From a virus (Duplodnaviria > Caudoviricetes), in IMG/VR virus record IMGVR_UViG_3300037424_000845, positions 1 through 44,312 of that record: a stretch of DNA of 44,312 nucleotides; one strand, 5' to 3'. The notes beneath the pieces were generated by a model. That model was not told the origin of the DNA. It made no database searches and worked only from the letters and a program-made list of their open reading frames with translations. Numbering within the stretch: position 1 is the stretch's first letter; each line of letters begins with the position of its first letter. Positions 1 to 44,312 of this stretch are shown piece after piece. The position numbers and the translations under genes are program-made.

Positions 1-127
1 TTGATCGCGCCGCCCTCCCCGCTGTACATGCCCATCCCCAGGTAACCGCAGTCAAGATCCGGGCGACCCGGCGGGAGATCAATGGGGAACCAGGCGTGGC
101 TCGCTCGCTCGATCCTCGCTCGATCGT
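1..127. repeat. Terminal direct repeat, copy 1 (assembly overlap marking a circular contig)
   Basis: Bases 1-127 are identical to 44186-44312. 127 is a common assembler k-mer size, and an ORF continues in frame across the join. Confidence 0.95.
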
Positions 128-142
128 CGCTCGCCGCGCTCG

Positions 143-265
143 TCATCGCGTCCAATCCAGGTCACAGAGCCACTCGACGACTCGGACTATCACCACGGCG
201 AGCGTCGCGCCGGCCACGACACCGATTGCCAGGCACGCGAGGCCGCCCATGATCCCCGTGCTCAC
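143..265 (-). CDS. Small membrane protein (about 40 aa)
   Basis: GTG start overlaps the upstream stop (GTGA). Single hydrophobic helix GGLACLAIGVVAGATLAVVIVRVV. Confidence 0.55.
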   Translation of the reverse strand: MSTGIMGGLACLAIGVVAGATLAVVIVRVVEWLCDLDWTR

Positions 266-360
266 CATGGACGCCTGCGGCGAAACAGCCCAGCGGCCCA
301 CATGATCCACAACGCAAACATGACGACTAACGCAGCGGTTGCCAATGCCCTGTCGCTCAC
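262..360 (-). CDS. Tiny membrane peptide (32 aa, MSDRALATAALVVMFALWIMWAAGLFRRRRPW)
   Basis: Not in the ORF track; translated by hand. GTGA coupling at both ends, one TM helix followed by a basic tail. Confidence 0.5.
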   Translation of the reverse strand: MSDRALATAALVVMFALWIMWAAGLFRRRRPW

Positions 361-1103
361 TTCTCACGCTCCGGCCCCGGCGGTACTGGCATCCAGTGGG
401 TCGGCGGGTGATCCCGAGTCCATCTTCGGCCCATCATGTGCAGTCGATCGTTGGCCCAGAAAGGGCGAGGCTTTACCGCATACGCGTCGTCATCCCACCA
501 CCCTATGCATGGCGGCATGCGCAGCGCGTCCCACCCGACCAGCACCCGCTCATCCTTCGGCGCGCTATCGATTGGCCGCCAGTCTGGCCATGTGCTCATC
601 GTCACCCGTACAAGCTCCGCGATCTCCGCGCAGAACGCCGGCGGACGCCCTGCGCGCATGACGTTGATCCACACGCCGGGATGTTCGCCAGTGTCCGCGT
701 ATCGTTTCTGGATCGTCTGTAGAACGATCTGTGCGTCATCGCTCCACATGATCCCCGTGAGTGCATCCTCGGTTGACCGCCAGAGCTTCGTCGCGTCTGG
801 GCGCGTCGTATGAAACGCCGGGGCGGATGGAAGCGGATTGCCCGCACGGCCGAGGTGACTCTGTGGACGTGGCATCTTGAACACCACCTCAACCGCGATC
901 GCCCCTGTCATCGGAGGCACACCAGGGAACGATCTCCGAGCCTCTGTCGCGACGATGGTCCGCCACACCGCCGTCTTGTGCCCCCCGTCGTCGACGATCC
1001 GCCCCTTCCCGACATGGCGCTTCGATCCACCAGGTCTTGGAGTTCCACGCACGGACATAGACCGCGTTTCATGGGTGGTGGCCATCGCGGTATCCACGCT
1101 CAC
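357..1103 (-). CDS. rusA: RusA-family Holliday junction resolvase with a C-terminal DUF551-like domain
   Basis: RusA motifs GTPRPGGSKR and RPDATKLWRSTEDALTGIMWSDDAQIV. C-terminal WRPIDSAPKD...PTHWMPVP resembles DUF551. Confidence 0.85.
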   Translation of the reverse strand: MSVDTAMATTHETRSMSVRGTPRPGGSKRHVGKGRIVDDGGHKTAVWRTIVATEARRSFPGVPPMTGAIAVEVVFKMPRPQSHLGRAGNPLPSAPAFHTTRPDATKLWRSTEDALTGIMWSDDAQIVLQTIQKRYADTGEHPGVWINVMRAGRPPAFCAEIAELVRVTMSTWPDWRPIDSAPKDERVLVGWDALRMPPCIGWWDDDAYAVKPRPFWANDRLHMMGRRWTRDHPPTHWMPVPPGPEREK

Positions 1104-1321
1104 CCCTTGCTCTCGAACGCCGATAGCTGTGCCGATGGGATCGCGCTGATTGTCACGTCCACGAGGTCGCGGGTGAGGGTCGCGAGCGACTCCGCCACCC
1201 CGTCGATCGCTGGCACCGAGACGGTGATCTGGATCGCCGGCGGGGCCTCGATGGCCTTGGCGTCAGCGGTCACGACGATCTTCGTGATCCGGCACTGCGG
1301 AAGGACTAGAACGTGATCCAT
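1100..1321 (-). CDS. Hypothetical protein
   Basis: 73 aa ORF with upstream AAAGG RBS-like sequence and GTGA coupling to rusA. Confidence 0.6.
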   Translation of the reverse strand: MDHVLVLPQCRITKIVVTADAKAIEAPPAIQITVSVPAIDGVAESLATLTRDLVDVTISAIPSAQLSAFESKG

Positions 1322-1579
1322 GGTGGTCCCTTTCTGTCAAAGATTGTTTCCACTGTGCTCATCTGTGCAGCCAAAACATAGCAAAACCTGCATATTCGCA
1401 GCGGAGCCCGTAGGCGCGTTTTTCCAGTCGGACCTTCACCGAGGACTGCCCAGGCCCCGAAAATCGCTCCTAGGCCATCGTCTGCCAGCGTAGCGGGGCC
1501 TCTCGCTGGTAGGTACAAGCCGCAGCCCCCAGGCCAGCCGGGACCGGTAGGTGTACCGGGTCGGGTCCAGGGGCGGCGG

Positions 1580-1864
1580 TCATCGGGGTACCTTGATCCG
1601 TCCGACAATGCGATTTTCCACCGAAAACTGCCGGTAGTGGGGCGGGCAGTAGTCGCAATCGTCCCCAACCGGGTGTCGATGGAGTGCGCACATGCGGCGG
1701 TCACAGGTCTTCGGTTCACCGTTCGGCCCCTTCGTCGGGTAGTCGCACAGAAACTCCCCAACGAGACGGCACCCCGGGCTTGCACAGGTCGGCGCCGGCT
1801 TCCGGCCGTGGCTGCAACATACCCCGCGCGTGCCGTCCGGAAGCTCGAAGAAATCACAGCCCAT
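1580..1864 (-). CDS. Cys/His-rich putative zinc-binding phage protein
   Basis: Motifs LCDYP, TCDRRMCALH and DYCPPH; GAGGAGG RBS. Confidence 0.7.
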   Translation of the reverse strand: MGCDFFELPDGTRGVCCSHGRKPAPTCASPGCRLVGEFLCDYPTKGPNGEPKTCDRRMCALHRHPVGDDCDYCPPHYRQFSVENRIVGRIKVPR

Positions 1865-2095
1865 GGCCTACCTCCTCTCAGCGAACTCAACCCTCATCCC
1901 ATCCGGCAGCACGTACCACAGCCGCACGAGCACCGGCACGTGATCGACCTCCACGTAGGCGACCCCGTCAGCTTGAGCGCACGCGCGACGCCAGCCGCCA
2001 TGCCGGGCCACCTGAAACCAAGACCCGCCGCCAGAAACGCCCGTGCCCGGTGTTGGCACCCCGAGCGGGTAGACCGGGACAGCCCTGGCGGCGGG

Positions 2096-2722
2096 TCAAA
2101 ACGGCAGGTCAATCTCCACCTCCGGCTCGGGGTCGTCGCGCGGTAGCTCGGGTCCGGTCTGGATGCTCGACCCGCGGTGTCGCCACGAGTCAGGGAGTCG
2201 GCCAATCTGGCCGAAGGTCGCGATCGCCGACATGAGCGCCACGCACAGGTCGTCGAGCTCGAGGTACGTGAGCTGGCGCACGTAGCCCGCCTCGAGGACG
2301 ATCCCGCGCGCGCCGTCGCGCTGAGTCCGGTAGTCGGCGGCCCACAGCATCGGCGGGCGGCGGTGGTGACCCTTGGACTCACACCCTGGGGCCTCGCGGC
2401 AGTCCGGCGTCTGGCACGCCGGCCGGGTGAACGCCGCTCCGCAGTGGATCCGCGACCCGACTTGTTGATCCTCGCGGGTCCACGGGTCGACCCAGGATCC
2501 GCACGCGTAGGGACGCCGGACCCAGCCCGTGGAGGTCCAACCGGTGCGGCACGGAAGCATCACGTAGCCCAGCGGGACCGCGCCGGGTTGGCCCCGGTCG
2601 CCGCCGCCGCAGCGAGGACAGATCGGGTTGGCCTTCCGGATCCTCCCGGATGCCAGCGCCTCGTCGATCCGTTGCTGTAGCTCCGGGAACGTGGACCCCA
2701 TGTCGGCGTGGATATGCCTCAT
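2096..2722 (-). CDS. Replication-associated Cys-rich protein with an acidic C-terminal tail (..EVEIDLPF)
   Basis: ATGA-coupled directly behind the initiator, in the lambda P/DnaC position. Contains CPRCGG and further Cys clusters. Confidence 0.6.
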   Translation of the reverse strand: MRHIHADMGSTFPELQQRIDEALASGRIRKANPICPRCGGGDRGQPGAVPLGYVMLPCRTGWTSTGWVRRPYACGSWVDPWTREDQQVGSRIHCGAAFTRPACQTPDCREAPGCESKGHHRRPPMLWAADYRTQRDGARGIVLEAGYVRQLTYLELDDLCVALMSAIATFGQIGRLPDSWRHRGSSIQTGPELPRDDPEPEVEIDLPF

Positions 2723-3873
2723 CGCCAGCTCCTCGTGTGTCGTTGGTGGAAATCGTTGAACCAGTCGCCCAGGAAGTTGCCTTGCGCGATGGCTCGGGTT
2801 CGGTACTCGGCCCGCTCGTCGTCGGTCGCGGCGGGGAATTGATCGATGAGTTCCGCGGCGCGCAGGTTCGGGTGGTTGGCGATCCCAGTCCCGTTACCGT
2901 TCGCGCTTGCCCTCGCGCGAGCCGACTCGATGTCCAGCCCGGACCACCCACCTTCGAGCGCCTTCGAGACGTGGGCGGGCTTGAACAGCCACGGGAGCGT
3001 CACAGTCCAGACGACCCCGGACTGAGACGACGGGTGAGCGGATCCCTCGCCGACCCACCTCGGTACGGCCATCGCGGCTCGGACGTAGGCCACAGCCCAG
3101 TCGAGTCCGTGGGCCACAATCGCGGCGGTGACGTGGAGCTTCGCCCCCTTCCAGGCCGAAACAGGGGCGGATTCGGAGACGCGGCGGGATCGCACGGGTT
3201 CGGAGTCGTTCCAGGCGGATCGGATCGCTTCGAGGTCATCGATCGAAACGGACGGCCGGGCGGGCCGCTTCGGAACCGGCCGGCAGGGCGGGAGGTCCGC
3301 CGACCGGCCATCTCCTGATTCTGAATCTATGGAAGTGGGAGTGGGAGTGGGAGTAGTGTGACAAGTCCGTGACAGGTGTGACATGTCACGTGACATCCGT
3401 GACAAGTCCGTGACAGTCACACTACCTACTGTGACAGACTGTGACACACTTTGACGGGAGAGTCGGCTAAGTCGTTGTCTGCACGTATCTCCGCACGATC
3501 GGCTCCTTGCGTCGGTGCTGTGGTAAGTTGCGCCACAAGACTCGCAAGTCTTCGGGATTGCGCGTTCTGACTCTCGTCTGTCACGGTCCGCGACGTACTT
3601 CGGGGCGTTTTTGTGCAGGTTGTGGATGGAAAGTGTCCCGTCCATGTCGTCCAGAAACCCGACCTCGAGGAGCGCGGAGGTCAGGATGCCGGGGTCACCG
3701 ACCCACTTTGCCGCGAGTTCTACGTCGATCGAGTCGCCGACGCGGGGGTCACCCGAGGCGTAGCCGACCCGCCATAGGTACTCCAGGTGACCGAGCACAT
3801 GCGGCTCCGGCATGCGGAGGATGTAGACCAGCCGAACGAACTTCGGGTGATCGAACAGCGTTGGTCGCGGCAC
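2719..3873 (-). CDS. Phage replication initiator / replisome organizer (lambda O-like position)
   Basis: N-terminal DHPKF..L...L....VLGHLEYLW typical of phage initiators, a CESC..CGDTC zinc finger, and a low-complexity linker encoded by iterons. Start reassigned to GTG 3873 behind GGAGG. Confidence 0.75.
   Translation of the reverse strand: MPRPTLFDHPKFVRLVYILRMPEPHVLGHLEYLWRVGYASGDPRVGDSIDVELAAKWVGDPGILTSALLEVGFLDDMDGTLSIHNLHKNAPKYVADRDRRESERAIPKTCESCGATYHSTDARSRSCGDTCRQRLSRLSRQSVSQSVTVGSVTVTDLSRMSRDMSHLSRTCHTTPTPTPTSIDSESGDGRSADLPPCRPVPKRPARPSVSIDDLEAIRSAWNDSEPVRSRRVSESAPVSAWKGAKLHVTAAIVAHGLDWAVAYVRAAMAVPRWVGEGSAHPSSQSGVVWTVTLPWLFKPAHVSKALEGGWSGLDIESARARASANGNGTGIANHPNLRAAELIDQFPAATDDERAEYRTRAIAQGNFLGDWFNDFHQRHTRSWR
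3358..3446. repeat. Iteron cluster, putative replication origin within the initiator gene
   Basis: Eight GTGACA copies (3358, 3369, 3378, 3390, 3399, 3410, 3431, 3441), an 18-bp direct repeat GTGACAAGTCCGTGACAG at 3358 and 3399, and palindromes GTGACATGTCAC and TGTCACGTGACA. Confidence 0.7.
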
Positions 3874-3884
3874 GCACCCTCCGG

Positions 3885-4034
3885 TCAGTGTGTCGGATTG
3901 GCAGTCGGCGCGGGTTTGTCCTGGAGATCCCGGAGCGACGGCCCCCGACGTGGACACGTCTGCTCCTCGTCCGGCTGGGATGCCCGCATGAGCGCCAGCG
4001 CCACGAGGTTGACGAGCGCCTCGTCTGGTTTCAT
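3885..4034 (-). CDS. Hypothetical protein (49 aa)
   Basis: ATGA-coupled to the Cro-like gene and fills the gap before the initiator RBS; translated by hand. Confidence 0.45.
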   Translation of the reverse strand: MKPDEALVNLVALALMRASQPDEEQTCPRRGPSLRDLQDKPAPTANPTH

Positions 4035-4276
4035 GGTGCCGACACTTCCTCGGTTGTGGTCATGCGCGCTTTTTGCGCCCGGTGCGCCTGGTATTGCTTG
4101 GAGATCCGGGCGGGGTCCTCACCGATCCGGGTGAGCGCCTGCCACATTTCCAGGGAGAGACCAACGCCCCGGCACAGGATGTAGCGGGTCAGCATGTCGT
4201 AACTGATACCCAGGGCTATCGATGCGGCCTGCCGGGTGCCGTACCTTTTCACGATTCGATCGAACGGGTTTACCAC
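4031..4276 (-). CDS. Cro-like helix-turn-helix regulator
   Basis: YGTRQAASIALGISYDMLTRY HTH pattern; first gene after a divergent promoter; AGGAGGT RBS. Confidence 0.7.
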   Translation of the reverse strand: MVNPFDRIVKRYGTRQAASIALGISYDMLTRYILCRGVGLSLEMWQALTRIGEDPARISKQYQAHRAQKARMTTTEEVSAP

Positions 4277-4317
4277 GCCAACCTCCTGAGTATGTCGTAA
4301 TGACGCAGTGCCGTTTG

Positions 4318-4346
4318 TTTGTACTCATATTCGCTCGCAGTGTCAA
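4318..4346 (-). promoter_or_regulatory. Sigma70-type leftward early promoter
   Basis: TTGACA-17 bp-TACAAA on the minus strand upstream of the Cro-like gene. Confidence 0.65.
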
Positions 4347-4426
4347 GTCTCCCGTTGAAGATTCTTCGATCTAGAAGCGGCCGCACGGAACAGACGCGCC
4401 CCTTGAAAGATTCTCAAAGTTTTGCG

Positions 4427-4455
4427 TTGACTAATACACACACGCGTCCGATAGT
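4427..4455 (+). promoter_or_regulatory. Sigma70-type rightward early promoter
   Basis: TTGACT-17 bp-GATAGT in the AT-richer divergent intergenic region. Confidence 0.5.
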
Positions 4456-4550
4456 ACTCCACATCGAGGGTCGCTGGCCCGTCCGGTTCGCCGCCGGGCT
4501 GGCTTCCCTCGGATCTTCGCTGGCGACGTGGCGATACACAGGAGGCACTG

Positions 4551-4772
4551 ATGGAGCTTCGAGTCGGGTCCACGCTCCCTGTCTACGGCGGCCCGCGTGA
4601 CGGGGAAACGATGTGCTACCTCGGTGAGAAAACTAGGTGCGTCATCTCATGGAATGGCGTGGAGCATCGCTACAAGGTCTGGAAGCGGGCGTTGCCGTTC
4701 ATCGCTGGCGGGGTCACGACGGTGGGTAATTGCCCGGTATGGGAGTACGACGGGCTGGCCCCCGTCAAATAG
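4551..4772 (+). CDS. Hypothetical protein (GGPRDG motif)
   Basis: AGGAGG RBS; first gene of the rightward arm. Confidence 0.65.
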   Translation: MELRVGSTLPVYGGPRDGETMCYLGEKTRCVISWNGVEHRYKVWKRALPFIAGGVTTVGNCPVWEYDGLAPVK

Positions 4773-4803
4773 TCGCGTGTGCGGCTGACACAGGAGGACG
4801 GAC

Positions 4804-5025
4804 GTGGAGCTGACCAAGGGACAGATGAGGGAGTGCATCCGGGCGCGGGACGAGGTCAAGGCCGCCTATCGGCGCATCGGCCCCGTCATCGAGACGGCCG
4901 CGAACATGGGCGAGGCGACCGAGATGGACGTGCTCGTGCGCACCGAGTTCAAGGCGCTGATCGAGACGCTGAGGGAGTACACCGCGCCGATCGAGGACGC
5001 GATCGAGGCGAGCAAGCGGAAGTAA
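4804..5025 (+). CDS. Hypothetical helical protein
   Basis: AGGAGG RBS; coding-like GC3 pattern. Confidence 0.65.
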   Translation: MELTKGQMRECIRARDEVKAAYRRIGPVIETAANMGEATEMDVLVRTEFKALIETLREYTAPIEDAIEASKRK

Positions 5026-5121
5026 CCACGCATGGCTTCGCCGGTAGCGGGGTCGCGGTCAGGCGATCCGGGAGAGTCTCGGGCCGCCTAAGCCCGCCGC
5101 CGGCGTCTAACGGAGGGTCCA

Positions 5122-5982
5122 ATGGATGAGGTATTCGTGACACAAGAGGCCCCGGCGGTCGGCATGCACGCTGACATCCCCTGGGCCGATTACCACCTGA
5201 TCGACGCCGTGAGTAACTCGCGGCTGAAGGACATGGGGAGGTCACCCGCCTACTGCAAGTACCGGATCGACAACCCCGACCTCGACGACGACACCCCGGC
5301 CAAGAGCGTCGGCAAGGCGCTACACATGGCGATTCTCGAGCCCGAGAGATTCACGCGCGAGGTCATCGGCAAGCCCGATGGGATGAGCTTCGCAACAAAA
5401 GAGGGTAAGGCGTGGCGCGACGACCACCTAGGGATGGTCGTCCTCACGACCGACGACTGGCTGACCGTCCAAGGGATGATCGCTTCGGTCCGCGCGCACC
5501 CCGCGGCGGCGGCGATCCTCCGGCAGTCGACGCTGCGCGAGGCGACGGGGATTTGGCAAGACTCGACGCACGGCCTCACCTGCAAGATGCGCCCCGACCT
5601 CGTGGTCCCGAGCGTCTGCACGCTCGCTGATCTCAAGACCTCGCGGGCGGCTGACCCGTCCGCGTTCCCGCGTGAGATCCACACCCACGGCTACTACCGG
5701 CAGGGCGCGCACTACATCGACGGCGCGCGCGAGCTGGGCCTCACCGTTGACCACTACGTCATCATCGCGGTTCAGAACACTGCACCGTTCGAGTGCTACG
5801 TCTACCGGCTCTCCGAGCTGGACGTCGAAGCCGGGCGAATCCAGAACGCGGTCGCGATGGAGGAGTACTCGCGCTGTCGATCGACGGGCGACTGGCCCGC
5901 CGGGCCGCGCGAGGTCATCGACATCACCATGCCGGTGTGGGCCACGAGTCGGATCTTCGAGACGGCGGGGGAAGAGTCATGA
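5122..5982 (+). CDS. PD-(D/E)XK exonuclease, RecE/exonuclease VIII-like (DUF3799)
   Basis: YH..DAVSNSRLK, GKALHMAILEP, CKMRPD, ADLKT, GYYRQGAHY motifs. Confidence 0.9.
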   Translation: MDEVFVTQEAPAVGMHADIPWADYHLIDAVSNSRLKDMGRSPAYCKYRIDNPDLDDDTPAKSVGKALHMAILEPERFTREVIGKPDGMSFATKEGKAWRDDHLGMVVLTTDDWLTVQGMIASVRAHPAAAAILRQSTLREATGIWQDSTHGLTCKMRPDLVVPSVCTLADLKTSRAADPSAFPREIHTHGYYRQGAHYIDGARELGLTVDHYVIIAVQNTAPFECYVYRLSELDVEAGRIQNAVAMEEYSRCRSTGDWPAGPREVIDITMPVWATSRIFETAGEES

Positions 5983-7118
5983 GTCTCACCCCCATCGACC
6001 GCGCGAAGTACCGAGCCATCGTCGGCTACGTGCAGCCGTCCGTCCCGCGCGCCGGCAAGATCCGGCTCGGTATCAAGGTCGAGAACGACAAGGGGTCCGT
6101 TCACCCGAAAGACTGCCCGTACTTCGTGTTCGACTCCGACCTCGAAGGACGCGACCGGATCACGGACGTGTACGGCGACAAGCCGACTCGCCTCGTCGTC
6201 ATGTTCCTATCAGACGACATCGGCGAAATCTTCCCGCACGCGTACAAGAGTTACCGCAAGGGACTCGGCCTGTGGTGCAAGGGCAACGGCTCTACCGCGA
6301 TGCGCGCGAAGCTGACGAAGGACGGCGCGCGGGATGTGTTCGAGCGCGAAGAGGTCGGCGGCGCGCCGATCACCGTGGAGCGTGCATGCCCGTGTGAATT
6401 GCTGACGTTGAAGAAATGTAAACCGATCGGGAATCTCATGGTCATCCTGCCGGAGATCGGGTTCGCCGCGTATCAGATCGACACCGGCTCTTTGCACAGC
6501 TTCCACAACATCGTGAACTCGCTTCGCCACTATCAAGGGTTCTTCGGCTCGCTCAAGGGCGTGCTGTTTTCGCTCGAGCGTCGCGAGATCGTCACGCACG
6601 GCAGCGGGCGCGAAGAGAAGCATTGGCCCCTCGTGCTCACGACGCTTGGCGCGAAGGAGTACGCGGAACGACGGGCGCGGGTCCACGCGATGCTCTCGGA
6701 GTACGTGACGGTACTCGGTCGTGACATCGCGGGAGATGCGACGGCGGCGGCGCTGCTTGGTACATCAACCGAGCCCGTCGTCTACGAAGGCGCCCCGCAT
6801 CAAGACATCGGATCGCTCGAAGTCGAGCACGACATCATGAGAGATGACGTGGTCGACGACGACGACACACCGGGTGTTTCAACCGAGACGCTCAATGAGC
6901 AGCTCCAGCACGCGACGGCCCCGGAGTCGCATGTCGATCATGACCGAAACGCCTTGCTCGTCGAGCTGTCAGACGACGCGATGCGCGCCGACACGAAGCG
7001 GGTTGCGAACAAGATCGGTATCAACCTCGCGCGGTGGGCCGACTTCAAGAACTTGCCGACCTCCGACCTGCAACGGATCTCGGATCACATCAGAAAGGAA
7101 CAGGGCGAATCGTCCTAG
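5979..7118 (+). CDS. Gp3-like / recombination directionality factor-like protein, probable partner of the exonuclease
   Basis: GKIRLGIK..HPKD.PYFV, LWCKGNG, CPCE..KCKPIGNL motifs; ATGA-coupled to the exonuclease. Confidence 0.7.
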   Translation: MSLTPIDRAKYRAIVGYVQPSVPRAGKIRLGIKVENDKGSVHPKDCPYFVFDSDLEGRDRITDVYGDKPTRLVVMFLSDDIGEIFPHAYKSYRKGLGLWCKGNGSTAMRAKLTKDGARDVFEREEVGGAPITVERACPCELLTLKKCKPIGNLMVILPEIGFAAYQIDTGSLHSFHNIVNSLRHYQGFFGSLKGVLFSLERREIVTHGSGREEKHWPLVLTTLGAKEYAERRARVHAMLSEYVTVLGRDIAGDATAAALLGTSTEPVVYEGAPHQDIGSLEVEHDIMRDDVVDDDDTPGVSTETLNEQLQHATAPESHVDHDRNALLVELSDDAMRADTKRVANKIGINLARWADFKNLPTSDLQRISDHIRKEQGESS

Positions 7119-7150
7119 TACCCGCCAACCGTGGCGGAAGGGGGATACGA

Positions 7151-7444
7151 ATGGCACTGAGCGATGGCGTGAAAGCCGCGATGGATGCGGCTACGTCGGC
7201 GAACTTGGCACTGGTCACCGCACAGGGCGAGGTGCGACGCGAAGTCGGGAACCTCGCCATTGTTCACGGTGAGATCGACAAGTGGACTAAGTACCTGGTG
7301 AACACGACTGACAATATCGGCCGCTGCCGGAAAGCCGAGGCCGAGGCTGAGCGCGCTTTCGCTGAGGCGCGAGAGCGGCTCTCTGTGGCGATCGAAGAAA
7401 GTTCACGCGATGGCTCCGCGGTCCAAACCGCTGCAACCGACTGA
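7151..7444 (+). CDS. Coiled-coil hypothetical protein
   Basis: AAGGGGG RBS; Ala/Glu-rich helical sequence. Confidence 0.65.
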   Translation: MALSDGVKAAMDAATSANLALVTAQGEVRREVGNLAIVHGEIDKWTKYLVNTTDNIGRCRKAEAEAERAFAEARERLSVAIEESSRDGSAVQTAATD

Positions 7445-7643
7445 CGGCGTGCCAGTGGCGAGAACCCTTTCGCGCACTGACGAAGGACCACGGAGACGGT
7501 CCCGGTTTAGCCACGGGACCCTACCTCACGCTCGGCCGGTGGCGGGTGCAGATCGGTCGGTCCACCGGGATGGAGGCGCGTCGGCGGGTCGGGGTGCGGC
7601 GGAGAGAGGACCCGACCCGTCGGCGGCTGACTGGAGGGAGACG

Positions 7644-7814
7644 ATGGACTGCGAGCATGGACGGTGTATGTGCGGCGGGGTGATCGGGTGGACGACATGT
7701 TGGCTCTGTCACGGTGTCGCAGATCCTGATCGGGTGTGCTGGATGTGCCTCGATCACGGCGGGTGGCCCGCGTGCGAGGAGTGCTTGTCCGAGGAGGAGG
7801 AGGTAGCGCAGTGA
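7644..7814 (+). CDS. Small Cys-rich zinc-finger protein
   Basis: GGAGG RBS; CMCGG, CWLCHG, CWMC and CEEC motifs. Confidence 0.6.
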   Translation: MDCEHGRCMCGGVIGWTTCWLCHGVADPDRVCWMCLDHGGWPACEECLSEEEEVAQ

Positions 7815-8203
7815 CGATTGAGACAGACCTGGTCGACGACCGCGACGAGGCGGCGCACCTGCGCGCGCTGCTTGCGGAGCGTGACGCGGAGATCGAGGAC
7901 CTCAAGACCGCGCTGGCGGCTGCGCTGGAGGCATCGATCCGCGAGCCAAGAGAGGCCGACCATGGCGTGCGGCATGTCAAGTGCGCGGAGTGCGGCGGAA
8001 CTGGATACAACGACGACAACGCGGACAGCGTCTACCGAAAGGTGTGTCTGCCGTGCGATGGACACGGGCGCATCGAGCTTACGCAAACTGACGTGTGGTT
8101 CGAGGTCCCGATCTCGCCTGAGTGCGAGATCCTGACGGTTGACCCGGCGAGCATGAAGCGCACCGGCCAGTACGCCCGCGCGCGGCTCGTGTGGGAGGGG
8201 TGA
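7811..8203 (+). CDS. Coiled-coil plus DnaJ-type CxxCxGxG zinc-finger protein
   Basis: CAECGGTG and CLPCDGHG motifs; GTGA coupling. Confidence 0.65.
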   Translation: MTIETDLVDDRDEAAHLRALLAERDAEIEDLKTALAAALEASIREPREADHGVRHVKCAECGGTGYNDDNADSVYRKVCLPCDGHGRIELTQTDVWFEVPISPECEILTVDPASMKRTGQYARARLVWEG

Positions 8204-8204
8204 G

Positions 8205-8681
8205 ATGACCCGGTACGCCGAAAATACATCGGTCCCGAGCGAGCGGTCCAAGGCTGAGATCGAGCGGCTGCTGGCGCGATACGGAGCCACCGATTTCATG
8301 TCGGGATGGGATCAACGCCGCGCCGTCGTCGGCTTCGCAATGGCGCACCGTCGCGTGCAGTTCGTCCTGACCATGCCGGATCGCACGAGCGCGGAGTTCA
8401 CCAGAACGTCCGCGCGAAAGCGAGTGCGGTCCACAACGCAGGCCGAGGCGGCATACGAGCAAGCCGTCCGCCAGCGGTGGCGTGCGCTCGCGCTCGTGAT
8501 CAAGGCGAAGCTCGAAGCGGTAGAGACGGGGATCGCGACGTTTGAGGAGGAATTCCTCGCGCACATCCTCCTACCGAACGGGCGTACGGTGGGGGAGTTC
8601 ATGCTTCCGCAGATCGATATTGCCTACACGAGAGGGACGATGCCCCCGTTGCTGCCGATGCCAGCGAAGGCCGACCGATGA
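8205..8681 (+). CDS. Conserved phage hypothetical protein
   Basis: YAENTSV..ERSKAEIERLL.RYGA and RQRWRALALVIKAKLEAVE.GI.TFEEEFLAHI match a widespread phage family recalled from memory. Confidence 0.8.
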   Translation: MTRYAENTSVPSERSKAEIERLLARYGATDFMSGWDQRRAVVGFAMAHRRVQFVLTMPDRTSAEFTRTSARKRVRSTTQAEAAYEQAVRQRWRALALVIKAKLEAVETGIATFEEEFLAHILLPNGRTVGEFMLPQIDIAYTRGTMPPLLPMPAKADR

Positions 8682-9112
8682 GTAAGCGCGTCTGCAACGT
8701 CCTCGCGATCATGGCTGGCGTGCCGGCGCTGTTCGAGATCGACCCCGCACACATCGTCGCCGACCTCTCGCCCGGCACCTACGCCGTCGCAGGCCAGACC
8801 GTGACCGTGGACTCGACGGGGCTTGCGACCTTCACCGCGCCGCCCGGCCCCGTGAGCCTAGGTGTTGCGCCCATCGACACAGCGGACGTGGTGACCCTGC
8901 GCATCGACCCGCGAGCGCAGTGGGTCATGGTGGAGGTCTGGTACGAGGACCTGGGCCCGGCGACTTGGTGCGCGCTTCCGTGGGGTCGGATGGCCACGTA
9001 CACGCGAGAGGGCGGGGATGTTCGCGTGCCGCTCGACGATAGGCCCGCGATCGTGCGGGCCCGGTACTACGTCAGTGAGGATCTCACCGTGATCTTCGGG
9101 AGGTATCGATGA
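8678..9112 (+). CDS. Hypothetical beta-rich protein
   Basis: ATGA-coupled at both ends. Confidence 0.65.
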   Translation: MSKRVCNVLAIMAGVPALFEIDPAHIVADLSPGTYAVAGQTVTVDSTGLATFTAPPGPVSLGVAPIDTADVVTLRIDPRAQWVMVEVWYEDLGPATWCALPWGRMATYTREGGDVRVPLDDRPAIVRARYYVSEDLTVIFGRYR

Positions 9113-9333
9113 GTGACGAGATCGAAGACGACCTGGTCGACCACGAGGCTTTAGCCATCGCCTCGCGCGCAGTCTGGATTCTGCGCCTGCTTGCGGCACT
9201 GATCTTGAGTGAACGCGCCGACGCCCGCCGCGAAGCCGAGGCCGAGCTGGCGGCATCAGAGACGGAGCTTGCAATCGTCAAGGATGCTCTGGCTGATCTC
9301 CGAGCTCGGATCGAGGCTGCTCCGGCGGTGTGA
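9109..9333 (+). CDS. Hypothetical coiled-coil protein
   Basis: GGAGG RBS and ATGA coupling. Confidence 0.6.
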   Translation: MSDEIEDDLVDHEALAIASRAVWILRLLAALILSERADARREAEAELAASETELAIVKDALADLRARIEAAPAV

Positions 9334-9464
9334 GCGATCATGCCAGAAGATGAAGACGATGAAGTTGAAGTTGTCACGTGCCGCATTGATCCTATGACAA
9401 CAGAGTGGCCAGATAGGCGCGACTACCGACGAGCGCGGGTCGTATTCGATGACGAGGACGAGGC

Positions 9465-9995
9465 ATGAGCGCACCCCGCCGATGGACGGTCGTCTATGCC
9501 GGATACGACTTCACCGCCACCGTCTCGGCCCCGACGCGTGGGCTTGCGCGAACCGAAGCCTACCGCGCGATTCGGAGAGCGTATCCCAATCACTCAGGGC
9601 GCCACATCAGTCGGCTGATTCGACTGCATGCCATGAGCCCGAAGCCTGGCGGTCGGCCTCGGGTGCGCATCGGCGCGAAGCCGAAGGGTGACCCGACGAC
9701 GGACCGACTCTGTTCGACGTGCGGCGAGTGGTGGCCGAGAGATCGGGACCACTGGCACGTGACGCGGCGATCGGCGAGGAACGGGCGATCAGCACGGTGG
9801 GAGTGGGGCTCGGAGTGCAAGGTGTGCGATCGGCGGCGCGCGCGCGAGCGAGGAGGAGTCGATGCGGATCAAGGACTGGATCACGTGGGGGGCGTGCATG
9901 ATGGCGCTTCCGATCGCGGCGGCCGCGTTCGGCGCGGTGGTCGTCGAGGACCAGCGGTTTGTCGATCTGTTCTGGTGGCTGCGCCACCTCGTTGA
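9465..9995 (+). CDS. Hypothetical protein with CxxC..CxxC zinc-binding motif
   Basis: CSTCGE...SECKVC; the 3' end overlaps the next small ORF. Confidence 0.5.
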   Translation: MSAPRRWTVVYAGYDFTATVSAPTRGLARTEAYRAIRRAYPNHSGRHISRLIRLHAMSPKPGGRPRVRIGAKPKGDPTTDRLCSTCGEWWPRDRDHWHVTRRSARNGRSARWEWGSECKVCDRRRARERGGVDADQGLDHVGGVHDGASDRGGRVRRGGRRGPAVCRSVLVAAPPR

Positions 9996-10008
9996 CCGGA
10001 TCCTGTGA
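9862..10008 (+). CDS. Small membrane protein (48 aa)
   Basis: AGGAGGAG RBS; MRIKDWITWGACMMALPIAAAAFGAVVV hydrophobic stretch; translated by hand. Confidence 0.5.
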   Translation: MRIKDWITWGACMMALPIAAAAFGAVVVEDQRFVDLFWWLRHLVDRIL

Positions 10009-10019
10009 CGGGAGGAGAC

Positions 10020-10298
10020 ATGAGATATCGGATCCTTCTGGCGCTCGCGTTTCTCGCGCTTGGCGGCGCTCGCGGCGCATCGGCGTTCCCGGATGACTGG
10101 CACATGTGCGATAGCGACTGGTGCCGGGCGTGGCACCTCTGGGGAGGGCACTGCGAGCATGGGTACGATGACGGCGGTGCCACGGACGACGAGGACGGCG
10201 GCGACGGTACCGGCGATGACGACTATCAGGATCCTCCTCCGGACGGAGGGGATGACGACGGCGGCTACGGGCGGCACGCTCCGCCGGTGTATCGGTAG
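10020..10298 (+). CDS. Putative exported acidic peptide
   Basis: GGAGGAG RBS; signal peptide MRYRILLALAFLALGGARGASA with AxA site; Asp/Gly-rich mature part. Confidence 0.7.
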   Translation: MRYRILLALAFLALGGARGASAFPDDWHMCDSDWCRAWHLWGGHCEHGYDDGGATDDEDGGDGTGDDDYQDPPPDGGDDDGGYGRHAPPVYR

Positions 10299-10385
10299 GC
10301 GACTGACACGTTGCCACTGCCCGTCGGGTCCTGTCATGCAGACGGTTCCGGAGAACGGCGGGCGGTGGCGCACAGAGGAGGGGTG

Positions 10386-10649
10386 ATGGAAGCGACTTAC
10401 TGCGAGTGGTGCGGATCACAATCCACCGCGCGTGGGCGTGTCATTGGTGCCACTGCTGGCGTGTCGTCACAGGGGATGACTGAGTCCGATCGCTATCGGC
10501 TTGTCTGCCCGGCTTGCACCACGCGGTTGCAGGCAGCAGGAAAACGGGTCGACGACACCGTGTCAGTCATCCGGAGCGCACTGTGGAAAAACGAAGTAGA
10601 TGCGTTTCCGCCGATCGTGATCCCGAACAAGATTGGGCAGGAAAAGTGA
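10386..10649 (+). CDS. Hypothetical zinc-finger protein
   Basis: CEWC and CPAC motifs; GAGGAGG RBS. Confidence 0.6.
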   Translation: MEATYCEWCGSQSTARGRVIGATAGVSSQGMTESDRYRLVCPACTTRLQAAGKRVDDTVSVIRSALWKNEVDAFPPIVIPNKIGQEK

Positions 10650-10972
10650 TGGACATCAACGAGCACCGGATCACGTCACCGAGCGTCGACCACACGGCCG
10701 AGGCCGAGGCGCTGCGCGGGATCGTGCAGCAGCAGATGGAGCAGCTCGCGCTCCGAGACGCGGAGATCGCGACGCTGCGCGGATCGATCGACACGCTGGC
10801 GGCAACGGCGCGGCTTGAGCCGGTGCGCGTGGTCGTGAGCCTCGATGAGCGGGCGTTGCTCGCGATCCTTGCGGCTGGGATGCTGGCATTCCCGGGGCAT
10901 ATCGAAAACGGTGCATGCTACGGGGCGACCAGGGCTCTAGACGAGATCGACGCACACATCAAGGGGGAGTGA
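10649..10972 (+). CDS. Hypothetical coiled-coil protein
   Basis: TGATG coupling; resembles the next gene in its C-terminal half. Confidence 0.65.
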   Translation: MDINEHRITSPSVDHTAEAEALRGIVQQQMEQLALRDAEIATLRGSIDTLAATARLEPVRVVVSLDERALLAILAAGMLAFPGHIENGACYGATRALDEIDAHIKGE

Positions 10973-11409
10973 TGGAGGACCACGACGAATTCAATCACTG
11001 CGTCAAGATTGCATGTGACTTCTACGCGAAGAACACCCCCGAACCAGGTGTTGATGCGTTGGGGATCGCAGGCATCATTCGTCAACAGCGAGAGCCGCTA
11101 CTGATCAGAATCGCAAAACTTCACGACATTATCACGAGTCTTAAAGGAGACATCCGGAAGCTTGACGCGGATCTTTCAGCTATTGAGAAGGACAGGAATC
11201 GCCTGCGTGCTCAACTCGCTCAGGAGACGCATGCAGCGACGGTCGAGCTTGGGCCGAAAACGCTGCTCGCGATCCTGATGTCTGGGTCCGCCGCTGCATA
11301 CGGAGACAACGCGCTAACCTCTCGCGAGGTTGCGTCGGCGTGCGCCAATGACGCGCGAGCGATGATCAATCAGATCGACGACATCTGCAAGTCGGCGAAG
11401 GAGGAGTAA
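10972..11409 (+). CDS. Hypothetical coiled-coil protein
   Basis: TGATG coupling with GGGGAG RBS. Confidence 0.65.
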   Translation: MEDHDEFNHCVKIACDFYAKNTPEPGVDALGIAGIIRQQREPLLIRIAKLHDIITSLKGDIRKLDADLSAIEKDRNRLRAQLAQETHAATVELGPKTLLAILMSGSAAAYGDNALTSREVASACANDARAMINQIDDICKSAKEE

Positions 11410-11594
11410 TGGCAGCGGAGAAGGTGACGACGTGCCGGTGGGAAGAGGACGCTGAAGGGGGATGGCGGACGGCGTGCATAAATGGGCGCTTCGACGCCCT
11501 CGAATATCGATGGTGCCCCTACTGCGGCAAGCCGATCGAGGAAGTGGAGTACGTCGCACCCGACGACGACGAGCCCGACGATGCCATCGGGTAA
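11409..11594 (+). CDS. Small zinc-ribbon protein
   Basis: TCRW...WRTAC...WCPYCGKPI motif; TAATG coupling. Confidence 0.7.
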   Translation: MAAEKVTTCRWEEDAEGGWRTACINGRFDALEYRWCPYCGKPIEEVEYVAPDDDEPDDAIG

Positions 11595-11880
11595 GTGGAG
11601 GACCGTCGACGGCGTGACGATCACCGACGCCATGATCGACACGCTGAGCATCTTGACGCGATGCACCTACGTCCACCCGTTGACCGGCAGCGGCATGATC
11701 GCTCTACCGCATCAGTGCCTCATGGGACTTGTGCGGCGCGGGTTGGCGACCTCGCGTCGGCCGGGCCGGGGCTTGCCGTGCGAGTGGACGATCACCGCGC
11801 GCGGGCGGGAGGTGCTGGCGGCGGCGATGAGACGGCGGGAGGTTGTGCGCGATCTCGACTACCGAGAGGCTACACCGTGA
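11581..11880 (+). CDS. Hypothetical winged-helix-like protein
   Basis: LVRRGLA...WTITARGREVL pattern resembles wHTH domains. Confidence 0.5.
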   Translation: MPSGKWRTVDGVTITDAMIDTLSILTRCTYVHPLTGSGMIALPHQCLMGLVRRGLATSRRPGRGLPCEWTITARGREVLAAAMRRREVVRDLDYREATP

Positions 11881-12146
11881 GCAAGCGGAAGATCGAGTGG
11901 ACGGATGATGAGATCGCCGCCTATGACCCGTTCGCAGACGACAAAGGCGACGGAGGGTGGCATTGCGTGAAATCGCGAGTGGTGACGACGCGAGTGCCAC
12001 ATACGTGCTGCGTGAGTTACGACGAGCACTCGATAGACGTAGGACCGCGTGCTGTCATCTACTCCGCAGTCTGCCGATACGAAGGATTTCGCCGTTTTTA
12101 CATTTGTTGCGATTGCATCCTGGCTTGGTACGGGGAGACGCGGTGA
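11877..12146 (+). CDS. Hypothetical Cys-rich protein
   Basis: TTRVPHTCC...YICCDC; GTGA coupling. Confidence 0.55.
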   Translation: MSKRKIEWTDDEIAAYDPFADDKGDGGWHCVKSRVVTTRVPHTCCVSYDEHSIDVGPRAVIYSAVCRYEGFRRFYICCDCILAWYGETR

Positions 12147-12210
12147 TGGCCAAGATCAAGATCGAGTTGCTCGACGGACGGACGTGGGACGAGATGCCGG
12201 GGGGCCGCGC

Positions 12211-13239
12211 GTGAAAGCTCCCTTCCCGTGGTTCGGCGGCAAGCGCAAAGTCGCGCACGAGGTGTGGCGACGCTTCGGCGATGTCGATGTCTACGCCGAG
12301 CCTTTCGCGGGATCGCTGGCCGTGCTACTCGGGCGACCGACGACACACACACGGCGCGTCGAGACGGTCAACGACCTCGATGGCTTCGTGAGCAACGCCT
12401 GGCGCGCGATCCTGCACGACCCGACCCAGACGGCGGGATGGGCCTCGTGGCCCGTGAACGAGTGCGACCTGCACGCCCGACACGCATGGCTGACCGAGCG
12501 CCGAGCCGATCTACGCGCGCGTCTTGAAGGCGATCCGGACTACTACGACGCGAAGATCGCGGGATGGTGGCTGTGGTGTATCGCGTGCTGGATCGGCGGC
12601 GAGATGTGCAGCGGCAAAGGGCCGTGGCATCGCGTCGAAGTCGCGCCGGGCGACTGGCAGCTCATCCGCGATGATCGGGAGGGGGATGGGGTGACGCGGA
12701 AACTGATCCAACTTGGCAACGCGGGGAGAGGGGTGAATCGGGGACGGATTTATCTTGCCAGCGCAGGGCAAGGGGTCATAGCGGGACGCGATGGGCTTGT
12801 TGATTGGCTGACCGATCTATCGTGCAGGCTGAGACGCGTGCGCGTCGCGTGTGGCGATTGGGCGCGCGTCGTCACGCCGTCGGCAATGGCACCGGCTGTT
12901 GGCGGCGTGCGAGGGATCTTCCTCGATCCGCCCTACTCTGCCGAAGCGGGGCGAGACTCGCGCATCTACTCATCCGAGTCGCTGACTGTCGCGCATGATG
13001 TCCTGGAGTGGTGCAAGACCGCGCCGACCGAGTACCGAATCGCGCTGTGTGGCTATGAAGACGAGGGACACGAGGACCTCGAAGCGATGGGATGGGACGT
13101 GTACAAGTGGTGCGCGAATGGCGGGATGTCAAACGAGCGTGGCAAAGGATCGGGCGGGAACAACGAGCGGGAGCGAATCTGGTTCTCGCCCGCCTGTATC
13201 GACTCGCACGTACAGCGGGGGATCTTTGATGGTTACTGA
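12211..13239 (+). CDS. DNA adenine methyltransferase, D12/Dam class
   Basis: PFPWFGGK, YAEPFAGSLAV, ETVNDLD and catalytic FLDPPY motifs. Confidence 0.92.
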   Translation: MKAPFPWFGGKRKVAHEVWRRFGDVDVYAEPFAGSLAVLLGRPTTHTRRVETVNDLDGFVSNAWRAILHDPTQTAGWASWPVNECDLHARHAWLTERRADLRARLEGDPDYYDAKIAGWWLWCIACWIGGEMCSGKGPWHRVEVAPGDWQLIRDDREGDGVTRKLIQLGNAGRGVNRGRIYLASAGQGVIAGRDGLVDWLTDLSCRLRRVRVACGDWARVVTPSAMAPAVGGVRGIFLDPPYSAEAGRDSRIYSSESLTVAHDVLEWCKTAPTEYRIALCGYEDEGHEDLEAMGWDVYKWCANGGMSNERGKGSGGNNERERIWFSPACIDSHVQRGIFDGY

Positions 13240-13322
13240 ACACGCTCGACGATGTGAGGTCGGGCGTGGGATTGGGCGCAAGGTTTGGTCGACACACCAA
13301 AACTGAGACAGGAGATTTGGAG

Positions 13323-13697
13323 ATGAGCGCGAGTCGACGCTACCTCTGCGGACCCCGTGTCGATCGAGACGCCGTGAGGCCCCCTGCCCACAGTGAGCGC
13401 GTGATCGATGGCATCCCGAGCACAGCGGACGCGCGGGCGCTGGCAAGACTAGCGCGAGCGGGCCGACCCCTGAGCGCCTCGGAGATCCGCGGGCCGGACA
13501 TCGACACCGAAGGCGAAACGATCCTGGGCCTCACCAACCCCACGGGCGGATCTCCGCTGGCATGGTGCTCGCGATGGGACACGAGGTTGGACGTGGCGCT
13601 CTTCGAGATCACGAGGCCCGGGCGGGCGGCGCTGCAACGGTACCGAGCGCGGCACGGGTCGCTCGGGCTGACGCACCTGGACCGGGCGATCAAGTGA
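13323..13697 (+). CDS. Hypothetical winged-helix-like protein
   Basis: AGGAG/GGAG RBS; FEITRPGRAAL wing-like motif. Confidence 0.5.
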   Translation: MSASRRYLCGPRVDRDAVRPPAHSERVIDGIPSTADARALARLARAGRPLSASEIRGPDIDTEGETILGLTNPTGGSPLAWCSRWDTRLDVALFEITRPGRAALQRYRARHGSLGLTHLDRAIK

Positions 13698-13801
13698 GGC
13701 GCGCTACGACTGCCGACCCGATCCACCATGATCTTGCACTATGGCAAATGAAAGAATCGTATAAATGACGCATTGCCAATCGGTTGCGGAGGCGTTTTTT
13801 T

Positions 13802-13833
13802 TGTAGACATGTCTACATGTCGTGTCGTAGTAT
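13802..13833 (+). promoter_or_regulatory. Promoter overlapped by a perfect 16-bp palindromic operator
   Basis: TGTAGACATGTCTACA (13802-13817) covers a -35-like TAGACA; TAGTAT lies 18 bp downstream; T-tract upstream. Confidence 0.6.
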
Positions 13834-13876
13834 CTCTGTGTCGGTCGATGGTGACCGGCGGAGACGGAGGGGTGAG

Positions 13877-14074
13877 ATGAGCGAGGTAGCAAGAGACGCC
13901 ATCGCGCGGAGCTCGGCGAGGGCCGAGATCGTGACGATCGATGGCGACGCCGCGACGGTCGCGTATTTGCGGGCAGAGTGCTACTACTGGACGGATACCT
14001 ACGATGGACTGTTGGAGTTCTGGGGCACGGTCGCTGGCCGTCACTGGCGCGTCCACGTGCGAGCCGAGTCATGA
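13877..14074 (+). CDS. Hypothetical protein
   Basis: GGAGG RBS; first gene after the internal promoter. Confidence 0.65.
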   Translation: MSEVARDAIARSSARAEIVTIDGDAATVAYLRAECYYWTDTYDGLLEFWGTVAGRHWRVHVRAES

Positions 14075-14328
14075 CCCGCTACCGGATCACGACCACGGTG
14101 CTCGGCCTCGTCAAGGGGGATGTCCTGACGCTAGATGAGGTGCGGGCGAGGGTCACGGAGTGGAGTACGTCCAGCTTCCACGACGCTGACGATGTGGCGT
14201 ATATCCTCGCCGTCCGCGACAGGATCGGCGAGGCGTTCGACGGTGAGCTGGTGACGTACTACGGTGAGCGGAGTTGGGTGGCTGGGGGTGGGGAGCTGCG
14301 TATCACGCTGGGTAGGGAGGCCCGATGA
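14071..14328 (+). CDS. Hypothetical protein
   Basis: ATGA coupling at both ends. Confidence 0.6.
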   Translation: MTRYRITTTVLGLVKGDVLTLDEVRARVTEWSTSSFHDADDVAYILAVRDRIGEAFDGELVTYYGERSWVAGGGELRITLGREAR

Positions 14329-14558
14329 CCGGCACTGACGGCCGTCCATCGAAAGCAGGTCGCGGCAAGGGCCGACCACGAAAGGCTCAGAGCGCCCGCG
14401 TGGTGACCGCGGGCCTCCGCCTCCCGAAGTCGGAGCGTGACGCGCTGGACAAGATCCTGATGCGCCGAAGCCACGCCGGGCTCGAGATCGCGAGCAAGCA
14501 GGACCTTCTCGCCTGGCTCGTGCGTGGAGTGATCAGCGGAGAGATCAAGCTGCCATAG
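14325..14558 (+). CDS. Ribbon-helix-helix-like regulator with N-terminal GRP arm
   Basis: KGRPRK followed by strand VVTAGLRLP and two helices (ERDALDKIL, SKQDLLAWLV). Confidence 0.6.
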   Translation: MTGTDGRPSKAGRGKGRPRKAQSARVVTAGLRLPKSERDALDKILMRRSHAGLEIASKQDLLAWLVRGVISGEIKLP

Positions 14559-14565
14559 GCGAAAT

Positions 14566-14589
14566 CGTCGGCATAGTGGGGTGCCGACG
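14566..14589. terminator. Hairpin between converging early and late units
   Basis: CGTCGGCA-8 nt-TGCCGACG between stop codons at 14558 (+) and 14597 (-); U-tracts are weak. Confidence 0.55.
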
Positions 14590-14596
14590 GGAATTA

Positions 14597-14932
14597 CTAC
14601 GTCACCATCGGGGCCATGTCAACAGAAGTGTCCGCAACGGTGGCGTCGGCGTGCGGGGGTGCGTGGTCCAGAGTGACCGGGTGAGATGGCTGTCCCCACC
14701 TGTAATGGTCGATCGTCTGGCCACGTCCGTTCATGAAATACAGGCCCACGTCGATCGCGTTGGTATCGAACTCGAGCTCAACGATACCGTCGTTGCCCAT
14801 GCCCGTACATCCCTCAATCATCACAGATACGGTCGAATCGGTCTTGTTCCTGCCGATCCGAACATGACCGCACTCGAACAACGAATCGTATCGTTCTCCG
14901 CCAGCGATGTGGCGGATTACCCGAACGAACAT
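14597..14932 (-). CDS. Hypothetical protein
   Basis: GGGAGGT RBS before MFVRVIRH; YFMNGRGQTID motif. Confidence 0.6.
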   Translation of the reverse strand: MFVRVIRHIAGGERYDSLFECGHVRIGRNKTDSTVSVMIEGCTGMGNDGIVELEFDTNAIDVGLYFMNGRGQTIDHYRWGQPSHPVTLDHAPPHADATVADTSVDMAPMVT

Positions 14933-15067
14933 GTCTACCTCCCTGTCTGTCTCGGTCGCGGGATGCGACCGTCTATCTGACACGCTACCGCTTGTCCGCC
15001 GTCTTGGCAAGCCCGATCGCGCGGGCGAGGCGGCGCAGGGTGAGCTTGCAGAGGGAGACCCAGAGGC

Positions 15068-15223
15068 TCATGGCTCGCTCCTGAATCCGGGCTTACGTGG
15101 CTCGTCGTCCTTCTCGCCTATCGTGATGTGCCGACCATCGATCTTGACCACCGCACTCACAACCCGAGACGCGTCGAATGTGACGCCCGCTACAGTAAGC
15201 GTCGAAGTCGGTTCGTCGCTCAC
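15068..15223 (-). CDS. Small hypothetical protein
   Basis: GGGGGAAG upstream of GTG; ends in RKPGF. Confidence 0.45.
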   Translation of the reverse strand: MSDEPTSTLTVAGVTFDASRVVSAVVKIDGRHITIGEKDDEPRKPGFRSEP

Positions 15224-15296
15224 GGCTTCCCCCCGAACCGCTCGACGATCTCCTCGCACTGCGGATCCGTGAGCGCCGAGAATGACGCTTCTGCGA

Positions 15297-15437
15297 TCAT
15301 CGCGGAATCCTTCTAGGCGCACGTGGCTTTGGCTTGTCCTCGTCCACGCCAAGGATTCGAAGCCACTCCGCGATCGACACGATGACCCGTGCGATCTTGC
15401 GCGGCGTGAGTTTCTTGATGGACTTCCAGAGGCTCAC
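15297..15437 (-). CDS. Small cationic amphipathic peptide
   Basis: GGAGG RBS and GTGA coupling; SLWKSIKKLTPRKIARVIVSIAEWLRIL. Confidence 0.55.
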   Translation of the reverse strand: MSLWKSIKKLTPRKIARVIVSIAEWLRILGVDEDKPKPRAPRRIPR

Positions 15438-15769
15438 GTGTCCACCTCCGATCCCGCTGCCATCGCCCTTACCAGCTCCGCGATGGCAATCTCCCGCGTC
15501 GGCCCCGACCCAGACAGCCCCGGAGTCGAGTCTGAGGTAGCCACAAATCGATTGGCATCGTTGGACCACCTGACGGTCACATCGCAGGACTGCCACGGGG
15601 TCATCGGTAGAAGTTGGTCGCCGGAATCAACGATGATCCGTTGCGCGCAGAACGGGCAAAACACGAACTCAGCATCGATCGGCGCCGCACCGTAAAACTG
15701 ATGGACCTTCCCGCATGACGTTGTCCACCAGTTTTCTGGCGGCGTTCCTGGCCCCCACATACATGTCAT
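15434..15769 (-). CDS. Zinc-ribbon plus HicB-like domain protein
   Basis: TCMW..WWTTSCG..FCPFC followed by VTVRWS...FVATSDSTPGLSGSGPTREIAIAEL, a HicB N-terminal-like pattern. Confidence 0.6.
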   Translation of the reverse strand: MTCMWGPGTPPENWWTTSCGKVHQFYGAAPIDAEFVFCPFCAQRIIVDSGDQLLPMTPWQSCDVTVRWSNDANRFVATSDSTPGLSGSGPTREIAIAELVRAMAAGSEVDT

Positions 15770-16098
15770 GACGAGCCCCCCGCGACGAACGGCCGGTTGG
15801 TCTTGTGCGCTACACGCACCTTGTCGATTGCCTTGCCGGCCGCATGGACCGTGTTGCCCCCGACCCCGGCAAGCCCAGCCATGGCGAGCGACCCCAGAAG
15901 CTCGGGCCAGAGCTGACCAAGGAGACCGCCTAGAAGGCCCAGTACCCACGGCACGCGATCATGTGGGATCCACGGCACGCGCATCAACAGCTTTCCCAGC
16001 CCAGCCGCGATGAACGGAATCGCAATCAGGAGCACCTGGCGGAGCGCCGCCATGATGTCCAGCCCCGGGTCGGGGCTCACTGTGAGCGTGTCGATCAT
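15766..16098 (-). CDS. Putative holin
   Basis: 2-3 hydrophobic segments, basic C-terminus, located in the lysis cassette. Confidence 0.7.
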   Translation of the reverse strand: MIDTLTVSPDPGLDIMAALRQVLLIAIPFIAAGLGKLLMRVPWIPHDRVPWVLGLLGGLLGQLWPELLGSLAMAGLAGVGGNTVHAAGKAIDKVRVAHKTNRPFVAGGSS

Positions 16099-16454
16099 GG
16101 TGTCACCTCAATGTGTGGGGCCAGTGCGGCGACGATCGCCACGAAGAGCACATCCTTGGCCTTCTCCTGATCAGGGAGCGCGTAGTACGGCACGATTGAT
16201 GGATGTGTTTTTGCGTCATCGTCCAGCACGTCACCGCGACGCCAGCCATCTTCAAACATGCGGCTGATCCAATCCGCGTGGCTACGCTCAGGAGTCATAG
16301 TTCCGTGCGCGAGCGCGGCCTTGACGCCATCGACGACAACGTCCCGATCGTACTCCAGCGCGTCATCGTAAGGTACACGGGCGGGGTCCCCGATCGTCGT
16401 TCCGTAGGCGCGGAGAGCTTCGTACGCTACCCGCGCGATTCCGTCAATCGTCAT
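16095..16454 (-). CDS. RyR-domain phage protein
   Basis: IARVAYEA.RAY, SHADW...GWRRG...KTHPSIVPY..LP..EKAKD signature. Confidence 0.85.
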   Translation of the reverse strand: MTIDGIARVAYEALRAYGTTIGDPARVPYDDALEYDRDVVVDGVKAALAHGTMTPERSHADWISRMFEDGWRRGDVLDDDAKTHPSIVPYYALPDQEKAKDVLFVAIVAALAPHIEVTP

Positions 16455-16942
16455 GTCGTACCTCCAATCGATTCGATCGCTTCAACGACGATCGCTGTGC
16501 ATTCCCGAGCGAGTGAGACGAGCTCGGCGTGCGCCCCCGGCGTGACCCGCAGACACCCGTGCGTGACCCGTAGGCGGCCCTTGCGAAGATCCCCGCTATG
16601 GATGGCCAGCCCCCGCCTACCGTTGCGATACGCCTCTAGCGCGTCTCCTGAGACGGGCGAGAGCATGACCGGCGGCTCGGCCCCGTAGGAGCGCAGCGGA
16701 TACCACAGCTCGCTCGACACCACGCCACGGTAGGTGCCGAGCGGAAAGTCGCCGAACGGGTTGCGCGGGTCCCGTGACGGGTTGCCGGCGGCCCTCGCGC
16801 GCGTGTTGTCCGACTTTCCGAGACACGCGCCGAGGTCTACTTTTTCGCGGGCGGGCTCGCCGCCTTCCGGCTGGAAGGTCGCCCGGATCGTCCCGGCGCG
16901 GAACCGGTCACGAGGGAGCGCGATGTGAACCGTCATGATCAC
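16451..16942 (-). CDS. L,D-transpeptidase-family (YkuD/Tlde1-like) protein, putative endolysin
   Basis: GDFPLGTY and GLAIHSG...THGCLRV (HxG-x-GC catalytic motif); located just upstream of the RyR and holin genes. Confidence 0.75.
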   Translation of the reverse strand: MIMTVHIALPRDRFRAGTIRATFQPEGGEPAREKVDLGACLGKSDNTRARAAGNPSRDPRNPFGDFPLGTYRGVVSSELWYPLRSYGAEPPVMLSPVSGDALEAYRNGRRGLAIHSGDLRKGRLRVTHGCLRVTPGAHAELVSLARECTAIVVEAIESIGGTT

Positions 16943-17256
16943 TTGACATGCTCGTCATCATTCGCGACCACCTCATTCATCCGTCGGTACGTGTCGACCG
17001 CCAGTGAGGCGGTCACGGGGACCCACACGCTGGGGGTCAGTTCGAGCTGCATCGGATATCGGATGTACTGCCGCCCGTCGATCACGACCAGCGAGACGAG
17101 TTCCGCCGGCGACTCTACTTTGACGACGATCTGCGCTTTGACCGCCTCGGCCATCGCAGCGGGCGGAGGGGTTAGTCTGTCGATCATCGACTGCGCAGCC
17201 ATCGCAATCACAGCAGCACATGCCAATGCAATGACAAATGCTTGGCCCTTATTCAT
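16939..17256 (-). CDS. Membrane-anchored or exported protein of the lysis region
   Basis: N-terminal hydrophobic segment AFVIALACAAVIAMAA. Confidence 0.6.
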   Translation of the reverse strand: MNKGQAFVIALACAAVIAMAAQSMIDRLTPPPAAMAEAVKAQIVVKVESPAELVSLVVIDGRQYIRYPMQLELTPSVWVPVTASLAVDTYRRMNEVVANDDEHVK

Positions 17257-17500
17257 TCCGTCTCCCTTCGAGGCGCGCGACGCGCTCCTTGACTCCAGAG
17301 ATTTCGTCGCCCTGTTGCTGGGATCTCACCGCCATCGTCTGTGACATCTCCGATATTGTCTCCGAGAGGCGCTCTACCTCGGCCGTCATGCGCCCGAACT
17401 TCGCTGCGAGGACCAGAGCCGAAATGAAGAGGGACAACGCGATCGAAGCAGCTCCAATCCAGTTGATGTTAAGCCCCCGGTGCGGGCGCTCTTCGGCCAT
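17249..17500 (-). CDS. Single-TM coiled-coil protein (holin/antiholin-like)
   Basis: WIGAASIALSLFISALVLA TM helix, then coiled coil ending ERVARLEG. Confidence 0.65.
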   Translation of the reverse strand: MAEERPHRGLNINWIGAASIALSLFISALVLAAKFGRMTAEVERLSETISEMSQTMAVRSQQQGDEISGVKERVARLEGRRNE

Positions 17501-17580
17501 GTATCGCCCCCGAACCGGCCGGACGACAGTCGGATGAGTCCCCGGGCCTATTGGGTTTTCCGACTGCCGACCGACCAGAG

Positions 17581-20226
17581 TTAGTCGTTGTCGATCGCCC
17601 ACGCGGACGCTGCGTCCGGAACCGTCACGTCTCGAAGCGTTGTAAACTCCCACACGGCCGGAATGCGCATATCGGTGAACTCCCACCGGGTCATCGCCCC
17701 GATCGGTACAACCTCACTGGAGCGATAGAGATCGAACTGGGCGATTCCGTTGATGTCGGTGCGCCCGGTCAGCTTGCCGAGCGCGACCGACCCGGATCCC
17801 GCCGTCACACCCCTGCCTTGCCACGTGACCACGACCTCGATCGAGTCGATACCGACACCTTCGCCCGTGACGGCTTGCCACCCCATGATGCAATGATCGG
17901 GTTCAAGGGCCTGGTCTAGCTCGATCGCGGTGAGCGCGATTGTCTCGGTCCAAGGCGGCTGATCGATCCTTCGGATGGTCCCGGTATCGGTCCCATACTC
18001 GCCGGGTCGCCACGCACGGTAGTAGTACGACGCTCCGAGTTCGATGTTCGTCTCGCACGTCCCTGCGACCCCCGTCATGAGCCAGTCGTGAAGGCTCGTG
18101 TTCAGCGCGTCCGTGAACAGCTTCACGGTTGCGTTCTGGACTGTCGCGGAGGTTGCGGCGTCCGTGACGGTGATGGTGAGCGGGTCCCCGTCCGTGCCTG
18201 TGACCCACTCGTTGACCTGCTCGGTGAGCGTGACAGTCCCGACGGCGCGCACGGAGTCGACTGCGGTAACGGCGACGACAGCCGCTATTTCTTCGGCCGT
18301 TGGCACATCCTCAAACTCTAGAGCCATATTCACCGAGAGATCGGCAATGTCAAGGCTCAGCCCAATCGACATGTCACTCAGGGAGGCGACTTCGTCGTCG
18401 AGTTGAAGATCGACTGCACTAGCGATCATCTCGGCAGAGACTGCCGTCATGTCCTGGATGACTTCAGGCGTAGTCGATCCGCCCATGTAGACCGACCATG
18501 CGCCCGTCGCGCTCCCGATTTGCGCCTCGTCGATATCCGCGATCCACGCGCGATCGCGCCACTGCGAAACCGCAAGGTCTCGTCGCGTGTCGCCTTCGGA
18601 CCCGTCGGGATGCCACCACTCGATGCGCACAGAGTCTGGATCATCTCCAGTAACGGAGAGGCTGAATGATGGGCAGCCGAAGCACGGAACTGCGCCGATG
18701 CTTCGGCCATCAAGCCCGGCTCCGACAAGAGGAGACACGATCGTCGGTGCGAGCGTCGGCGTCGCTCCATATGCTACCGAGTCAACAAACGCAGGATTCG
18801 CCCAAATACCGTTAGCGTCGTACCCGAACGCCTGCCACTCGGATAGCTCATCCACGGGTTGGGCTGATTGGCTCTGATCCAACCAATATTTGTACCCATC
18901 TCGGTCGTGCCACAGATTGTAATCCCACACGCTCGATGAGACGGTCGCTTCGATCTGCGCTCCGGGGTGAGTGCCGTCTCCCTCGTTCCATCCCGTCGAC
19001 TCCGCGAAGATGTTTCCGAGGATGTAAAACGGCCCAGCCGTGCTGCCGCCCGGCAGGGAACCCTCGTTGAGAATGATGCCCATGTCGGAGTAGTGGTATA
19101 GGGTGTTATGGACGAACCAGGTGTTTACGCCAGTCAACGTCACTCCGTCGTCTCCGCCTCTCCAGCACAAGTTGTCGCGAAGAATGCAGTTGGTCGGGAC
19201 CGGATGGTCCAGGCTCGGGTTCGACGTGTGCAACCAGATGAACTCGTCCATCACATCGTGAATGACGTTGTTTCGGACAATGAGCCCCTGTCCGGCGTAG
19301 CACATCCCGTGGTCGAAACCCGAGACCACATTGCGCTCGACGATCCCGCCGTAGACCTCGGGCCGGTGCATCCACAATCCGTCGCCGTGCGATCCGTCGG
19401 GCTCACCGAAGTTCGTCTCTCCTGAAAGGATCTCCCACCAGATCTTGCGTCGGGTCATCGTGTTGTCACCGACATACAGACCATGATGGCGCGCGGTGAC
19501 CAAGGCGTCATTGTTGGAGTCGAGAAAGTCGCATCGCGAAACTGTCACGCTGTCGATGTAATCCGTGTAGGGCGACGTGGAAAAGGACGAAAACACGATC
19601 GGACACGATTGCTGCTTTCCGCGCGGCTCGGGAAAGAGCGGGTCGTCGCTGAAGAACTCCAGTCCATCGAACAGGAACCCCGTGATTGATGTTCCGTCCC
19701 CGTACTTGTTCTCGACGTATAAGACGGGATCGTTTGACACCGACGAAAGCGTGTCCTGATCGTGCCAGTTGACGAACTGAATACGACCGCCATTGACCTT
19801 GCCGATGATCGCCCATCGCTCGCGCTTGCTCGATTGCGACTGCCAGATGATCGCGGTCGCATCGCCTGGAGACGTGACGACCGCACCATCGAATCGGGCC
19901 GTCACCCCCGTATCGGGCAGGATGTATGTCCAGTCGCCCGGGGTCCCTGATTTCGCCGCTGCCGGCTGCGCTTGGGTGGGAACGTCGGTGCTATCCCATA
20001 GCCCGATCCCCGGCTCGCCGTCGATCCCGGCGCAGAGTAGGAGCGTGTCGCCGCTCGCGAGGCTCGACGTGACGATCGCGTACTCCAGCGTCCTCCATGA
20101 GTTCAACTCGGTCAGTGCATCTCCTGAATCTGAACCGTCCGGAGCAAGATACCGGGTCGCCCCCTGGAGCGAGACGAGACCGGCGATCGCGACGACCATC
20201 CATCGTTCTCGGTGTGATGTCATCAT
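17581..20226 (-). CDS. Right-handed parallel beta-helix protein (pectate lyase/depolymerase-like) with putative signal peptide and C-terminal beta-sandwich domains
   Basis: ATRYLAPDGSDSGD..WRTLEYA start of mature region; repeats GGIVERNVV, LIVRNNVIHD, ILRDNLCW, FVHNTLY; DYNLW; ANPAFVD..SPLVGAG..SIGA. Start reassigned by TGATG coupling. Confidence 0.8.
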   Translation of the reverse strand: MMTSHRERWMVVAIAGLVSLQGATRYLAPDGSDSGDALTELNSWRTLEYAIVTSSLASGDTLLLCAGIDGEPGIGLWDSTDVPTQAQPAAAKSGTPGDWTYILPDTGVTARFDGAVVTSPGDATAIIWQSQSSKRERWAIIGKVNGGRIQFVNWHDQDTLSSVSNDPVLYVENKYGDGTSITGFLFDGLEFFSDDPLFPEPRGKQQSCPIVFSSFSTSPYTDYIDSVTVSRCDFLDSNNDALVTARHHGLYVGDNTMTRRKIWWEILSGETNFGEPDGSHGDGLWMHRPEVYGGIVERNVVSGFDHGMCYAGQGLIVRNNVIHDVMDEFIWLHTSNPSLDHPVPTNCILRDNLCWRGGDDGVTLTGVNTWFVHNTLYHYSDMGIILNEGSLPGGSTAGPFYILGNIFAESTGWNEGDGTHPGAQIEATVSSSVWDYNLWHDRDGYKYWLDQSQSAQPVDELSEWQAFGYDANGIWANPAFVDSVAYGATPTLAPTIVSPLVGAGLDGRSIGAVPCFGCPSFSLSVTGDDPDSVRIEWWHPDGSEGDTRRDLAVSQWRDRAWIADIDEAQIGSATGAWSVYMGGSTTPEVIQDMTAVSAEMIASAVDLQLDDEVASLSDMSIGLSLDIADLSVNMALEFEDVPTAEEIAAVVAVTAVDSVRAVGTVTLTEQVNEWVTGTDGDPLTITVTDAATSATVQNATVKLFTDALNTSLHDWLMTGVAGTCETNIELGASYYYRAWRPGEYGTDTGTIRRIDQPPWTETIALTAIELDQALEPDHCIMGWQAVTGEGVGIDSIEVVVTWQGRGVTAGSGSVALGKLTGRTDINGIAQFDLYRSSEVVPIGAMTRWEFTDMRIPAVWEFTTLRDVTVPDAASAWAIDND

Positions 20227-20873
20227 CAGTAGACCTCCACGAGTACGGCACCGAAAAGCACGCCCTGGCCGGTTCCTGCGTCGCCGGAGTTTCTTTCGAT
20301 CCCGATCCAAAGGAAATCATCGTAATCCGATATCGCACCAGCGACCACGCCCTGGACTTTCTTGCCCACGTACCCGTTGAATGGTGGTGTCGTGGTGACG
20401 GTTTCAGATGTCCACGCATACGTAGACGCGGCAGACGCGCCGTCAGCGCGAAACGTTAGGGAGTGTTCTCCGTCGGTCGCACCGGACGATCCGTAAGCGC
20501 ATGTGATTCGCACGGTCGTACGACCGGCCTTGTGCGCCTTTGGTATGTAGACACCCCACGTCAGGTAATCCGTTTCATCGAATAGCGCGACAGGGCCGAA
20601 GTACGTCCCAACGGAAGAAAACGTCACGCCGAAATTGCGTGTCGCCGCCGCGTCAAGAGACATGACCAGCGTGTCGGCGCTCGCGCCAAACCCGGCATAG
20701 AGAGTGTCAACCTCTCCGGGTGTGACGGCTCCGGCGCTTGCGATTTCTGCGATCACGTCGGTCCCGAGCTTGTCGAGCGTGACCGAGCCATCTCGGATCT
20801 CTTGGAGATGGGCTGCTCCTGACATGACAAGCGGGATCAACACGATGAGAATTATAGCGATCGACTTCTTCAT
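20226..20873 (-). CDS. Tail-fibre-like protein with N-terminal signal peptide
   Basis: MKKSIAIILIVLIPLVMSGA signal; IRDGSVTLDKL fibre repeat motif; C-terminal beta domain. Confidence 0.7.
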   Translation of the reverse strand: MKKSIAIILIVLIPLVMSGAAHLQEIRDGSVTLDKLGTDVIAEIASAGAVTPGEVDTLYAGFGASADTLVMSLDAAATRNFGVTFSSVGTYFGPVALFDETDYLTWGVYIPKAHKAGRTTVRITCAYGSSGATDGEHSLTFRADGASAASTYAWTSETVTTTPPFNGYVGKKVQGVVAGAISDYDDFLWIGIERNSGDAGTGQGVLFGAVLVEVY

Positions 20874-20881
20874 CGGTCCCC

Positions 20882-23236
20882 CTACCAGATTTTGACGTAG
20901 CCGCCACGGATCATCGTGTCGGTCGTGGCAGCCGCCGTGTCATCCGCGTGGTTCTCATCGCGTTCCAGAACGATGTAACACGAGAAGTCAGTAGACGCCG
21001 CCGATAGTTCAACGCCCGTGAAGTCGAACACGGCCTCGACCGTGGTGTATTCCGTGGACGACATCGTGATGGTTTTCGACTCGGCTGCATATCCCGACGG
21101 CGACGACACGTCCGTCATGGACTTCAGGATCATCCCGAAATTGAGTCGATGAACGTATGCCGTCTCGGTCCCTGCCGCGTCGTGCCATCCGAGAGCAAGG
21201 TGAATCTCGAAGTTGTTGGTATGCCTGCCAAGCAACCGACCGAAACTGAGGAACAGATCCCCGCTATCTGCGTCGTCACCATCGAGGATGTTGAACCGAC
21301 CATCGGACACCGCGTAACTCGTAATGTCCCCCGTCCAGTCATCGGTGTACACATCGATGGGGATGTACAGGGTATCCGCTGACCCATCGACTGACGCCTC
21401 CCGATGAACCCACCCCGACCCCGTGTCGTAGACGAACAGCGAGTTGGTCGTCCCGTCGTAGTAGGCTGCTCCCTGGGCGGCGGACTCATAGCCGGAAGGC
21501 AAATTGATCTGACCAGCCGTTACGTTGACGATCCCGTTGGTCACGTCGATCGCGTTCTTGCCGTCGGCGGCCGTGACTTCGAGGCACTCCCCGTTGTTCG
21601 TCGCGCTTAGGTCGACCATCGGTCCGCTGGCCTGGTTCGCCGTGATCGACACCAACGGTCCAGAGTTCCCAACCGACTGCGAGGACCCATCGTGGTAGAT
21701 GTAGCCGGTTCCCGAGTAGATGGCCGACGTGTTGCCCCAATCCCACTGAAACCCGCTGCCCGTGATGGTGTTCGCGCCGTTGTGGTAGACGTAGAAGGCA
21801 TCGCCCGTGTAGCCGTCCGGCGCGTCAACTCGGTAGCCCTTCGATGCACTACCGGATGCGTCCAGCCCGGCCCGATAGGCCGAGGTGAGCGCGTTGCTTT
21901 CATCGACGGTCGCCCACACAACCCCCGTTGTAGCGGCCCGCGTACCGCCATAGGCGTCGTCGACCAACAACGCGGACTTTGCTCCGGTATGAGCGATGCG
22001 AGCCGTTATCGCGGACGCCAGGTCGCCTTCGATGTACACCGCCGGGTAATCCGCGAGCGTCGGGTAGGTGAACGTCGGCCCCGTTGACGCAAAGAGTCCA
22101 ATCCCTTGCGTCGTTGACTTGAGCGCGGCCAACCCGACCGAGAAATCCCCACGACCCACGGCCGTGATCGCGGTCTGGTTGTCACCCGTCCCGTTCGCAT
22201 CAACCAGTATCCCGTCCGCCCCGTCGTCGGCAGACGTGAGATCGATGCGCAAGAATTCCTCGTCGCCGTCCGCAAACGTCCCACGCATGAACGAGTCATC
22301 GTCGATGAGAGACGGGTCGAGCGTCATGCGGCCCGAGCCCGACACGTCGAGCAGAACGTCCGTGTTGGTCGCGTTGCTCCCGATGAGCTGCAATCCGGTG
22401 CCGCCCGCCGACTGGATCTGCGCCGCCACCCCCGACCCGACATGCTCGGCCTTCAGCGCGACCCCGCTGGCGTCGCTGGCGACAATCTTCGCCCCGATCG
22501 CGCTTGCGCCGGAACTCGACACCGAGACGAGGCGCGTGCCGGCCCCGTCCACGTTCACGCCGGCCGAGGTCGTGTCGGCGTTGGATGCAGAGACGTAGAT
22601 GCCTTCCGCGCTCCCCCCGCTCGAGGTGTCGACGACCCGGAGGCCCGTGGTTCCGGACGCGGAACCGCCAACCGCGAGCGAGACGCCAGCCGACGACGCC
22701 CCGGCGATCCCTGTGACCGCGATCCCGGTCTGAGCGTTTGCCGTCCCCATCGCGACCGTGACGGCGCTTCCGCCGGCCGGGTTGTTTACCGACAGGTCGG
22801 CGTCGAAGCCCGAGGACGCGTTGGGTTCGAGCGCGATCTGCGTGGCCTCACTGATCTTCGCGCCTGTCACGGCGTCGGCCAGAATGTCGTCGGACTGCAC
22901 CGCGTTTTGCGCGTTCGCCGGTCCAATGATGAGGTGCTGCATCGCGGTCTGGGACCCGTTGACATACACGTCGTACTCGTCCGTGTTGTTCAGGTCGCCG
23001 TACGCGATCCACCACATTCCGCCGCTCGCGTAGGTCATGTCGTAGGCCGTCACGGCGTCATCGCTCGGCCGAAGGTCGACGTCGTCGGCGGCATCGGTCC
23101 ACGCGCCTGTAGCGTCCGCCACGTGCAAGTAGAACCGGCTTGCCTCGGGGTCGAGCGAGGACGCGGAACGGAACGTCAACAGCAAGGCGAGCAGCGCGAG
23201 GCTAACTCGCGACAACGAAATTCTGCCGCACCACAT
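20882..23236 (-). CDS. Tail fibre/adhesin-like beta-solenoid protein with N-terminal signal peptide
   Basis: SRVSLALLALLLTFRSASS signal-like region; ILADAVTGAKI repeat; G/A/S/T-rich solenoid; GAAYYDGTTNSLFVYDTGSGW fibre motif; GAGGAGG RBS. Confidence 0.7.
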   Translation of the reverse strand: MWCGRISLSRVSLALLALLLTFRSASSLDPEASRFYLHVADATGAWTDAADDVDLRPSDDAVTAYDMTYASGGMWWIAYGDLNNTDEYDVYVNGSQTAMQHLIIGPANAQNAVQSDDILADAVTGAKISEATQIALEPNASSGFDADLSVNNPAGGSAVTVAMGTANAQTGIAVTGIAGASSAGVSLAVGGSASGTTGLRVVDTSSGGSAEGIYVSASNADTTSAGVNVDGAGTRLVSVSSSGASAIGAKIVASDASGVALKAEHVGSGVAAQIQSAGGTGLQLIGSNATNTDVLLDVSGSGRMTLDPSLIDDDSFMRGTFADGDEEFLRIDLTSADDGADGILVDANGTGDNQTAITAVGRGDFSVGLAALKSTTQGIGLFASTGPTFTYPTLADYPAVYIEGDLASAITARIAHTGAKSALLVDDAYGGTRAATTGVVWATVDESNALTSAYRAGLDASGSASKGYRVDAPDGYTGDAFYVYHNGANTITGSGFQWDWGNTSAIYSGTGYIYHDGSSQSVGNSGPLVSITANQASGPMVDLSATNNGECLEVTAADGKNAIDVTNGIVNVTAGQINLPSGYESAAQGAAYYDGTTNSLFVYDTGSGWVHREASVDGSADTLYIPIDVYTDDWTGDITSYAVSDGRFNILDGDDADSGDLFLSFGRLLGRHTNNFEIHLALGWHDAAGTETAYVHRLNFGMILKSMTDVSSPSGYAAESKTITMSSTEYTTVEAVFDFTGVELSAASTDFSCYIVLERDENHADDTAAATTDTMIRGGYVKIW

Positions 23237-24173
23237 AGTAGGTAGCCTCCTCCTCGACGTAGAACACCCCGCCGGGGATTGCAATCATGGGCTCCACGCC
23301 GACCAGCTCGAGCTCACCCTGGTAGCCGAGCGCGCGTTGCGCCAGCGTCTCGTACTCAAACCCCGAGACGTGCCGCATCAACATGACGAAACTCGAATTT
23401 GCGTCCGGCTGGACGGCCAGCAGACCTCGGTGGTTCATGATCTTCACGACGAGTTGCGTTTCCGACCCCGTGACCGCCGGGTGAGGGAACCGGACCCGAG
23501 GGACGAACCCGTCTCGCGCGTAGCTCAGGTCGCCATAGGCGGACCGCCACGGCTGGAGTTTCTCCCACGGCTCGAATCGGATCTCAGGAAGCGGGTTGTC
23601 CGGGAACCCGTTCAGCGTCTCGAAGATCCGGTGTAGACGGGGCCGAGCGACAAACACCCGCGCGGTCGCGCTCGGCGTGTGAGACGCCATGAGGTACATC
23701 TTGAGCGTATCGTCGGTCGCGGTGGCGAACGAGGCGATCAACACCACCTGCGTCCACGCCATCTGAGTCAACGCCACGTCGCCGGTGTGGTGCGCCTCGG
23801 TCGTCGTGGTCCCGACGAGCTGCAACCGGAAGTCGGTGATGTCACGGTCCGGGCTCATGACCCAGCACGAGGCGAGGAAGGACTCATCGGTCACGGTCTG
23901 ACCGGTATCGAAGGTCGCGATGGCGTACCCGGTCTCGCTCGCGCTCACGCCGGACACCTCGAGGACGTAGCGGCCCCTTGGCCCGTATGGGTTGAACACA
24001 CGCGCGACGGCTCCATACGCGTCCCCGGCGGCCCAATCCCCGACACTGACCTCGAAGTCGTCATTTGCGCCGACAAGGTTCACGCCGCCAATCAGCCGGA
24101 TCTGCGGCTGGCTGAACGACGAGGGCGCATAGATCAGGTTTCCCGCCGCAACCGTCCACGAGCTGGCCGCCAT
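23202..24173 (-). CDS. Minor tail protein (distal-tail-like, with probable carbohydrate-binding domain)
   Basis: NLV..DDFE...W, ASCWVMS and WTQVVL resemble CBM4/9-type folds; TAATG coupling; position after the hub. Confidence 0.6.
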   Translation of the reverse strand: MAASSWTVAAGNLIYAPSSFSQPQIRLIGGVNLVGANDDFEVSVGDWAAGDAYGAVARVFNPYGPRGRYVLEVSGVSASETGYAIATFDTGQTVTDESFLASCWVMSPDRDITDFRLQLVGTTTTEAHHTGDVALTQMAWTQVVLIASFATATDDTLKMYLMASHTPSATARVFVARPRLHRIFETLNGFPDNPLPEIRFEPWEKLQPWRSAYGDLSYARDGFVPRVRFPHPAVTGSETQLVVKIMNHRGLLAVQPDANSSFVMLMRHVSGFEYETLAQRALGYQGELELVGVEPMIAIPGGVFYVEEEATYYVVRQNFVVAS

Positions 24174-26605
24174 TACACCACCTCCACGGCTTCGAGCGAC
24201 GACTGGAACGACCCGAGGTCGACTTTGCGCGCCGTGACGATTGCGGTTTTGTTGTCCGCGTCGAAGTCCATGAAGACCGGCACGCTGTCGAGCAACTCGA
24301 TGTGCGGGCGGAACGGCCCGTTGATCCGGTAGACGACGGTCCGGGGGCCGGAGCGCGCCAGCACGCGATCGGCCAGCGCCTGGCCGAACGAGGGTTGAAC
24401 CAGCTCGTTCTGAATCTGCACCTTGTTGGCGTCCGGGCTCTCGGTGTCGCCGGACTTGAAGACTTGCCCGCCCCATCCGGTGACAATCACCCCATCCACC
24501 TTTTGGGAAACCGATGCGATCTGAATGTCTGAGGCGCGGGCCAACGACTCCGTGTAGGTGCCGTAATTCATGTCGGACGACCGGACGACCAACCTGGGGG
24601 CAGCAGCCGTGTCGTTCCAGACGAACGCCGCCCATTGATCGACGGCGAGCAACGAAAGCGACATGATGTCGAACGCGCTTCGGTCCCGCATGTCGATCCG
24701 GGCGACGGTCGGCGAGGTGTTGAGGCTCGATTGGACGTAGTAGACGTACTCCTGCTCGTCGATCGTCGGGTCGTACTCGTCGATCGATCCGAGCATGAGG
24801 AACTGATCGGGAAGGCCCCCCAGGCCGTCAGCGGGCTCGCTGAGGCGCACCCTAGAGTTCTTGTAGTCAGGGTCGGGGTTGTTCAGGATGACGCTCCGGT
24901 AGCGCTCGCTGAACGCGCCTGTGGCATCCATCTCAAAGACCCGAACCGCCATGCCAAGCTCAAACGAGGTCTGGGGTCGGGTCGCGTCGCCGTAGGAGCG
25001 GATCAGAACCGCCACCCCGGAGTTGTCCCGGATCGGCACCGCGTCAACAATCACGTCGAGCCGCTGGTCGTAGTCGCCATCCCAGTCCTCGTTTTCCAGC
25101 AACCCAACGCCGTCGGCTGGGCCAAACGACAGGTCGCCGAAACCGAACGACTCGGCACCGAACGTCGTTGGCTTCCCAGCGGTTGGGTCGCCCCCAAAGT
25201 TGTTGACGACATAGCCCCACACCCCGCCATCGTTCCGCCACGTGTTTGCGTAACGGGTCGATAGCAGACCCCACCACACGCCATTTTGAACGTAGTGACA
25301 CGCGCTGAAATTCACGGTTGCTTGCCCGGAAACCGGGTCGTCCGTCTGGATTGACCAATCGGAATGCTTGATGACGGCAGCTCGGTAGCTGCACGGCGCG
25401 CTTTGGGGATCTTCCTTCGTGTAGACGCACATCGTGTAGAGGCCATCGGAGCTTCGGACCGCCCCCAGGATGTGGCGTATTCCGTCGATCGTCACCACGT
25501 TCGATATCCCGGACGGGTCCGGGTGAATTCGGATGTCACCAAGAGCGGGCGGGTTTGCGGTTCCAACATCGGATGTCGTTCGGTGCCAGCCATCCACCGC
25601 CCCAAGTAGCCCCCATGCGTAGACGTACGCGGTAACGCCATCGGACGAGACGGTCAACGAACGAAAGTTCTTCGGCCCGAACACCATCCGGATCGCGGGC
25701 CCGCTCGCGTAGTTCGGCGCAACCCGAAACAGGAACTGCGGCGTGAGGACCCAGAACTGCTCGCCGTAGGTGGCATCGGTCGCCGCAGGCAAGACACTCA
25801 ACCAGTCGTTCGGGATCGTCTGGCCCCACTTGATGCTCACGTCGGCGATGTTCTGATCCGCGATCGACCACTTCAGCACGTAGATCTGATTTCCGCCGAG
25901 CGCCGTGATGCCCCAGAACCAATCATGGGTCCCGTCGGTCTTGAGGAACCACAGCCCGCCGTACGGTCCGCCCATGCCCTGACGATCGTCGGTGACGAGG
26001 CTATCGTAGACCTGCGGGAACACCTGCGAGCCTTCGAGGTCGGCGTGCAAGGTGTAGTCCATCACGATGTCGTTGTGGTCGTCGACCCGATCCAGCATCT
26101 CCTGGCAGATTTGGCGAACCGTCTGGTTGCGCAGCCGGATATGCCGGTCGTCGCCATCCCAGGCAGCGCGGCGGCGCATCAACCCAACGTAGCTGATCGC
26201 GGTGATGAAGAGCGACGTGCCGAACTCGTTCGCGGTGAGTTGCTCCACGTCCACTACCCCGTACCACGCCGTCAGCTCGTCCGTGGCCTCTTGGTGGCCC
26301 GTGATGATCCTGAGCCGCCAGTCGCCCGCCTTGGCGTCATCGAAGATGCCGGGTGCGGTTCGCGATCCGATGAAATATCCGCTTCGGTTGTCCACCGGGA
26401 TCACCACATCGCCGCCGTCGAGCACGCCGTCGGAGGTGCGAACCGCCTCGTCGATCACGGGAGCGGAGCCACGCTCAGACGACGGGATCAAGTACCGAGT
26501 GATGTCACGCACCGCCCCGCCGCTCTTGTGAGTCAAGAGGTAGCGAACGAAGTAGGCCCCGCCGGCGCGGTTCAGGTGCATGTACCAGTCGGTGACGGTT
26601 TTCAC
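24173..26605 (-). CDS. Tail tip/baseplate hub protein
   Basis: 810 aa beta-rich protein downstream of the tape measure; RDITRYL N-terminus and PHIELLD C-terminal hub motif. Confidence 0.65.
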   Translation of the reverse strand: MKTVTDWYMHLNRAGGAYFVRYLLTHKSGGAVRDITRYLIPSSERGSAPVIDEAVRTSDGVLDGGDVVIPVDNRSGYFIGSRTAPGIFDDAKAGDWRLRIITGHQEATDELTAWYGVVDVEQLTANEFGTSLFITAISYVGLMRRRAAWDGDDRHIRLRNQTVRQICQEMLDRVDDHNDIVMDYTLHADLEGSQVFPQVYDSLVTDDRQGMGGPYGGLWFLKTDGTHDWFWGITALGGNQIYVLKWSIADQNIADVSIKWGQTIPNDWLSVLPAATDATYGEQFWVLTPQFLFRVAPNYASGPAIRMVFGPKNFRSLTVSSDGVTAYVYAWGLLGAVDGWHRTTSDVGTANPPALGDIRIHPDPSGISNVVTIDGIRHILGAVRSSDGLYTMCVYTKEDPQSAPCSYRAAVIKHSDWSIQTDDPVSGQATVNFSACHYVQNGVWWGLLSTRYANTWRNDGGVWGYVVNNFGGDPTAGKPTTFGAESFGFGDLSFGPADGVGLLENEDWDGDYDQRLDVIVDAVPIRDNSGVAVLIRSYGDATRPQTSFELGMAVRVFEMDATGAFSERYRSVILNNPDPDYKNSRVRLSEPADGLGGLPDQFLMLGSIDEYDPTIDEQEYVYYVQSSLNTSPTVARIDMRDRSAFDIMSLSLLAVDQWAAFVWNDTAAAPRLVVRSSDMNYGTYTESLARASDIQIASVSQKVDGVIVTGWGGQVFKSGDTESPDANKVQIQNELVQPSFGQALADRVLARSGPRTVVYRINGPFRPHIELLDSVPVFMDFDADNKTAIVTARKVDLGSFQSSLEAVEVV

Positions 26606-27510
26606 TTGAACATCTTCCTGCGTGCCGCCGCGGCAAGTTGCACGTCAGCGTTGTTTGGACCGGGCGTGAAGCACGCTGGAACGATGTCAGCGGCACGATC
26701 GATCTTCGGTGGCAACAGGCCATGGCGCTCGGCTGAGTACATCCTGATCTCCGCCGCCATCTCGGGCGGGATGTTGTAGCAGTTGCGCCCAATGTCGTCG
26801 TAGTTCCAGATGTTGCCGTCAAAGTCGATGTGCGTGACCTCGATTCCGGGGTGAACCCAGACCTTGAATCCGGCCTCGCGCGCCATGTTGCAGAAATAGG
26901 CGTCCTCGCTCGCTCCGCTCTCGTGATGGCGGAACAGCATGGACTCGTGGTTGTTCTCTACCTGCTTGATGTGCTCCCACGTTCCAGCCAAGCACGCCCG
27001 CTTGATCAGCACAGCCGCGAACCCCGATGCCGCTACCGGGTAGGGTGGTTTCGATACCTTCCCGCTCCCATGGCACTGCCAGCACCCGACCTTGGGGGTT
27101 CCGGATGTGTCGGCGTTCATGCACTCCGGGACGGGACAAGGCAAGAACCCCAGGTTGAGCTTGTCAGGGTCCTCGAAGCACCACACGGCGGGCTCAGCTT
27201 TCAGGTCCTTTTTGAACCCGACACCACAGATGCAGTCCTTGTCGGCCTCGATCATCGCGACGAGCGTCTCGGGGCCTACGACCGAATCGTCGTCCATCAT
27301 GAAAAGGTGCGTCCACTCGGTGTTGGGGTCGGTCAGCATACGCGCGGCAAGTAGCGTTCGAGCGGAGTCAATCTCCATCCCGGGGGCGATCATGATTCCG
27401 AACAGGGAATCGGCGGGACGCACCAATCGGTCAAACGCCAACGCGACTTGCATGTCGCATCGGTGCTCGTACCAGGGCAATCCGATCACGATTTTCCGCT
27501 TGAACAACAT
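26602..27510 (-). CDS. Glycosyltransferase, GT-A/GT2-like
   Basis: IVIGLP, SART, HLFMMDDD, GFAAVLIKR and SEDAYFC..AREAGFKVWVH...VTH motifs. Confidence 0.85.
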   Translation of the reverse strand: MLFKRKIVIGLPWYEHRCDMQVALAFDRLVRPADSLFGIMIAPGMEIDSARTLLAARMLTDPNTEWTHLFMMDDDSVVGPETLVAMIEADKDCICGVGFKKDLKAEPAVWCFEDPDKLNLGFLPCPVPECMNADTSGTPKVGCWQCHGSGKVSKPPYPVAASGFAAVLIKRACLAGTWEHIKQVENNHESMLFRHHESGASEDAYFCNMAREAGFKVWVHPGIEVTHIDFDGNIWNYDDIGRNCYNIPPEMAAEIRMYSAERHGLLPPKIDRAADIVPACFTPGPNNADVQLAAAARRKMFK

Positions 27511-27522
27511 CGGTAGGCCCTT

Positions 27523-29274
27523 TCATCTCATCGATAGCGCACGCTGCTGTGGCGCGACGACTTCGCGAACCAACACGCGTGACGCCTGGATATCGTTTCG
27601 GATCACTTCCACGATCCCGCCGGGAAGAACGCCGGTCACGTTGACCGCAAAACTGGGTTGCGTGGCTGCGCCGATCGAGCGTTTCGGAGTCGATCCGCTG
27701 TCCGAGCGACTGCCAACCCTGTTGATCACGCCGAAGATGCCACTCCTTCCGCCGATCTTGAAGATCGCGCGAATAGCCGTCCCGAGCAGACCTCCAAGCA
27801 CTTCGTTGATGAGGTAGGACTTGATGAACTCGCCGAGTTCGCGAACGCCCTGCTTGCCGCGCGTAAAAGCATTCGCGATGCTCACACCGAGCGAGTCAGC
27901 GACTCGACCGAGGTGCTCTGACCACTTGTTGGTCTGCGCCTCGATGTCGTCACTCACACCGCGCAGATCTATGTCAGCGTCGGCCGAGTCGGGCGAAATC
28001 CCGCGCGCCTTGCTACGCCGAAACTCGAAGTTCTGAAAGCCCCATCTGTCCTCGAAGTTCGGCGCCATGAACCGTGTGGTTTGTCGGTTCGCCCAGAAAT
28101 CGAAGCCGGTCGGAACCGATTGACCAGGAGATCGCCACGACCACGGGCCGTTATCCGCGACGGTCGGCCCGAGCTGCGATAGCACAGCACGGAGCATGCT
28201 CGGATCGAAGATTTTCGGAAGCTGGAACGCGTCAAACATTGCTTGCTCAGCGGCCGACGCACGAGGCGATGCGAACGGACTGCGGCCCATCGTGGGGCTC
28301 GACATGAGTTCCATGAACTTCGCGAGCGGCCCGATGAAGGGCTCGGCGAGTGATTGCTTTAGCCCGGCGAATGCCGTTGAAATGCGTGTAACGGACTTCG
28401 CGTATTCCTCAGCGTTCTTGAGCGACCTTGCTCCGATAATGCCGTTGAACGACTCCAGTTCTTCCTTGCTGCGCGCGATCGCTTCGACTCCGCCCTCGAA
28501 AAACGTCGCCATGTCGCGGCCTGAATTACCGAGGATCTTCATCAGCGCGCCGGTTCGTACGCCCTCATCGGCGATCGTCGGGAGCACGCGCGCAAGGTCG
28601 TCCATAACCTGGGCAGCGGTCTTGATCTTTCCACTGGTGTCAAAGACCGAGAGCCCAAGCGCATTGAACGCTCGGCTGGCTTCAAGTCCTGTTCCTTGGC
28701 TGATATCGAAGAGCTGGCGCTGTAGCGTGGCAAGCGCGCTGTCGAGTTCCGTCGTCTCGACCCCAGCGAGTCTCGCGTGGTAGCGCCACACCTGGAGGTC
28801 CTTGGCGCTCACTCCGAGCTGGCGTGCGGACTTCGATAGTTCGTTGGTGGTCATCGCGACGGAGTGCGTGACGGCAATTGCCCCAGCGCCCACTGCGGCG
28901 ATACCTACTCCGATGCCAGCCGCCATCCCTGCGCGTGTGCCGAGAAACTCGCGCGCTTTCTTCAGCGACTCTCCGAGTCCGTCGAACGATGACGCGATTG
29001 CGCTTACGCGGGGAGGAACGAGTTTCAGGCGTCCCGTAGCGTCGATGAAGTCGGACATCGACGCCTTGGCTTCCTTGGTTTTTTTGGTGGTCTTGGCGGT
29101 CGCATCGGCGGTTTTCTTCATCGGAGCCGACCCGGTGTCGACGCCGACAAGTGCGGTACGTGCCTTTCTGGCCTCGCGGGCCAGGTTGTCGAGTCGGTCA
29201 CCAAGGAGCTGCAACGCGCGCTGCGCCTGGGTGCTCTTCATCTCGATCTTGATTACCGCGTCGCGGTCCGCCAT
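27523..29274 (-). CDS. Tape measure protein
   Basis: Ala-rich helical 583 aa protein; ELSKSARQLGVSAKDLQVWRY.A..AGV and AFNALGLSV.D motifs; follows the chaperone. Confidence 0.9.
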   Translation of the reverse strand: MADRDAVIKIEMKSTQAQRALQLLGDRLDNLAREARKARTALVGVDTGSAPMKKTADATAKTTKKTKEAKASMSDFIDATGRLKLVPPRVSAIASSFDGLGESLKKAREFLGTRAGMAAGIGVGIAAVGAGAIAVTHSVAMTTNELSKSARQLGVSAKDLQVWRYHARLAGVETTELDSALATLQRQLFDISQGTGLEASRAFNALGLSVFDTSGKIKTAAQVMDDLARVLPTIADEGVRTGALMKILGNSGRDMATFFEGGVEAIARSKEELESFNGIIGARSLKNAEEYAKSVTRISTAFAGLKQSLAEPFIGPLAKFMELMSSPTMGRSPFASPRASAAEQAMFDAFQLPKIFDPSMLRAVLSQLGPTVADNGPWSWRSPGQSVPTGFDFWANRQTTRFMAPNFEDRWGFQNFEFRRSKARGISPDSADADIDLRGVSDDIEAQTNKWSEHLGRVADSLGVSIANAFTRGKQGVRELGEFIKSYLINEVLGGLLGTAIRAIFKIGGRSGIFGVINRVGSRSDSGSTPKRSIGAATQPSFAVNVTGVLPGGIVEVIRNDIQASRVLVREVVAPQQRALSMR

Positions 29275-29421
29275 CTATAGCCTCGGTCCTAAGTTCGCCG
29301 CCGCCTTGACGAGTTCCAGCGCCTCGAGCGCGCTGGCGCGATACGCCCAGTGCGTTACGCTCCCGCCGTACTCTCTGACGAGGAAGGCGATGAGCTCTGC
29401 ATCGCCAAGCCCGCGTTTCCC
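29275..29421 (-). CDS. -1 frameshift extension (GT product) of the tail assembly chaperone
   Basis: Slippery GGGAAAC at 29421-29415. The -1 frame reads RGLGDAELIAFLVREYGGSVTHWAY...GPRL and stops immediately before the tape measure ATG. Confidence 0.8.
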   Translation of the reverse strand, partial: GKRGLGDAELIAFLVREYGGSVTHWAYRASALEALELVKAAANLGPRL

Positions 29422-29897
29422 GAGTCAGTGCCCCCACCGGAAACCACCGACTCAAAGAACGCCTGAATGTCGCGTGTGATCGGGGTCAGGTCGTTGGTGT
29501 CGAGATTGAACATGAGTTCGTCGATCTCGGCCTGAGCGTGCGACTCGAACCCGTCGGCCTGCACCGCCCGGATGAACGCCTCGTCCTTGCCGTGGCGGAA
29601 CAAGATGATCATGTTGGCGATCGACACGAGATCGTCGGACGCGTCATCGACCCGCTTCAGCAGCCGCAACGCCGCCAAGCACGGCGGTCCGAAGCGGAAC
29701 CGACCGATGCGGATCTCGTTCTGCGTCATCCGATCGAAGTCGGTCGGGATTTTGGGTTGATCCTTCGACTCCGAACCACCAACCGACTCGGGATCCGGTG
29801 GGTTGTCATCAAACCGCTGCTTGAACGCCATGACACGGGCGAGGTCCTGATCGGGGATCTCGTCCGCATTCCGTACTGCCATGCCTTCGATCTGCAT
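29355..29897 (-). CDS. Tail assembly chaperone (G)
   Basis: Lies between tail tube and tape measure and carries the slippery site near its 3' end. Confidence 0.8.
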   Translation of the reverse strand: MQIEGMAVRNADEIPDQDLARVMAFKQRFDDNPPDPESVGGSESKDQPKIPTDFDRMTQNEIRIGRFRFGPPCLAALRLLKRVDDASDDLVSIANMIILFRHGKDEAFIRAVQADGFESHAQAEIDELMFNLDTNDLTPITRDIQAFFESVVSGGGTDSGNAGLAMQSSSPSSSESTAGA

Positions 29898-29914
29898 GAG
29901 GCCCGTCCTTTCGC

Positions 29915-30646
29915 CTAGGTCTGGTTCGCGTCACCAGGGAAGTAGAACAGCGCGTCGTCCTCGTCGCGAATATCCGTGCTGAAGTCGACGCCGAACGTAG
30001 CGGCTTCGCCACGCGACGTTCCGAACGACAGGTCCCCTTCCCACTCGCAGCTCGCCAGCTTGGCCCCAAAGCCCCCGGGAAGCCACTGACGCCGATCGGT
30101 GTCGTACGCCTTCAAGTAGGCCTGGATCCCGAAGCTCCCGCCGATCGTGACCGGGCTCACCTTCACGGTCCGACCCGCCACGGTGTCGGTCCAGAAATAG
30201 GTCACGTAGACGCTCGAGCTGTTGAGCGAGGAATCGATCGTGATGGTGCGCCCGCTGATCGCGTACTGACCCGAGCCGGGGACGCCGGTCGTGGCGTTGT
30301 AGATCTTCCCGTTCGTGTCGATGATGCGAACCGCGAGGGCTGTGTAGGGGGTGCTGACCAACACGCCCGAGCTGGCCGCGATCACGAGCGGGATTCGCTC
30401 TTCGGCCTTGATCCCGCCGAGCGTCGTGGCCGTGCCGAGGAACGACGCCAGCACGCCGGACCGCAAGTCACGGAACCCGACACGGCCTTTGAGATCCAAC
30501 GAAATCGGGATCTTGCTCATGCCGAACGTGTCGCCCCTTGGGATCTCGAGCGTCTGCTTGGCCAGCGTGAATCCGATTTCGGCCTGGTCGTAGAACTCCA
30601 CGCCGTTGGTCGTGTCGAAGCACGCCCCGATGCCGATCATCTTCAT
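29915..30646 (-). CDS. Major tail (tube) protein
   Basis: Synteny, 243 aa beta-rich sequence, and no sheath gene in the module. Confidence 0.7.
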   Translation of the reverse strand: MKMIGIGACFDTTNGVEFYDQAEIGFTLAKQTLEIPRGDTFGMSKIPISLDLKGRVGFRDLRSGVLASFLGTATTLGGIKAEERIPLVIAASSGVLVSTPYTALAVRIIDTNGKIYNATTGVPGSGQYAISGRTITIDSSLNSSSVYVTYFWTDTVAGRTVKVSPVTIGGSFGIQAYLKAYDTDRRQWLPGGFGAKLASCEWEGDLSFGTSRGEAATFGVDFSTDIRDEDDALFYFPGDANQT

Positions 30647-30667
30647 AGCCCTAACCTCTAAGGCCCG

Positions 30668-31174
30668 TCAAAACCCGAACGCAGAACTCATCACCCGCTG
30701 AGGCTCGGACGCGAATACCGACACCGCGATCGACGCCTCTTGAAACAGCATGGAGCCCTCGGACCCGACCCTGCCGTAGCCATCGTTGGTCACGATGGCG
30801 AACACACACCGATTGCCGAGCGAGCGGTCCTCGGCGATCAACTCGTTGATCGCGTGAACGTAGACGCGAATCTGCCGAGACAGGATCGCGGGGTCGTTCC
30901 CGCTGATACTGACACCGACCTCGATCAGGTTGACGATCGACGCGGGGTCGGCGTCACCGTCGAGGTTGTCGGTGTCGCCCGCGATCACCAGCACCGCCGG
31001 GGTGCGAGGGAAGGCGAGTTGCTCGGATCGGTAGAACGCCGCCGGAGCCTCGGCCCGCGCCGCGCCAACCAGCCCCCATCGGTCATTGATCGCGACGAGT
31101 TTCGCCGCCAGGCTTGTTTCGATCACGCCGGCGAGCGCGTCGAGTGCGTCATCCATCAAGACCATGATGGCCAT
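30668..31174 (-). CDS. Tail terminator/completion protein
   Basis: TPAVLV and DRSLG motifs; synteny. Confidence 0.65.
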   Translation of the reverse strand: MAIMVLMDDALDALAGVIETSLAAKLVAINDRWGLVGAARAEAPAAFYRSEQLAFPRTPAVLVIAGDTDNLDGDADPASIVNLIEVGVSISGNDPAILSRQIRVYVHAINELIAEDRSLGNRCVFAIVTNDGYGRVGSEGSMLFQEASIAVSVFASEPQRVMSSAFGF

Positions 31175-31872
31175 CAGCGCCTCCTCGCGCGTCGGCCCTT
31201 GGGCGCGAACTCGGTCGGCTCACGTAGCGTGATTCCCTCGACCGCGTACTGCTGCGCCCACCGGATCCACTGCGTCACATCTTCCCGCGTCATCGCCGCC
31301 ACGCTCCGCATCGGATTCCCTGGGTGGTTGACCGCCTTGGTGCGACGCCAACCGCCCGTGGTGTAGAACTTCAGGAACGGCGCATTCTTTGCCGCGATCT
31401 TGTGGCGTTTCGTCCCTCGGTCGTGGATCTGCCACAACCGCGTATCCGACCCCTCGCGCGCGCGAAGCGATGATCCGAAGTACGCGCTATCCTTTCGGAT
31501 CACCTGGTAGTGGTGGGGGTGCGAGGGATCGCCAAGAGACAAGAACAGGTCCCCCGTCCTTACCTGGGGTTCATTGGGCAAGCCCATCTGTTGTTTCTTG
31601 GCGGTCGTATTGGGTCGTTGTCGCACCCACCGCTTTCCGCCACGCCCCCCCTTGGTCTTGAGCGTATCCCAGACGATTCCGCACCAATCGTCGTGAAGGA
31701 CGTTCAGATAGGGCCGCCAGTCCTTGACGCGCTGCATCATCCCAGAGGCACGCCCGGCGCGGCCCGGAGCATGGCCAACCGCCATCGCGATCGCATCCAT
31801 GCCGCGAGTCTCGAGCCGGAACATGCCGGTGGACTTGTTGAAGCCGAAGCGTCTGTCTGGCCCGCCGAACAT
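31174..31872 (-). CDS. Virion morphogenesis/neck protein (Mu G / HK97 gp10-like)
   Basis: RTGDLFLSL, IHDRGT and KAVNHPG motifs; basic protein. Confidence 0.7.
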   Translation of the reverse strand: MFGGPDRRFGFNKSTGMFRLETRGMDAIAMAVGHAPGRAGRASGMMQRVKDWRPYLNVLHDDWCGIVWDTLKTKGGRGGKRWVRQRPNTTAKKQQMGLPNEPQVRTGDLFLSLGDPSHPHHYQVIRKDSAYFGSSLRAREGSDTRLWQIHDRGTKRHKIAAKNAPFLKFYTTGGWRRTKAVNHPGNPMRSVAAMTREDVTQWIRWAQQYAVEGITLREPTEFAPKGRRARRR

Positions 31873-32324
31873 CAGAACTCCATGGCTCGAGTGACGAACG
31901 GGTCGTTCGAGGTGTCGGTTGGGTTGTTCGTCGCGTACGACGACGGCGACCTTGCCAGGGCCGCCGCGCCGTCATCCAGTCCGGGGATCGAAAGGTTCTC
32001 GATCCGGCCGAGTAGCCGCTGGTGCTCCGCCTCCATCTGAGTCGCGCCATCACTCTCGCCCGCGCCAGTCGCGAATCTTCGCATCGTATCGACGGCCGCC
32101 CCGATGGCGTTCGTCATCACGCACAGCTCCCAGGCATCCGGCTTGTCGTACTGCCAATCCTCGCTGGCGGTCACCCCGCGCGAAGAGAGTACGGAGCGGA
32201 TCTCTGAGGCGCGTTGACGAATAAACCCATTCATGGCCGTCGTGTCGTCGGCATCGAAGGTGCCGAGATTGCGAAGCCGCGCCATCACGTCGGCGGGCCG
32301 GCAGAATGACCACGCGTCAGACAT
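31872..32324 (-). CDS. Head-tail adaptor (Mu gp36-like)
   Basis: FC..ADV.ARL and ASEIRSVL pattern; directly after the capsid gene. Confidence 0.7.
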   Translation of the reverse strand: MSDAWSFCRPADVMARLRNLGTFDADDTTAMNGFIRQRASEIRSVLSSRGVTASEDWQYDKPDAWELCVMTNAIGAAVDTMRRFATGAGESDGATQMEAEHQRLLGRIENLSIPGLDDGAAALARSPSSYATNNPTDTSNDPFVTRAMEF

Positions 32325-32333
32325 CGAGCCCCC

Positions 32334-33317
32334 CTACGCGACAACTCCCGCGATCTTGTAGATGTGCGAGGTCGAAAGGATTTTCTCGTCGCACTCCTCG
32401 TACAGCTCATGCGCCATGGAGTCGTTCAACGACGGCTCCGGCCAGGTCCTGATCACCATCTCCTTCGAGACGAGCGTCCGCCCGAAGGTGGCAAACCGGC
32501 TGTTGGGTCCGTTGCTGCGCTCGTCCTGCACGACGAGGTAGGCGGCCTTTTCAGCCCAGATGAACCCATTGACGGCCGTCGCGCCCATCGGCGCGGAGTC
32601 GTAGACCGCATCGGCGACCACCACCCGAGGCAGACCAAACGCGCCGGCCAGAAGATCCGGCGTGATGTTCTCCATGGTGATCCGGTTGGTGTACTTGATG
32701 AGGTCGGCGATCTTCGCGGCGGCAGTCCCGGATGTCCCGATCTTGGCCTTGAACGCGCTCATCGTCGCGCCATCGATGACCAACATGGGCTTCCGGCCCG
32801 TCGTCTTGAGCAACACGTCGATCCCGATCTGGATCTGCCCGAACGGGTCGGCGCTGGTCGAGCTCCACTGCGCCGCGCCGCTCAGCGTGGTTGCAGCCAC
32901 GATCGCGGCGAGCTTGGTGTAGACCCGCAGCTCGCGCTCGATCAGCATCTTCTGCGTCAGGACTTGGATGCTTTCCGTCTCCGGGTCCATCGGCCCGACG
33001 GCGGCATTCCGCTTGTCCTGGTCCGACACGAGATCGGCGTAGCCGTAACCCACGGTTTTGAACGTGGTCGACGCGATGGCCCAATCGATGTAGTTGGGTC
33101 CGGCCTTGTCGGCACGGAACGCACCGGCCGGAGACCCCCGCTTCATCGTGTTGGCCGCCGGGTACTCGTAGCACACGCCGCTCATCGCGCCGAGCTGAGT
33201 CGGAACGGCGGGCATGATTTCACGCGCCTTAAAACTCGCCCCCTGGGTTGCGGCAAGCTCGACCGCGAACGCCGTCAACAGGGGGTCGACCACCAGCAAC
33301 TGGTTCGCGGTCGGCAT
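32334..33317 (-). CDS. Major capsid protein
   Basis: VDPLLTAFA, EIMPAVP, KMLIERELRV, QWSS..ADP and TFGRTL motifs of E-family capsids. Confidence 0.88.
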   Translation of the reverse strand: MPTANQLLVVDPLLTAFAVELAATQGASFKAREIMPAVPTQLGAMSGVCYEYPAANTMKRGSPAGAFRADKAGPNYIDWAIASTTFKTVGYGYADLVSDQDKRNAAVGPMDPETESIQVLTQKMLIERELRVYTKLAAIVAATTLSGAAQWSSTSADPFGQIQIGIDVLLKTTGRKPMLVIDGATMSAFKAKIGTSGTAAAKIADLIKYTNRITMENITPDLLAGAFGLPRVVVADAVYDSAPMGATAVNGFIWAEKAAYLVVQDERSNGPNSRFATFGRTLVSKEMVIRTWPEPSLNDSMAHELYEECDEKILSTSHIYKIAGVVA

Positions 33318-33350
33318 TCTGTATTCCCTCTAGGCCCGATCCGAATCCAC

Positions 33351-33734
33351 CTACACCTTCGGGACGTTCATGATCGACAGCATGATCTCCAGGTGCTCAC
33401 CCGTCGAAGCCGTGATGAGCGCGATCCCTGCCGAGTTGGTGCCCGTAACGGCCACGATGGCCTTTCCGGCCGCGTCGGTCGTCACGTACGAGTCGAACGG
33501 CACCACCGCGCCGGCAACGACCCGGCACATCCCGCTGCACTGCACATCCGCGGGTTCGTTCACCTTAGGGTCGTTCATCACGACGCCCACGATGGGAAGC
33601 GTGGTTGCGCTCGAGCACACGTTCACCGTGCCGTCTCCGGCGGTGACGAACGTGTATTGAGTCGCCTGAGTCGCGTTCGCCCACTTGCGCGAATAGGTCG
33701 CGCCCTCACCCGATACTGCCATGTCGGTTTCCAT
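33351..33734 (-). CDS. Capsid cement/decoration protein (DUF2190-like)
   Basis: IVGVV, VQCSG..RVVAG, VTTDAAGKAI, GIAL..A..GE motifs. Confidence 0.8.
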   Translation of the reverse strand: METDMAVSGEGATYSRKWANATQATQYTFVTAGDGTVNVCSSATTLPIVGVVMNDPKVNEPADVQCSGMCRVVAGAVVPFDSYVTTDAAGKAIVAVTGTNSAGIALITASTGEHLEIMLSIMNVPKV

Positions 33735-33755
33735 TCAGGCCCGAATCAGAACCAC

Positions 33756-34964
33756 CTACACCACGATCCCGAGCGCCCGCGCGCGCGCAATCGCCTGGAA
33801 ACGATCGTAGCGCTCCTTGAGCGCCGCGTTCGTGTTCAGCACGTGGATCTCGGCCGCCGCCGGCTTCATCCCGCCATCCACGTACACCTTTGCCGCCGCC
33901 TTGACGAGTTCCAGCACATCCTCGGGTCCCTCTTCGGGAACCAGACCGGTTCCGATGCGCGCCAACGTCTGCGCGGGCGGCAACGTCGCGAGATAGGCGT
34001 TGAAGTGATCATCCCCGAGGTCGAATTGCTTGGACGCGAACGTCCGATGCGCCGGAGCGATCCGCATGCAGGCGACGAGCCCCGAAATGGCGGTTTCGCG
34101 GCGCTCCGCGTGTCGCTGCTGCTTGATCTGATCGAGGTCCTCGCGCGCCGTGCTGAGTTCCGTCTTGAGCGTCGAGACGCTGCCGCGCAGCTCCGTCGCC
34201 TCGGTCCGGGAGAGCAACACGGGATCCGGGATCGCCTTGGCCTTGGTGAGCATCTCGGCGGCCTTCGCGGCGTCCAACCCGGCCGACTTCATCGCGGCGA
34301 TGACCGGCGCGACTTCGGCCATTTCCGCGCTTGCAGCCTCTCCGGTCGCCTTGAGTGCGTGGATCGACGCGATGATGTCCACCTCGTCGCCGATCCCCAG
34401 GGCGGCCCTGATTGCCTTTTCGTCCATCTCCATCTCCTTGGGCCTTACGCCCGATTGTCGAGTCGCAGCCAACGGGGCCATGCCCGCCAGGAACGGCTCA
34501 CTCGTCAACGCCAAGTTGAGCAACGTAGGCCCCATCGACTTGCCGGTCCTCGGATCCGGCCAGTCATCCACAAACACGGGGCTCACGCCCCAGTACTCTC
34601 CACGGTCGATCCTGCCGCGAGCTTCGTCGGTCCAATTCACCACGGCCTGCAACACCATCGAGCCATCCGAATCGGGGTGGTGGATGATTCGAAAGTTGTC
34701 GGCCCTGGGTTCGATATACCCGGATGCCTTTTGACTCTCCGGCACTGGCTCACCGAAAACGGTGTTGTGGTCGTAGTCGAACTTCACGCGGTTGCCATAG
34801 CCCACCACGTTACGGACCCACGATTCGAACGTCTCGGGGGTGAGGGTGAACGGTCCGCGTTGCGGGTGAACCCAGTCGCCGGTTCGCGCGATGTCGACCC
34901 ATCCGTCATTCGCTCGCAACGGGCCGATACTGAGCAGAACGGCGTTTGTCGGGAATGTCATCAC
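33756..34964 (-). CDS. Mu I-like prohead protease/scaffold
   Basis: FDYDH, KASGYI, VNWTDEA...I..GEY..VSP and ALTSEPFL.GM motifs; coiled-coil scaffold C-terminus with a possible internal start at MEMDEK. Confidence 0.9.
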   Translation of the reverse strand: MMTFPTNAVLLSIGPLRANDGWVDIARTGDWVHPQRGPFTLTPETFESWVRNVVGYGNRVKFDYDHNTVFGEPVPESQKASGYIEPRADNFRIIHHPDSDGSMVLQAVVNWTDEARGRIDRGEYWGVSPVFVDDWPDPRTGKSMGPTLLNLALTSEPFLAGMAPLAATRQSGVRPKEMEMDEKAIRAALGIGDEVDIIASIHALKATGEAASAEMAEVAPVIAAMKSAGLDAAKAAEMLTKAKAIPDPVLLSRTEATELRGSVSTLKTELSTAREDLDQIKQQRHAERRETAISGLVACMRIAPAHRTFASKQFDLGDDHFNAYLATLPPAQTLARIGTGLVPEEGPEDVLELVKAAAKVYVDGGMKPAAAEIHVLNTNAALKERYDRFQAIARARALGIVV

Positions 34965-34970
34965 GCCCTC

Positions 34971-37151
34971 CTAGAACTCATAGACGGTGATACACCTGCA
35001 CCGATCGCCACCTTGGCAATTCGGGTTCGGCGTGATGAACGCGAAGTCGAACGGCGCGTGATACTTGCGATCCAGCGCCTTGCACGGGCCGCATACGTTT
35101 CGATCCCGGAGCGCGCTGTACATGGCGCGTTGCGGCACGCGTCCGGCGATCCGTTGTGTTTCTGCGCCGAGGTGACGACCCTCGGCATAGGCGGAGTCGA
35201 TCGCGCGCTCGGCCGAGGATCGCAACACATCGATCGACATCCCGGCGAGGTTCGCGGCAAGCACGGCGCGCAGCGTCGACTCATCCGCACCGGACGGCGA
35301 GAGCAAGATGACGCGCGCGGCTTCGCGCAACAGCCGGTCCTGCTCGTCCAGCCCGATCATGGTGGCCAACTCATCGAGGTACTCTTCGAGCTGCTGCATG
35401 TCGGTCCAAATCGGCGCCTCGGGTCGATACGGGGCGATTCCGAGCCCGTCGCCGAGTCGCGGCACCACTCCGGGGCGGCCGATCTGTTCGCGTGCCTCAC
35501 GCGCGACTTCGGCGGCACCAAAGCCGGCCGAGTCGACCAGGTGCGCGATCAGGAGCGAGACAAACGCGTCGGGCATGTCGGGTCCGGACTCGCGCAGCGT
35601 CGGGGGATCCAAGGCGAGCGCCGCCGCGATGATCTCCTCGATGTAGGCGTCACGGGTCGGCGCCACGTCGGCGATGAAGAGCGCGGATTGACTTGCCATC
35701 CGTTCGTCCGCGCCACGAAAGTTCACGAATAGCTCGGAGTCAACGGCTTCGCGGTTCATCCCACCGATCGAGCAGACATGCGCGTGTTTCTTCCCGCCAC
35801 GCGAGCCACGACGACGACGCGATGCCGCTACCTTGACCTCTTCGTCGCCCGACGAACTCGCCTCGCGCGGCGGATTGGCACTGCGCTGACTCGGCGCGGT
35901 CATGCCCATGTCGATCCTCAGCGGCAACCGCTGCATCGCGCGAATGTAGCTTTCCAGCGCGGGATCTGGGGTGAGGAGCCCGGCCGCGACAAGCTGCGAG
36001 AGCGGTAGCGCGAGGTATTCGATGTCGAGGTTCTGCATGTCGCCCGGCCCGATCCCGATGTCGTCGGGCCAGGCACCGGGTCCGAAGTTGCGATCGAGAG
36101 CGGGATGCAGGACCTGCCGGTTGAAGCTCGCGCCAACCTCATCGGCCTCGGCCTGCAACGAGGTGATCATCATGTCGCGCGCCGTCTCGGAACTCGCACG
36201 CGCGCCGGTTTCCGTCGTTCCGAAGTCGAGGAACGCGGCAAGGGCCGCCTTTGACATCTGCTCGTCGTGGTGCTTGGCGCTGTCAAGCGGGTTGGGAAGC
36301 GTTCCTTCCAACCCCTCGGCCGCCACGGTCTGCCCGTTCGCCAGCACCATGTAGGATTTCTCGCCGCTCCGGGAAGCTTCAAGAACCTCTTCCATCGCGA
36401 CCTGCTCGTCCTCGCTATCGCCTTCGGCGAGCGTGCCCGTGAGCGGAGGGACGGCGTACCGGTCCTGGAGCATCCCATCGAACTTGTACCCGTTGCTTTT
36501 GTACCACCAATGCTGATGCATATGGCGTGTCAGAGGCATTCCGGTGGGGTCGTCGCCCTGCTGGTTGAAGGTGAAGACGGCGAGCCGGTCGGCTGGTATG
36601 AATTGCGTGCGCATCGTCTTGCCCCACCAGCCGAGCTGGGTGATGCCGGTGAACTCGTTGGTGTCGGAGTGGTTCCATTCCGAGACCGACGACTGGATGA
36701 TCTCCGCGAGGTCATCCAGCCACACGGTTTGACCATCGGTCGCGTAGACCTCCTCGAACACGGAATGCCCACACACGAACTCGCCGGTGGTGATGCGACG
36801 CACATACTCCTGCCACGACCGCTTGGGGAGTTTGAAGCAGAACGCTTCGGCGAATTCGCGCTCAGGCGTGGGACGCTTGCCAACCATGCCGCCCGCGATG
36901 TGCCAATTCGCCCGCATGATCGGAAGCGTGAGCACGCGAATGATGGCGCTGATCTTCGCGTCGCTCCGATACATTTTCATGGCCAGCTTTACACTCGCCG
37001 GCCACTTCCAATCCCCTATGTGCTCACCGGACAGGATGGATGGACCAAGCAGCGCGATGCCGGACGACGAGACACGCCGCGACACCTCAGGGGTAGATCG
37101 ACGCGCGATCCTGCGGTTGTTTGCGTCGTAGAGCACGATGTTGGGTCGCAT
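34971..37151 (-). CDS. Portal protein (DUF935/Mu-like) fused to a minor head (gpF-like) domain
   Basis: MYRSDAKI, GHSVFEEVY, DPTGMPL, RYAVP, HHDEQMSKAALA; C-terminal D.NVCGPCKALD...NCQGGDRCRC. Confidence 0.85.
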   Translation of the reverse strand: MRPNIVLYDANNRRIARRSTPEVSRRVSSSGIALLGPSILSGEHIGDWKWPASVKLAMKMYRSDAKISAIIRVLTLPIMRANWHIAGGMVGKRPTPEREFAEAFCFKLPKRSWQEYVRRITTGEFVCGHSVFEEVYATDGQTVWLDDLAEIIQSSVSEWNHSDTNEFTGITQLGWWGKTMRTQFIPADRLAVFTFNQQGDDPTGMPLTRHMHQHWWYKSNGYKFDGMLQDRYAVPPLTGTLAEGDSEDEQVAMEEVLEASRSGEKSYMVLANGQTVAAEGLEGTLPNPLDSAKHHDEQMSKAALAAFLDFGTTETGARASSETARDMMITSLQAEADEVGASFNRQVLHPALDRNFGPGAWPDDIGIGPGDMQNLDIEYLALPLSQLVAAGLLTPDPALESYIRAMQRLPLRIDMGMTAPSQRSANPPREASSSGDEEVKVAASRRRRGSRGGKKHAHVCSIGGMNREAVDSELFVNFRGADERMASQSALFIADVAPTRDAYIEEIIAAALALDPPTLRESGPDMPDAFVSLLIAHLVDSAGFGAAEVAREAREQIGRPGVVPRLGDGLGIAPYRPEAPIWTDMQQLEEYLDELATMIGLDEQDRLLREAARVILLSPSGADESTLRAVLAANLAGMSIDVLRSSAERAIDSAYAEGRHLGAETQRIAGRVPQRAMYSALRDRNVCGPCKALDRKYHAPFDFAFITPNPNCQGGDRCRCITVYEF

Positions 37152-38671
37152 CAGAACTCCCTCTGCATCAATCCAGCGGTCAATCGCCGCATGCTTTCGC
37201 GCGCGTGAGTCGCAACCCGACTCCTGCGCTCCTTCACGTCGTCGAGCGAATAGATGTTGGCGATGATGTGCTCGAACGCGTCACAGCCGTGCTTGGTCCA
37301 GTCGGACACCGGAACGTCGGCGGTGACGCGGCCCTGGTCATCGGTAGGGAAGACGCGCGAGGTGATGATTTCGTAGAACCGGACCGCTCGAGATTCGTCC
37401 AGCACGACCCGCGTGATGACGCGCTGACCCAACTTGACGCGCTCGGCCAGCGACAAGAGGTGCTTCGTGGAGAGCCGGATCGGCGTGCCGCAGCCGTTTT
37501 CCTTGACCCATTTCTCCGACAGCGACTGCAACCGGGAAAACCACGATGAGAGATCGGACTGGCGGTTTCGGCCCGCCGGGTCGCCGTGGTCGGCCGAGAC
37601 GGCGCCCAGCCCCCAGGAGTTCTCGGTCACATCCATCGAAAAATGCCGCGACATCACGGCATCGACGATTTCCTCGTCAGAGGAGCCCGTCATCTCCATG
37701 TAGTCGAGGACGAGGTCACGCAACGGCAGTTTCTGATACCACACCACAGCCGTCGGGGCTCCGGTGCCGAAGTCCCAGCCGCGGTACACCGGCCCAGTTG
37801 GGTCGTAGGGGTGGAGCTGCGCGAGCTGGGTTGCAGAGTCGAACCGATAGACCCGGCCCGCCACGGAGTGCTCGTAGGATCGGCAGATCTCCCGCGCAAG
37901 GTCGGTCGGGGTGAGTTGCGCGGCTTGCTCGGCAAACCAGGCGTCATCGTGGTCGGGGTGCTCGCGCCAATCGATCGGGATGTAGCGGTAGCCGCCAAAC
38001 GGAGGGTTGGTGCGAAACCGCAGGTAACCCAGTACGTTGTCCCGGCCTAGCGGCGTTGAAAGCACGATCTTGTTTTTCTTGCATGCCTGCTGCACCGACG
38101 CATGAACCGACATCGAGCGTGGGATGTGGGCGGCCTCGTCGAGCAACGCGCGATGCCAGGTCGCAGACGACCCGGCACGCGGGTTCGCGCTCTCACCCCG
38201 GATCAACGACCCGTTGTCCATGTTCTCGATCAACAGGTACTTGAAATGGAGATTCGGCTTGAGGTGACGCGGCAGTCGATCCCAGATGAACCGCACCTTG
38301 CCGAGCAACGAGTTCGCCGTCGACATGTCGCCACCGTCGTCGACGATCTCTTGCTTGCGCGACACCGCGAGGTCGGGAACGTGATCCTTGAACGTGATGT
38401 CCCAGAGCATCGTGCCCATGCAGATCCAGGTGAGGAGCATCTGGCGGGCTTTCTCGATCAACAGATTTCCGCCGGCCTCGAGCTCATCGGCGACGCGAAG
38501 GATGTAGGGCCAGTCGGGGACGAGGCGCTCTTCGGACAGCATGCGGGTTTCGTCAACGAGCAGCGTCACGCAGTAGTGGGTGAGGTAGTAGGAGAGCGAT
38601 TGGCGGCAGGCAACGTACTCAGTCGCCGCCCACTCCTGGAGGTCCTCCCTCGAGGAGGACTTCGGCGTCAA
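37151..38671 (-). CDS. terL: Terminase large subunit (start uncertain)
   Basis: EKARQMLLTW Walker A-like, LLDEAAH Walker B, LSTPLG coupling motif, GWDFG and HGCDAF nuclease motifs. ORF is open to 38947; TTG 38671 chosen to minimise overlap. Confidence 0.9.
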   Translation of the reverse strand: MTPKSSSREDLQEWAATEYVACRQSLSYYLTHYCVTLLVDETRMLSEERLVPDWPYILRVADELEAGGNLLIEKARQMLLTWICMGTMLWDITFKDHVPDLAVSRKQEIVDDGGDMSTANSLLGKVRFIWDRLPRHLKPNLHFKYLLIENMDNGSLIRGESANPRAGSSATWHRALLDEAAHIPRSMSVHASVQQACKKNKIVLSTPLGRDNVLGYLRFRTNPPFGGYRYIPIDWREHPDHDDAWFAEQAAQLTPTDLAREICRSYEHSVAGRVYRFDSATQLAQLHPYDPTGPVYRGWDFGTGAPTAVVWYQKLPLRDLVLDYMEMTGSSDEEIVDAVMSRHFSMDVTENSWGLGAVSADHGDPAGRNRQSDLSSWFSRLQSLSEKWVKENGCGTPIRLSTKHLLSLAERVKLGQRVITRVVLDESRAVRFYEIITSRVFPTDDQGRVTADVPVSDWTKHGCDAFEHIIANIYSLDDVKERRSRVATHARESMRRLTAGLMQREF

Positions 38672-39290
38672 CTGGTTCGACCTGACCAGCGGAAGACCCG
38701 CGCTTAGGCTTTTGGACCACAGTCCGAGCGAGCCGTAGTCGGAGTTCCCCGTAGTTGATGCAGAGTCCATCAGCGTCACCAGCGGGATCGCCGTCGTTGC
38801 CGAGGGAGACATCGAGCGCGTGCGACTCGACCGAACCCGGCCCCGATGCGAGCGCTTGGGCTGCTTTGGCGATACGGGTGATTTCTCCGGCATCCAGGAC
38901 CGCCTTTTTCTTCCCGCGAACCGCCCGCTCCAGCTTGGTCGCCTCAACCTCAGCGATCTTCGCCAGCCGCTCCGCCACCGCCACCGTCAGGGACCGAACC
39001 GATCGCATCTGCTCCGCGACGTTCAGGTCGTAGAGCGTCCGCAGGTGGTGATCCCACGCCTCCACGCGATCCCACCAACGGAACTCCGACGAGGCTTTGT
39101 AGAGCGCCGCCACCGCGACGCCGTAGCGCCGCGCCACGACCGTGATGGAGCGCCGACCCGGGTCGAGGTCGCGGAACTGGAGGAATCGCGCATAGGCGAG
39201 GTTCGACTCCGCCTCGAGCTGGTCCCAGGCCGAAGCCGGAGCGATCGAGCGATCCCCGCTCGTAACCGTAGCCAGGCCACCGTCTTCCAT
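38619..39290 (-). CDS. terS: Terminase small subunit
   Basis: WDQLEAES..AYARF..FRDL...RSI..VA and W.DRVEAWD motifs; directly upstream of terL. Confidence 0.75.
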   Translation of the reverse strand: MEDGGLATVTSGDRSIAPASAWDQLEAESNLAYARFLQFRDLDPGRRSITVVARRYGVAVAALYKASSEFRWWDRVEAWDHHLRTLYDLNVAEQMRSVRSLTVAVAERLAKIAEVEATKLERAVRGKKKAVLDAGEITRIAKAAQALASGPGSVESHALDVSLGNDGDPAGDADGLCINYGELRLRLARTVVQKPKRGSSAGQVEPVDAEVLLEGGPPGVGGD

Positions 39291-39530
39291 GCCCCCACCG
39301 TCCAGGGTGTCAAAAGCCCACGTCAGTGTCATAGGGAAGCGACCATTTCGTCGAATGTCAAGTAGATTCGACAGTTGCAAAACCGTGCCAGCGGGAGCGA
39401 GAATCGAGCGAAGCTGTAACGTGTTGCAGTGAATGTGTTTACGGTGACATTTACCCCGAAAATGGGGTGAGGCGTGAAGCGTGTTTTTTGGGGGCCCGCG
39501 AGGGGTTATTTGCCGGCCGTCAGAATATTT

Positions 39531-39588
39531 CTCGACCGCATCGTCGAGACTCGACCATGTCGTCGAGTAGGTCGACCACTACGTCGAC
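39531..39588. repeat. Three tandem 18-bp palindromes (STCGAC-N6-GTCGAS)
   Basis: CTCGAC-cgcatc-GTCGAG (39531), CTCGAC-catgtc-GTCGAG (39550), GTCGAC-cactac-GTCGAC (39571). Confidence 0.75.
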
Positions 39589-40363
39589 CAGAAACTGGCG
39601 GGTGTGGGTATTTTCAGCGATCCAAGTGTGTCAAAAGGTGTCAGTTAACATACTATGGATTATGCGCAGTATTATGCACCAATACGTTGCATCGTTGCGG
39701 GTGTTTGTGCACCGATCCGACCTGTGCAGTGCTCGCATGGTCAGTGTTCAGTGTGGCGTTTCGGTCACACTGTTGCATTCGTGCCACAGTGAACAACTGG
39801 GCAGTGTTGTAGGTATGCGACAGTTGTATTACTCCTCAATCATCTGTCTACCTCGGGACCGAGAAGTGGACCTCACAGTCCGATACTACCGACTCCAGTC
39901 ATGACATGACGCTCCCGTATCCTCGCCCGTGGCGTCGGGATACACCCTCTCTGAGCGTATATGCCATCGTGTCGATGGCTCGTGACGGCGTGTGTGAGAT
40001 CATGTCACTACATGCACACCCCTATAGGGGTGCATAGTGACAGGATCACCACGCAAGCCCATGGTACACAATAGTTTGCGCCAATATCGGGGCACGAAGA
40101 AAAGGTGTCATGACGGGACTTTTTGTTAACTCTATGCACACCATAGACTTAGAGCGTGTTTTTCGGCAATCCTGGCACTCGGGGCGTGAGACTGCCAGCA
40201 TGATCGGGTGTCGGCTTGAGGGTAGGGGAGGGTAAGGGGAGGCGGCATGCCACAGGAAGCCCACAGGACGCGCTACAAGCGATCGGGCTTCGGGCGGCTT
40301 GGGGGCGCGGGCGATGTCCCGATCGTGCGGTGGGCGCGCTCGCTGTGAGTGGAAGTGGGCGGC

Positions 40364-40396
40364 AAAGAGAAACCCCCCGGCTCGTGGCCAGGGGGT
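40364..40396 (-). terminator. Intrinsic terminator of the leftward replication arm
   Basis: Minus strand CCCCCTGGC-CACGA-GCCGGGGG followed by TTTCTCTTT. Confidence 0.6.
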
Positions 40397-40559
40397 GTGT
40401 CTCGGTGAGGGGTTGCGTTCGACCGTTGCCGAGACCGGTCAGGCTACCACAGATCAGGTTCCCCGCAAGAGAGACCGATGATCTCGTCCGTATCGACCGT
40501 CCGGCGCGTCACGAGTCAAGGGGTGGAGTTCGCCCGGATTTCGAGCTCGACTCCACCAC

Positions 40560-40637
40560 CTGTGGCATTTCTGCCACAGTGCAAAGTCGTGCAGTGTTTC
40601 ACGTGAAACATTCAGGCACTGTGGCAGGTTTGCCACA
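40560..40637. repeat. Two TGTGGCA-N4-TGCCACA palindromes flanking parS
   Basis: Copies at 40561-40578 and 40620-40637. Confidence 0.85.
40595..40610. promoter_or_regulatory. parS: parS centromere-like site
   Basis: Exact match to the canonical chromosomal parS palindrome TGTTTCACGTGAAACA, in non-coding DNA. Confidence 0.85.
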
Positions 40638-40660
40638 CTGGCCAGGTTTTCGCGCAAGGC

Positions 40661-41146
40661 TTATTCAGGGTGAGCGCGGGACTCTGGGTCTGGGTCCAGA
40701 CGTGGGTCCGGATCCGGCAGCCACCTTCCATCGGCGATCCACCTCGCCCGATGCTCGTTCGCCACCTTGATCGCCCGCTCCTTCGTCTCAGCCCAGAGGG
40801 TGCATGCAAACAGCGCCGGGAAATCGACACACAGACCGCCCCGTGTAAACGGCAGGCGTCTGTATGGGAACACGCTGCACTTCGGGTCCGAGATCGGACC
40901 CTCATCTTCGATATTCGCTCCACCCGCGCTATGCACGTCGCCGTTTTGCCTCAAGCGGATACTGTAGAGTCGGCAGCCCTTGGGGTGTGGCGGTACGTAG
41001 TCAACGTCGAACTCCAGGATGGGGTTTTCGTCGTCGTCATCCTTGGCGTACAGCCCCATTGCTTGCTCCGCCCGCTCCATCGTCGAGCACACCGCGCGGA
41101 CCCGGTAGTCGCTGTACTCACCTGTCGCCACCACGTAGACCTTCAT
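40661..41146 (-). CDS. Conserved phage hypothetical protein
   Basis: MKVYVV..GEYSDY.V.AVCST.E.A N-terminal motif common in phages; GAGGGG RBS. Confidence 0.75.
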   Translation of the reverse strand: MKVYVVATGEYSDYRVRAVCSTMERAEQAMGLYAKDDDDENPILEFDVDYVPPHPKGCRLYSIRLRQNGDVHSAGGANIEDEGPISDPKCSVFPYRRLPFTRGGLCVDFPALFACTLWAETKERAIKVANEHRARWIADGRWLPDPDPRLDPDPESRAHPE

Positions 41147-41158
41147 GGCACCCCCCTC

Positions 41159-42316
41159 TCAAGGGTCAATCGGATCATCCTCGATCAATGATGGGTCTGT
41201 CTCCAGTGTCGCGGGTTCCACGTCCGGGATGAGATCCCAACCCGCCCGCGCGCCGAGCTTGTAGAGCAACCTTCGCTTGTCCGGGTAGCGACGACGCTCC
41301 TTCAGCGGTAGTTTCGCCACCGCCGTTACCACCAACATGCGATCGCGCAGCATCGCGTGCATCCGTCGCCGAAACGCCATGTCGCCGACCTCGAAACCCT
41401 GGTCGGACAGCAGCGCGCGAATATACCCGGCCTCGACGTAGCTCTGAGAGCCGGTGGTGGTGCCGTTGCGCACAATCCCCAGGATGGCATCGGTGACGAG
41501 CGACGATTGCTCCTTCGCGCGGGTCTGGTAGCTCAGCGCGACGACCGGGGTGTCGATCTGACGCAACCACCCGCTCGGGTCCCGCTCCAGCCACACCGGA
41601 TCCATCTCGGGCGCATTCGTGCATTTCATGCACTCGAGGATGACGTTCTTCCCTTGGCTCGCCCTTCGCATCCGATAGGCGAGCTGCACGTCGTCGGCGA
41701 TCCTCGAGCCCCTCATCGATTGCAGCGACGACGGCCCTGGTGCGGACACCTTGACTTCGTGGTGGTTCAGCATCACGGCGCAGTTCGTTTCATGCCGCAG
41801 CCGGTGGAGCCGCTGCATCAGCATGCCCATCGAACGCGGATCCTTTTCGTCCACGCTGTGCAGCCGGTTCAGCGGATCGAGGATGATGAGGCCGAGATCG
41901 AGCGCGACCACCCACTCTTTGAGCTGATCGTAGACGCGATCGGTCATGAGGTCCTGGTAGCCGCCCGTCTCGAGCTGATCCTTTCTCACCACGTACACGT
42001 CGGGGTTTGGAACGCCGTCCCCGTTCATCGATGCCATCATGTTGACGTATCGATCTTGGGATGCGTCGTCGCTCAGCTCGAGCGCCATCACGCCGACCTT
42101 GGTCGGGTTGGTCGGGAGTCCGAACCACGGAAGCCCGTTGGCGACGGCATAGGCGAGCTGGTAGCTCAGCATGGTCTTGCCGACGCCGGGCAGCGCATAC
42201 ACCACCCCCAGGCCGCCCCGCTCCAACACGCGCTTTTCGATGATGCTCGGCGGGCGAGGGATGTCCATCTTGACGAACTCCCCAAGCCTGACGGACGCCT
42301 CCAGGATGGTGGCCAT
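41159..42316 (-). CDS. AAA_25 / RSF1010 RepA-like helicase
   Basis: Walker A ALPGVGKT, ALE motif, Walker B LIILDP, NHHE.K and MRGS motifs; GAGG RBS before MATILE. Confidence 0.85.
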   Translation of the reverse strand: MATILEASVRLGEFVKMDIPRPPSIIEKRVLERGGLGVVYALPGVGKTMLSYQLAYAVANGLPWFGLPTNPTKVGVMALELSDDASQDRYVNMMASMNGDGVPNPDVYVVRKDQLETGGYQDLMTDRVYDQLKEWVVALDLGLIILDPLNRLHSVDEKDPRSMGMLMQRLHRLRHETNCAVMLNHHEVKVSAPGPSSLQSMRGSRIADDVQLAYRMRRASQGKNVILECMKCTNAPEMDPVWLERDPSGWLRQIDTPVVALSYQTRAKEQSSLVTDAILGIVRNGTTTGSQSYVEAGYIRALLSDQGFEVGDMAFRRRMHAMLRDRMLVVTAVAKLPLKERRRYPDKRRLLYKLGARAGWDLIPDVEPATLETDPSLIEDDPIDP

Positions 42317-42371
42317 TGTTTCCTCTTGACGAAACCGCACACCTCGCTCATGTTGGTGCGAGGAGGAACCG

Positions 42372-42575
42372 ATGTACAAGGCCGACCCCAAGCCGGCGCG
42401 CGGACGGCCGCGCACCCGTGACGACTACTCAGAGGTGAACTTTCAAATCCCGAACCACCTGCGCGCATCCATCGCGGAGATCGCGAGGGATGAAGGCACG
42501 ACGCTGCACGAGATCTACAACCGATTCCTCAGCTCTGGATTGGCGCATTACCGGGCTCACAAGCGGGCGTTTTGA
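42372..42575 (+). CDS. Ribbon-helix-helix (Arc/CopG-like) DNA-binding protein
   Basis: GAGGAGG RBS; RGRPR arm, strand VNFQIP, helices LRASIAEIARDEG and TLHEIYNRFL; divergent from the helicase. Confidence 0.75.
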   Translation: MYKADPKPARGRPRTRDDYSEVNFQIPNHLRASIAEIARDEGTTLHEIYNRFLSSGLAHYRAHKRAF

Positions 42576-42586
42576 CACCCTTTGAG

Positions 42587-43012
42587 TCAGCGTTCCAGCC
42601 GACGGTGCTCGGTCACGTACTCCAATCGTTCGCCGCGTCGCTCATACTCGAAGTGGCACATATGGCCATCTGGGGCCTCGACTGCAACGGCCATCCTCTG
42701 ACCGAAAGCCAACATCCCATACAGAGACACCAGGCTCCCGTCCAGTACCCCACCAACGACCGGAAGGCGAGGCGGCATCTCGTTGGGTCTTGCCTTGGGT
42801 TGTGGGTCCGGCGTGGCGTCCTCATCGTCAAATGTAACGGCCCAGCTGATGTCGGAGCTGTTCCACCAACACACCGATCCATCTAGCCGCTTGATCTTGA
42901 GATACTTTCCGCATTCGTCGACCACGACCCTTTGCACCTCGAACTCAATCAGCCCTGTCAGGCCCCTGAACGATCCGATGCACCGGTCTCCAACCTTGTA
43001 TGAGCTCGCCAT
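42587..43012 (-). CDS. Hypothetical protein
   Basis: AAGGAGG RBS; YKVGD N-terminus; LPVVGGVLDG motif. Confidence 0.6.
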   Translation of the reverse strand: MASSYKVGDRCIGSFRGLTGLIEFEVQRVVVDECGKYLKIKRLDGSVCWWNSSDISWAVTFDDEDATPDPQPKARPNEMPPRLPVVGGVLDGSLVSLYGMLAFGQRMAVAVEAPDGHMCHFEYERRGERLEYVTEHRRLER

Positions 43013-43025
43013 CTCACACCCTCCT

Positions 43026-43757
43026 TCATCTGATGTGGCCCTTCCATTTCTCACGGAAGCGCGCTTCGTTCTCCGCCATGATCGCCGCGTAGTTGAACCC
43101 CTCGCCCAGGAAGGTCCGCGATCCAAAGTGGTGGATGAACACGCCATCGGCGACGCCGACTCGGATGTTGGCGAGCGCGGCACGCATGCAGAGGTCGTTG
43201 TCCTCGAAGTTCCCGATCTTGAATTGCTCGTCGAACACGCCGATTCGTTCGATCGTCGAACGACGCAGCAGCATGGCCAAGCCGATCACCATGTGGGTCT
43301 CGCGGATCGCAGCACCACGCTGCAACCACCGGTCGTTGGCAAATGCCTCGATCGTGAATGGATCGCTTTCGGTGTAGGGGACGAACACCGACTGAAACGG
43401 CGCGCACCGATTCGACACCGCGCCGATGATCCCGAAATCTGGGTTTGCCTCCAGCGCCGCGAGCAGTCGCACGATCGCGTATGACGGAACGATCGTGTCG
43501 TTGTTTAGAACAAGGACGTTCTCGCCCGTCGCGACCGCGATCCCGAGGTTGACGGCCGGCGCGAAACCGAGGTTGGTGGTGTTGTGAATCGCGATGACCT
43601 CGGGCCGCGAGCACAGCCGCTCGTAGGTGCCATCGGTGGACCCGTTGTCGACAACGATCGTCTCGAACGGCGCGTACGTCTGGATCGCGAGACTATCCAG
43701 GCACATCTCGGTATAGGCGAGTTGATTGCAAACAGGGATGACGATTGAGAGTTTCAT
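43026..43757 (-). CDS. Glycosyltransferase family 2
   Basis: LSIVIPVCNQ, IVVDNGSTDGT, NLGFAPAVNLG, VLNND, GVFDE.F..GNFEDNDLC.R motifs. Confidence 0.93.
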   Translation of the reverse strand: MKLSIVIPVCNQLAYTEMCLDSLAIQTYAPFETIVVDNGSTDGTYERLCSRPEVIAIHNTTNLGFAPAVNLGIAVATGENVLVLNNDTIVPSYAIVRLLAALEANPDFGIIGAVSNRCAPFQSVFVPYTESDPFTIEAFANDRWLQRGAAIRETHMVIGLAMLLRRSTIERIGVFDEQFKIGNFEDNDLCMRAALANIRVGVADGVFIHHFGSRTFLGEGFNYAAIMAENEARFREKWKGHIR

Positions 43758-44008
43758 GCCGACCCCGGCATGCGAGATTCCCGCGTCGTGATCCACTCGT
43801 AGTAGGCCACCGACAACGTGTCGTCGATGTCCTTGGTGTAGCGCAACCCGTACACGTTGACGATCCTCCGACCCGCGATGATGTGGCCGTAGTCCTCCGC
43901 CATCGGCGCGGGGATTTCGTGTGTGTGCTCGTGCTCCCACTGTGAGCCGTCGGCGCGCGTGAAAACGCACTTCCAGCGACGCGGTTTATCCTCTCCGTTG
44001 GTGTTCAT
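43754..44008 (-). CDS. Hypothetical protein
   Basis: GAGGAG RBS before MNTNG; ATGA-coupled to the GT2 gene. Confidence 0.6.
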   Translation of the reverse strand: MNTNGEDKPRRWKCVFTRADGSQWEHEHTHEIPAPMAEDYGHIIAGRRIVNVYGLRYTKDIDDTLSVAYYEWITTRESRMPGSA

Positions 44009-44037
44009 GTTCTCCTCTCGTGTGTTACACGTGAGGC

Positions 44038-44312
44038 TCACGCCCCGTTCAAGCCGGCGTCTTGCTCCGGCAAATCGTTGTAGTCAAGGATGGCCTGGTA
44101 GTCCGGGGGATCCCGCCGGGCGATCGCCTGCACGGACTTCTTGGGTCGGCGAACGGACGCGCGGAACCCGACTTCGAATCCGTCGTTGATCGCGCCGCCC
44201 TCCCCGCTGTACATGCCCATCCCCAGGTAACCGCAGTCAAGATCCGGGCGACCCGGCGGGAGATCAATGGGGAACCAGGCGTGGCTCGCTCGCTCGATCC
44301 TCGCTCGATCGT
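44038..44312 (-). CDS. Hypothetical protein spanning the contig join (starts at ATG 146, about 97 aa)
   Basis: ATG at 146 overlaps the stop of the 143-265 ORF and reads MTSAASDDRARIERASHAWFPIDL...MGMYSGEGG...LNGA without a stop across the join. Confidence 0.6.
   Translation of the reverse strand, partial: DRARIERASHAWFPIDLPPGRPDLDCGYLGMGMYSGEGGAINDGFEVGFRASVRRPKKSVQAIARRDPPDYQAILDYNDLPEQDAGLNGA
44186..44312. repeat. Terminal direct repeat, copy 2
   Basis: Identical to 1-127. Confidence 0.95.

Follow-up and report, generated by a model that had tools for sequence, protein, structure and literature searches.

Genome and late operon

The window (the whole stretch of DNA analysed, 44,312 bases) represents the circular, 44-kb genome of a tailed phage. 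The circle is closed by a 44,215-base contig of run X1, possibly the source of the record, that shows zero differences over the 19.9 kb compared, and identical pieces are present in a second sediment study (X2), including one (19995-20432) that spans the B/C junction discussed below. The CheckV completeness estimate for the 44,312-base record is only 61%. The best matches to the capsid protein have 24-29% identity, cultured phage records gave no match to A, C, P0013 (a homologue of A) or the Dit-like protein, and no relative was confirmed by scans of viral contigs.

The late operon lies on the minus strand, with family matches to a terminase, a Mu-like portal and protease, a major capsid protein and a tape measure. 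The tape measure is followed by a glycosyltransferase-like gene, an 810-aa gene, a 323-aa gene, the genes named here A, B and C, and what is probably a lysis block. For the proteins of 810 and 323 aa, Pfam and PHROG profile searches found no family match of their own; they are presumably hub-like and Dit-like, respectively, as suggested by their position and by the general architecture of tails. The main features are:

1..44,312: whole record IMGVR_UViG_3300037424_000845, with 127-base terminal repeats
24173..26605, minus strand: hub-like protein, 810 aa, leaderless, named from position only
23202..24173, minus strand: Dit-like (distal-tail) protein, 323 aa, leaderless, named from position and tail architecture; candidate docking partner
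20882..23236, minus strand: gene A, 784 aa, fibre-like; leader, beta domain of ~70 aa, one I..DAVT..KI motif, G/A/S/T-rich beta-repeat shaft, C-terminal tip
20226..20873, minus strand: gene B, 215 aa; leader, one IRDGSVTLDKL motif, A-type tip; mini-fibre-like paralogue
17581..20226, minus strand: gene C, 881 aa; leader, DUF1565/Pel9A-type head, right-handed beta-helix, acidic linker, transthyretin-like domain, conserved C-terminal 110 aa
15766..17500, minus strand: likely lysis block; 83-aa membrane protein, 105-aa protein, YkuD-like peptidase (E 0.002), RyR-domain protein, holin-like membrane protein
16939..17256, minus strand: 105-aa protein of the lysis block, with a fourth signal-like leader by the leader rule

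Start sites and leaders of A, B and C

The three signal-like N-termini and the motifs quoted in an earlier reading of the letters (hereafter, the sequence-only reading) are all present on the minus strand. The tight coupling that it described was also found, B starting at ATG 20873 after AGGGGG, 8 bases beyond the A stop, and C at ATG 20226/20223 after GGAGG, overlapping the B stop (TGATG). Gene A starts at ATG 23236, with its ribosome-binding site at a spacing of 9 nt.

23246..23255, minus strand: ribosome-binding site of A, GAGGAGGAGG, coinciding with Glu codons close to the Dit-like 3' end
23156..23236, minus strand: A's leader (26-27 aa), MWCGRISLSRVSLALLALLLTFRSASS, of which the first 35 nt lie within the Dit-like gene upstream

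In the first 170 codons of A, B and C, we found no downstream in-frame start with a Shine-Dalgarno (SD) match of at least 4 bases. The possibility, raised in the sequence-only reading, that the true starts lie downstream of the hydrophobic segments is thus answered in the negative, the SD-backed starts being upstream. The start of C differs between databases, with Met10 (872 aa) in one and the 881-aa form in the other; a Met10 start would remove the basic n-region.

As a stand-in for SignalP, we used a leader rule that combines a best 10-residue Kyte-Doolittle mean of at least 2.3 starting by residue 14, a net positive n-region and a small -3/-1 site. By this rule, whose thresholds were chosen after the sequences were seen, four of the 26 scored genes pass (A, B, C and the 105-aa gene of the lysis block), as do none of 4,619 internal pseudo-N-termini of other late proteins (0.76% at a threshold of 2.0). 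The net charge of the n-region is +2 in A and B and +1 in C, and the hydrophobic core reaches 10-residue means of 2.98, 3.62 and 2.71, respectively; the core of A covers ~12 residues, and the uncharged stretch of B is 18 residues long. Cleavage is predicted at SAS↓S or ASS↓L in A, SGA↓A or GAA↓H in B and LQG↓A in C, which gives leaders of 26-27, 20-21 and about 22 aa, those of C being the weakest of the three in both leader and cleavage site. The mature domains start right after the predicted cuts. A lipobox cysteine, a twin-arginine motif and a later membrane span are all absent from the three sequences, and the best 19-residue Kyte-Doolittle means outside the leader are 1.56 (A), 0.99 (B) and 1.70 (C).

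Gene A and its homologues

Two parts of mature A were delimited:

22937..23146, minus strand: A residues 31-100, small all-beta domain, candidate anchor; pLDDT 68-82, best-conserved mature part
20885..21403, minus strand: A residues 612-784, tip domain, common to B and three homologues

The monomer model of A has a mean pLDDT of 43, and a PDB-wide fold search with this weak model recovered generic beta-solenoids only (best Z 8.7, rmsd 4.8, 190 aligned). In the Atlas, A and its tip resembled uncharacterised phage proteins and PTL_trimer proteins of Bacteroidota, with every feature score <0.8. None of the five members of the A family matched a Pfam family at E up to 1, S74 and the YadA anchor included. 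No match of A to known virion-anchor families was obtained with Pfam or PHROG, and the genome gave no match to PF08400 (phage_tail_N).

An exhaustive search with A returned six matches, namely A itself, four homologues (P0018 being counted with P0016, which has the same N-terminus) and P0017, which was dropped as a repeat match (cadherin repeats, E 9e-5). Word-based searches for homologues of A, B and C retrieved only the proteins of this genome. P0013, a full-length homologue of 807 aa, is encoded by the related phage L002 and has a leader ending in ALA↓T, and P0016/P0018 has a different leader, ending in ALA↓D; in both cases the mature alignment to A begins just past the cut. P0014 begins at a Val near the cut site and is probably truncated at its N-terminus, and P0015 has neither the leader nor the N-domain. 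A leader was therefore seen in two of the four homologues; of P0014 and P0015, which are truncated or start later, one possibly speaks against it. Identity to P0013 is 37% over A residues 28-130 and 26-29% further along, which looks like the pattern expected of an anchor followed by a variable body. With P0018, the N-domain brings no gain in identity (29% vs 26-34%).

The tail-fibre motifs named in the sequence-only reading are present, but I..DAVT..K[IL] is not specific to fibres. A looser form occurs in 9 copies in L003, a chromosomal protein with a YadA anchor, and the shaft motif therefore does not prove a tail fibre. A and B differ from YadA-type trimeric autotransporter adhesins in that the C-terminal YadA membrane anchor is absent, the same library finding the anchor of L003.

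Mature A contains 2 cysteines, P0013 1, P0018 0 and B 1. Since A and B are nearly cysteine-free, disulfide bonds do not explain their export. N-glycosylation was likewise ruled out as a reason, N-x-S/T sequons showing no enrichment in either protein.

Genes B and C

B scored 16.3 bits against a profile of the A-family tip, compared with a maximum of 10.4 among the 487 scored of 500 shuffles. The link is visible with the profile only (plain BLAST of the A tip against B, E 0.59); by this match, B is a short paralogue of the A tip. It has no Pfam family at E 0.1. No counterpart was found in L002, so that the three-protein adhesin/depolymerase complex of the sequence-only reading is not supported.

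For C, two domains were located behind the head:

19057..19551, minus strand: Pfam Beta_helix match (PF13229), C residues 226-390, 26.2 bits vs a cut-off of 25.9
17932..18180, minus strand: transthyretin/carboxypeptidase-regulatory-like sandwich, C residues about 683-765, weak model

The PF13229 match, which recurs in the L002 homologue of C at E 1.5e-13, agrees with the parallel beta-helix that had been read from one of the three proteins. Foldseek assigned the sandwich with a probability of 1.0 and E 1.7e-3, from a model whose pLDDT averages 41. A weak PelN match and Atlas structure rows identify the head as DUF1565/Pel9A-type. This head and the parallel beta-helix are shared with Pel9A-like/DUF1565 proteins, and the Atlas look-alikes of C include secreted bacterial beta-helix proteins; the closest solved-structure match has E 0.023. 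Neither a recognised virion-anchor family nor an N-terminal anchor domain was found in C. The protein contains 10 cysteines and its L002 homologue 16. We predict that C is a sugar-binding or sugar-cutting spike, its possible depolymerase activity being predicted from the fold only.

A C-like head was also found in L004, a phage record from Manatee Spring, where it has no leader and starts exactly at the predicted cut of C; none of the 11 scored genes of L004 passes the leader rule. Accordingly, the leader is an addition to this domain, and the A/B/C lineage has kept it.

The module in a related phage

In L002, the tape measure is followed by a hub-like gene (25% identity), two Dit-like genes (27-28%), the A homologue (28%), the C homologue and lysis genes. 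The C homologue, 856 aa long and with two N bases inside a repeat, has 23% identity by tblastn and 29% in the alignment. The A and C homologues pass the leader rule, and the hub-like and Dit-like proteins fail it. The A homologue overlaps the Dit-like gene by 44 nt (35 nt here), and in both phages the ribosome site of A lies in Glu codons at the 3' end of the Dit-like gene. Beyond the C homologue are a peptidase-like gene (weak VanY, DUF5715), a small membrane-protein-like ORF and a signal-bearing, barrel-like protein of 174 aa; an integrase-family protein is also encoded. An L002 Dit-like protein has a weak match to a head-spike-fibre domain (E 4e-5, below the cut-off), which suggests that leaderless parts could adsorb.

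Homologues with whole N-termini (P0013, P0016/P0018 and the L002 homologue of C) keep the leader, whereas the sequence-only reading had allowed that they might lack it. Its proposal that the proteins are exported is well supported by these leaders and by the start positions, and, judging from sequence and conservation, A, B and C are very probably exported by Sec and cleaved. Either of the two fates that it named, loading onto virions or secretion as a free complex, may apply. As far as these genomes indicate, the leader-bearing module in the fibre slot is a real, conserved feature of a small uncultured lineage.

Comparison with known systems

Siphophage side fibres and tailspikes, such as lambda Stf, T5 pb1 and P22 gp9, are leaderless and are assembled in the cytoplasm. 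A, B and C resemble them in the slot behind the tail-tip genes, in the anchor-shaft-tip layout of A and in the beta-helix of C, but have conserved leaders, and no PHROG or Pfam anchor family was found here.

Signal-bearing phage proteins are already in print, in passing. A paper on the flavobacterial phages Ingeline and Nekkels mentions proteins with domains of pectin lyase and of chondroitin/alginate lyase, and with signal peptides (PMC8776804); like C, these combine a large lyase fold with a signal peptide, but the mention is one sentence and makes no link to a fibre slot or to assembly. The Q-rule secreted proteins of Porphyromonas gingivalis phages, of unknown function, have Sec signals like A, B and C and were read as modifiers of the host surface; they are not described as fibres there (PMC10367356). 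Signal peptides were counted in rumen Bacteroides phages (PMC5723332), and secreted sheath-like proteins have been proposed in the egress of archaeal viruses (PMC11576556). PblA and PblB of Streptococcus mitis are prophage-encoded adhesins found on the cell surface, but they exit by permeabilisation with holin and lysin and not by Sec (PMC2809947). The MAT fibres of Bdellovibrio are described with a signal peptide, a beta-rich, conserved N-domain of about 130 aa, then a long shaft and a tip that varies; 13 of 21 have an S74 chaperone. They show that tail-fibre-like trimers can be exported (PMC10769870). Their layout, the only basis of the comparison, is like that of A; MATs are, however, chromosomal adhesins of a predator, and A has no S74 match. 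Nothing further came from PMC12923769, PMC12309495 and bioRxiv 10.64898/2026.04.10.717836. Full-text searches that reached only a minority of subscription papers found no paper that describes Sec-exported tail fibres as an assembly route, and such a route would be new.

The closest cultured case is Cellulophaga phage phi18:3 (KC821620.1), in which the leader rule is passed by gp085-087, whose annotation reads "structural protein, experimental MS/MS proteomics". Between bases 27,000 and 68,000, the other 9 of the 12 structural proteins annotated by MS/MS fail it. As in our tailed phage, the three genes are large and follow one another, and their products have Sec-type leaders and few cysteines. 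However, gp085-087 have no homology to A, B or C (best BLAST E 0.028), have Gln after the leaders and belong to a different phage family. The record does not mention the leaders. Proteomics of phi18:3 could include co-purified protein.

Proposed export followed by docking, and alternative explanations

To our knowledge, the assembly of tailed phages has been taken as wholly cytoplasmic. We propose that the late proteins A, B and C would leave the cytoplasm through the host Sec system, lose their leaders to signal peptidase I and fold outside; lysis would then mix the compartments and allow them to dock on the leaderless tail tip, giving a particle with A as its fibres, B as a short variant of these and C as its spike. 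As a whole explanation, we assign this a probability of about 0.47. If export is granted, docking on the virion is slightly favoured. A and B may form trimers, the N-domain of A may serve as the anchor, and the host would be a diderm.

Docking is favoured because the fibre slot is filled in two phages, the coupling of A with the Dit-like gene persists at 28% identity, and there is no other fibre gene. The leader-bearing, MS/MS-annotated gp085-087 of phi18:3 also point toward docking. The sequence-only reading had seen no fibre candidate that lacks a leader; this holds insofar as no leaderless fibre gene was found, though the tail-tip proteins of 810 and 323 aa, themselves leaderless, could bind a receptor. 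The presence of A, B and C on the particle is a prediction for this uncultured phage. Several observations count against it, namely the missing match to a virion-anchor family, the shaft motif shared with a chromosomal adhesin, the PTL_trimer and secreted bacterial look-alikes, P0015 with neither leader nor N-domain, the lack of a gain in identity to P0018 over the N-domain of A, and the fact that A and B offer no visible reason for export.

The proteins might instead be exported and never join the particle, acting as free or cell-bound adhesins or as polysaccharide-degrading enzymes that loosen capsule, sheath or biofilm to aid egress and spread, or else shielding the infected cell, with the receptor bound by the hub-like and Dit-like proteins. 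This would suit the similarity of C to secreted bacterial Pel9A/DUF1565 proteins, its lack of a recognised anchor, the position of A/B/C-type genes beside the lysis block in both phages and the motif shared with a surface adhesin, and analogies are offered by the signal-bearing lyases of flavobacterial phages (PMC8776804) and the sheath-like proteins of archaeal egress (PMC11576556). However, A and B have neither a membrane anchor nor an enzyme family, the coupling of A to the Dit-like gene is kept at 28% identity in a genome with no other fibre gene, and the leader-bearing proteins of phi18:3 were annotated from virion proteomics. We consider free release unlikely for the set as a whole; it fits C better than A, and for C it is as good a fit as docking.

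Each of the remaining explanations is less likely than docking or free release. The leaders could act as tethers in the membrane, cut late or not at all, and keep the fibres, with no crossing, at the cytoplasmic face of the inner membrane, where tails are assembled. T4 baseplates and proheads do assemble at the membrane, and the uncharged 18 residues of B and the dearth of cysteines in A and B would suit a tether. According to the positive-inside rule, however, a basic n-region followed by a hydrophobic core orients the C-terminus outward. Moreover, the ~12-residue core of A is short for a stable anchor and two homologues have ALA↓X sites, which makes tethering improbable. A lysogenic-conversion cassette (moron) decorating the surface of the lysogen appears very improbable. 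L002 does encode an integrase-family protein and the signal-bearing barrel-like 174-aa protein, and the GC3 of B (0.66) and C (0.74) is below that of the hub-like and Dit-like genes (0.83-0.85), but A has 0.81 and the tape measure 0.72. There is overlap between the genes and their neighbours, nothing promoter-like or terminator-like beyond the chance level was found between A/B/C and the late operon, and the 44-kb genome gave no match to a tyrosine integrase or an HTH_3 repressor and no resolvase over the cut-off. Finally, the leaders might be untranslated, either because the starts lie downstream or because a frameshift fuses A to the Dit-like protein. One gene caller does start C at Met10, P0015 starts leaderless, and A overlaps the Dit-like gene in both phages; nevertheless, strong SD sequences lie upstream and none downstream, and in two independent A homologues and one C homologue the leaders differ in letters and have the same character, so we give this reading very little credence. 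The frameshift fusion was rejected, neither overlap (this phage, L002) containing an X XXY YYZ slippery site.

In its fullest form, the docking reading would have head and tail built in the cytoplasm and the whole set of fibres and spikes in the periplasm via Sec, with C docking by its C-terminal module; this version is tentative, at rather less than even odds. Were it true, the near absence of cysteine from A and B would mean a route independent of disulfide bonds, and the docking end of C would be the reverse of that of ordinary tailspikes. More generally, export of the receptor-binding parts ahead of docking would place one assembly step at lysis or later and make the phage dependent on the export and folding factors of its host, which would also be possible targets of defence; annotation of signal-bearing phage genes as lysogenic cargo would then overlook real fibres. 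The cultured phage phi18:3, in which three leader-bearing proteins are already listed as structural, is one where the route is testable.

Probable lysis genes

The likely lysis block of the window contains the following genes:
16095-16454, minus strand: RyR-domain protein (PF02026, E 3e-10)
16451-16942, minus strand: leaderless YkuD-like protein (L,D-transpeptidase fold, E 0.002)
16939-17256, minus strand: 105-aa protein with a signal-like leader, no family match

The YkuD-like protein is the sole candidate for the window endolysin, and the matching slot in the related phage contig L002 is occupied by a peptidase-like gene with weak VanY/DUF5715 matches. The gene of the 105-aa protein is flanked by the YkuD-like gene and by that of an 83-aa membrane protein with a weak Rz-like match (E 0.15); the leader-bearing product is possibly part of an atypical spanin. 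The late operon of L002 ends with one further signal-bearing protein:
L002 12422-12946, plus strand: 174-aa protein, no family match
Judged by eye, this protein has the appearance of a small outer-membrane beta-barrel, a possible unimolecular spanin or exclusion protein.

Glycosyltransferase-like and tail genes

Two glycosyltransferase-like genes were found in the window:
26602-27510, minus strand: cysteine-rich glycosyltransferase-like gene (PF13641, E 6e-5; phrog_1574)
~43026-43754: second GT2 gene

The former lies between the tape measure gene and the hub-like gene. Virion or exported proteins could be the glycosylation targets of these enzymes. Neither gene has a counterpart in L002 by tblastn. 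The Dit-like gene of L002 is duplicated, and one of the two copies weakly matches a GTA head-spike-fibre domain:
L002 4699-6722, plus strand: tandem duplication of the Dit-like gene

Other features

12049-13239, plus strand: D12-class adenine methyltransferase-like gene (PF02086)
34971-37151, minus strand: Mu-like portal, 726 aa, with a C-terminal extension
39400-40600: lower-GC stretch (0.58-0.61) of ~1.2 kb, upstream of the small terminase gene
L003 9710 onward, plus strand: gene on a Rhodomicrobium chromosome, encoding nine DAVT..K-type repeats and a YadA anchor

The portal extension ends in a Cys-rich motif and resembles a fused minor head protein. No convincing gene was found in 39400-40600, which is likely a control region. 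Finally, the trimeric autotransporter encoded on the chromosomal contig L003 shares the shaft motif, in a looser form, with gene A, one of the leader-bearing genes at the fibre position of the window.
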